A stretch of 64,000 bases of DNA, from assembly GCA_038087875.1 (NCBI GenBank), contig CM075994.1, positions 2,544,001-2,608,000 on the forward strand, given 5' to 3'. Under the pieces are notes generated by a model that had not been told where the DNA came from, made no database searches, and saw nothing but the letters and a program-made list of their open reading frames with translations. Source of the stretch: Malacoraja senta (lineage: Eukaryota). The translations under genes and the position numbers were made by a program. This document shows positions 1-64,000 of this stretch, one piece after another (positions within the stretch are counted from its first letter, which is position 1; every line of letters begins with the position of its first letter).

Positions 1-1530
1 GGACTAATGCACGTAAGGCTGCTGGCCCCGCCGGCATCCCCGGGCGCGTCCTCAGGGCCTGTGCTGCGCAGCTGACAGACGTCTGGACTGACATCTTCAA
101 CCTGTCACTTGCCCAAGCAGTTGTGCCCACGTGCCTTAAATCCACCTCCATCGTGCCGGTGCCAAAACACTCCACTGCGGCAAGCCTCAACGACTTCCGC
201 CCAGTTGCACTTACTCCCATCATCGCCAAGTGCTTCGAGAGGCTGGTCCTGGCACACCTCAAAGGCTGCCTACCCCCCACATTGGATTCCTATCAGTTTG
301 CCTACCGCAAGAACAGGAATACGGAGGATGCCATCTCAACGGCACTTCACTCCGCCCTCTCCCACCTCGACAACAGAGACACTTACGTAAGAATGCTGTT
401 CATCGATTACAGCTCAGCATTCAACACCATCATACCCTCTAAACTGATCACCAAACTCGGTGACCTGGGCATCGACCCCTCCCTCTGCTGGATACTGGAC
501 TTTCTAACCAACAGACCCCAGTCTGTTAGGTTAGACAAGCACACCTCTTCAACCCTCACCCTGAACACCGGCGTTCCACAGGGCTGTGTGCTGAGCCCCC
601 TCCTCTACTCCTTCTTCACCTACGACTGTACACCTGTACATGGTACTAACACCATCATCAAGTATGCAGATGATACAACGGTGATTGGCCTCATCAGCAA
701 CAACGATGAGTCGGCCTATAGGGAGGAGGTCCAGCTCCTAAGCAGCATGGTGCGCTGACAACAACCTGGTCCTTAACTCCAAGAAGACCAAGGAGCTCAT
801 TGTAGACTTCAGGAAGTCTAGGGGCGGCACGTACACCCCCATCCACATTAACGGGACGGAGGTGGAACGTGTTTCCAGCTTCAGGTTCCTGGGGGTCAAC
901 ATCTCCGATGACCTCTCTTGGACCCACAATACCTCAACTCTGGTCAAGAAGGCTCATCAGCGTCTTTTCTTCCTGAGGAGACTAAAGAAGGTCCATCTGT
1001 CTCCTCAGATTCTGGTGAACTTCTACCGCTGCACCATCGAGAGCATCCTTACCAACTGCATCACAGTATGGTATGGCAACTGCTCTGTCTCCGACCGGAA
1101 AGCACTGCAGAGGGTGGTGAAAATTGCCCAACGCATCACCGGTTCCTCACTCCCCACCATTGAGTCTGTCCAAAGCAAGCGTTGTCTGCGAAGGGCGCTC
1201 AGCATCGCCAAGGACTGCTCTCACCCCAACCACAGACTGTTTACCCTCCTACCATCCGGGAGGAACTACAGGTCTCTCCGTTGCCGGACCAGCAGGTCCA
1301 GGAACAGCTTCTTCCCTGCGGCTGTTACACTACTCAACACTGTACCTCGGTGACTGCCAATCACCCCCCTCCCCCCCCCCCGGACACTCCTCCCACCAGG
1401 ATTTATTAGATTTATTTATTTACTGCTCATATTTATGTCGCTCTTCTAGGGAGATGCTAACTGCATTTCGTTGTCTCTGTACTGTACACTGCACAATGAC
1501 AATAAAGTTGAATCTGAATCTGAATCTGAA
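1..1530 (+). mobile_element. Rex1/Babar-clade LINE, 3' part (RT, frameshift near 740), runs off left edge
   Basis: ORFs 123-758 and 862-1353 carry RT motifs [20 protein letters not shown] and KYADD. Ends in AATAAA plus a (GAATCT)n tail at about 1500-1530. Confidence 0.9.
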
Positions 1531-1608
1531 AAGAGCAGGTGCTCCAGAGAGACCCATTGTTCTCTATTGTATTATTATTTAACAGGCTCAGCCGCAGATG
1601 CCATTTAC

Positions 1609-1660
1609 CTTATTATTAGAACAATAAATGTTAGCCCAGTCAAAAATTTCAGGCGGAGAT
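1609..1660 (-). CDS. TMEM181: TMEM181 coding exon 13 (DLRLKFLTGLTFIVLII); gene continues beyond left edge
   Basis: Acceptor tttcag, donor gtaaat. Phase 1 in, phase 2 out. Resembles recalled vertebrate TMEM181 DLRLKFLTALTFVVLVIS. Confidence 0.9.
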
Positions 1661-1974
1661 CTGAAATAAAAAATACAAACATAGAGTTATTTGTACAGTA
1701 TATATCAGATATATACATTGAACATAGAATAATGGCCCTTCGGTCCACAATGTTCATGCCAAATATGATGTCAAGTTAAACTAATCTCCTCTGCCTGTAA
1801 GTAATCCATATCCCACCATTCCCTGGATATCCATGTGCCTATCTAAAAGCTTCTTAAATGCCTCTGTCATATCTGCCTCCACCACTATCGCTAGCAGCGC
1901 ATGCCATGAACTGTGGGAAAAAAAACTTGCCCCACACATCTGCTTTGAACTTTGCTCCTCTCACATTACAGCTA

Positions 1975-2680
1975 TAGATACATAGATACATAGAAAATAG
2001 GTGCAGGAGTAGGCCATTCGGCCCTTCGAGCCTGCACCGCCATTCAATATGATCATGGCTGATCATCCAACTCAGTATCCCGTACCTGCCTTCTCTCCAT
2101 ACCCCCTGATCCCGTTAGCCACAAGGGCCACATCTAACTCCCTCTTAAATATAGCCAATGAACTGGCCTCAACTACCCTATGTGGCAGAGAGTTCCAGAG
2201 ATTCACCACTCTCTGTGTGAAAAAGTTTTTCCTCATCTCGGTCTTAAAGGATTTCCCCCTTATCCTTAAGCTGTGACCCCTTGTCCTGGACTTCCCCAAC
2301 ATCGGGAACAATCTTCCTGCATCTAGCCAGTCCAACCCCATAAGAATTTTGTACGTTTCTATAAGATCCCCTCTCAATCTCCTAAATTCTAGCGAGTATA
2401 AGCCAAGTCTATCCAGTCTTTCTTCATATGAAAGTCCTGACATCCCAGGAATCAGTCTGGTGAACCTTCTCTGCACTCCCTCTATGGCTATAATGTCCTT
2501 CCTCAGATTTGGAGACCAAAACTGTACGCAATACTCCAGGTGTGGTCTCACCAAGACCCTGTACAACTGCAGTAGAACCTCCCTGCTCCTATACTCAAAT
2601 CCTTTTGCTATGAAAGCTAACATACCATTCGCTTTCTTCACTGCCTGCTGCACCTGCATGCCTACTTTCAATGACTGGTG
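1975..2680 (-). mobile_element. Young 5'-truncated CR1 LINE inserted in an older CR1 remnant (about 1720-2920)
   Basis: ORF 2072-2692 has LVRPHLEYCVQFWSP and RRLRGDLIETYKI. CTAT-type microsatellite tail at about 1975-1995. Very similar to the 3' part of the copy ending at 38685. Confidence 0.9.
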
Positions 2681-3970
2681 GCCTCTAGTCATTGATAGTC
2701 AATGCCCTCCAGTCATTGATATTTCCACCCTGGGAAAAAGGTTCTGACTATCTATCCTCTCTATCCTCTCTATTCCATTCATAATATTCTATACTTTTAT
2801 CAGGTCTACCCTCATCCTCTGATATTTCAGAGAAAACAATTCAAGTTTGCTCAACCTCTCCTCACAGCTAATACCTTCTCATCTAGGCAGCATTCTGGTA
2901 AACCTCATCTGCATCTCCATTGGAATGGATGATACAAAACTAAGAAACTTAAAAGAAGATTCAATAACTAACACCAGGTAATGTGCAATAAGTAAATCTC
3001 TTTCGCATACATTTCCTTTACTAAAGTGGAGTTAAAACGTATAGTAAAGCTGCTTTTCAACCAACTCCCTGCCCACTTTTCAGTGAGCATTTTTAGGATG
3101 AACATAGTCTTGGACTGCCAAACATCCTGTTTGCAACATCTAGTTTCCTAGTGAATGTTTCTAATCTAGGAAACATACACCATTTTTTTGTCTCTACCCC
3201 CACCTCTTTTCAGCTTTCTCCCCCCGTCGAAAATCAGTCTGAAGAAGGGTCCTAACCCAAAATGTCGCCTGTTCGACCCCTTCGGAGATGCTGCCTGACC
3301 TCCTGAGTTCCTCCAGCACTGTGTTATGCTCAAAATTCCACTAACTAGTCCTTTGTGGCTTCACCTTAATACTTATGTTGCAAATAGTGTTTCTCCCCCA
3401 GTGATGCCATTACCCTCGCCCAGTGGCATCTGGAAATTTAGCCCACCTTGCTCAGGAGTGACATGAAGGAAATAACAAGAATAAGTGGAGGATGGAGCAA
3501 TGTAGGAATAATAAAGTTTGCAGAGAAAGCAAATAAAAGATACTGCAACTTTTGAAAATATGAAACAAAACACTAGAATTTTTTTAGCAGTTCAGGCAGC
3601 ATCTGTGGAAAGAAAAACAGACTTAATGTTTCAAGTTAGAATTGGGAAGGAGAGATCAGCAAGGTAAACTTAAATTGCAGTGAATGTGGCAATATGAATG
3701 GATAAGGTTAAAAAGATATCTTTGGTCAACAGGGCACAAAATGCTGAAGTAACTCAGCAGGTCAAGCAGCATCTCTGGAGAAAAGGAATAGGTGACGCTT
3801 TTGGTTGGAACATTTCTTCAGACTCTTTATTAGGGGGCGAAGTTGGTATAGGGAAGATGGGCCAAAGGACCCTTTACCGTCCTGACACTTTCAACCAGGC
3901 CCAATTTGTCATTTGAACTGAATATTCTCGATAAGATATATTGATTCATGCAGCGATAAATTTCACTCAC

Positions 3971-4073
3971 CAAAGTATGGCATATTTTTCAGTTCAGAGC
4001 ATGCCCTCACAATCAGGAAAACCAGATATAGTATATAGACAGAACCAACTATCAAAAAGAAAATCTTCATTCC
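3971..4073 (-). CDS. TMEM181: TMEM181 coding exon 12 (GMKIFFLIVGSVYILYLVFLIVRACSELKNMPYF)
   Basis: Acceptor ttgtag, donor gtgagt. 103 nt, phase 0 to 1. Confidence 0.93.
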
Positions 4074-4684
4074 CTACAAAAGAAAATAATTAAATAAATT
4101 AAATTCCTTAATATAACAATGCAAAGAGGAATCTACAACAGAATGCTTAAATGGCAAATGACCAATACAAGAAAACAAAGTTGCATTTTTGTAGCAGCTG
4201 ATTTATTGTTCTCAGGCTGTTTGCAAAGCTCTTGCTGACCATACTACAAAGTTAACCTGAACCCTTGCTTTACACACACCAAGGTCCATAAACAGTGAGG
4301 TGATAATCCATTTCGAGTGGTACTAATCCAGTGAAGGTTTTGCCCAAGACACAAAATAAAACTCTTAGACTTTTCAAATAGGTTGCAGGGCTTCAACAGT
4401 CTCAGCTGAAGGACAGTACTTCTCCAAATATCGTATAGTCGAGGTTAGACGTGAAAATCTAGATAGAGGGGAAGGTAATTGAGCCTAGATGGTATGACAT
4501 TACATTAAATAAAAAAAATTAATGACAATCAAATGCATCGGAAGCAAGTGACGTTACAAACAAATAAGCATTCTATTACTAGCTGGTTAAAGGCATTGAT
4601 CTTTTCTCGAGCATCTTTGTGATGTCTTGCGTTATGTAAGGACAAAATCAGAAGTAATGCAGCAATTCATTTTGCCAATAGTTG

Positions 4685-4960
4685 AGTTTAGATTAGAGAT
4701 AGAGCGTGGAAACAGGTCCTTCGGTGCTGACCAACGATCACCCCGTACATTAGATCCATCCTACACATTAGAGACAATTTACAGAAGCCAATTAACCAAC
4801 AAACTTGCATGCCTTTGGAATGTGGGAGGAAACCGGAGCACCACGCGGTTACAGGCAGAACGTATAAACACCATAAAGACAGCACCCATAGTCAAGATTA
4901 AACCCAAATCTCTGGCACTGCAAGGCAGCAACTCTACCGCTACGCCATTGTTCCACCCTA
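4685..4960 (-). mobile_element. tRNA-derived V-SINE (HE1-like)
   Basis: Reverse complement has a tRNA-like head (ggcgtagcggtagagttgctgcc) and a V-domain-like core (ggtttcctcccacattccaaag). Other copies at about 5460-5735(-), 35190-35385(-), 39765-40040(-), 44120-44415(-), 46485-46630(+) and 53680-53940(+). Confidence 0.75.
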
Positions 4961-5228
4961 ATAGAATTGTATCAGTTGTGTGCTTCATATAAACAATGGG
5001 AAAACAAAATGCTGATTAGTTCAAATCCTACCAGCAATTCAATTCATACCTTTTTAGAGTTTGAACCTCAATTAGCTGTTATTGTTGAGAGCTTGCAGAT
5101 TTGTTCCATTAAAAATATTTTAAAAATAAGGCTACAGAAATTAATCCAAAGCAGTATGCATTCTCACACCAACAGAAAGCTTCCAGAATCTTTAAACAGT
5201 CAGCAAACAGAACAATTAAAGTACGAAG

Positions 5229-5310
5229 GTAGACAAAAATGCTGGAGAAACTCAGCGGGTGAGCATTTTTGTCTACCTTAGATTTTTCCAGCATCTGCAG
5301 TTCTTTCTTA
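5229..5310. mobile_element. Very short self-complementary Penelope-derived insertion with TSD
   Basis: Arms gtagacaaaaatgct and agcatttttgtctac. Flanked by the 18-bp direct repeat aaca(a/g)ttaaagtacgaag at 5211-5228 and 5311-5328. Confidence 0.75.
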
Positions 5311-5831
5311 AACAGTTAAAGTACGAAGACCATTTCAGTATTCGCATGTGTTGCTTTTAACAAACTGTTGGTTTTTGCAAGCAAATAAAAAACAATTTAG
5401 CAGTCTTGGACCAGTCAATACACTCATTACTCTAATAAAATCTACTCTCTTGAAGACATATTGATTGAAATAAACAGCATGAAACAGGCCCTTTGGTCAA
5501 CGCTGACCATAGATCACCGGTCCATACTAGTTCTACATTGTCCCACTTTCACATCTACTTCCCACACCACAGGAACAATTTACAGAGGCCATTTAACCTA
5601 CAAACCTGTACATCTTAGCGATGTGGGAGGAAACCCTTTTGGTCACAATGAGAATACACTAACTCCACACGGACAGCATCTGAGGTAAGGATCAAGCCTG
5701 GGTCTCTGGCCATGAGAGACAGTAGCTCTATCAGGTTGTGTTTTTATAGCACCTGATTATTAGTACATATATTATTCGGAGTAATTATTTAAGCTACATT
5801 CACAAGCTTTCAAGACTCAAGAATTCCTCAC

Positions 5832-5889
5832 CTGGAAGTTGCTTGTGTCCACTCTGTATTGATATGTTGGGTCATGTAATTCATTAACC
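5832..5889 (-). CDS. TMEM181: TMEM181 coding exon 11 (VNELHDPTYQYRVDTSNFQ)
   Basis: Acceptor tttcag, donor gtgagg. 58 nt, phase 2 to 0, which matches the end of exon 10. Confidence 0.93.
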
Positions 5890-6230
5890 CTGAAATGGTT
5901 CCAAAGAATGGTTAAAATTAAAAGGGAAAACTGCAAATACTGAAAAGATGAGAAAAAGCAAAACAATTAAATCAGTAGCTGTAAAGAAGAAAGAGAAGTT
6001 GCAGTGATTTACTCCGAGTTAGATGACTGAACCTAGAGCTTTACATTGGACTGGATCACCTGATGGTGACTGACAGCTCCAGAGGGAACGATCAAGAATA
6101 TGTTCTGGACAATTGGCCAGCATGTCACAGCATGAAAGTATGGAACACACTGGACCCCAGGTATCTGAATTGGAAAGAAAAGGAATAGCTACCATGGTTT
6201 TGTGCGTTGGAGATTGTGCCTCATAAACTT

Positions 6231-9200
6231 TTTTATTTTTTTATTTTTATTTTATTTATTAGAAGTACATTACATTACAACAAATTACATTAGTACTCAT
6301 CACGTGTATCTTATTACAATTAATGTACTCCATCATTTTAAAAAACTAATAAAGAGAGAAGGTTGAAATTAAGAAAAAAGAGAAAGTGAGGGAAAATAGT
6401 GAAAGTGTAAAAACGTGTCAACAGGAAAGAACAGAGACCCTGTAGAAAAGAGATTGAAAAGAAAAGATTAAGAAATAGAAAAATCTCTTTACAAGAAAAA
6501 AAAGAGAAAGAAGAGAAAAGAGAAGCACAAGTACTTTATTATGAACATCTCGCAAATGGGATATACCAACTCACCACCTTTCATCCCCCTTACCTGACAT
6601 CGGTACTTTTTAAAGTACTTTTGCACCTTATGCTTGTAATAGTTCTATAAATGCAGACCACGTCAGATGGAAGTGATCTGATTTGCCTGCCAGGAGGAGT
6701 CTTATCTCTTCTAAGTGTAATGTTTCAAACATATTTGAAATCCACATGTTTATAGTTGGTATTGGGGCATTTTTCCAGAATTTTAGGATAAGCTTTTTTC
6801 CAGTTATTAACCCGTAATCAATTAATTTCTTTTGAAACACAATTAGTTCAGGGCTATCTTCCGTTGTTCTGAAGATAATCCATTCTGCTTTTGGTGTGTT
6901 TTATTTTAAATAATATTGTAAAGATTTCAAAAATTTCAATCCAAAATGTTTGGATTTTTGTACAAAAAACAAATGAGTGCACTATAGTAGCTTCTTGAGA
7001 TTGACATTTATCGCAAATAGATGATACATTAAAGTGTGTCTTACATTAATCGAGCATTTATGCACGTTTAATAAATGTTCATTCCACCTTTCCTTTGAAA
7101 TTTTAATAGCTAATTCTTGTTCCCAGTCTCTTCTAATACCTTCCGTAGATGGTATTTCTACATTTAAGTTAATATTATACAAATACGATATTAAGTTTGC
7201 CGTTTCAGCTTTTATCTGCATTGCTTCGCCCAGTACATCTGCTGGGATATTATAATGGTCTTTTGTATATTTTTTCATAGTCACATATTTGAAAATATTT
7301 AAAATATTGATTATTTCCCAGTTTATATTTTATTTGTAATTGTTGGAATGATAGTAATTTTCCAGTTTCATACAAGTCTCCGAATGTTTTAATTCCTAGT
7401 CTATCCCATTGTATAAATGATTTGTCTGTAATAGAAGGATTAAACGAAGGGTTATTAACTATTGGAGATAAAAGCGATAGATTTCTTAATTTTAAATTTT
7501 GTTTTATTTGTTTCCAAGTTCTAATTGTACTATGTATAATTGGGTTTTTGTTATAATTTATGTTATTCAGTTTCATTGGTGAGAGGAGGATCACTCCAAT
7601 ATTACAAGAGGAGCAGTCCTCTCTCTCCATTACAATCCAGTCCACTTGCTGGGCAGAGTTGTCCATCAGTTGAATCATATTTTTAATATTTACTGACCAA
7701 TACTAATACATAAAGTTAGGGAGTGCTAAGCCCCCTAATACTTTAGCTTTGTTCAAGTGTGTTCTTTGTATTCTATGGGATTTATAATCCCATATAAAAT
7801 TAGTAATGTCTGAATCCAATTTTTTTTTTTTTTAAATATTTTTATTTTATTAGAAGTACAATTGTATACAATCATATTTTCATAATACATTTTATGTACA
7901 GCTTCTTATTTTTTTATTATAATAAAGAAGAAAAAGAAAAAGAAATTAGATAATGAAGTATAGAAAAATATGAGATATATAGTGTGTGGAAAAGAAAAAT
8001 AGAAAGTGAAAGAAGAAAGCTAAAGAATAGAAAATAGGAAAAAGAGAATAAAGGGAAGAAAAAGAAAAAAGAAGTAAGGAGATCTTATTTATAATCTTGA
8101 CCATCCCTCGCCCAGTCACGAGACAGTTAGGTTTTACAATTGTGTTGCACCATATGATTCCAAAAAGACGACAAATGGAGACCAACTCGTTATGAATTGG
8201 TCAAATTTATCTATTAGGAGGAATCGCATTTCCTCAAGATGTGCGGTGTCCAACATACTTGCAATCCACATTTTGAGCGTTGGTATTGGTGTATTTTTCC
8301 AAAACTTAAGTATTAATTTTTTTGCTATTATTAAACCATAATTAAAAAATAATTTTTGAGATGGATTCAATTTATTCCCATCTTCCATTACCCCAAATAT
8401 AATTAATTCGTTATTAGGTTCCATTTTAATCTTAAATAATTTTGTGAATATTTCGAAAATATCACTCCAAAATCTATAAAGTTTTATACAGGAAACAAAA
8501 GAGTGTGTTATAGTTGCATCTTGGGTTAAACATTTATCGCAAGTGGGGGATATATTTGGGTAGAATTTATTTAATCTTGTTTTTGAGTAATATAATCTAT
8601 GTAAAATTTTTAATTGAATTAGATTATGTCTTGCATTAATCGAACATTTGTGAATGTATGTCAAATACTTTTCCCATGTAACCTTCGTAATTTTTTTAAT
8701 CATTAATTCCCGTTCCCACTCTTCTCTAAGTACCTCTGTCGCTGGTAAATCTATATTTAAAATACTATTATATAAATATGATATTAATTTTTGTGTATCA
8801 GCTTTGATATTCATTGCTTCTTCCAAAAAATCAGGAGTTATTTTTTGATATCCTTGTATGTATGTCTTCAAGAAATTGCAAATCTGAAGATATTTAGAAT
8901 ACAATTAAAAAAAAACTTCTTTGGTAGATATATAGGAATTGATTGAAATAGGTCTAGAATTTGTGGTAAAATGATCATTTTTATTGCATTTATTCGACCT
9001 ATTAAAGACATCAGAAGCGTTTTCCAAAATTTAATTAATGTATTTAATTTATTAAGTAGAGGATTATAATTTGCTTTGAACATGCCTTGATATGTTCTGG
9101 TAATTTCAATACCCAAGTATTTAAATTTTTCTGTAGCTAATTTAAAAGGGAATTTTAAGAGATGTGTTGAGTCTTTTGGTTTTATTGACATAATTTCACT

Positions 9201-10140
9201 TTTATTCCAATTTATTCTGTATCCAGAAAAGGATCCAAAGTCCTCAATTAGATTTAGTATATTTGGTATGGTAATTTGAGGTGTTGTGATGTACAATAAT
9301 ATATCATCCGCGTATAAAGATATTTTATTATTTGAATATTTAGTGTTATAGCCATGGATATCTGGATGTGTTCTAATTTTTTCTGCTAAAGGTTCAATTA
9401 TAAGAGCAAATAACTGCGGTGATAATGAGCATCCTTGTCTGTTACCCCTTGATAGATGGAATTTCGAAGATAATATGTTATTAGTTAATATTCTAGCTGT
9501 AGGCTTATTATATAATAATTTAATCCATAAAATAAAATTCTCTCCCAATTGGAATTTTTGTAATACTTTATCTATATAATTCCATTCTACTTGATCAAAT
9601 GCTTTTTCAGCGTCCAACGAAATAATTGATAATTCTTGTTCTTCAATTTTATGTGAGTGCATTATATTGAGTAGTCGTCTCATATTATTAGATGAATATC
9701 TCTTAGGGATAAACCCCGTCTGATCTGGGTTTATTAATTTACTAATATATTTACTTAATCTTCTAGCTAATGTTTTCGCTAATATTTTTTGATCTGTATT
9801 TAACAATGCTATAGCTTTATATGAACCCGGTTCTTCTATATCTTTATATTTTTTGAGCATTAGTGTGATCGTTGATTCAGCTAATGTATCAGGTAATATT
9901 TGTTCTTTAAAGGCATATTGATACATTTTTTGTAATCGTGGTATAATTTTGTCATAAAAACTTTTATAAAATTCATTAGTAAATCCGTCAGACCTGGAGT
10001 TTTTCCATTCTTTAATTAATTTATTGTGTCTTCTAATTCCTTGATTGAAATTTGTGCACCAATTCCTCTTGTTCCTTCAACTCTAACTTTGGAAGATTAC
10101 AGTTATCCAAGAACTCTGTAATTTTATTGGTGTCCATTGT
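6231..10140 (-). mobile_element. 5'-truncated L1-clade LINE (copy A), interrupted by L1 copy B and inserted in an old plus-strand CR1 (about 5990-11090)
   Basis: RT motifs SLDAEKAFD, GNRQGCSLSP and LYADD in ORF 8868-9926. A-rich tail at about 6231-6260. TSD ctcataaactt at 6220-6230 and 10141-10151. Confidence 0.88.
7820..8902 (-). mobile_element. 5'-truncated L1 (copy B) nested in L1 copy A
   Basis: ORF 8134-8904 is the L1 ORF2 C-terminal Cys-rich region (CDKC...HSFVSC). It has its own poly-A tail at about 7820. Removing it rejoins the copy A segments YLPKKFFF and LDSDITNFIWDY. Confidence 0.82.
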
Positions 10141-11810
10141 CTCATAAACTTGACTGACTTTTTTTAGAAAAAGTAACCATGAAGGGCGATGAGAGTGGGG
10201 CCATGGACATGGTCCATATGGACCAGCAAGGCCTTTGATAAGCTTCCATATGATTGGCTGCTCTGGGAGATTAGGTTGCATTGGATCCAGGGAGAGGTAG
10301 CTAACTGGACACAGAATTGACTTCATGATAGGAATCTGAAGGTGTTGGTGGAAGATTGTTTTACAGACCGGAGGGCCTGTGGAGTGCCTCGGGGATCGTT
10401 GCTGTTTGTCATCTCTATCAATGATTTGGATGAGAATGTGCAAGGCATAATCATTAACTTTACTGATGACACTAAAATAGGTGGTAGTGTAGACTGTAAG
10501 TTGGCTGTCAAGAATTACAGTGGGATCTTGATCAGCTGGGCCAGTGAGCTGAGTGGCAAATGGAGTTTAATTCAGATTAGTGTGAGGTGTTGCATTGTCG
10601 GAGGTCAAACCTGGACATGAAATTAACTGGACAGTGAGTAGTCGGACCCTGGTTGTTGTAGAGCAGAGGATCTAGGAGTACAAATACCTAGTTTCCTGAA
10701 AGTGGCATTGCAGGTAGACTGGGTGAAGTAGGCTGTTATGGGGATGATGCCAGGACTCGCAGTCTTGGGCTATAGGGAAAGATTGGGCTGGCTTTATTCC
10801 TTGGAGGGCAGGAGGCTGAGGGGTATTCTGAGGGAAATATATAAAATCTTGAAGGGATTAGATAAGGTAAATGCAGAGTATTTCTCCCAAGGTAAATGAA
10901 TCAAGAACAAGAGAGTTTAGGTGTAAGGTGAGAGGGTGAAAGGTTAAATAGGAACCAGAGATACTCTCTCCACACGGATGGTGGTGGGTACATGGAATTA
11001 GCTACCAGAGGATATTGTTGAAGTAGGTACAAATACAACACCTAAAAGATATTTGGACAGGTACATGGATAGGAAAGATTCAAAGGGCCAGCCAGTGATG
11101 AATTATGGAAGATTATTTACATTAGATTCAAGATTCAATTTAATTGTCACATGTACCAATTAAGGTACAATTGAAATTTGAGTTACATAGGCCAAATTAG
11201 TTACAATAACACAATTTTAATCGAGACCTTAAGAAATACTTCAAACTTACTTCGGAAATTGACAAGCAGAAAAAAACCTGCCCTGAATTTTAATAGTATA
11301 GGATACAAAAAAAATTGTTTCCATGTAATCTCCCGCAATAATCAGCCACCATTGTCTCTTAAGAACACAGCCTATCAGTTTCGTCAAGGGCGGCCATCAA
11401 AATTGTCAAACAATGGCTTTTATTGACATGTGTGCAATGATATTCATATCAATATTGCACACAGGCTTTAGTATTTTAAACTTGCAGTAAAAAATAACCT
11501 CATTGCTATTAAAAAGCCTTTATTCATAAAAATCCTGCAGGGAAAATAACTTTGTTATGAGAGTCTCAATTTTCTAAATCACTTCCTCAAACACTCGGAC
11601 TTGTGAAACATGATCTCCCCTGCACAAAACCATGCCGACTCCTCCCAATCTATATCCTGCTGCAAAACCACAATATCCTAATCACTGCATGTTCTTCCAT
11701 ATCTTTTTGTATCAGCAGCAAACTTGGAAACCTTGCATTTCATTCTCTCCTCCATGTTATTAATGTATATAGTAATCAAATGAGTGCCAAGAGCTGACCC
11801 CTAAGATTCC

Positions 11811-12164
11811 CTAAAAAGCCATTCCCAAAATGGGGGCAGAGAGCCGGGGGGAGGAGGGAGGGAGGGAGGGGAGAGAGCCCGGGGGGGGGGGGGGGGGGGA
11901 GAGGAGAAGGAGAGAGATAGTCCCGGGGGGGGGGGTGGGGGTGAGAGAGAAGAATTTTTGAACATTTTCATAAATAACTCGAGAAATAATGCATGGAATG
12001 TTCAAATAAAGCGTTTTTTGACATCATGGCGTAAATCTCTATCGGAATGTAGAAAAATTTCACCGTTAGCGCGTCAGTGTTTTTGAGATGTGAAACGCAC
12101 AAGAACACACACAACACACACACACACACATCCTAGATCAGAGTTTTATAAGTATTGAGAGAGA
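11811..12164 (-). mobile_element. 5' fragment of a non-autonomous Helitron-like element, opposite orientation to the array
   Basis: Reverse complement begins A|TCTCTCTCAATACTTATAAAACTCT followed by (TG)n. This is the same head motif as the plus-strand array. No 3' terminator recognised. Confidence 0.55.
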
Positions 12165-13279
12165 TATATATATATATATTATACATATTGAACTTTTTTT
12201 TCATTTATATTATTTATAGAATAATATATTTACATATTCTGTTGTGCTGCTGCAAGTAAGATTTTTATCGTTCTGTCTGGAACATCTATCTATCTATCTA
12301 TCTATCTATATCTATCTATCTATTATTATATAAAACTCTCTGGCTGTCGTCCGTCTGTACGTCTGTACTGTCTCCAACGTTCTGCTTGACGTCCCGCATT
12401 TGATACCGCCCCGCGCACGCGCGGGCGCGGCGGAAACGCCGATATTTTTTACCGTTTCTAAAGAGGTTACGTTTATCTTTACGAATAGACGATCTGATTA
12501 AATTTGTCGTGTTTACGTACGCTTTTTAAAATAAAATACCTCTCCCCCCCCCCAAAACCAAACATTTCAAAATGTTTAAAAAAAGAGCTCAGCCGTAGAA
12601 TGTTAGTAAAGATTCCGTTGTGTGATGTCACAATGCACAATGGTCACAGATGTCCAATCGGAATGGATCCATTTACATATGCCTTTGCGGCGACCCAAGC
12701 CCCGGCCCATCCCCCCCAACCCCCGCAGCATTGGGCATTGTGACATCACAAAACGGAACCTTCATTTACATTCTATTGCTGAGAGCTGTTTGTTTAACAT
12801 TTTGAAATGTCCCCAATCCCTATCACCCCCACACACGTGGCGACGCCCTGCGACACGTGTGACTAATCGAAATGAATCCGTTTACATATGCCTTAGCAGC
12901 AGCCCCAGCCCCAGCCCTTCCTCCCCCAACCCCGCAGCCTGTGATTACGTTTATCTTTACGAATAGACAACCCTGATTAAATTTGGTCGTTTTTATGTAC
13001 ACCTTTTAAAAATAAAATACTTCTCCCCCCCCCCACCCCCAAACATTTCAAAATGATTAAAAAAACAGCTCAGCCATAGAATGTTAGTAAAGATTCCGTT
13101 GTGTGAATGTCACAATGCCCGATGCTAACAGATGTCCAATGGGAATGGATTCATTTAGATATGCCTTGGCAGCAGCCCCCAGCCCCAGCCCCTCCCCCCC
13201 ACCCCCGCAGCCTGTGTCACGTGTGTGGCAATAGAGAAAGAGGATTGGGGGTGATAGGGAATGGGTAACAGATGGACTG

Positions 13280-15580
13280 TCCCTACCCCTCCTACTTCAA
13301 CTCTCCCTCCCCACTCTTCCCCCTCTCTCCTCTCCCCCTCCCTCCCCTCCCACACCCTCTCTTCCCCCTCCACCACCCCTCTTCACCCCCATCTCCCCCC
13401 TACCCCTTCCCCTCTCTCTTGCACCACTCCCCGCTACCCCTCTGCCCCTCACTCACCACTCTTCCCCTCTCCCTCCCCAACCTCTATCCCTCCCCCCTCC
13501 CTCTCTTCCCCCTACTCCTCTCCCCTTCCCCTCATCCCCTCTCTCCACCTCTAACATCCCCTCCCCCCCTCCCCCCTTCCTGCCCTCCCCGCTCTCCTCT
13601 CACTCCCCACTCTCCTCCCCGTCCCTCTCCCCCCACCCTGCTCTCTTCTCCCTCACCAATCTCTCCCCTTTCCTCCTCCCCCTCTCTCTCCCTCCCATCC
13701 CTCCCCTCTTCTCTCCCCACCCCGTCTCCCTCTCCCCCCTCCCCCCCTCTTCTCTCCCAACCCCGTCGCCACCCTCCACCCTCCCCCACACCTCTCTACC
13801 CTTCTCCTCGCCTTACCCACCCTCTCTCCTCCCCCTCTCCATCCCCTTCTCCTCACCCCTCTCCCTCTCATCCCACCCCCATTACTCTCTCCCACATCCC
13901 CCTTCCCCTCTCTCACCCCTTCCCCTTCCCCCTACCCCGCTATCCCTCTTCAACCACTCCCCCTACACCTCTCCCCCTCCCTCTCTCCCACTTCCACCAC
14001 TCCCCCTACACCTCTCCATCTCCCTCCCCATTCTTCCACTTAACTCCCAAACCCATCCCCAACTCCCTCCACAACCCCCTCCCTCACCCTCTCCCCCCTC
14101 CCCTTCTCTCTCCACTCCCCACTCTTCCACTCTCCCTCCGCCACCTCTATCCCTCCCCCCTCCTTCTCTTCCCCCTACTCCTCTCCCCTTCCCCTCATCC
14201 CCTCTCTCCACCTCTAACCCCCTCCCCCCCTCTCCCCCTTCCTGCCCTCCCCGCTCTCCTACCACTCTCCTCCCCCTCCCTCTCCCCCACCCTGCTCTCT
14301 TCTCCCTCACCAATTTCTCCCCTTTCCTCCTCCCCCTCTCCCCTCCCTCCCCTCTCCTCTTCTCTCCCCACCCCGTCTCCCTCTCCCCTCTTCTCTCCCC
14401 ACCCCGTCTTCCTTCCCCCCCCATTCCCCCCGAGTGTGTTTGGGGGTGGTTAGTGTGAGTTTGGGGGGTGGTTAGTGTGAGTGTGATGCCGCAGCCCACC
14501 CCCCTCCCGCAAACGCGCGTTGGGAAAACAGCCGCCAACAGTCTCTCTGTCTTTAAAATATTAATATAATATCAAGGGGTGTGATGAGTGTGTGTGTTTG
14601 TGGGTGCCAGATTCACACCCCGCAACCTTGCTTTGGAGGTACAGACCCAACGGGTGGTTAGTGTGACGTCACAGCCCCCCGCCCCAAACACACGTTCGGT
14701 GTCCAGACCCAACGGGTCTGCACTTGGTCTGCACTCCCCACTCTTCCCCTCTTCCTCCACCCTCCCTCTCTTCCCCTACTCCTCTCCCCTTCCCCTCATC
14801 CCCCACCCCCCCTCTCCCCCCTTCCTGCCCTCCCGCTCTCCTCCCACTCCAAACTCTCCTCACCCTCCCTCTCACCCACCCTGATCTCCTCTCCCTCCCC
14901 AATCTCTCCCCTTTCCTCCTCCCCCTCTCCCCTCCGTCCCCTCTTCCTCCCCTCCCTCCCTCCCTCCCCTCTTCTCTCCCCACCCCGTCTCCTTCTTACC
15001 CCTCCCCTCCTCTCCCCAACCCCGTCTCCCTCTCCCCCACTCCCCCCACCTGTGTGTTTGGGGGGTGGTTAGTGTGAGTGTGATGCCGCAGCCGCAGCCC
15101 CCCCCCCCCCCAAACGCAAGGTAAACAAAAAAATGAAGTATAAACTCAGCGGATGCAGCAGCATCTTTGGATCGAAGGAAATAGGCAATGTTTCATAACA
15201 AAACACGTCTGAAGATGGGTTTCGGCCACAAACATTGCCTATTTCCTTCGTTCCATAGATGCTGCTGCACCCGCTGAATTTCACCACCTTTTTTGGGTGT
15301 ACCAGTCTCTCTGTCTCTCCCCTCTCTCTCTCTCTCTCTGCCCTTCTCTCTTCACAGCCCGCAGCTTAACTCATGAACACCAGCTCAAAACACCCCCCTT
15401 CACCTATCTCCAACATCCTCTCCTTACTCTCTCCACACCCTCCTCTCTATCCCCCTTCCTCTCTCCCCCTTCCTCTCTCCCCCTTCCTCTCCCCCCTTCC
15501 TCTCTACCCTCCTCCTCCCCCTCTTCAAATTTTTTTAATTCTAACATTAAATTTTCACTCTCTGCCCCCCCCTCCAGATG
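13280..15580 (+). repeat. C/T-rich low-complexity tracts in Helitron unit 1; homologous tract at about 16785-18510 in unit 2
   Basis: Long near-pure polypyrimidine stretches with short C runs. Sub-blocks are shared between the two units. Confidence 0.9.
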
Positions 15581-18500
15581 CACCTGAGAGGAGGTGAGGG
15601 CTATTCGTCAGTGGATAGGGTGGAGATGGGATAAAAGAAGCAAATAAAAAATTAAGATAATATCAAGGGTTGTTATGAGTGTGTGTGTTCGTGGGTGCCA
15701 GATTCCCACCCCGCAACCGTGCTTTTGAGCAAAGGGGGTGGTTACTGTGACGCCACAGCACCCCCCCCCCCCCCACCCGCAAACGCACGTTCGGTGTCCA
15801 GACCCAACGAGTCTGCACTTGGTCTAGTTATTATATAAAACTCTCTGGCTGTCGTCCGTCTGTACGTCTGTACGTCTGTACGTCCAACGTTCTGCTTGAC
15901 GTCCCGCTTTGATACCGCCCCGCGCCCGCGCGGCGCGCGGAAACGCCGATATTTTTTACCGTTTCTAAAGAGGTTACGTTTATCTTTACGAATAGACGAT
16001 CCTGATTAAATTTGGTCGTGTTTACGTACGCTTTTTAAAATAAAATACCTCTCCCCCCCCCCAAACCAAACATTTCAAAATGTTTTAAAAAACAGCTCAG
16101 CCGTAGAATGTTAGTAAAGATTCCGTTGTGTGATGTCACAATGCACAATGGTCACAGATGTCCAATCGGAATGGATCCATTTACATATGCCTTTGCGGCG
16201 ACCCAAGCCCCGGCCCCTCCCCCCCAACCCCCACAGCATTGGCATTGTGACATCACAAAACGGAACCTTCATTTACATTCTATTGCTGAGAGCTGTTTGT
16301 TTAACATTTTGAAATTTCCCCCATTCCCTATCACCCCCACACGTGGCGACGCCCGGCGACACGTGTGACAAATCGAAATGAATCCGTTTACATATGCCTT
16401 GGCAGCAGCCCCAAGCCCCAGCCCCTCCCCCCCAACCGCACAGCCTGTGATTACGTTTATCTTTACGAATAGACAACCCTGATTACATTTGGTCGTTTTT
16501 ATGTACACTTTTAAAATAAAATACTTCTCCCCCCCCACCCCCAAACATTTCAAAATGATTAAAAAAACAGCTCAGCCATAGAATGTTAGTAAAGATTCCG
16601 TTGTGTGATGTCACAATGCCCGATGCTAACAGATGTCCAATGGGAATGGATTCATTTAGATATGCCTTGGCAGCAGCCCCAGCCCCTCCCCCCCACCACT
16701 GCAGCCTGTGTCGAAGGGCGTCGTCACGTGTGTGGCAATAGAGAGAGGATTGGGGGTCATAGAGAATGGGTAACAGATGGACTGTCCCTACCCCTCCTAC
16801 TTCAACTCTCCCTCCACACTCTTCCCCCTCTCTGCTCTACCCCTCCCTCCCCTCCCACACCCTCTCTTCCCCCTCCACCACCCCTCTTCACCCCCATCTC
16901 CCCCCTACCCCTTCCCCTCTCTCTTGCACCACTCCCCGTTACCCCTCTGCCCCTCACTCACCACTCTTCCCCTCTCCCTCCCCCTCCCTCTCTCCCTCTC
17001 TTCCCCCTACTCCTCTCCCCTTCCCCTCATCCCCTCTCTCCACCTCTAACATCCCCTCCCCCCCTCCCCCCTTCCTGCCCTCCCCGCTCTCCTCCCACTC
17101 CCCACTCTCCTCCCCGTCCCTCTCCCCCCACCCTGCTCTCTTCTCCCTCACCAATCTCTCCTCTTTCCTCCTCCCCCTCTCTCCTCCCTCCCCTCCCTCC
17201 CCTCTTCTCTCCCCACCCCGTCTCCCTCTCCTCCCTCCCCCCTCTTCTCTCCCAACCCCGTCGCCACCCTCCACCCTCCCCCACACCTCTCTACCCGTCT
17301 CCTCGCCTTACCCACCCCTCTCCTCCCCCTCTCCATCCCCTTCTCCTCACCCCTCTCCCTCTCATCCCCCTCTTCCTCCACCCCCATTACTCTCACCCAC
17401 ATCCCCCTTCCCTCTCTCACCCCGTCCCCTTCCCCCTACCCCGCTATCCCTCTTCAACCACTCCCCCTACACCTCTCCCCCTCCCTCTCTCCCACTTCCA
17501 CCACTCCCCCTACACCTCTCCATCTCCCTCCCCATTCTTCCACTTAACTCCAAACCCATCCCCATCTCCCTCCACAACCCCTCCCCCACCCCTCTCCCCC
17601 CTCCCTTCTCTCTCACTCCCCACTCTTCCACTCTCCCTCCCCACCTCTATCCCTCCCCCTCCTTCTCTCCCTCTCTTCCCCCTACACATCTCCCCTTCCC
17701 CACATCCCTCTCTCCACCTCTAACATCCCCTCCCCCCCTCTCCCCCCTTCCTGCCCTCCCCGCTCTCCTACCACTCTCCTCCCCCTCCCTCTCCCCCACC
17801 CTGCTCTCTTCTCCCTCACCAATTTCTCCCCTTTCCTCCTCCCCCTCTCCCCTCCCTCCCCCTCTCCTCTTCTCTCCCCACCCTGTCTCCCTCTGCCCTC
17901 TTCTCTCCCCATCCCGTCTTCCTCTCCACCCCTCCCCCGCCTGTGTTTGGGGGTGGTTAGTGTGAGTGTGATGCCGCAGCCCCCCCCCCCCTCCGCAAAC
18001 GCGCGTTGGGAAAACAGCCCGCCAACAGTCTCTCTGTCTTTAAGACAGAACTGCAGATGCTTGAAATCAAAGGTACACAAAAAAAGGCTTCATAACCTCA
18101 GCGGGTGCAGCAGCATCTATGTATCAAAAGAAATAGACAACGTTTCGTGAAAACCCGTCTGAGGATGGGTTTCCGCCAAAAGCATTGCCTATTTCCTTCA
18201 CTCCATAGATGCTGCTGCACCCGCAGTGTTTCTCGAGTTTTATTGTGTGTACCAGTCTATCTGTCTCTCCCCTCTCTCTCTCTCTCTGCCCTTCTCTCTT
18301 CACAGCCCGCGACTCAACTCATGCACGCCTACTCCAACCCACCCCCTCTCACCTCTCTCCCCATCCTCTTCTTCCTCTCTCCACCCCTCTCCTCTCTCAC
18401 GCTCCTCTCTCCCCACCTTCCTCACCCCTCTTCCTCTCAACCCTCCTCCTCCCCCACCTCACAATTTTTTTTCTAACATTAAATTTTCTCTCTCTGCACC

Positions 18501-18773
18501 ACCCCCCCCTCGAGACGTACCTGAGAGGTGAGGGCTATTCGTCAGTGGATAGGGTGGAGATGGAATAAAAGAAGAAAATTAAAATATTAATATAATATCA
18601 AGGGGTGTGATGAGTGTGTGTGTTTGTGGGTGCCAGATTCACACCCCGCAACCCTGCTTTGGAGGTACAGACCCAACGGGTGGTTAGTGTGATGTCACAG
18701 CCCCCCGCCCCAAACGCACGTTCGGTGTCCAGACCCAATGGGTCTGCACTTGGTCTAGTATACTTTTAAAACT

Positions 18774-18973
18774 NNNNNNNNNNNNNNNNNNNNNNNNNNN
18801 NNNNNNNNNNNNNNNNNNNNNNNNNNNNNNNNNNNNNNNNNNNNNNNNNNNNNNNNNNNNNNNNNNNNNNNNNNNNNNNNNNNNNNNNNNNNNNNNNNNN
18901 NNNNNNNNNNNNNNNNNNNNNNNNNNNNNNNNNNNNNNNNNNNNNNNNNNNNNNNNNNNNNNNNNNNNNNNNN
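18774..18973. other. Assembly gap (200 N)
   Basis: Run of N beginning just after a Helitron unit head. Confidence 1.
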
Positions 18974-19467
18974 TACACAAAAAAACCTGTATATCATCAG
19001 CAGGTGCAGCAGCATCTATGGATCGAAGTAAATAGGCAACGTTTCGGTAGAAAACCAGTCTGAGGATGGGCTTCGGCCCAAAGCGTTGCCTATTTCCTTC
19101 GCTCAATAGATGCTGCTGCACCCGCTGTGTTTCTCAAGCTTTTTTTTGTGTACCAGTCTCTCTGTCTCTCCCATCTCTCTCTCTCTCTCTCTGCCCTTCT
19201 CTCTTCACAGCCCGCGACTCGACTCATGCACGCCCGCTCCAACCCCCCTTCACCTCTCTCCCCATCCTCTCTTTCCTCTCTCCCCCCTTCCTCTTCAAAT
19301 TTTTTTTTTCTAACATTAAATTTTCCCCTCTGCCCCAACACCTCTAGACGCATCTGGGAGGTGAGGGCTATTCGTCAGTGGATAGGGTGGAGATGGGATA
19401 AAAGAAGCAAATTAAAAAATAAATAATATCAAGGGGTGTGATGAGTTTGTGTGTTTGTGGGTGCCGG

Positions 19468-22398
19468 ATAGAAACATAGAAACATAGAAACATAGAAAGT
19501 AGGTGCGAGAGTAGACCACCAGGCCCATCGAGCCCGCACCGCCATTCGCTCATGGCTGAACACTAAACAGACACCCTTACCCACAAACAGTAGACACAAG
19601 ACACAGAACACAAGACACTACCCTCCCCTTTATATCGCTATCACCCCTCTCCACCCAAGAACCGCGTGATCTCCTGGGGGAGGCAAAAAAACGGATAAAA
19701 ACCCAGGTCCAATTCGGGAAAAAAATCCGGGAAATTCCTCTCCGACCCCAATCCAGGCGATCGACACTTGTCCAGGAGATCACTCAGGTCTTACTATACT
19801 AACCATACCTAGGTCCATATCCCTGCCCTCTCCCCGTAGCCCCTTATCCCTTGGCAGCTAAAAACCCATCTATTTTAGACTTAAATATATTTAATGTTTC
19901 TGCTTCCACTGCTCCCTGGGGCAGTGAATTCCATAAATTAACCACCCTCTGGGTGAAGAAGTTCTTCCTCATCTCAGTTTTAAAGAGCCCCCTCTTATTC
20001 TACAACTATGTCCCCTAGTTCTAGTTTCCCCAATCATTGGGAACATCCTCGGTGCATCCACCCGATCAAGGCCCCTCACGATCTTATATGTTTCAATGAG
20101 ATCGCCTCTCATTCTTCTAAACTCCAAAGAGTAGAGTTCCAGCCTACTTAACCTTTCCTCATATGTCAATCCCCTCATTGCAGGAATTAATCTTGTAAAC
20201 CTTCGCTGCACTGCCTCCAGGGCCAGTACATCCTTTCTTAAGTATGGACCCCAGAACTGTACACAGTATTCCAAATGTGGTCTCACTAATACTGTGTACA
20301 GCTGCAGCAAGACCTCCGTGTTTTTATACTCAATCCCCCTAGCAATAAAGGCCAAAACTCCATTGGCCTTCCTGATTGCTTGCTGCACCTGCATACTAAC
20401 TTTTAGTGATTCATGTACTACTACCCCTAGATCCCTTTGCGTTGCATTACAACGCAGCTCCACCTCATTTAGAAAATAACTTGCCCTATCATTTTTTTCC
20501 CAAAGTGAATGACTTCACATTTATTAGTATTAAATTTCATCTGCCAAGTTGTTGCCCACTCACCTAGCTTATCTATATCCTTTTGCAGACTCTTCCTATC
20601 CTCCTCATCCCCTACTTTTCCTCCCATTTTTGTATCGTCCGCAAATTATGATATATTACACTTGGTTCCCTCCTCCAAATCATTTATATAAATTGTGAAC
20701 AACTGGGGTCCCAGCACCGACTCTTGCGGAACCCCGCTAGTTACCGGTTGCCATCCCGAGTATGAACCATTTATCTCCACTCTCTGCTTCCTATTTGTTA
20801 GCCAATCCTCTACCCATGCTAATATATTACCCCCAATCCCATAATTTTTTATTTTTAGCAATAGTCTCTTATGTGGCACCTTGTCAAAAGCCTTTTGGAA
20901 GTCCAAGTATACCACATCCACCGGTTCCCCTTTATCCACCCGGGTTGTTACTTCCTCAAAGAATTCGAGCAGATTCGTTAAACAGGACTTCCCCTTCACA
21001 AAACCATGCTGGTTCTGTCCGATGAAGTCATGTTTATCCAAGTGCCCCGTTAGTGTTTCTTTAATAATTGTCTCTAACATTTTACCCACCACCGATGTTA
21101 GACTAACCGGTCCATAGTTACCCGCCTTCTGTTTACTTCCTTTTTAAAATATAGGTGTTACATTGGCCATTTTCCAATCCACTGGGACCGTTCCTGCCTC
21201 CAGGGAGTTTTGGAAAATTATCACCAATGCATCCACAATCCCCACCGCTATCTCCCTCAAGACCCTTGGATGTAATCCATCAGGCCCAGGGGATTTATCC
21301 TCCTTCAGTCTCATTAATTTCCCTAATACCACCTCCTTGGTGATCTTAATAGTATTTAGCTCCTCCATTCCTACCGCCCCCTGTTTATCCAGCGTTGGAA
21401 TATTTTTTGTGTCTTCTATGGTGAAGACTGATACAAAATACTCGTTTAATGCCTTTGCCATTTCCATGTTCCCCACCAACAACTCTCCAGTCTCACCCTC
21501 CAATGGACCAACGTTCACCTTAGCCACCCTTTTTCTTTTTATATAGCTATAAAAACTCTTACTATTAGTTTTTATGTTGTTCGCTAAATTCCTTTCATAG
21601 TCTATTTTCCCCGTCTTAATTAATCTCTTAGTTATTTTTTGCTGACCTTTAAATGCTTCCCAATCCTCTACCCTCCCACTATCTCTGGCTACCTTATATA
21701 CCCTTGCCTTCAGCCGAATACTATCCTTTATAGTTTTACTGAGCCATGGCTGACTGTTCTTTCCCTTACCCCTTTTTTTCTTCATAGGAATAAATTTTTC
21801 TTGAAGGTTATACAGTAGATCCTTAAACGTACACCACTGCTCATGTACCGTCTTATTCTTGAGTCTGCTATCCCAGTCAACTTTGATCAGCTCAGTCCTC
21901 ATACCTTCATAATCCCCTTTATTTAGACTAAGTACCCTAGCCCGAGTTTCAACCTGCTCCCCTTCTATTTGAATATGGAATTCGACCATATTGTGGTCAC
22001 TTGTTCCCAACGAGTCCCTAACTATGACATTTTTAATTAATCCTGCTTCATTACACAGGACCAGATCCAAGATTGCCTCCCTCCTTGTCGGTTCTGTGAC
22101 ATACTGTTCTAGGAACCCGTCTCTAATACATTCTATAAACTCTTCCTCTAGTCTACCCTGCCCAGTTTGGTTTGCCCAATTAATATGAAAATTGAAGTCC
22201 CCCATGATTACAGCAGTTCCCTTTTTACATGCGTCAACTATTTGCAGATTTATGTTCTGACTAACAGCGTCACAGCTATTTGGAGGTCTATAAATTACAC
22301 CCACTAGTGTTTTTTTCCCCTTGTTATTCTCTATCTGTACCCAAGCTGTTTCACTATCCTGATCCTTCAACGCAATATCCTTCCTCTCTATTGCCGTT
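19468..22398 (-). mobile_element. CR1 LINE (part of the endonuclease, RT and 3' UTR; frameshifted) inserted in the Helitron array
   Basis: ORFs 21144-22370 (YRPPNS, MGDFN, SDH), 20646-21092 ([13 protein letters not shown]) and 19969-20463. (CTATGTTT)n tail at about 19468-19500. Array sequence resumes on both sides. Confidence 0.92.
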
Positions 22399-22639
22399 AT
22401 TCACTCCCTTATTACGTGCTTTGGAGGAAAGGGGGTGATTAGTGTGACGCCACAGCCTTCCCCCCCCCACAAACGCACGTTCGGTGTCCAGACCCAACGG
22501 GTCTGCACTTGGTCTAGTATACTTTTAAAACTCTCTGGCTGTCGTCCGTCTGTCCGCCACTCCTGATTAAATCCGGTCCTGTTTATGTACACGTTTTTAA
22601 AATAAAATCTATCCCCCCCCCCCACCCCACCCCCATGTG

Positions 22640-23240
22640 ATTTTCTCCAATTGTCTCCGATTTTCTCCAAAAACGACGCCATCTTTTTTCTCCGATTTTC
22701 TCCGAAAACGACGCCATCTTTTTTTCGCCGATTTTCTCCGATTTTTTCCGAAAACGACGCCATCTTTTTTTCAGCAGATTTTCACCCCGGGGTCTGAAGC
22801 ACGTTCGGGAACAACACCCCGGGGTGTCAAGCACTTTCGGGGACCAGACCCAACGGGTCTGCACTTGGTCTAGTATACTTTTAAAACTCTCTGGCTGTCG
22901 TCCGTCTGTACGTCTGTACGTCTGTACGTCCGTACGCCGCCTTTGATGCCGCCCCTGGCCCACACAGCGCGTGGAAAGGCCCATATTTTTTACCATTCCC
23001 AAAGAGATGTCATTTATCTTTACGAATAGCCACTCCTGATTAAATTTCGTCGTTTATGTACACGTTTTTAAAATAAAATCCACCCCCCCCCACCCCCATG
23101 TGATTTTCTCAGATTCTCTCCGATTTTCTCCGAAAACGACGCCATCTTTTTTTCTCCGATTTTCTCCGAAAACGACACCATCTTTCTTTCGCCGATTTTT
23201 TCCCCCGAAAACGACGCCCTCTTTTTTTCCACGATTTTCA
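22640..23240 (+). repeat. ~33-bp minisatellite blocks inside Helitron units 4 and 5
   Basis: Repeats of ccgattttctccgaaaacgacgccatcttttttt, about 3 copies at 22640-22785 and about 3 at 23103-23240. Confidence 0.85.
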
Positions 23241-23303
23241 CCCCGGGGTCTGAAGCACGTTCGGGAACAACACCCCGGGGTGTCAAGCACTTTCGGGCAC
23301 TAG

Positions 23304-23830
23304 TAAAAGTCTTGTCTTGTTTGTCTGTCTGTGAGATCAAGGAACTACACCAAAACGGTACACAATAGAGCAAATTTATTTGCAGAATCTTACTCAGCTT
23401 TTTCCCGTGGTCTTACGTTTCAAGTTTCTTCACTTTTGATGTTATATTTTACAAGAAATTTTACATTTTTAAACTTAAAAACTCAAGATTTGGGAATAAA
23501 GGGGGGACCTACGCCAAAACGGTACACGGTAGTGCATACATTTTTGCATCACCTTACGCACCTTTGTCCTGTGGTCTTCCCTGTGAAGTTTCCTTCAGAT
23601 TTGATGTTATATTTCACGTCATTGATATTTAAACGTTTCAAAAAGCCAAATTCTCAAAATAACTGTTACTGTGCTATGAGAGGTTTTGACAGTTGCAGGG
23701 ATGATGTCACAATTGCATCTCACAGTTGCTTTCTTTTAAAAGACTACCACTTGTCAGATGCTGATTTATTCATCAGCTCCCAGTCTCCATTCACCAGGTC
23801 CCCTTTACAGCATTGAGAGCAGCCTTCCTC
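23304..23830 (+). mobile_element. Possible different Helitron-like family abutting the array
   Basis: Starts right after CTAG with taaaagtcttgtcttgtttgtctgtctgt, a microsatellite-type head. Internal ~150-bp imperfect duplication (ccaaaacggtacac ... gtggtctt ... tgatgttatattt). 3' end not identified. Confidence 0.35.
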
Positions 23831-23832
23831 TT

Positions 23833-25208
23833 TAGGCTGTGGGCCGAGCATCAAAAATGTGTCTAGAATCCAGTTTTCGTGACCCAAGTCACCAAACTAC
23901 ATGAAACTTTCCACAGATTTAGATGAAATATAAGTGAGAAGGAAGTCATAACTCGTCATTGCCAAAAGCGGCACATTAATTAATTAAACTAATTAGAAAA
24001 TGAGATCGGGAAAGTAAGCGCCATCTAGTGGCCAATGCCCATATTACACCATGGGCAGCCTATTTCCGTGTTGCAGTCCATTTAAACTATATATGATTAT
24101 ATATGATCTGGAGGTCCGGGCCGCTGAGGATGTTCTCCGTCGGGGTTCGGCGTCGGGGTTCCACCGTTCCCAGCGAGAGGGCCCGGACCTCCAGATCAGC
24201 CACCTCCCACCGGAGTCCGCAGGCCGAGCCGGGTGGAGTCGCAGGACTCCGCGATGTTGGTCAGCGCCGCCCGCGTTGGGAGCTCCGCGAACCACAGATC
24301 CGCGCTGTCGGTGCAGCAGGCCCAGCACTCCGGAGCTCCAAACCACGATCCCCGGTAAGGCATCGCCCGCCCCGCGATGTTTCCAACGTTGTGCCGCTGC
24401 TGCCGGAGCGGGGGGGGGGGGGGGGCGAGGACGCGACTCGAATAATAGTCGCATCCTCTCAAGGAAGCGACTGAAGGACGGTATCCCCCTTATCGTACCC
24501 TCTTCCCCCACATAAAAACATTTTTAAAAAAAACACAAAAACCGCTCCTCAAACATAACAAAAACATAACAAAAAAACAAAAAGATACCGGACTGAAGGC
24601 GGAGGCAGCTAGGAACAGGTGAATGTATGAATGAGTGAATGAATGAGTGAATGTACAGCCTCCAAATCTCATTTTTTCACATTATAAAGGCGCAATTAAA
24701 TTAATTAAAGTGCATACAGATTAATTTTCATAAATTCAGACTTTAGATTTTACCTGATCAGTTCCAGGTGATTCACAAAATTTGACAGCAGCACCTCAGG
24801 CAGGGACATTGCTTTCAAGACTTTATTCCCCTTAGCTGCACATTCTTCAGACTTCTTCATGCTTTTCTCACTAAATACAATTACCCTGCTGCAAGTTTCC
24901 ATGACATGTATTCCACAATTAGAAAAAATCTTCATCGGAATCTCCAGTAAAACAGGCATCAGTGAAGCCCTCTCAGTGCTCCCTGCCTAGCTAGCCTGAA
25001 ACAAAGCGCGTGATTGGCCAACTGGCTTACAACTCAATGTTAAACATGCTTTGATTGGACTAAAAATAGTTTTTCTCTAATTTAATGAAAATGTGCAAGT
25101 CTTGTTCATGACGAGTTTCAGGGGTGATTTATATGATTTTTTTACACAATATGTGAAAATTTCATGTAGTTTGGTGACTTAGGTCACGAGCTCCTCGGCC
25201 AAAGCCTA
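23833..25208. mobile_element. Non-autonomous TIR DNA transposon, Academ-like
   Basis: Termini TAGGCT..GGCCGAG and CTCGGCC..AGCCTA. Subterminal inverted repeat cgtgacc(c/t)aagtcaccaaactacatgaaa at 23878-23906 and 25160-25188. 3-bp TSD CTT at 23830-23832 and 25209-25211. TAG/CTA ends with a 3-4 bp TSD are Academ features. Confidence 0.7.
24017..24034 (-). promoter_or_regulatory. CTCF-binding motif (near consensus)
   Basis: Minus strand reads TGGCCACTAGATGGCGCT, close to the CTCF consensus TGGCCACCAGGGGGCGCT. Binding is not demonstrated. Confidence 0.6.
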
Positions 25209-25492
25209 CTTCCATTTCAGGACCTTAATTTGAGGCCCTTGGCCTGATCCCTTTCACTTTACAGAATGGTGGTCACTGTTCCCAAAGTGTTTCCCCACCA
25301 ACACTTCCACCACCCACTCACTTTTATTATCTAAGATAAGGTCAAGTCCTGTTCTGTCTCTCGTTGGTCTCTCTAAATATAGCCTCAAAAAACTTTCTTG
25401 GATGCACTTCACAAATTCCACCCCCTCTAACGTCCTTGAACTAAGGCAATTCCAGCCAATACTGACAAAGTTTAAATCGGCAATAGTAAAAA

Positions 25493-25780
25493 GGATGGCA
25501 CGGTGGCGCAGTGGTAGAGTTGCTGCCTTACAGCACCAGAAATCTGCGTTTGATCCTGACCACTGGTGCTATTTTCCTCGTGACCTGCATGGGTTTTCTC
25601 CGGGAGCTCCGATTTCCACACACACTCCAAACACGTACAGGTTTGTAGGCTAATTGGCCTGGTAGGGTTGTCCCTAGTGTTTGTACGATGGTGTTGGCCT
25701 GCGGGGAATCTCTGATCGGCGCAGACTCAGTGGGCCGAAGGACCTGTTTCCACACTGTATCTCTAAAGTAAACTAAAACT
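25493..25780 (+). mobile_element. tRNA-derived V-SINE (HE1-like), near full length
   Basis: A box tggcgcagtgg, B-box-like gtttgatcc, V-domain-like core, and a tail ending ctaaagtaaactaaaact. Confidence 0.8.
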
Positions 25781-27015
25781 ATATTGCCCTTGCATCTTTC
25801 TGACATTTGCTTAGATCTTCTTAGACAACAAAAACTCATATGTCAGACTGTTATTCATTGATTAAAAACTTTCCAAGTGTTTCCCAATCAGAAGCCTTGG
25901 ATGAACTATGAGATTCGCACTCCTCTGAAGACCAGACACCGGGCATTCATGTCTGATGATACAGTGGTCGACAAGAAGTCCAGATACGACCTTGGTAAGG
26001 CCATCAAAAAGGCCAAAAGGGACTTCTGCTCCAAACTGGAGGATGAGACAGATGTTCGGCAGCTGTGGTGGGACTTGAATACAATCACCTCCTACAAGGC
26101 GAGATCAGGAGGCAGCTCGAATGTCAGCGAAACATCACTCCCTGACGAGCTCAATGCGTTTTACGCACGCTATGATAGGGAGAACACTGATATGCCTTCT
26201 CGAGCCCCCATTCGCTGTGATGGTATTTCAGTCACAGTCACAGAGGCCGACGTCAGAAATCCTTCAGAGGGGTGAACCCTTGAAAAGCGCCTGGACCTGA
26301 TGGTATACCCGGTCGTGTTCCAAAAATCTGTGCGGACCAACTGGCTGGAGTTTTTAACGGACATTTTCAACCTCTCACTGCTGAGGTCCCCACCTGCTTT
26401 AAAAGGGCATCAACCAAGAAGAGCAAGGTGACGTGCCTCAATGACTATCGACCAGTGGTCTGTGGTGATGAAGTGCCTTGAGAGGTTGATCAAGGCGCAA
26501 ATCAACTCCTACCTCGACAAAAACCTGTTTGCTTACCGCCACAACAGATCAACGGTGGATGCGATCTCGCTGGCTCTTCACTCTGCTCTGGACCACTTGG
26601 ACAACAAAAACTCATATGTCAGGCTGTTATTCATTGATTACAGCTCGGCATTTAATACAATCATCCCCTCCAAGCTGGTTACCAAACTCGCAGAACTGGG
26701 TCTCTGCGCATCCCTCTGCAATTGGATCCTCGACTTCCTCATTCACAGACCACAGTCAGTTCGTATTCGTGTAAATGTGTCAGCCTCAATAACAATCAGC
26801 ACGGGAGCACCTCAAGGCTGCGTGCTTAGCCCCCTGCTGTACTCGCTCTATACTCATGACTGCATAGCCGGTCATAGCGCGAACTCCATCATCAAGTTCG
26901 CTGACGATACCACTGTTGTGGGACATATCACTGATGGGGACGAGTCGGAGTACAGAAGTGAGATCGACCATCTGACCAAATGGTGCCAGCACAATAGCCT
27001 GGCCCTCAACACCAG

Positions 27016-27555
27016 TGTTATGCGCTCCCCCTCCTGGTCAATGTTATGTATTAACCTTTCTCTGTTTCTTTCCCGAGTGCAGGCTAAAAGGCTCCTGTAC
27101 CCGATTGGCCAAGCTGCGTCAGGTAACGGGTGATTCACCTGAAGTATAAATAGCAGATTTCCCAGAATTCTGTCTCTCTCCGACGACCCTGTCTCGTGAG
27201 CTGATTGCTGTTGTGGGCTGTGGAAAGGCCCGGCCACATGGCATAGAACTTTGTGTAATTTCAACAATACGCAGTACCAAATATTGAATTGGGCTGTCCT
27301 TAGACGTTATCGGTATTTTGTTTCAGGGATAGCTTTCTTTTAGGCAGGTTTAGAGCCTCGGGTTCGATGGTCCATCGCGTGGCTGGCCTGAGCACTTTTA
27401 AGTTGTTTGTTAATCCATTCATATCCTTGTCTGGGTTGTTTGAATCAGGTTTGGGTTTGGTGTGTTATTAAATAATTAAACTATTTTTGAACGTAAACCT
27501 GGCTTTTGAACTGTGTTACGCGGCTCTGGATTGCCTGCTTTCGGGAGTCGTAACA
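27016..27555 (+). repeat. 5' LTR
   Basis: TGTTA...TAACA with ATTGG box and TATAAATA. About 7 substitutions relative to the 3' LTR by manual comparison. Confidence 0.95.
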
Positions 27556-27558
27556 AAA

Positions 27559-27571
27559 TGGGGGCTCGTCC
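27559..27571 (+). promoter_or_regulatory. Primer binding site complementary to tRNA-Pro
   Basis: TGGGGGCTCGTCC, 3 nt after the LTR, equals the first 13 nt of the classical tRNA-Pro PBS. Confidence 0.85.
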
Positions 27572-27723
27572 TAAGTTTTAAGAACCCTAGACGTTTGTGG
27601 GGGGGGGGGGGTTGGGGAGGCTTCTGGACTGAGGAAGTCTGTGTGTTGTGAGGGAAATGTTTCTTCCCTGTTTGTGGTAGCATTGGTGCCCAGGGTTTAG
27701 CTGGTGCTTTGGCTACATTTGAT

Positions 27724-30700
27724 ATGGAGTCTAAATGGAAGGACTTTATTGAGGCTCCTAGTCGGGAGTTGTTTGAACTGAGGGAGATGGAGCTTGAGTC
27801 ATAGAGAATGGCGTCCGCCTTAAAAAAGGATGAGCTCATGCATGTTCTTGAAATGAAACGGCTTGAGCTTGAGGAGGAAACCAAGAGGGCACAGATTCGG
27901 CTGCGGGGGAAAGAATTAGATAGGATTATGGAAGACTTTGGGAACTGTCTCCCTGAGAGGGTTACTGTTTACCTTAATGAGCAGAAAGTGAATGGGGTGT
28001 CTAAGGCCGCGGTGTTGTCAGATGAGTATGTATGGACTCATAAAGCTGATTTTGTTGGGCGCTCCTATAGTTTTGGTGCACGGCCGGTTGATCGTGGTGG
28101 TGTCGCCGGTGGCAGTGTCAAAGGTGTATCTGTGCCTGCAAGTGGCAGCACGTTGATACAGAGGGAGGTCCGAGCTGATAGGATGGAAGGAAATTTGAGG
28201 ACTAGCAAAGGTCCTGTGTGCTACTATTGTAGAGGGAGAGGGCACAGGTTAAAGGCGTGTCCCGTTCTGAAGCGGAAAAAGGAAAAGACTGTGGCTTTGG
28301 TGGGTACACAGAAGGCACCTGGGGTGCCTGAGTCTGATAAGTGTAGGGATGATTCTGCGTTCAGCATGAATGATTTTGTTTCTCTGGAGGATCGGGGCAA
28401 TAGAGTTCCAGTATCCATCTTGCGTGATACTGGTGCTACTCAGTCCTTTATATTGGATAGTGTACTGCCGTTTTCTGCGGAATCATTGGTTGGGTCAAGT
28501 GTCCCTGTGGTAGGATTCGGGATGGATGACATGGTAGTACCTTTGCATACCGTGAGTCTCGAGTCCGAGTTGGTTTCAGGCCGGGTAACTGTTGGGTTAC
28601 GGCCGTGTTTTCCCGTTGAGGGAGTTTCAGTAATTTTGGGGAATGACTTGGCAGGAGATGGAGTTTTGGTTACTCCTGAGGTAACGGCTGTTCCGATGGT
28701 GCAGAGGCCTGATGGGTTGGCTATGCAGCATCCGAAGGTCGTCGCAGCTTGTGCTGTCACGAGGGCTATGGCTGAGAGCCATGCGAAATCTGAGGATGTA
28801 GTGGACCTGAGTGAGAGCATTTTGGGGGATCAGAAGGAGGGATCCTGTGTTATGAAGGGTGTTTCTACATCTCAAGATGAGATAGTGTCTGAAAATGGGC
28901 TGGTGTCGCAGTCACGTGACCGGCTGGTTGAGGAGCAAAAGAGTGATCCAGGTTTGTCTGAGCTGTTCGACTGCGCGGTGCCTGAGGGGGATAGGGAACC
29001 CACAGCAAAGGGTTTTTTTCTAAGGGAGGGCTTACTAATGCGAAAGCGGTCTCCCTTGGATGTATCTGGGCATGATGATTGGAGCGTGGTTGATCAGGTT
29101 GTGATACCTCGTCGGTATAAGGACGGGATACTGTTTGGCTCATGATGGACCTCTGGGTGGACATTTGGGAGTCAATAAGACGAATGACCATATCTTACGA
29201 AAAAAAATTTGGCCAGGGTTGAAAAGGGACGTGAAACAGCATTGCAGGTGTTGTCACATTTGCCAGGTGGCAGGAAAGCCGAACCAATTGATTGTTCCTG
29301 CGCTTTTATATCCAATCCCTATGGTCGGTGTGCCGTTTGGGCGGATTCTAGTCGATTGTGTGGGTCCTCTACCTCGGACCAAGGTGGGCAACAAGTTTTT
29401 GTTGACAATAATGTGTGCGTCTACCCGCTTTCCGGAGGTGGTCCCTTTGCGTAGAATTACTGCCCCTACCATTGTGAAGTCTCTCACTAAGTTTTGTTGT
29501 TCGGTTTGCCAAAGGTGGTGCAGAGTGACCAAGGTTCCAACTTCATGTCGAAGGTTTTTGGTCAGGTAATGCAGTTATTAGATATCAAGCATTGTTACTC
29601 CAGTGCGTATCACCCTGAGAGCCAGGGAGCCCTCGAGAGGTTTCACCAAACTTTGAAATCGATGTTGAGGACTTACTGCCTGGAGTTTGAAAAGGACTGG
29701 GATGAGGGGGTTCATCTGGTTATGTTTGCGGTGCGTGAGGTCGTGCAGGAGTCTTTGGGGTTCAGTCCTGCTGACCTGGTGTTCGCGCATACCGTACGTG
29801 GTCCGTTAAGGGTCCGAAAAGAGAAATGGTTGCAGGAGGATACAAATCGAAGTATTTTAGACCACGTCTGTACCTTTCGGTCTAGACTAAAGAGGGCATG
29901 CAAACTGGCAATGGGTAATCTTGCTACTGCTCAGTCTAGGATGAAGGGGTGGTTCGACAGGAAGGCTTCGGGTAGGAATTTTTCTCCAGGTGACAAGGTC
30001 CTGGTGTTGTTGCCTATTCCTGGTTCCAGTCTGCAGGCTCGGTATAGCGGTCCCTATCAGGTGGTTAAGAAGGTTGGTGAAAGGGATTATGTTATTGGTA
30101 CCCCTGATCGAAGGCGTAAGACCCAGCTCGGTCATGTCAACATGATGAAGCAGTACCATGAGCAGGAGCCTGTGGAGGTTGATGGGGAGGTGCTGTGTCC
30201 TTCGGTTTCGTCTAAGCCCGTTTTGGCTGCAGTGGTGCTGCCCCCTGACACGGGTGGTGATGTGGGTGAGACACGGTTGTCGGTGGCAGTGACGCAGGGA
30301 AGGCTGTGTAACTCCGAGGCTTTGAAGTCGCTTCTCTTGCGGCTGGCACATTTGACTGAAAGTCAACGGGGTGATCTGCTTGCTTTGGTGAAGTCAAATG
30401 GGTCACTGTTCTCGGATGTGCCTTCTCAGACGTCTGTGCTGCAGCATGACATTGACGTGGCCGGTGCTGGGCCAATTAAACAGCATCCGTATCGGGTCAA
30501 CCCTGACAAGCGTCATCGTCTAGCGAGTCAGGTTGACTATATGCTGCGGCATGGCATTGCTGAATCTAGTTGTAGTCCGTGGAGTTCTCCGTGTCTACTG
30601 GCTACGAAGGCAAATGGGGAGGACAGGTTTTGCACGGACTTTCGGAAAGTAAACGGTGTAACTAAGCCGGATTGCTATCCTCTCCCACGAATGGAGGATT

Positions 30701-31740
30701 GCGTGGATCGAGTGGGAAGTGCATCGTTTGTGTCCAAATTGGACTTGTTAAAAGGGTATTGGCAAGTTCCCTTGACTGGGCGGGCAAGGGAGATCTCTGC
30801 GTTCGTTACGCCTGATAACTTTCTGCAGTATACGGTGATGGCATTTGGGATGCGCAATGCGCCAGCAACTTTCCAACGGTTGGTGAACATTGTATTGTCT
30901 GGTTTGACCTTCTGTGAGGCATACCTTGATTTGGTTGGGTGCTCCAGGTCGTGGATCGAACACATCGGTCATCTGAAGGAGGTATTCCATCGTCTAGTGG
31001 AGGCAAAGCTAACTATCAATCTGGGGAAGTGTGAATTTGGCCAGGTCACGGTAACGTATCTGGGTAAGGTGGTGGGCCGGGGTCAGGTTCGCACTCTCAA
31101 GTAGAAGGTGGAGCATATTGTCGCATTTCCTGCTCCAACCTCAAGGACTGAACTCCGTAGGTATCTGGCTATGGTTGGGTACTATAGGGGATTCTGTCCA
31201 AACTTTTCTGCGGTGGCTGCCCCTTTGACGGATTTGCTGAGTCCAAAGGTAGTTTTTGTGTGGTCCGCAAAGTGTCAACAAGCTTTTGAGCATACTAAAA
31301 GTCTTCTGGTGCGCGCACCTGTGCTTGCGGCACCTGATTTTGAGCGTCCATTTAAGCTGGCAGTGGATGCTAGTGATCGTGGGGTTGGGGGAGTTCTGCT
31401 ACAGGATGATTCAGATGGGGTGGAGCATCCAGTTTCGTACTTCTCTAAGAAGTTTAATCGACATCAGAAGTGGTACTCCACCATTGAGAAAGAGGCCCTT
31501 GCTATGTTGATGTCTCCGAGTCATTTCGAGGTTTATGTTGGCTCCTCGAATGTCCCTGTCATCGTACTCACGGATCATAATCCGTTGGTATTTTTGAATA
31601 AAATGAAGAATAAGAACAGGCGGTTAATGAGCTGGAGTTTGCAGCTGCAAGACTATAACCTGGAGGTCAGGCATATCCGTGGCAAGGATAATGTCTTGGC
31701 TGACGCCTTGTCGCGCCAGTGGAGTTTAGCTCATGAATAG
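27724..31740 (+). pseudogene. Disrupted gag-pol polyprotein (Zn knuckle, protease, integrase, RT, RNase H)
   Basis: Zn knuckle CYYCRGRGHRLKAC; protease LRDTGA; integrase HHCC plus DCVGP, SDQG and ERFHQT; RT LDLLKGYWQ with YLDL in place of YLDD; RNase H DASD...DALSR. Stops near 27801 and 31102, frameshifts near 29140 and 29500. Confidence 0.9.
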
Positions 31741-31806
31741 TTTCGGGGATTTGGTGGTGTTTTTTCTCTCTTCTTCCGAAACTTATTCAGTATCTTTGAG
31801 TGGGGG

Positions 31807-32346
31807 TGTTATGCGCTCCCCCTCCTGGTCAATGTTATGTATTAACCTTTCTCTGTTTCTTTCCCGAGTGCAGGCTAAAAGGCTCCTGTACCCGATTGGC
31901 CAAGCTGCGTCAGGTGACAGGTGACTCACCTGAAGTATAAATAGCAGATTTCCCAGAATTCTGTCTCTCTCCGACGACCCTGTCTCGTGAGCTGATTGCT
32001 GTTGTGGGCTGTGGAAAGGCCCGGCCACATGGCATAGAACTTTGTGTAATTTCAACATTACGTAGTACCAAATATTGAATTGGGCTGTCCTTAGACGTTA
32101 TCGGTATTTTGTTTCAGGGATAGCTTTCTTTTAGGCAGGTTTAGAGCCTCGGGTTCGACGGTCCATCGCGTGGCTGGCCTGAGCACTTTTAAGTTGTTTG
32201 TTAATCCATTCATATCCTTGTCTGGGTTGTTTGAATCAGGTTTGGGTTTGGTGTGTTATTAAATAATTAAACTAATTTTGAACGTAAACCTGGCTTTTGA
32301 ACTGTGTTACGCGGCTCTGGATTGCCTGCTTTCGGGAGTCGTAACA
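31807..32346 (+). repeat. 3' LTR, preceded by PPT-like gagtggggg
   Basis: Direct repeat of 27016-27555. Confidence 0.95.
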
Positions 32347-34368
32347 ACCAGCAAAACCAAGGAACTGATTGTGGACTTTGGAAGGGTGAGGACGGGGACC
32401 CACAGTCCCGTTTATATCAACAGGTCGATGGTGGAAAGGGTCAAGAGCTTCAAATTCCTGGGCTTGCATATCTCTGAAGATCTTTCCTGGTCCGAGAACA
32501 CTGATGCAATCATAAAGTAAGCACATCAGCGCCTCTACTTCCTGAGAAGATTACGGAGAGTTGGTATGTCAAGGAGGACTCCCTCTAACTTCTACAGGTG
32601 CACAGTGGAGAGCATGCTGACTGGTTGCATCGTGGCTTGGTTCGGAAACTTGAGCGCCCTGGAGCGGAAAAGACTACAAAAAGTGGTAAACACTGCCCAG
32701 TCCATCATTGGCTCTGACCTCCCGTCCATCGAGGGGATCTATCACAGTCGCTGCCTCAAAAAGGCTGGCAGCATCATCAAGGACCCACACCATCCGGGCC
32801 ATACACTCATCTCCCCACTACCTTCAGGTAGAAGGTTAAGGAGCCTGAAGACTGCAACGACCAGGTTCAGGAACAGCTTCTTCCCCACTGCCATCAGGCT
32901 ATTAAACTCGGCTCGGACAAACTGAACATTAATAGCCAATAATCTGTTTATTTGCACTTTATCAGTTTAATTATTCATGTGTATATATTTATGCAATGGT
33001 ATATGGACACACTGATCTGTTCAGTATTCGCGTCTACTATGTTCTGGTGTGCTAAAGCAAAGCAAGAATTTCATTGTCCTATCAGGGACATATGACAATA
33101 AAACTCTCTTGAACTCTTGCGATCCGTTCCTTTAATTCACACTGACTATTGGCAGGCCTGCAGTATAACCCCAACAAAGTGATGGCCCTTATTCCTAAAT
33201 TCTCCCCATACGGCCTCATTTGACAAACCCACCAGGATATCCCCCCTAATTACTGCCATTATATTCTCCCTATTTGGTAGTGTGATTCCCCCCCTCCTCC
33301 TTTGCACATGTCATGCATGAAATATCCCTGTTCTGTAACATTAAGCCTTTCCATTAACCACATTTCTGTGACTGCAATAACATCTTAATTCTATTCACTG
33401 ATCCATGCTTTCAGCTCATCTGACTTACCTATGAGTCTCATTGCATTAAAATAAATGCAGATGAGCTTTTCTGCCCTCCTGTGCTCCCTGACCTGCCTCC
33501 GTTCTCTTCTGCTTTTTGGACCCATTTGATTTCCCTGAAATATTTTACTCCCAATCTGCTAGTTTAGCTTAAATCATCCCGAGTAGCATGAGCAAACCTC
33601 TACACGAATTTTGGACTCCTTTCAGTTCAGATGCAATAGCTTCTTAGTAGCTATCCCATCTATGCCTCTTATAACTTTCTCCTTTTCGGTCTCCTCCATT
33701 TCAAACGCAACAAATACAGCCTCCAGTTTTTGCACTTAACTGAAAAGTCCCATCGAACGCAGCATTCTCGTGAATCTCCACTGTTCATAAGTCATAGGAG
33801 AAGTAGGCTATTCGGCCCATTGCGTCTACTCCACCATTCAATCATGATTGATTTCTGTGCCTTCTTTATTCCATTATATTTGATGCTCTTTTTAAAAATG
33901 TTGAAATACCATGCTTGGTCGAGTCATTCAAGTTGTTGTATTAAGCTTTAGCCAAGTACTTATGTGGATTAGCAGAGCCGTCTTACTTTAATGGATTTTT
34001 AAGCAGAAGCCCTGAACTGCGGCACAATGCAAATATTATCACTTGTTTACTGAATTTTGTGCGCAAAAAGTGACTGTGCCCCTACAAGGCACTATACTGC
34101 ACATCATTGATTTTGAAAAAATATGAAGCCTCTTGAAATCATGAAAAGTACTAAATGAATGCAAGCCTTTCTTACAAAATAGAAAAGCCATAAAAAGTGA
34201 CCGATTGTTGCTCTTCCAAATCTACAAAAAGTTACCAAAACAGTAAATAAATGGTTAACCTGCAATTAACCAACTTTTTAGTTTATAAAAAAAATCCAAG
34301 AGATTTCAGATGCTTGGAATTTGCAGTTGAAACCCAGATGAAAGACATGATTTTAAAATAATACTCAC

Positions 34369-34460
34369 GTCTGCCATATCCCCAGAGTGACAGCAGCCAG
34401 CCAGAGAAGACCAACAATAATCAGTTTGGGCAAATAAAAAGTTAAAAACTTCCTCTCTCC
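34369..34460 (-). CDS. TMEM181: TMEM181 coding exon 10 (GERKFLTFYLPKLIIVGLLWLAAVTLGIWQT)
   Basis: Acceptor tttcag, donor gtgagt. 92 nt, phase 0 to 2. Confidence 0.95.
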
Positions 34461-34956
34461 CTGAAAGAAAAGTAAAAATATTGAGGATGATTAGACCAAT
34501 AAATCCATAAAATCTAAACAGGCATTAATTAGTGACAGGGAGTGAGGGGACCATGTGGATAGACTAGTGGAGTGAGGAGTTGCCGTGTGCATGCGGTGGG
34601 GATGAGTGAGGGTCGGGGAAAAGAGATGGAGGAAGGCAAACAACTGGTGGAGTGAAGGTTGCTAGGTCTAAGGTGAGAGGGGAAAGATTTAATAGGAATG
34701 TGAGAGGCAACCTTTTTGCACAGAGGTATGTGAAATGAGCTGCCGGAGGAGGTAGTTGAGGCAGGAACTATAACAACATTTAAAAGTCATTCGGGCAGGG
34801 ATACATGGGATAAGAAAGGCTTGGAGGGATAAGGGCCAAATGCAGGCATGTGGGACGAGCGCAGATGGGGCATTTTGGACGGCATGGGCAAGTGATGCTG
34901 TAGGGCCTGTTACCGTACTCTAAGAAGCAATGCCATTCGACCAAGTTCCACTGTAC

Positions 34957-35087
34957 CTGCACACGAAATCCATGGTAAACACAAAGCCAAAATATCAGCA
35001 ATGCACAGAGGAATATTGCTTGGAAAAGGTCATCGAGCATTCCTGGAAACCAGCTGCTCACAAGAAATGAGAGTGGGAAAAACGGGT
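34957..35087 (-). CDS. TMEM181: TMEM181 coding exon 9 (DPFFPLSFLVSSWFPGMLDDLFQAIFLCALLIFWLCVYHGFRVQ)
   Basis: Acceptor ttttag, donor gtacag. 131 nt, inside ORF 34780-35148. Confidence 0.95.
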
Positions 35088-35572
35088 CTAAAAATGAAAT
35101 GAAATCAATATAACTATCAAACATTTTACAATATCTGTGCTCTACCACATGTTCTTATTAAAGCATGTTCCTAATTTGCCATTCTGAGGTTTAGTTTAGA
35201 GATACAGTGTGGAAACAGGCCCTTTGGTCGAGCGAGTCGACGCTGACCAGCGATTCTCGTACACTAGCACTATCCTACACATTAGGGACAATTTTACAAA
35301 ACCAATTAACCTACAAACCTGCGCGTTCTTTGAAATGTGGGAAGAAACTGGAGCACCTGGAGAAAACCCACAAGGTCACGGGGAAGCACACACACCCACA
35401 CGCGTACACACACGCACTTGAATAGACATCCATCTCTGTTCAGTAACCCAACCTCTCAGAAAATGTTCTCACAGATTGAGCAGATATGCATTGTGGAATT
35501 AACAGTTCCTTAGCAATTACCAGCAAAAATATGATAGCCACTCAATTATCAACATTGAATCAAGAATCAATT

Positions 35573-38500
35573 TTTAAATGCCTTCCATTGCATATCTACC
35601 GTCAACCCATTAAGAATCAATTGCCAATCTATCTTGGCAAATTCACTTCTCATACCCTCAAAGTTACCTTTCTTTAAGTTCAGGACCCTTGTTTCTGAAT
35701 TAACAATGTCACTCTCCATCCTCATGAAGAACTCAACCATATTATGGTCACTCTTGCCCAAGGGGCCACGCACAACAAGACTGCTAACTAACCCTTCCTC
35801 ATTACTCAATACCCAATCTAGAATAGCCTGCTCTCTCGTTGGTTCCTCTACATGTTGGTTTAGAAAACTATCCCGCATACATTCCAAGAAATCCTCTTCC
35901 TCAGCACCCTTGCCAATTTGATTCACCCAATCTATATGTAGATTGAAGTCACCCATTATAACTGTTTTACCTTTGTTGCACGCATTTCTAATTTCCTGTT
36001 TGATGCCATCCCCAACTCCACTACTACTGTTAGGTGGCCTGTACACAACTCCCACTAGTGTTTTCTGCCCCTTAGTGTTTCGCAGCTCCACCCATATCGA
36101 TTCCACATCCTCCAAGCTAATGTCCTTCCTTTCTATTGCGTTAATCTGCTCTCTAACCAGCAACGCTACCCCACCTCCTTCCCCTTTCTGTCTATCCCTC
36201 CTGAATATTGAATATCCCTGGATGTTCAGCTCCCAGCCTTGGTCACCCTGGAGCCACGTCTCCGTGATCCCAACTATATCATAGTCATTAATAGCTATCT
36301 GCACATTCAACTCATCCACCTTATAACGAATGCTCCTTGCATTGAGACACAACGCCTTCAGGCTTGTTTTTACAACACTCTTACCCATTATACAATTATG
36401 TTGAAAAGTGGCCCTTTTTGATTTTTGCCCTGGATTTGTCTGCCTGCCACTTTTACTTTTCACCTTGCTACCTATTGCTTCTACCCTCATTTTACACCCC
36501 TCTGTCTCTACGCTCACACATTTAAGAAACCCTTTCCCTTTAACTCCATCCTCAACTATCCCATTCGACACCCCACCCCCTTATTCAGTTTAAAACCACC
36601 CGTGTAGCAGTGGCAAACCTGCCTGCCAGAATGCTGGTCCCCCACCTGTTAAGATGCAATCCGTCCCTTTTGTACAGTTCCCTTTTACTCCAAAACAGAT
36701 CCCAGTGATCCAAGAATCTAAATCCCTGCCCCGTGCACCAGTCCCTCAGCCACACATTCAGATCCCGCATCTCCCTGTTCCTGCTCTCGCCAGCACGAGG
36801 AACTGGAAGCAAACCGGAGATAACAACCCTGGAGGTCCTGCTTTTCAGCATTTTATTGATATGTGAAGAGAAAAAAGATTAGTCAATACAAATGTAGGTC
36901 CCTTGCAGTCAGAAAGAGGTGAATTGATCATGGGGAACAAGGACATGGCAGACCAATTGAATAACTACTTTGGTTCTGTCTTCACTAAGGAAGACATAAA
37001 TAATCTGCCGGAAATAGCAGGGGACCGGGGGTCAAATGAGATGGAGGAACTGAGTGAAATCCAGGTGAGCCGGGAAGTGGTGTTAGGTAAATTGAATGGA
37101 TTAAAGGCCGATAAATCCCCAGGGTCAGATAGGCTGCATCCCAGAGTACTTAAGTAGCCCCAGAAATAGTGGATGCATTAGTGATAATTTTTCAAAACTC
37201 TTTAGATTCTGGAGTAGTTCCTGAGGATTGGAGGGTAGCTAATGTAACCCCACTTTTTAAAAAGGGAGGGAGAGAGAAAACCAGGAATTACAGACCAGTT
37301 AGTCTAACGTCGGTAGTGGGGAAACTGCTAGAATCAGTTATTAAAGATGGGATAGCAGCACATTTGGAAAGTGGTGAAATCATTGGACAAAGTCGGCATG
37401 GATTTATGAAAGGTAAATCATGTCTGACGAATCTTATAGAATTTTTCAAGGATGTAATTAGTAGAGTGGATAAGGGAGAACCAGTGGATGTGTTATATCT
37501 GGACTTTCAGAAGGCTTTCGACAAGGTCCCACATAAGAGATTAGTATACAAACTTAAAGCACACAGTATTGGGGGTTCAGTATTGATGTGGATAGAGAAC
37601 TGGCTGGCAGACAGGAAGCAAAGAGTAGGAGTAAACGGGTCCTTTTCAGAATGGCAGGCAGTGACTAGTGGGGTACCGCAAGGCTCAGTGCTGGGACCCC
37701 AGCTATTTACGATATATATTAATGATTTGGACGAGGGAATTGAATGCAACATCTCCAAGTTTGCGGATGACACGAAGCTGGGGGGCAGTGTTAGCTGTGA
37801 GGAGGATGCTCGGAGGCTGCAAGGTGACTTGGATAGGCTGGGTGAATGGGCAAATGCATGGCAGATGCAGTATAATGTGGATAAATGTGAGATTATCCAC
37901 TTTGGTGGCAAAAACAGGAAAGTAGACTATTATCTGAATGGTGGCCCATTAGGAAAAGGGGAGATGCAACGAGACCTGGGTGTCATGGTACACCAGTCAT
38001 TAAAAGTAGGCATGCAGGTGCAGGAGGCAGTGAAGAAGGCAAATGGTATTTTAGCATTCATAGCAAAAGGATTTGAGTATAGGAGCAGGGAGGTTCTACT
38101 GCAGTTGTACAGGGTCTTGGTGAGACCACACCTGGAGTACTGCGTACAGTTTTGGTCTCCTAATCTGAGGAAGGACATTCTTGCCATAGAGGGAGTACAG
38201 AGAAGGTTCACCAGACTGATTCCTGGGATGTCAGGACTTTCATATGAAGAAAGACTGGATAGACTCGGTTTGTACTCGCTAGAATTTAGAAGATTGAGGG
38301 GGGATCTTATAGAAACTTACAAAATTCTTAAGGGGTTGGACAGGCTAGATGCAGGAAGATTGTTCCCGATGTTGGGGAAGTCCAGAACAAGGGGTCACAG
38401 TTTAAGGATAAGGGGGAAATCTTTTAAGATCGAGATGAGGAAAACATTTTTCACACAGGGAGTGGTGAATCTCTGGAATTCTCTGCCACAGAAGGTAGTT

Positions 38501-38685
38501 GAGTTCATTGGCTATATTTAAGAGGGAGTTAGATGTGGCCCTTGTGGCTAAAGGGATCAGGGGGTATGGAGAGAAAGCAGGTACAGGATACTGAGTTGGA
38601 TGATCAGCCATGATCATATTGAATGGCGGTGCAGGCTCGAAGGGCCGAATGGCCTACTCCTGCACCTATTTTCTATGTTTCTATG
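35573..38685 (+). mobile_element. CR1 LINE with inverted 5' segment (35573 to about 36850 minus: ORF1 esterase end plus endonuclease; about 36851-38685 plus: RT and 3' tail)
   Basis: Minus ORF 36585-36851 has DGLHLN (SGNH-esterase-type ORF1). Minus ORF 35567-36571 has ITETWL, MGDFN and SDH. Plus ORF 37169-38521 has KFADD. Tail ctatgtttctatg. Confidence 0.9.
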
Positions 38686-39455
38686 TTAAAAAATCTGGAG
38701 CAAAGCATCACTCTGTCATTAACAGTCACACGAATAGATCCTGATAGGTTTGTCCAATGAGGTCATATAGGGAGAATTTTTGCTGCACAAACTCCTCAAA
38801 ATATAAATAAATGTACGAAGAGCTCCCCGGAAAAAGCCAGAAACAAAGTTGTTTATTAACCTACATAAATAATTCCAATATATGGAAGGATTTCATTCTT
38901 CACTTTTGCATAAAAAGAAACCCAAAACAGCGAGTGCCCAGCGAAAAGTTTCAAACATTTGAGAGTACATCTTTAAAAGAAATACTGAAATGGTCTCCCA
39001 CCCTGTTTGCCCCCACTCAAAATACATCCTCGCCCAGATCCAAATGTTTCCAGAAGCAAGAACAGACCATGGTTTGTGCTCACTAGGAGACAGATTTCCA
39101 GTCCAACAGTGAAACAGATCTTAAGCTTGGATTTCTGAGATCCTAAAGAAACATGCCATTAAATGGGAATCCCAAGAATTTAATGGGACGAACATAAATT
39201 GGGATTCCTAATCTCCCAAAGGGATTGGTTGCAGGCATGGACCCCAGTTCCCAATATATGTAACATTATATTCTGTACTCTGTTCCCCTTCTCTATGTGC
39301 ACTGCCTACTTTACACAAATATGGTTTTGATTATACTCCTGTGTGGATGTTTTACGTGGATAGCATGCAAAACCAAGTGTTTCCACTGTATCGCAGTACA
39401 GGTGACAATAATAAACCAATAACAATACCAAGAAGTGCACATGAATAACACGTAC

Positions 39456-39555
39456 CATTATAAAGCAGTAATAAAGGCAGTAAGATAGACATCCATTTTT
39501 GTTCAATCGCCCAATCTCGCATTGAAAACTTCCTCAAAGAGTGAGCAAACAGGCA
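39456..39555 (-). CDS. TMEM181: TMEM181 coding exon 8 (CLFAHSLRKFSMRDWAIEQKWMSILLPLLLLYN)
   Basis: Acceptor ccacag, donor gtacgt. 100 nt, phase 0 to 1. Confidence 0.95.
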
Positions 39556-40047
39556 CTGTGGAATCAAAACAAAATTTTTCAGGGATTACCATTTTAGACA
39601 TTTAGATCTTTCAATCAAGATTATCAGAAATTTAGGTGCAAAACACCACTCTATCCATGAAGAAAGGCATGTCCCATAAACAAATTCTAACTGCAGCTGC
39701 GAGATGGGATGATGTATTAAATGATCATCACATAAGATTAAAAACAGAAAATGCTCAAGAGGTACAGTTTAGTTTAGAGATACAGCATGGAAACAGGCCC
39801 TTCAGCCACTGAGTCCATGACAACCATCAATCACCCCGTTCACACTAGTTCTGTTATCCCACTCTCTCATCTGCTCTCTCTACACACTAGGGCGATTTTA
39901 TTGAGGCTAATTAACCTTCAAACCTGCGCGCCCTTTGGATGTGGGAGCAAATCAGAGCACTCGGAAGAAACCCGCGTGGTCACATGGGAGAACATGCAAA
40001 CTCCACACAGACAGCACCTGAGGAGTCAGGTTCGAACACAGGCTATA

Positions 40048-41093
40048 GATACATACATAGAAAATAGGTGCAGGAGGAGGCCATTCGGCCCTTCGAGCCA
40101 GCACCGCCATTCATTGTGATCATGGCTGTTCGCCCCCTATCAATAAGCCATGCCTGCCTTCTCCCTATATCCCTTGACTCCACTAGCCCCTAGAGCTCTA
40201 TCTAACTCTCTCTTAAATCCATTCAATGATTTGGCCTCCACTGCCCTCTGTACAGGGAATTCCATAAATTCACAACTCTCCGGGTGAAAACGTTTTTTCT
40301 CACCTCAGTCTTAAATGACCTCCCCTTTATTCTAAGACTGTGGCCCCTGGTTCTGGACTCGCCCAACATTGGGAACATTTTTCCTGCATCTAGCTTGTCC
40401 AGTCCTTTTATAATTTTATATGTTTCTATAAGATCCCCCTCATCCTTCTAAACTCCAGTGAATACAAGCCTAGTCTTTTCAATCTTTCCTCATATGACAG
40501 TCCCGCCATCCATGGGATCAATCTCGTGAACCTACGCTGCACTGCCTCAATCACAAGGATGTCCATCCTCAAATTAGGAGACCAAAACTGTACACAATAC
40601 TCCAGATGTGGTCTCACCAGAGCCCTATACAACTGCAGAACCTCTTTACTGCTATACTGAAATCCTCTTGTTATGAAGGCCAACATTCCATTAGCTTTCT
40701 TCACTGCCTGCTGTACCTGCACGCCAACTTTCAGTGACCGGTGTACAAGGACACCCAGGTCTCGCTGTACCTCCCCCTTACCTAACCTAACCCCATTGAG
40801 ATAATAATCTGCCCCCTTGTTTTTGCCGCCAAAGTGGATAACCTCACATTTATCTATATTATACTGCATCTGCCATGCATCTGCCCACTCACTCCACCTG
40901 TCCAGGTCACCCTGCAACCTCCTAACATCCTCTTCACAGCTCACACTGCCACCCAGCTTTGTGTCATCCGCAAACTTGCTAGTGTTGCTCCTAATTCACT
41001 CTTCCAAATCATTAATATATATGGTAAACAGTTGCGGCCCCAACACCGAGCCTTGCGGCACTCCACTCGCCACTGCCTGCCATTCTGAAAAGG
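40048..41093 (-). mobile_element. 5'-truncated CR1 LINE
   Basis: ORF 40426-40944 has LVRPHLEYCVQFWSP. CTAT-type tail near 40050. Confidence 0.9.
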
Positions 41094-41932
41094 CTCTCCC
41101 GCTGTGCCACTGTGTCATCCAGGCAACAGCTGTTAACAGGTGACACCAGGGATAGATATAGAGATTTCAGTTACCTTAATGGGATACAGTCAGTGTGAAA
41201 GGAATAGAGGACACAGAATTCCTAAACTGCCAGTGTATAGCAAGCTCAAAAGTAGTAGAAGGACCATTTCTAGAGTTTCAGAAAATAAAGGTGAGGCGTG
41301 GAAGGAATGTCTGAGGAAGATTTAAATAAATCTTAATTCTGTTAGATCTAGCACAATTATGGAAAAGAACCAAAACAATATTGGAGTAAAGTTTCTAAAA
41401 TAACCTGACCAACTTTACGAGATTATGAAGTGATTCAAAATGGACTGGAACTGGATACTTGAAGGAAGCTCAGTTTTAGACCAATAAGGCTTACAGTGAG
41501 CACATTCAGATAACGAAATTTGCACAAAAAATGGTGGGACTCCCCAATATAGAGTCCGTAGATGACAAAGTGAACAAAAGTTTCAGGTTAGAAACAAGAA
41601 CGGAAGAGAATAGGAAGTCTTAGAGGATTATCAAAATTAAAACAGTGAATTTAAAAGGAAAAATTTGGAAAGTGGTGGGAAAGAAAACAAGATGGAAATA
41701 AAATTTAAACACGCAAGTATATAGGCAGGAAAAGGGTAAGAGCATCGCTCAGTGTGTAGCAATCACACCCCACTGCTTGCTTCCAAGCATCCCTGCAACA
41801 TATCTCTCTAAACTGCAAGGAATGCAGGCCCAAACTGTCTAGTCTTCCTATAGGACAACTCCCTCATCCCAGGAATTAGCCAGGTGAGTCTACTTTGGAC
41901 TGCCTCCAATGCTATTGTATTTTCTTGAGATA

Positions 41933-43545
41933 CAGTGGCTTGCAAAAGTATTCATACCCCTTGAACTTTTCCACATTTTGTCACGTTACAACCACAAACG
42001 TAAATGTATTTTATTGGGATTTTATGTGATAGACCAACACAAAGTGGCGCATAATTGTGAAGTGGAAGGAAAATGCTACATGGTTTTCAAATTTTTTTAC
42101 AAATAAAAAACTGAAAAGTGTCGCGTGCAAAAGTATTCAGCCCCCTTTACTCTGATATCCCTAAATAAAATCCAGTGCAACCAATTGCCTTCAGAAGTCA
42201 CCTAATTAGTAAATAGAGTCCACTTGGGTGTAATCTAATCTCAGTATAAATACAGCTGTTCTGTGAAGGCCTCAGAGGTTTGTTAGAGAACATTAGTGAA
42301 CAAACAGCATCATGAAGCCCAAGGAACACACCAGACAGGTCAGGGATAAAGTTGTGGAGAAGTTTAAAGCAGGGTTAGGTTATAAAAAAATATCCCAAGC
42401 TTTGAACATCTCACGGAGCACTGTTCAATCCATCATCCGAAAATGGAAAGAGTATGGCACAACTGCAAACCTACCAAGACATGGCCGTCCACCTAAACTG
42501 ACAGGCCGGGCAAGGAGAGCATTGATCAGAGAAGCAACCAAGAGGCCCATGGTAACTCTGGAGGAGCTGCAGAGATCCACAGCTCAGGTGGGAGAATCTG
42601 TCCACAGGACAACTATTAGTCGTGCACTCCACAAATTGGGCCATTATGGAAGAGTGGCAAGAAGAAAGCCATTGTTGAAAAAAAGCCATAAGAAGTCCCG
42701 TTTGCAATTTGCCACAAGCCATGTGGGGGACACAGCAAACATGTGGAGGAAGGTGCTCTGGTCAGATGAGACCAAAATTGAAGTTTTGGGCCTAAATGCA
42801 AAACGCTATGTGTGGCGGAAACCTAACACTGCACATCACCCTGAACACACCATCCCCACTGTGAAACATGGTGGTGGCAGCATCATGCTGTGGGGATGCT
42901 TTTCTTCAGCAGGGACAGGGAAGCTGGTCAGAGTTGATGGGAAGATGGATGGAGCCAAATACAGGGCAATCTTGGAAGAAAACCTGAGTCTGCAAAAGAC
43001 TTGAGACTGGGGCGGAGGTTCACCTTCCAGCAGGACAACGACCCTAAACATACAGCCAGAGCTACAATGGAATGGTTTAGATCAAAGCATATTCATGTGT
43101 TAGAATGGCCCAGTCAAAGTCCAGACCTAAATCCAATTGAGAATCTCTGGCAAGACTTGAAAATTGCTGTTCACAGATGCTCTCCATCCAATCTGACTGA
43201 GCTTGAGCTATTTTGCAAAGAAGAATGGGCAAAAATTTCAGTCTCTAGATGTGCAAAGCTGCTAGAGACATACCCCAAAAGACTTGCAGCTGTAATTGCA
43301 GCGAAAGATGGTTCTACAAAGTATTGACTCAGGGGGGCTGAATACTTTTGCACGTGACACTTTTCAGCTTTTTATTTGTAAACAAATTTGAAAACCATGT
43401 ATCATTTTCCTTCCACTTCACAATTATGCGCCACTTTGTGTTGGTCTATCACATAAAATCCCAATAAAATACATTTACGGTTGTGGTTGTAACGTGACAA
43501 AATGTAGAAAAGTTCAAGGGGTATGAAAACTTTTGCAAGCCACTG
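41933..43545 (+). mobile_element. Tc1 transposon, IR/DR type (Passport-like), full length
   Basis: TA|CAGTGGCTTGCAAAAG...CTTTTGCAAGCCACTG|TA. ITRs of about 210 bp with an inner direct repeat (gcaaaagtattca). Inserted in an old CR1 remnant. Confidence 0.95.
42312..43327 (+). pseudogene. DD34E Tc1 transposase with one frameshift near 42986
   Basis: Paired-like HTH, GRPPK, WSDETK and QQDNDPKH...NPIENLW with 34 residues between D and E. Split between ORFs 42312-43004 and 43001-43327. Confidence 0.92.
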
Positions 43546-44616
43546 TAAGGGGACCAAAAGTGAGCACAGTATTCCAGATGTGGCCTTACCAACACCCTCT
43601 ACAGCACCAACAATACCTCCCTGATTTTAAGCCCCAACCCTTTTTCAATGGCCAAAATGCTTGTTGGACCCGTCAGCTAACTTTTTGTGATTCATGAATT
43701 AGAACAACTTTATCCTTCTCAATTTCACACATTTGCAGTCCCTCTTCATCTGCCTTTTGATTCCTCTTAGTGAAGTGCTTGACCTCACACCAAACTCAGT
43801 TTATGCCACTCACTTTATCTATATCCCGTTGCAAATTCACAGTATACTTATCACACCACACCTTTCCATTTATTTTGGTTTCATCTGCAAATTCGAAACC
43901 TTACATACTTTCCTTCCTGTAGGTCATTAATGTAAATGGTGAACAAAAATTGGCCAAGAACTGATCCTGTAGGTTCAGTAGGCTCCACTCTTTCAACCTT
44001 CTCTATCTCTATCTCTATCCACCCCCAAAGAATTTGAGCAAATTTGTCAAACATGATTCTTTCATAAAACCATGTTAATTAGGTTTAATTACATTTAGTT
44101 TTCCTAAGTGATTAGCTATTCTTTAGACTTTACATATACAACTCGGAAACAGGCCCTTTGACCAAGAGTCCGTGCCGACCAGCGATCCTACAGTAACTGT
44201 CCAATACACTATGGACAATTCAATTTTTTTTAACCATAGGCAATTAATCTACAAATCTGTACGTCTGTGGAGTGTGGGAGGAAACTGTAGCACTCGGAGA
44301 AAACCCACGTGGTCACAGGGCGAACGTATAAAATCCATAGAGACAGCACCCGTAGTCAGGATCGAACCTCGGTCTCTGGCGCTGTAAGGCAGCAACTTTA
44401 CCACTGCGCCACCCAAACTTTATGATTATTGACACCAGGATCTTGCCAATGGATAGTATTTGATAGTCAGCATGGACATAGTGAGCTGGATTGCTGATTT
44501 ATGTGCTGAATTAATCTAGATCTCTTTCATTTTTTAATGTCAAGATGGAACCCAAGTACTATTATTCAAAATATCATCACCCACCAAAATACAAATCTGG
44601 AACACATTGTATTTAC

Positions 44617-44697
44617 CGTAACCATGAAAGTGAAAACGACGAAGATAAATCGGAACCAGATCTCCACTTGTGAAAATGAGGCATTATACATCTTCAG
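44617..44697 (-). CDS. TMEM181: TMEM181 coding exon 7 (LKMYNASFSQVEIWFRFIFVVFTFMVT)
   Basis: Acceptor cgacag, donor gtaaat. 81 nt, phase 0 to 0. Confidence 0.92.
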
Positions 44698-46067
44698 CTG
44701 TCGGGAGATAATATAACACAAGCATTAAATGATTCTCCAGAAGCACCCATTTCACCCAAGCACCTGCTGCCCCATCTCCTATATTCCTTCCTCTGGCTTC
44801 ACAATTTGCAACTCTTCAATCCATCTGTTTCACATCTTCTGCTTTAATCTCTGGCCTTTGTTCCAATCATCTGCCTATCAAAACCCACCGCCTGTGTCTA
44901 CCTATTTTATTACCTGCCATGCTTTATCCTGCCTTTCCTCTCTCCCTGCTTACAACCTCCCCCCCCCCTCCCTCTCCCATCAGTCTAACGAAGGGTCCCG
45001 ACTCAAAATGTCACCTATTCATGTTCTCCAGACATGCTGCCTGACCCGCTGAGTTATTGCAGTTGTTTGAGGTTGGTCATTGTGATATAGGAAGTGCGAC
45101 TTTGTGCAATTGAAGCTCCCAGAACAGCAATATCACATAGACCAAATAATATATTCAAATCATTTTCATCCAGGCTTAAATTACATTTTAATTTCCTTCT
45201 CATCCAGTTATTAAGAGAGAGTAGATATGCAATGTCCATTTAGAATTGATCAAGCTGCCATCTCCAAGCAGCTTATACCACATAAAGCTACTTAGTCAAT
45301 AGACAGGAGGCTGCTTCATCAGACCATGTGGCTGTCAAGATGGAGAAACAAGGAACAACAGATGCAGGTTTATAAGAAGCGAAACAAAGTACTGGGAGTA
45401 ACTCAGCAAGACAGCCAGTCTTTCTGGAGAACACGGTCCCAACCCGAAACATCACCTAATCATGTTCTCCAGAGTGACTGCCTGACCTGCTAAGTTATTC
45501 CAGCACTTTGTGTCCTTTTGTGCATTAACCAGCATCTGCGGTTCCTTGATCCTACAGGAACTAAACCGAGTTGTTGAGACCTTTAGCTATGCTTTTTTGG
45601 CTGTTGAGCTCCGGTTGCCAGCCTAAGATACCTGGAAATCAACAATAATTGTACAAAAACAGATTTCACAAGCCTCATACGGTTGCCTATCAAAGAATAT
45701 CAGTCAAAACATGGTATTTTCAATAAAGCAAATACAAAATGAAAAAGAGGGGAAAATTGTTGACAGAAAAGTGAAAACATATAATATAGGTATTCTGGAA
45801 ATTATGTGTTTTTAAGTTACATGTTAAAATCTCATACGATTCTGTTTTACAATTACTTAAAGGCAATGTAGTTAAATGAACAATAAATAACTAGCCACAC
45901 CAGCAAGGTGTATTTGTGAAAAAAAAAAAAACTTTACACACCTTTGAACACTATAACTAAATAAGGGATCTTTGAAAGGTGTGTTTACATGTACTGTTTG
46001 TAAAAACAAAGGATTTAAATTCACAAAACAGTGGATATTGAAAAACAAAAATGGATGGTGTACTTAC

Positions 46068-46190
46068 AGTGAAATTCACATCTTTAATTGGAAACTCTGT
46101 GCTCATTAGATTGTAAAAGGTGACTGTGATCATATACTCTGTGTAGTTCAGATAACCGAGATGTAACACAATTATTTCATCACAGAGCCG
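46068..46190 (-). CDS. TMEM181: TMEM181 coding exon 6 (RLCDEIIVLHLGYLNYTEYMITVTFYNLMSTEFPIKDVNFT)
   Basis: Acceptor tccaag (AAG), donor gtaagt. 123 nt. HLGYLNYT motif. Confidence 0.9.
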
Positions 46191-46629
46191 CTTGGAAATA
46201 AAATAAAAATGCCGATTAGTCATAAAATAACAAAAAAAATTGGTGCAACAGTAATAATCAAGTAGGTTAAAGGTAGCTGAATGATATTACAGCATGATGT
46301 ACACATCCGACTTTACAACTTTTGACCATATTTATGCTTCAACGAAAAGTGATGCTCATGTTTATAAAGCATATGCTATAAACTTGTAAAACTATACAAA
46401 TACTTTCACGAACACCAACAAAAGCAAATTATTTAAAAAATGTTGGAAACCAGGAAATGCTAGAAATAGCAGATGGACAGCTTGTGGGCGGCACGGTGAT
46501 GCGGCTCATAGAGCTGCTGTCTTACAGCCCCAAAGATCCTGGCTCGATCCTCACCTTGGTTGCTGCGTGGAGTCTGCATGTTCCCCTTGTGACCACATGG
46601 GTTTCTGAGTGTTCCGGTTTCCTCCCATA

Positions 46630-47630
46630 TATTCATATACCGTACATATTAGAATTTTCTACGCTCACTTTGAAAGGGAGAACAACGATGTACCTGCACC
46701 GGTCCCCCCAACCCCTGATGACATTGTAAGCTCAGTCGCTAAGACCCACGTCAGAAGATCATTCACGAGGTTGAATCCTCAGAAAATTCCAGACCCCGAC
46801 AGTGGGCCTGGCCACGTTCTCAAAATCTGCATGGACCAACTGACTGGAGTTTGCGCGGATATCTTCAACCTCTCTGGTCCAATGTCCCAGCTGATTTAGA
46901 AGGACATCCATAATACCAGTGCCCAAGCAGAGCAAGGTGTCATGCCTCAAAGTGGCGATCTGGCTAAATGCAGAAACTCATCTCCACCTTGCGTCTACCA
47001 CATGACAACAGGCATGCCATGATCTTAACCAAATGAGTGCAGAGTGATCTGTCAAATAAGAGCCTTGTCTCATTTCAAGAGTTAAGAGTGTTTTATTGTC
47101 CTGTGTTCCAAACCGAACAATGAAATTCTTACTTGCAAGCAGCACAAAATATGTATAGTACTCTGTAAACAATTAAAAAAGATACACACACACTCACAAC
47201 AAATAATAATTGCAAAAAGACATAATCAATGCTCCCAAGTCTATGTAGTTCAGAGCTTATTTGGAGGTTGTAGTGTTTAATAGCCTGATGGCCGTAGAAA
47301 AGAAGCTGTTCCTAAATGTTACAGTTTTTAGGCTCCTATATCATCTCCATGGCAAGAGTGAAATGAGTATGTGGTCAAGGTGGTGTGGGGCTCAGATGCT
47401 GGCTGCCTTTTTGAAGCAGCCACTCCTATAAATCCCTTCATGGACCCAAATGGTTAATAGGTTCCTTTAGTGTCATTAATGGTGAGATCAGTACCGTGAT
47501 GGACTGGGCAGTCGATCCTTCCTATTCCAAAGTCCACAATCAGCTACAGACATTAAGAGCAAGGTTATTATGTTGGCACCATTTGGTCAATCGATCGATC
47601 TCGCTTCGATATTCTGACATCATCTGCAAT
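46630..47630. mobile_element. Two degraded Rex1-like LINE fragments (about 46630-46950 plus, 47075-47630 minus)
   Basis: Similar to 26150-26440 and to the reverse complement of 32350-33119. Confidence 0.6.
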
Positions 47631-48054
47631 TCTATGTTTTTTTATTTTTAATGACAGTAAAGGAATTTATCAGTCATTTGGGTCCTGCAATGTCTTTGTG
47701 GCAGGGAACCAGATCACTGAGAGGAAACCTCAGAGAGAATGTATCAGTTCCCCACTTTCAACACACGTCAAGATCGAAAATGAAACCCAGCACCACCCGT
47801 GTGTCCAATTTTAAAAATATCTCAAGAGCAATCTTCCAATGTATAAAATAAAAAGAGGGTGTAAAATGGGGACCTGGTAGATCAGGATTAGATAGGATTT
47901 TCTCATCTTACATTCAACTTTATAACAACCTGACCCAAAGATGAACCAGTCCCCACTATATTTCACAATTACATAGGTACAACAGTAAAAAAAACTAGAG
48001 GGTGATTATCAGAGTTTATGTGAACAGTTGTGATTAACAGTTGCCGAAACTTAC

Positions 48055-48176
48055 ATTTGCACAGTGAAGAGACCGAGTGTGGTTATGGGGATACACCCTG
48101 ATGTTTGGTACACTGGTATCTTGCATGACTCCACTTATTGTAACCATCATGGACACATTCTTCCGGATCTCTACAA
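48055..48176 (-). CDS. TMEM181: TMEM181 coding exon 5 (VVEIRKNVSMMVTISGVMQDTSVPNIRVYPHNHTRSLHCAN)
   Basis: Acceptor tttcag, donor gtaagt. 122 nt, phase 1 to 0. HNHTRSLHC resembles HNRTRTLTC. Confidence 0.88.
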
Positions 48177-48659
48177 CTGAAAAATCAAAATTGTGATTTA
48201 ATAGGCACTATTAAATATTTTTATATTATCGCCAAGAAGATACTGTAATCCTGTGGTTTCAAATTAAGTAGTTAATAAAGTCAGTTACAGTAAGTCCCCC
48301 AGAAGAACAATTGAGTCAGTTTACAGATCAATGGATTATCCAAGTGCACAAGCATAACCTGAATTGGGCATCACCATTTCAGATAATGCTGCGTAAATTA
48401 TAGCAATGGTCCTATATGGAACCTTAAGGTATACAGAATTCGAGGGCCTCACTTGAATTGTGTACACCTGTCATATGCTTTCACTTTTTTTCTTGATCAA
48501 ATGCTCGATATCCCTTGACATCCAGGGTTCCCTGGACTTGCTGTCTTAACCCTTCATCCATACAGGAACACTTTGTTCCTGGACCCTCACAATTTCACTT
48601 TTAAAACTCTTAATTCCTGGCGGTAGATTTACCTGCAAGTATCTGCTCCCCATCTACCT

Positions 48660-51600
48660 CCGTTCCTTTGTCTATGGGCAGGAGTCCTCACTACCCAGTG
48701 ATGACCACTTCTCCCATCTCCACCGGTCCTCCTCCTCTTGGACTCCCCAGCACGGCCTTCGACCCTCGTTAGACCTCTTTATTTCTAACTGCCGACGTGA
48801 CATCAACCGTCTCAACTTTTCCACTCCCCTTACCTACTCTAACCTCACCCCCTCTGAAAATACTGCCCTCTGCTCACTCTGCAGCAACCCTACATTATAA
48901 TCAAACCCACCAACAAGGGAGGTGCCGTGGTAGTCTGGCGCAGACTTCTGAGGCCAGCTGACAACTTTCAGACGTCTCCTCCTACTTATCCTTGTACCAT
49001 GATCCCACAGACAAGCACCAGTCCTTAATCTCACACACCATTTCTGATTTCATCACTTCCGGCTGTCTGCCTTCCACAGCCTTCAACCTTATCGTTTCCC
49101 TGTCCTGCACAGCCCGGTTTTACCTTCTCCCCAAAATCCCAAAACACAACTGCCCTGGCAGACCCATTGTTTCTGCCTGCTTCTGTCCCATTGAAATGAT
49201 TTCCACCAGATCAGGAAATATTAGCTAAAACTCTGGCAAGAAGACTAAGTTCGTACATTAGTAAACTAATACACTCTGACCAAACTGGGTTTATACCTAA
49301 GAGAAATAACTTGAGACGTTTGTTTACTATAATGTATTCACACACAACAATAAATGAAGACTTATCAATTATTTCTCTAGATGCAGAAAAAGCATTTGAC
49401 CAAGTAGAATGGGAATATCTCTTTACAGTATTGCAAAAATCCCAACTAGCAGAAAATTTTATTTCATGGATAAAGTTGTTATATAACAATCCGACTGCCA
49501 GAATACTGACTAATCAAACTCTACCTAAATTTCAATTATTCAGGGGCAATAGACAAGGATGTGCTTTATCACCAATGTTATTTGCCCTTGCCATAGAACC
49601 CTTAGCTGAAAGTATAAGATTACATCCGCGCATTCATGACTATAACACTAAACATACTAATAATAAGATTTCGTTATATGCAGACAATGTACATTTATAT
49701 ATTACCAGCTCCCAAGTCAGTATCCCAAATATACTAAACCGCATAGAACAATTCGGTTCTTTCTCAGGGTTTAGAATAAATTGGAACAAAGTGAAATTAT
49801 GCCAATAAAACCTCAAGACCCTTCACATCTCCTAAAATTTCCCTTTAGAATTGCCACTGAAAAATTTAAATACTTCGGAGTTTACATGACTAGAAAATAT
49901 ACCTCTCTATTTGAAGCAAATTCCACCATTAATCACTAAATTAAATGCCCTTATTTAATTTTGGAAAACACTTCCGATTTCCCTTATAGGTAAGAGTAAA
50001 TGCTATAAAGATGATTTTCCTTCCACAACTCCTTTACCTATTTCAATCAATACCGATTTACCTCCCTAAAAACTTTTTTTTTAAACTTGACTCTGTGATT
50101 ACAAACTTTATCTGGGATTATAAAACTCATAGAATTCACAAAAGACATTTATGCAAACCTAAAGAAATCGGTGGACTGGCTCTCCCTAATTTTCTTTTCT
50201 ATTACTGGGCAACTAATATAAAAAATTTAATTTACTGGATGGATGATACATGTCAACAAGTAAACTGGTTAAAAATGGAGAGGGAAGATTGTTTGCCTTT
50301 CAATATAGGCGCGATTCTTCTTTCTCCAATACATCTGAAGAAATCAATGTATGAGAAAAATCCGATAATTCATAGCACCCTACGAATTTGGAAACAGTTG
50401 AAATCAACCCTTAAATTGAGAAATTTCTCTCCTCTTACCAATCGCCAAATATCCCTCGTTTAAACCGTCTACTTTAGATAAGGCGTTTGCACAATGGGAA
50501 AGTCTAGGAATTAAAAAGCTGGGAGATCTTTATAAGTGGATCTTCCTCTCGTTTCAAGAATTACAGGTGAAATATCATTTGAAAGTTAGTAATTTTTTTA
50601 GATATCTTCAAATCCGAGACTATGTGAAAACACACATGCAAGACTGTCACTCTATGGGCCCAGGTATATTAGACAAATGCATGAATAGAAAGGCGGATAC
50701 AAGTAAGTTAATATCCTATATTTACAATACCCTTTTAACTGCACATATCCCATCTTTGGAAATAATTAGGCGAGCATGGGAAGACAAATTGGGTTTAGCA
50801 ATTTTAAAGGATAGTTAGGAGGAAAGCCTTTCATATATACATTACTGTTCTCTTAATGTTAGTCACGCCCTGATAAATTTAAAATACTGCACAGACTTTA
50901 TTACTCAAAGTCTAAATTGAACAAGATCTTCCCAAATGTCTCTCCTATTTGTGATAAATGTCTCCTCCAAGAAGCGACTATAACCCACTCTTTTGCTTAC
51001 TGCACAAAGTCACAAAACTTCTGGAGGGGAATTTTTGATACCTTTTCCAAAATACTTTAAACTAAATTGGACCCCGATATAAAACTGATCACATTAGATA
51101 TGTCAGAGGCCTGTTCTAAGCTAACGATATTTCAAAGACGTTTCCTCTACTATGGCCTAATAACGGTGAAAAAATTAATACTTAAATTTTGGAAACAGAC
51201 AACAGTCCCTACAGTGAAGATGTGGATTACAGATATGTCCAAGACACTACATTTGGAAAACATTAGGCTTGTCTTGGCGGAAAAACCAGATCAATTTCTT
51301 AAGACATGGACACCCTTTACTGAATTTTTACAACAATAGTATGGTGAAACACAAATTTAAATTTAAATCCGATGCTATGTTGGGTGAGGCGGGGGGGCGA
51401 GGGGCAAGGTATATCTCCATGTTTTTTTCTTATTCCTCTATCTTTCTGCTACACTGCTTTGCTAGTTTAGGGGACTTTTTCTTGCTCTCCTCTATCCTTT
51501 CACTTTTTCCTTTCTTCTTTTTTTGCTTTCTCTTTCTTTCCTTTTTTTCATTTTTATAATTTAGGTTATAAGGTTAAAAATGAAGCTGTATAATAATTGT

Positions 51601-53040
51601 ATAATTCTAGATGCCGAATGTTTTATCTTTGTACAATTGATGCTTTAAAAATAAATAAATAAATAAACAAACAAATAGATACATTTTTTTTAAAAGAAAT
51701 GGTTTCCACGTACCTCGACTCCATCCTATCCACCCTGGTCCAATCTCTCCCGACCTATGCCCAGATACCTCTACTCTGCTAGCGGAGCTGGTCCTCACCC
51801 TCAACAACTTCTCCTTTGACGCCTCCCACTTCCACCCGCATAGGCCCCAGCTGTGCCTGCCTCTTTATTGGGTACGTTGAACGATCCCTGTTCCAGGCGT
51901 ACACTGACCCATTTGCCCGAACTCTATCTCCGTTACATTGATGACTGCATCGGTGCTACCTCCTGCACCCATGCAGAACTCATGGACTTCATCAACTTCA
52001 CCACCAATTTTCATCCTGCACTCAAATTTACTTGGACCATCTCTGACACCTCCCTCCCCTTTCTTGATCTTAAAGTCTCCATCACAGGAAATAGACTACT
52101 GACTGACATCTATTACAAACCCACTGACTCCCACAACTATCTCAACTACATTTCTTCCCACCCTGCTTCCTGCAAAGATTCTATCCCCGTCTCCCAATTC
52201 CTCCGTCAACGCTGCATCTGCATCCAAGATGAGGTGTTCCATACTAGAACATCCGAGATGTCCTCATTCTTTAGGGTACGAGGGTTCCCCTCTCCCATAG
52301 ATGAGGCCCTCAATCGCGTTTCTTTGGTACCCTGCAGCTCTGCCCTTGTTCCCCCTCACCCTGGTTGCAACAGAGACAGAGTCCCCCTAGTCCTTACCTT
52401 CCACCCCATCAGCCGTCGCATACAGCACATAAACCTCCGAAATCTCCACCATCTCCAACTGGATCCCACCACTAGCCACCCCTTTCCGCCTTCCGAAGAG
52501 ACTGTTCCCTCCGTAACTCCCTGGTTAACTCATCCCTTCCCACCCAAACCACCTCCTCCCCAGGTACCTTCCCCTGCAACCACAGAAGATGCAACACCTG
52601 TCACGATACCTCCTCCCTCGACTCCGTCCAGGGAACGCAACAGTCCTTCCAGGTTACCACAAAATACTAGAGTAACTCAGTGGGAGTTGCAGCATCTCTG
52701 GAGAGAAGGAATGGGTGACGTTTCGGGTCAAGACACTTCTTCAAGTTAGGCAGAGGTTCACTCGCACCTCCTCCAACCTCATCTACTGTATCCATTGTTC
52801 AAGATGTGAACTCTTATATATCAGTGAGACCGAACCCAGACTGGGCGATTCTTTCGCGGAACGCTTTTTTGCATATCTTTCATTCATTGTTCTTTATCTC
52901 TTCACATCACAGTCTATATCTCTCGTTTCCCTTATCCCTAACCAGTCTGAAAAAGGGTCATGATCCGAAATGTTACCCATTCCTTCTCTCCAGAGATGCT
53001 GCCTGTCCCGCTGAGTTACTCCAGCTTTTTGTATCCCCAT
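48660..53040 (+). mobile_element. Degraded Penelope-like element (RT plus GIY-YIG), split by an L1
   Basis: FYLLPKIPK...PGRPIVS, YLRYIDD, YYKPTDSH, and GIY-YIG-like SSNLIYCIHCSRCELLYISET. Terminal-repeat-like segment at about 52940-53040. Confidence 0.85.
49207..51695 (+). mobile_element. 5'-truncated, degraded L1-clade LINE
   Basis: SLDAEKAFD, GNRQGCALSP and LYADN motifs, A-rich tail. 14-bp TSD gaaatg(a/g)tttccac at 49193-49206 and 51696-51709. Confidence 0.9.
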
Positions 53041-54300
53041 CTACATTTGTCAGGTCCTGCCTGATGAAAATTAAAATGGCCTTCCCCAATTTCAGAAACT
53101 TAACTATCCGTTCCATAACGACTTTGAAACTTACAGTTATGGCCACTATCCTCAAAGTCCTTACCTACTGACACTACATCCAATTTCCCCCTTCACTAGC
53201 AAGGATTAGCTCTAGCACTGTCCCATCCCTGGAAGCATTGTTTGTGCAAACAGTTCCCTGGAAGCACTTTAAAAAGAACTCACCATCAAATTCTTTCATA
53301 CCAAGGTAATCCTAATTTGAAATCCCAAAGATTAATTCTTAGATCTCTGTAATTTACCTTCATATCTGCTCCTCCATCTCCTGCTGACTGTTGGGAGGCC
53401 TGTAGTCTAATCACAACAGTGATTTCCCTTTTTTATGTCTGTAAATATGACATCTACACGGCATGTCATTTAAGATCATCTTTAATCCACATACAGACTT
53501 AACAGCACAGTAGCATGTTAGTTGTCACTGCATCCTGTCTGCTACCCGAACTGCGTAGCATAGGAAGTGGGTGTTAATATAAATGATACAGTAAGGCGGG
53601 GTTAGTGATGCTAACCTATATATGATTGGTTGCATGCATAAACCAATCTACAATGTCCTCACTCAAAGAGCCTTTGGGGACAACACTGATAGAGCTGATG
53701 CCTCACAGTGCCGGTGACCCAGGTTGTTTGTGTCAAGGTTGCAGTTTCCATGACTACGTGGGTTTCCTTCCACATTCCAACCGTGCACGTTTGTAGGTTA
53801 AGTGGCCTCCATAAATTGCCCCTAGTTTCTAGGGATTAGGATAACATAGAACTAGTGAGGTTCTATGTTATTCTAACATAGACAATCGATGATCAGCGTG
53901 GACCAAAGCGCCTGTTTCCATGCAGTATCTCTAAATTAAAACGAAGTCCTCCCTCATTGCTGTGATGGTCTCCTTCCCTAATATTGCAATGCACTCTCTT
54001 TTATTTCCTGCTGGATCACAACTTAAACTTCTATGTTGTTGCCTGCCCTGCCCCTTTTTCAACCACATCTCTGTAATTGCAATCATTTCATATTCCCATG
54101 TATTGATCAATACTCTAAGTTCATCTGCCTTACCAATCACACAGACTCCTGGCAATGAAATAGATGTCATTTAGCCTTCCAATCCTCTCACCTGCTTTTA
54201 CAATGCTTGAGAGGTTGGTCAGGGACTCGAAGGTCAGGAATAATTGCACATGTTCAAAGTGTAAAGCAGAATAGCTTGCTCTTTATTCAGATATTCCTAC

Positions 54301-54385
54301 CTGAATTCTGTTCAAACTGACATGTTAACCATAATTCCTGATTGTATGTGGACAGTCCAGGTGTTTGCAGTTTTAAAGTGCTTGT
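54301..54385 (-). CDS. TMEM181: TMEM181 coding exon 4 (TSTLKLQTPGLSTYNQELWLTCQFEQNS)
   Basis: Polypyrimidine tract with ctccag acceptor, donor gtagga. 85 nt. LSTYNQxLWLTC motif. Confidence 0.92.
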
Positions 54386-55557
54386 CTGGAGAAGAAGGAA
54401 AGAAAAGTTAAATTTTAACCCCCGACATGATCTAAATGATTTCAATTTCATGTGCAATCAAGATAATTCAGCTTGAACTCAGCTATTTGAGAATGTAAGA
54501 TCAATAACTCGGGCTAATTTTGAATATCCATTGGTAGTTTGAATTTAGTTTACAAAATTGTGTATTTGGAGTTGCTATGTGCATTAGAGCAGTGAAGAAC
54601 TGAGTTAGAAACAGAACATTCAGATGGAGCGGACAGAAAAATGTCAGGCTGGGCAAAAAATCCTTGGGAAAAGAATACCTATGGACAATCAAGAGGTTGC
54701 ATCAGGGCTGGGAATGGTTGGGAGATTAGAGTTAGTGGAAAGAGCGAGAGTATTAGAGGGCCAGAGGCCTGGGCATGGCTTTCACAGCTGATAGTAGAAC
54801 AAAAGGGTTGTAGCTGCAAGGAAAAGTGCAGGGTTTTCCATCTGCTTGTGGGAGATGTTTATAAGGTTGCCTCCTTTGGTAGCCCCATGCACATTGAGCG
54901 TTTACAAAAAAGCACTGCAACTGCAAATGTTGGTTTACAAAAAGGCACAAAGTGTTGGAATTACTCAGCGGGTGGGGCATCATCCATGGAGAACATGGAT
55001 AAGTGACGTTTCAGGTCAAGACCCTTAATCAGACAGCTGAATATCAGATCAGCACCACCATTTACAATGAACTCTAGAGGCGAACATCCTCCAGTTCATT
55101 CGAGGTGAGAGAATGCTTCATGGTTAGTTACACATTCAAGATAGAAATATGTAACAAAATGTACGACACAGGAGGCGGAATTCTTCCTATCATGTCTAAG
55201 CAAGTAGACAATTTGAAGAGTAAAAGAGGACACACAAAAATCTACAAAGGAATGAAGACAAATTAGGTGAGTGGCACATGTCAGTGGTGGAGTTTTCTGC
55301 TTTATATGGAATTATCCACATTGTAAATTAGAACAATAATATTATTTAAATTCTATGAGACAATAATATATTGGTTTTCGGTGAAGTTTAGGGATACAAA
55401 GAAAGCCAGGCTAGCAAGCAGGAGCAGCAGGTAATTAGGAAAGCACATAAAAATTGCCCTTTATAACAAGGGAAATTAAGAGTAACAGTAAAAAAAAATC
55501 TTGACCAATTATGTAAAACTTTGGTGAGGTCACTTTGAGAAGATAGTAATATGGTAA

Positions 55558-55825
55558 GGAAGATAAATACAAAATGCTGGAGAAACTCAGCAGGTCAGGT
55601 AGTATCTCTGGAGAAAAGGAAAAGGTGACATTTCGGGTCGAAACCCTTCTTCAGACTGAGAGTCCAAAGAAGGGTTTCTGACTGAGACACTCTGTCTGAA
55701 GAAGGGTTTTAACCTAAAACATCACCTATTCCTTTTCTCCAGAGATACAGCCTGACCTGCTGAGTTACTCCAGCATTTTGTATCTATCTTCCGTGTAAAC
55801 CAGCATCTGCAGATCCTTCCTACAC
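55558..55825. mobile_element. Self-complementary Penelope-derived element with hammerhead-like cores in both arms
   Basis: Arms of about 90-100 bp (55558-55657 and 55704-55792). Minus arm reads CTGAAGAAGGGTTTCGACCCGAAATGTC. Plus arm is degenerate. Confidence 0.75.
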
Positions 55826-56662
55826 AGTATAGAAAGGACGTTGTTGCATTATCTCTATTGTGAATAAATGTAATTCCTGGGGGTAAAGTCACTGGTCTTA
55901 TGAAGAAGAATTATGCAGAATGGGCTCTGGACACCTGAAGAACCAGATAATCTAGATTTTGATATTCAGTGGTGGCATAACAAGTTACATATTGTAGGAT
56001 AGTTCGCCTAGCAGGGTGTCTCAATAATTGACCCGCTAATGATATATTGTGGGGGGAAATTTTGTTCAGACGAGTATTTGGAATTCCCAATCCGAGAGAG
56101 TGGTGATTATTATCGTTATGTATATTCAAGACCAAAGTAGACATTTACAGTCTACAGCAAATTTGTCAGGAAGGTGGATTTCAAGCCAGAGCAGAAAACT
56201 TTCATCAATGTTCAAGAAACTACTACGCTGGCACCCATTCCTGGTGTTGTTGAACAGTGATAACAGGGCAGCAGGCTAAATGTTAATGGCCTCTGCCAAA
56301 GGGATATTCTCAGAACTTCATCTTGATATAATATTCTGTTCTGGGAGATCATATTTCTAACAGTACTCAATATTTTCATGAATTACCAATAAAGTTACAA
56401 GTTTGTGAACTTATTAAAACCTTTTGTAACCAGCAAATAGGAACAAAGGATAAAGTATTTTAAAATCTCATTAAAAGATTTCACAGACCTGAAATGCAAA
56501 CCATTTCTCTCTTCACATGCTTCCTGACCAGATCAGATTCAGATTCAACTTTATTGTCATTGTGCAGTGTACAGTACAGAGACAACGAAATGCAGTGTAT
56601 TTCGTGTATTTCCTGCAATTGCAGATTTTGCTCTCAATTCATGCTTGATGTTATTCACTTAC

Positions 56663-56724
56663 CAGATTACCCTTAGTGGTGGGTGAGATTGGAGGCAATG
56701 CTCTGGATGTAATAATTTCTGGAC
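56663..56724 (-). CDS. TMEM181: TMEM181 coding exon 3 (GPEIITSRALPPISPTTKGNL)
   Basis: Acceptor ttacag, donor gtaagt. 62 nt, bridging phase 1 to phase 0 exactly. Sequence is weakly conserved apart from the GP start. Confidence 0.8.
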
Positions 56725-56959
56725 CTGTAATCAGACAGCATGTACGTGAAAATAATGCAGCAATATGTACAGGGTAAAGAAGGAAGGGAGGTGTAAAATT
56801 AATATCTTTCCCTTTATCTTTCTATTCTATACACTGGTGAACAGACACATAACCGGTCTCACTTTTGGGAACTTCTAGGATAAGCTTCCACGTGGAGTAA
56901 CAGCAGTTTGATCTGTTGCTCTTCCCCGGAAAGAGTTCTTAATGATAATGAAATGCCAG

Positions 56960-57128
56960 GATTTAAGAGAGAGTTAGATAGAGCTCTAGGGGCTAGTGGA
57001 GTCAAGGGATATGGGGAGAAGGCAGGCACGGATTATTGATAGGGGACGATCAGCCATGATCACAATGAATGGCGGTGCTGGCTCGAAGGGCCGAATGGCC
57101 TCCTCCTGCACCTAATTTCTATGTTTCT
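56960..57128 (+). mobile_element. Short CR1 3'-end fragment
   Basis: Matches the reverse complement of 40050-40220. Ends in ttctatgtttcta. Confidence 0.8.
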
Positions 57129-59607
57129 AGAACTCCAAGCACAACACCAAAAGGGTCCCTTTGCTCTCACTAATCAAGCCATCAGCGTCTACATTCAATG
57201 AGCAACAAATAAACTGCTGGAGGAATTCAGCAGGCCTGGCAGCATGTGGAGAGAAATTAACAGATGTTTTGGGTCAGGACTCCTTCAGAGTGAAGAGGGG
57301 TCGGAACCAAAACATTGTCTGTCCATTTTTCTCCATAGATGCTGACTGACCCACTGAGTTGCTCCCACACATTTTTTGTTGAACATTCCAGCATCTGCAG
57401 TCAAAAAGCTGACTGCATGATGATTTTGCAGATGATTTGCTTGTCACTAATTCTAAACCATTATCAGATAAACAGCTATTTTAATCTTGTGTCACATTTT
57501 AAATAGTTTTTTTTCCCTTTCCCAAATTCAGATTTCATTCATCTCTTCCTTTTTACCCCTTTCCAGCCAATTCCTGTTATTCAATAGCATTTCACTCATC
57601 ACCACTTTCACTCACAATCACTCCTGCCTTCCACTCTATCACAGAACTTTTGTTCTCTCCATAATGACCCACCACATGCCCATGAACAGCATGAAATGTT
57701 GAGACATAGTAAGGGGGGGGGGGGGGGGACCTGGGGCTGGGATGGGATGGGAGATGTACTATGCCCATCTTCTGGCAGCTACTCATGTCTTACAAAACAG
57801 CTCACTGAAATCGTTCTGGCCAAGATGGATCCTTTACAGTAACAATACCAACATGTATGTAACAATATGGAAAGTGTCCAGGGAAGTCCTGTCCACAAAC
57901 AGAACAAATCCCACTGTGCAAAATATAACCCCAGTCTACTCTTGACTATCAAGCAGCACTCTGTCAGCACAATCTGCTCATTTAGTTTGAGTTATTTCAG
58001 ATGCGTAAAGATCTCCACAACAATAAGGGTTTGATCCAAACATAAATAAAAAGAGATGAGAGCCTCAAAACTAGCCAAGGAGCTATCATCCTTTGTCATT
58101 TGACTAAGTACAACATCAAGGAGCCCTACTAAAGAAAGTTAATTATAATGGAAAGAGAAACGATTCAGCCACCATTAACATCTTGGTAACCACTGTCCTG
58201 CACAACATAATGGCTGCAAAGAGAAAGCCAAAGGCTTGCTATTATGTAGCAAGTGATTCATCCACTTTCATCATATTAAGACACGTCACAGTCATACAGC
58301 TCGGAAACAGGCCCTTCGGCCCAACTCGTTCATGCCTGTCAAGATGTCTTATCTAAGTTAGTTCCACCTGGCCGTGCTTGGCCCGTATCCTTCTAAATCT
58401 TTCCTATCCATGTACCTGTCCATGTCTATTAAATGCTGTTATGATGCCTGCCTCAGCTACTTCCTCTGGCAGCTCGTTCCACATGTCCATCATCCATTGA
58501 GTGAAAAACCTGCATCCCAGGTTCATAAATCTTTCCCCTCTCACCTCATCTACCTTGAGTGGAACTCCAGTACTTGAATGCGTAATTTGATGCACACACA
58601 AAACCACCATGACCATATATTCCCTTCACCAGTGGAGTACTGTAGTTACATTGTGCCCCAACTATAAAGTGGAATGCAGAAAATTACCAAGGATCATTTG
58701 ACAGTAGCTGCCAATTGTATTAATGGCAGGAAGTTCAAGTGTTCTTACATCATTACCATCTGGGTTAGTTCAACATTGTTGGACCAAAACTTTAGCTAAC
58801 AGCAATGCCCGCAGCAACTGAAGGGCAATTAGGGATGAATGTCTCTAGGGTTCAACGCATATCCTATAAATGAATTACAAAGACCATCTACTTTCACAGT
58901 CCTGTCCTGCACAGAGGAGACAAAGCAGCTCATTAAGAATTTCCTATGATTCGAAGATTGTCATCCAATTTAGCATGCGTTTGTCCAAGATATCTAATAC
59001 TCAGCTTCTTCCTAGCTGTTAACTCCAATACTGTCCCTCCAATACTGTCCACAGGATTGCTGTTGATCTGCTAGTTGATGATTGTCCCATCACTTATGTA
59101 ATATGAATTACAGCAGTAAAACAATCTTTTTAAGCTGGCATGGGTTGCAGTGACAGCACCATAATATATCTATTTGGTATTGTTTATTTAATGCAAGTAT
59201 AATTATCCGTTGATATTTTCATTTAACTAATTATTTGACCTAATTTACCATTGTCCAATATCCCAGATCACATTTTTGTGTATAATATGTATGTTGAAGC
59301 TTAGAAGACAGTCTGTGCCAAATATATACTTTGAATTCCTTCCAAAATATGCACAGAATATGTGGCCTCACTGTAGACAATGTTTTAATCTATTTCATAG
59401 TTTGGCACCAAATAAAAATTGCTGGAGTTCTGCAAAAATCAAATGGATCACTAATGTTCCTCAGAGAGGGAGGTGCTTGCCACCTCTGCTCTGTCATGCA
59501 ATGTAATTAATTCAGGGACGCTGAAGGTTGATGTGAAGTAACGCAGTACCAGTGTTACCCACATCCTGAATCTATTCTGGAAATCAACCTGGCATTAAGT
59601 GTAGAAA

Positions 59608-59836
59608 GGTAGACACAAAATGCTGGAGTAACACAGCATCTCTGGAAAGAAGGAATGGGTGATGTTTCGGGTCGAGACCCTTCTACAGACTGATGTCAGG
59701 GGAGTGGGCGGGACAGAGATAGAATGTAGTCGGAGATAGTAAGACTGGTGGGAAAGATGCTGCCTGTCCCGCTGAATTACTCCGGAATTTTGTGTCCACC
59801 TTCGATTTAAACCAGCATCTGCAGTTTGTTCTTACA
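59608..59836. mobile_element. Self-complementary Penelope-derived insertion with perfect 15-bp TSD
   Basis: TSD cattaagtgtagaaa at 59593-59607 and 59837-59851. Arms ggtagacacaaaat and attttgtgtccacc. Confidence 0.82.
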
Positions 59837-59939
59837 CATTAAGTGTAGAAATCTCTTCACATGGTCATACATTTTTTTTTTTTAAATAAGCTGACAATTA
59901 CGTAATACAATATATCAAGTTCCATCATTTTGTACTCAC

Positions 59940-60043
59940 CAGCTATTCCGATCAAAACTATCACTCCAAAACAGATGAAGAACACAATGAACACTAGGAC
60001 AAAGTGCCTCTTGGAAAGTGTATATAATCTCATTGGTGCTATT
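59940..60043 (-). CDS. TMEM181: TMEM181 coding exon 2 (IAPMRLYTLSKRHFVLVFIVFFICFGVIVLIGIA)
   Basis: Acceptor ttttag, donor gtgagt. 104 nt. Diagnostic APMRLYTLSKRHFVLVF. Confidence 0.96.
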
Positions 60044-61289
60044 CTAAAAAGGAGAGATCACAATTATCAATGTAATAAGAAATCTGATTAATAAATGTTA
60101 CAATTAACACTAACAGCATTTTTCCCCACACATCAGTGCCATCACATTTTATGTCATTTTGTGGATCCAATAATTCCCTAGAACTCTCAGAATTCATAAT
60201 TCAAGACAAAACTAATTGAAATTATAAATACTACTTTCAACCAAGCAATAAACATTTCCCTTTCTTTGAATTCAAGCTGTTACAATGCAGCTTAGCTTCA
60301 ATTCTGGTTTCTGGCACAAACCAAATTCTACCATGCTTATGAGGTCCTGCAAAAGCAGTCAGTTGCTGCATTACACCTACTTTTTTCCACTTTCCATCCA
60401 CCCATCATCTCCCTGAACTCACCCTCCATCCCATTACCTGCCTAAACCCTGTCTCGAATCCCAAATATCCCAAGATATCACGACACTGTCCATAAATTCA
60501 TATTTTCCCAATCTATCTTCTTGGTAACTTAGTCAACAGTTCAGGTCTACAACTTTCACCAGACTGCTGTGATGAAAGGCCGTCAACGTGAAACATTACC
60601 TCTGCTTCCATCTCTATGGATATAAATTGAACTTGAGCATTTTCAACATTTTCAGTCTTTGTTTCACATTTACAATATTTTCATTTGTTCTTATTTTGTA
60701 TTTTCAACATTATTGTTTTTTAAATACTTTTTCTTTTAGGCACCCTGCACTTTAAGTGTTTGATTTATGCGTTTTTGAAATAATGCGCTTGTTACTTTAA
60801 TATCAAAGCTTGATTTACGCGTTGTTATTTTTGGAATACTGTGCTCAAATTTACTGCTGACAGCATAGTCGCGTATATGTTTAATTTACATTTTTTAAAT
60901 ATGCAATGCTTTTTAAGCATGTAACCCCAGCGCAAAACACAAGGTGCCTGTATACCTCAGCATAATTTAACCATATAATTCCAAAAATGGATTTCAATAG
61001 TTTTCACATCCATCGCTAAAACGCCAATTTACCTAGCAGCTGATTATGAAACTCGTGCGTCATTTCATTATAGAAAACGCAGGTAGTGTATATAGGAAGC
61101 ACCCACAGACATCAAAGCGCTAAAAGCCAGCTAATAATGATTGGGTGAATATAGGTAAGGACACTGGGGACAGCTCCCCTGCACCATTCATGATTGAATA
61201 CACAAGCCTAAGCTTTACATAACAGCTCTCTCTTCACTTTAGCAGTTTGGGAATGAGGACAACATAGGTCAACACCAATTCTGTGGGCT

Positions 61290-62440
61290 GAAATATGGCA
61301 AATAGCAGGAATAGGTCATTAACAAATTTGATAGACGCATATAAAAGTATGATCTATTGCTTCCTCTGGCAGCTAATTCCGCATACAGACTATCCCTGTG
61401 AATAAGTTGCCCCTGAGGTGCTTCTTAAATATTTCCCCTCTCACCTAAGTCTATGTCTTCTAATTTTAGAAGACTAGAAGAGCACCAAGGCAAAATAGTT
61501 GTATGTGTACATACTCGGCCAATAAACTTATTTATTCATTCATACTCTGGGAAAGAAACTATGAGCATTCACTTTATCAATACCCCTCATGACTTTGAAT
61601 ACTTCAATAAGGTCTCTTCTCAGTATTCCACACTCCATAGAAAAAAAGTCCCAGCCTCTCCATATAACCATAGTGAATCTTTTCTGCATCCTTTCCAACT
61701 TAATGACATCCTTCCAAATGATAGGTGACCAGAACTGCACAGAGTACTGCAAGTGTGTTCTCATTTATGATGTACAGCCATATCATGATGCTTCAACTTT
61801 CAGATTCAACACCACTCTCTGGGAGTTACATTAACTGTGCAAGTCCTGTCGTGACATACCAAAGTGCAACACCTCACACTTGTCAGAGTAAAATTCCACT
61901 TGCCATTCATTGGCCCATCTTCCTGCGTGATCTAGATCTGTTGTAGACTTAGATATCCTTCCTCACAATCTACTATGTCACCTGCAAATTCACTAACACT
62001 GTTAACTACATTATTATTCAAATCATTAGATAACAAACAACAATGGACCTAACACTGATCGCTGTGGCACACCACTGGTTAGAGGACTATCAGATTAACA
62101 ACCCAATAACAACTACCCTGTGATTACTTTCTGAAGGGTCTTGACCTGAAACGTCACACATTCCTTCTCTCCAGAGATGCTGCCTGTCCTGCAGTTACTC
62201 CAGCTTTTTTTGTCTATCTTCTATTCCTTCCTACAAGTCAATTTTGAATCAAAACAGCGAGCTCACCTTAAAATTCTATGTGATCTAACCTTCCAGAGCA
62301 GCCTTGTTAAAGTCCATGTAGACAATGTCCACTCCTCTGCCCTCATAATTCCTCTTTGTAACTTCTTCAAAAAACTCTCCCAGATTCATGAGACATGACT
62401 TCCCACACACAAAGCCATGTTGACTTTCTCTAATCAGTCC
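61290..62440 (-). mobile_element. Old degraded CR1 with small Penelope-derived inserts
   Basis: ORF 61540-61764 has HLQYSVQFWSP and RRDLIEVFKVM. Similar old CR1 3' pieces at about 34660-34920(+) and 58290-58550(-). Confidence 0.7.
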
Positions 62441-62789
62441 CCCTCCCTCCCCTGCCAACTTTCAATCTGAAGAAGGATCCCAACCTGAAGTTCTCCAGAG
62501 ATGCTGCCTGACCCGCTGAGTTACTCCAGCACGTTATGTCTATCTCAGATCAGGCAGCATCAATGGAGAACATGGATTGGTGACATTTCAGATTTCGACT
62601 GAGTTACTCTAGCACTTTGTGTCCTTACTTTCCTTCTGTCCTTTTTAGTTTAGTTCCCATTCCTTGCTTTCTGTACTGCGTCCTATTTTAAAAGATGAAC
62701 ATTACATGCAGAAAATGCACAAAGTAAACACGGACGGTGGGGAAAATGCAAGTTCACGGAAGCCTCATCAACACCACGCTAATGTGAAG

Positions 62790-63260
62790 TTTTGTTCGCT
62801 GTCGGCGCTTTGCAGGCGGGCACTCGCGTCCTGCCCGGCGCATAAGAACAGAGCTAAGAACAGCGGTGGAAAGGACCAAGAACTGGCTGGCGACGGACTG
62901 AATGGCATGGCCCAGCCTGGCCCGGCCCTGCTGCCCAGACCTCGGGTCTCCAACACCACGCCTCACACACGGGCCGATCCAGTCGCCTGACCAAACGCTT
63001 GTGTGCGCGCGCCCCCAACCCGCGCTCGCTCGCTCGCTCCCGGGACGCTGCCCCCGACACTCACAGCTCCATGACAGCAGCGAATGTCCGGCCCCGCCAA
63101 CCGCCACCTCACAACCGCGCCCGCGCGTGACGTCAGGCGCGACGAGCCCGCGCTCGTCACCTGGCGGCGACAGCGCTTCAGGTGGACGGCTCGGCCCGGC
63201 CCGGCCCGGCCCTCAGGTAGGCAGGTGGTGCAGTGAGGCTGGTTGGTCGGAGCTAGTCAC
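62790..63260 (-). promoter_or_regulatory. CpG island and TMEM181 promoter, with CRE (TGACGTCA at 63128-63135)
   Basis: GC- and CpG-rich stretch around coding exon 1. Palindromic CRE about 55 nt upstream of the ATG. Confidence 0.8.
63065..63072 (-). CDS. TMEM181: TMEM181 coding exon 1 (ATG GAG CT)
   Basis: gtcATGGAGCT|gtgagt with good Kozak context and a perfect donor. Phase 2 joins exon 2 to give MELIAPMRLY, compared with recalled human MEPLAPMRLY. Confidence 0.85.
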
Positions 63261-63463
63261 TGTTACCGTCACTCCTATCTTTTATTAGCCAACTGTGAAC
63301 ATTACCCCATCACAAGCTAGAGAGCGGCCCTGACCTACCATCTACCTCATTGGAGACCCTTGGACTATCTTTAATTGGACTTTACTGGACTTTATCTTAC
63401 ACTAAACGTTAATCCCTTTATCCTGCATCTGTACGTTGTGCACAGGTGGATGGTAATCACGTA

Positions 63464-64000
63464 TAGGGAGGTTTCACGGCAGTCGGGTCACGACCCCATG
63501 ACCCGTACTGTTGCTACGCTACGCCAAATGGATTATACGCGATGAACTGCAGGCAAGCACTTACCATTGTTTCCAGCGTAGCGGGCCCGTTAAAACCCGC
63601 CGAAATGGTCAATTTTTGCGCTGTAAATAATTATGGAAATCGGGATAAGCGTGAGAGACATTTAGCCAACTTCAGAATTCAAAAAGTGAGGAGAAATGAC
63701 GGTAGATTGAAGCGAGAGCTGAAAGGAACAACAACAGCCAGAGTGCTTGGCGAACATTGGCCGTTTGCTCACTGCATTTCATCAACTAAGGCATTATTTG
63801 TGTTTTTTCTTGATTCCTTTGGCATCTAAAAAGTTTCAGAAGGGATAATCGCCCCTGGTTCTCGTGGGTTTTTACATACAAAAATAAAACGCCTCTGAAG
63901 CAAAATTTACAACCAGATTTACCACTTCTGAGACTTTTTAGATACCAAAGAAATTTAAAAAAATAATAATAATACCGTTAATGAAATGCAGCGAACAAAC
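63464..64000. mobile_element. Possible left end of another TAG-terminated DNA transposon
   Basis: A LINE 3'-UTR-like segment breaks off at gta|TAGGGAGG. A GGTCACGA motif near this end is shared with the 23833-25208 subterminal repeat. The other end is outside the window. Confidence 0.3.

Follow-up and report, generated by a model that had tools for sequence, protein, structure and literature searches.

Introduction

Insertion of one Helitron into another is already published. In Myotis, a Helitron inserted against another has been described together with new 3' ends and terminator bypass (sections of PMC4778049 and PMC4224331), and excerpts of PMC5148889 report Helitron self-insertion in fungi, including a triple that was read either as repeated insertion at the 5' end or as rolling-circle copying. 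In circles of the Helraiser element CTAG is joined directly to TC (parts of PMC4778049 and PMC5876387). Non-autonomous elements that carry a microsatellite in the head or internal tandem repeats are common, according to portions of PMC4344730, PMC4683698 and PMC13404089. For skates, the sections of the HELIANO supplement used here class the Repbase entries Helitron-1_AmRa and Helitron-2_AmRa of Amblyraja radiata as canonical Helitrons (HLE1) and count 11,154 HLE1 calls for Leucoraja erinacea (PMC11417382). Thus, skate Helitrons are known and abundant, and existing catalogues include autonomous HLE1 Helitrons from skates. The word "Helitron" has 0 occurrences in the main text of the little skate genome paper (PMC10115646).

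Here we analyse a window of 64,000 nucleotides from the skate Malacoraja senta, for which a preliminary description had reported an ~11 kb head-to-tail array of at least five Helitron-like units in a host intron. The locus is a real, mostly ordinary cluster of non-autonomous HLE1-type elements, smaller and messier than first described.

Results

The cluster lies within one TMEM181 intron

The minus strand of the window is the TMEM181 locus, as indicated by Pfam domains on minus-strand ORFs, and the TMEM181 exons are collinear along it from 62660 to 1611. A query of one 41-residue exon matched the skates L. erinacea and A. radiata with 100% identity over 95% of its length, and sharks and other rays with 88–92% identity. 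The entire cluster is contained in a single intron (5890..34368, minus strand, 28,479 bp or ~28.5 kb) with GT-AG splice sites (donor GT at 34368, acceptor AG at 5891-5890), which confirms the reported intronic position. The exons on either side are consecutive in TMEM181 and joined in phase, and therefore no exon is concealed by the 200-N assembly gap within the cluster. That the gap might conceal exons had been considered when tblastn missed residues 314-363; a word scan located both exons.

The window contains further repeats. LINE copies with RT domains are found in TMEM181 introns at 6600-10566 (minus strand), 19470-22414 (minus strand) and 36851-41093. An LTR retrotransposon at 27015-32347 (plus strand) has 542-bp LTRs that are 98.7% identical, and its Pfam domains follow the order zinc knuckle, integrase, RT and RNase H, with the integrase before the RT; we take this to be a Gmr1-like order. 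A Tc1/mariner-type element at 41931-43547 has 215-bp inverted repeats (96.7%) and an ORF with a transposase HTH (42300-43004). Finally, a repeat of ~90 bp is present in many copies (3232-3824, 44979-45556, 52658-53048, 54919-55829, 59597-59841 and 62133-62545), several of which form close inverted pairs, such as 55569-55659 with 55691-55781.

The array consists of unlike and partly broken elements

The array at 12285-23303 is real, yet it is not made of five like units. The unit boundaries given in the preliminary description (15827/8, 18758/9, 22517/8, 22873/4 and 23303) are correct, its junction strings are as quoted, and the units abut with no spacer. The contents of units 1 and 3 are different from what was proposed.

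At the left edge, an A is followed by a TCTA run of nine blocks, one of them TCTATA (12285..12322, plus strand, as are all units below). The last of these blocks is the 5' end of unit 1 itself, whose first part, unit 1a (12319..14730), has the full head, TCTA followed by TTATTATATAAAAC, and ends in a hairpin. It contains a GTCY-type microsatellite, a C-rich tract and an internal duplication; the duplicated block, thought to be ~475 bp, measures ~265 bp at a spacing of 478 bp, and its copies have diverged by 9–10%. At 14704-14730 there is a sixth, broken end, in which the hairpin is present and the CTAG is interrupted after CT. This broken end is where two elements, reported together as unit 1, are fused. 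The second, unit 1b (14731..15827), is headless, belongs to another subfamily (11.5% from unit 2) and ends in a hairpin with one mismatch followed by CTAG. Unit 2 (15828..18758) has a perfect 7-bp hairpin 8 nt upstream of its CTAG. Unit 1a corresponds to unit 2 with a deletion of ~535 bp at a TTAA microhomology; the two differ by ~2% substitutions.

Of unit 3, only the initial 15 nt of the head (18759..18773) precede the end of the contig. There the assembly gap of 200 N begins (18774..18973), and the two halves of the array meet only across this gap, the length of which is nominal. The distal part of unit 3 (18974..19469) is 8–10% from units 1b and 2. What had been taken for a ~3 kb Helitron interior is a minus-strand LINE (19470..22414), which we assume to be of the CR1 type; it is 5'-truncated, encodes endonuclease and RT domains and carries an 8-bp tail repeat, and its insertion removed 14 bp of the target and left no target site duplication. 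The terminus of unit 3, with hairpin and CTAG, follows at 22415..22517. Thus, of the 11,019 bp reported as array, 200 are gap and ~2,945 are LINE, so that ~3 kb are an unrelated retrotransposon plus assembly gap.

Unit 4 (22518..22873) has a body like that of unit 5, with a minisatellite and an internal deletion of ~115 bp, to which the shared hairpin end has been added. Unit 5 (22874..23303) has the minisatellite body and a different, imperfect hairpin, and it ends in CACTAG. The C-rich tracts and the minisatellite (35-46 bp) noted earlier are therefore both present. The sequence past 23303 is not unique flank; it belongs to a repeated element, B (23304..23756, 3' end approximate), with a similar, truncated head (TAAAAGTC plus GTCT repeats), in which no hairpin-CTAG end was seen. 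Each long unit also contains an inverted repeat with arms of 69-91 nt at 76–80% identity (15120-15303 in unit 1b, 18072-18253 and 18979-19146), which may derive from a palindromic element that was captured or has decayed. Visible unit lengths range from 0.36 to 2.9 kb, and neighbours are mostly 5–12% apart; only the pair 1a/2 is as close as ~2%.

This pair differs in an unusual manner. Between unit 1a (12323-14556) and unit 2 (15828-18043) we count 46 indels, 32 of them of one base, and 44 substitutions, only 16 of which are transitions. Indels per substitution amount to 0-0.03 in four other repeat pairs of the window and to 0.19-0.47 in other pairs of the array's own family. The excess of one-base indels and the scarcity of transitions suggest base errors, or unpolished sequence, at the contig end. 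Together with the position of that contig end inside the array, they are what one would expect if unit 1a or unit 2 were a false duplicate, or if repeats had been misjoined across the gap. We nevertheless consider an assembly product very unlikely: the flanking exons follow one another in TMEM181 and in phase, unit 1a differs from unit 2 by a clean deletion, the 1a-1b junction occurs in an independent sequencing run, and the right half runs into host intron sequence without interruption.

Heads and ends point to canonical Helitrons

A 28-nt head pattern has four copies in the window and a 29-nt end pattern has five, compared with 0 in 100 shuffles for either. The claim that all five units share a head and a hairpin-CTAG end thus stands in part. 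The 7-bp stem 8 nt before CTAG is found at four of the five named ends (three perfect, one with a mismatch); the end at 23303 lacks this shared hairpin, and unit 1b has no head. A strict scan of the window for a hairpin followed by CTRR and T returned five matches, of which three are unit ends and two are probably due to chance. A T follows CTAG at all five ends, and an A precedes the left edge of the stack (A|TC). A 5' TC terminus after A is seen at the leftmost head only, one of six heads if B is counted, and no target duplication was found in the flanks of the array. Terminal or subterminal inverted repeats were not detected in any of the five unit spans, where the longest inverted match between head and tail is 4-6 nt (P 0.48-1.0 versus resampled sequence). 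Element B, with 9 nt (P 0.065), is the best case for HLE2-like subterminal repeats.

A hairpin 8 nt before CTAG, CTAG|T ends, A|TC and the lack of subterminal inverted repeats fit HLE1 as defined in the parts of PMC11417382 that were used. Judged by these sequence features, the units appear to be non-autonomous canonical Helitrons rather than HLE2 or DINE-1 elements, in line with the identity first assigned to them. No RepHel domain was detected among the 156 window ORFs scanned, and Rfam gave 0 matches in the window.

Matches to 12324-13290 yielded a list of nine public runs, and contigs of four of them (X1, X6, X8 and X9) were aligned to 22380-23900. In X8, X9 and X6 the bins of the shared end are 1.8e4-7.8e4 times as deep as the lowest flanking bin, a ratio to be read as an order of magnitude only, as contig depth does not equal copy number; X1 has no depth in that flanking bin. 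In X6 the shared end is ~75-145 times deeper than the bins after it, depth falls almost to zero across the interiors of units 4 and 5, and the sequence leading up to the end is mixed (agreement 0.52-0.57). This indicates that one 3' end serves many interiors. Moreover, both of the two contigs reaching 22873 among those listed stop exactly at CTAG. The 3' end is therefore extremely abundant, sharply bounded at CTAG and present on many interiors. Neither end nor head patterns matched metagenome contigs, viral contigs or prokaryote genomes (0 matches), as expected for a vertebrate repeat.

A separate repeat to the right of the array, at 23877-25189, has 35-nt inverted arms (94%) and a GC-rich insert, and its left edge is also deep in X8, X9 and X6. 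It contains a motif (24018-24031) that, as far as we can judge, resembles a CTCF site.

The junctions suggest serial insertion into resident heads

The internal joints were compared with what is expected of concatemers, in which CTAG should be followed directly by TC. This combination is seen at none of the five junctions. The preliminary description had invoked concatemer formation and a satellite in formation, and indeed the units share a single orientation throughout, units 1a and 2 are 2% apart and tandem Helitron arrays are known (sections of PMC5876387). The other neighbours, in contrast, have the divergence and unequal lengths given above, unit 1b sits between 1a and 2, and in X6 the depth drops sharply past the shared end. 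For the visible part of the array, a rolling-circle concatemer or nascent satellite is thus largely refuted, and we regard it as highly improbable. Nor does an overlap of head and end at TCTA, as proposed earlier, suffice, since it leaves the G in every junction unexplained; insertion accounts for the junction.

The head of unit 2 is the head of unit 1 less TCTA, with 34 nt identical, and the missing piece stops at an A|T step. All four internal family heads begin in the same register, 9 nt upstream of AAAAC. On the 3' side of the split site 13-14 of 15 nt are A or T at the four family heads; of the window's 4,788 A|T steps, 370 have at least 13 of 15 such nucleotides downstream. This context agrees with the preference of Helraiser for AT-rich DNA 3' of its target (parts of PMC4778049), and it could also explain the common orientation. 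TCTA runs of at least three blocks occur, on either strand of the 64-kb window, only directly left of the stack.

We think it probable that the stack was built by copies that inserted one after another at an A|T step located 4 nt into the head of a resident, followed by deletion, an end swap and a LINE insertion. The full head would be TCTA + 9 nt + AAAAC, and an incoming TC...CTAG copy would cut a resident head at TCTA|T. Each insertion would create a CTAG|T(T/A) junction at its right-hand border and add one TCTA at the left-hand one, and the stack would be extended leftwards, from B, the oldest element and presumptive landing pad, through 5, 4, 3 and 2 to 1. The other TCTA blocks left of unit 1 would then be head remnants of nested insertions. 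Later, unit 1a would have suffered a deletion and become fused to 1b, one terminator being lost; unit 4 would have arisen by an exchange of 3' ends, and the LINE would have inserted into unit 3. The units would have been mobilised by RepHel encoded elsewhere in the genome. Growth by repeated insertion at its own ends, as already suggested, is supported by the head register, the missing TCTA and the mixed subfamilies among neighbouring units.

Contig data from the public runs bear on this order of events. Among the contigs listed, all five that reach the B head stop matching at 23304-5. In X6, contigs join the shared end to the B head at depths of 408 and 871, compared with 42 in the lowest flanking bin; these joints may represent one amplified composite, and not repeated insertions. 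Nesting predicts that age rises rightwards. Sites at which at least 80% of the X8 depth differs from the window number, among the sites listed, 1 in 356 bp of unit 4, 6 in 430 bp of unit 5 and 11 in 453 bp of B, which matches the predicted order, in a sample of 40 of 137 rows and 32 of 22,554 pieces selected by the tool. Against it, the tail of unit 3 has one such site in 103 bp and departs from the age order, and the LINE held by this unit has several breaks.

Other observations also count against the model of serial insertion. Nine TCTA blocks stand against six or seven visible elements, slippage alone can produce such a run, and element B lacks a recognisable Helitron 3' end. The inclusion of TCTA in the head rests on one copy, since a solo copy with its 5' flank was not seen among the 24 of 969 loose contig ends listed. 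Moreover, a minus-strand element at ~11800-12165, 120 bp from the array and in the opposite orientation, has a related head, which matches that of unit 5 at 15 of 16 nt and lies behind (TA)n and (TC)4; no hairpin-CTAG end was seen in it. Near 12165 it reads TC + 9 nt + AAAAC. This would favour TC as the missing piece, with the cut at C|T for units 3-5, or else a 5' end other than TC.

A second explanation requires an end other than TC. In this scenario elements start at the T located 9 nt ahead of AAAAC, new copies land precisely against the 5' end of a resident, and the TCTA run, a microsatellite of the host, was their target. Such precise abutting would account for the identical register at the four internal heads, which comprise two sequence types; abutting insertions are known in Myotis (excerpts of PMC4778049), and a lepidopteran Helitron-like family is reported to disrupt microsatellites. 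Since no remainder of a microsatellite is found right of the stack and the break in element B lies elsewhere in its head, besides the need for a non-TC end, we consider this explanation unlikely.

It is also quite unlikely that terminator bypass brought several units here from elsewhere as one or two preassembled blocks. Bypass and compound elements have been published (portions of PMC4778049 and PMC4224331), and end-to-head joints exceed the lowest-bin depth in X8 and X6. The 1a/1b fusion recurs, with slightly different letters, in one X1 contig; the junction thus exists outside this assembly, but the contig could stem from the same locus in another animal. Block transposition would, moreover, relocate the origin of the junctions without explaining them, and it is compatible with serial insertion.

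Discussion

Beyond this locus, it is conceivable, although we put it forward as doubtful, that the Helitrons of skates target a fixed site within their own sequence, 4 nt in from the 5' end, which would yield oriented stacks genome-wide and, with one TCTA per round, (TCTA)n runs that count insertions. A self-target leaving such a tally is possibly a new detail: no report of skate Helitron stacks, or of TCTA runs made by nesting, was found in the full-text literature, a search outside which most subscription papers lie. If true genome-wide, it would provide a readable insertion history and a transposon-driven origin of TCTA microsatellites. It would also allow the choice of targets by Helitrons to be tested directly in a group of vertebrates with tens of thousands of these elements. 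The locus carries a caution as well, as apparent arrays are inflated by gaps and nested LINEs, and such stacks break assemblies.

Among known systems, the units most resemble canonical HLE1 Helitrons, with which they share the hairpin and CTAG, the T after the end, the A|TC left edge and the lack of terminal inverted repeats. Helitron-1_AmRa and Helitron-2_AmRa come from the same host group, the skates (supplement of PMC11417382, as used above), and differ from the array units, which are without coding capacity; this comparison is one of class, not of termini. The 17-mer of the array hairpin is absent from the available text of that supplement.

The non-autonomous Hel-2 elements of Lepidoptera, as described in parts of PMC4344730, are alike in their TC...CTAG ends, 3' stem-loop, CTGT-type head microsatellite and internal tandem repeats. 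They have subterminal inverted repeats, however, which the array units lack, and the same parts describe no stacking. DINE-1 and Helentron elements (HLE2; excerpts of PMC4067079) likewise share a head microsatellite, central tandem repeats and a 3' stem-loop. In contrast to the array, they have subterminal inverted repeats of ~11-18 nt and a T-T target, whereas the units here end in CTAG|T and the left edge reads A|TC. Finally, the self-inserting fungal elements are non-canonical Helitrons that resemble Helitron2, unlike the array, and the self-insertions in Myotis and fungi are pairs or triples, whereas here six or seven elements stand in one register next to a TCTA run.
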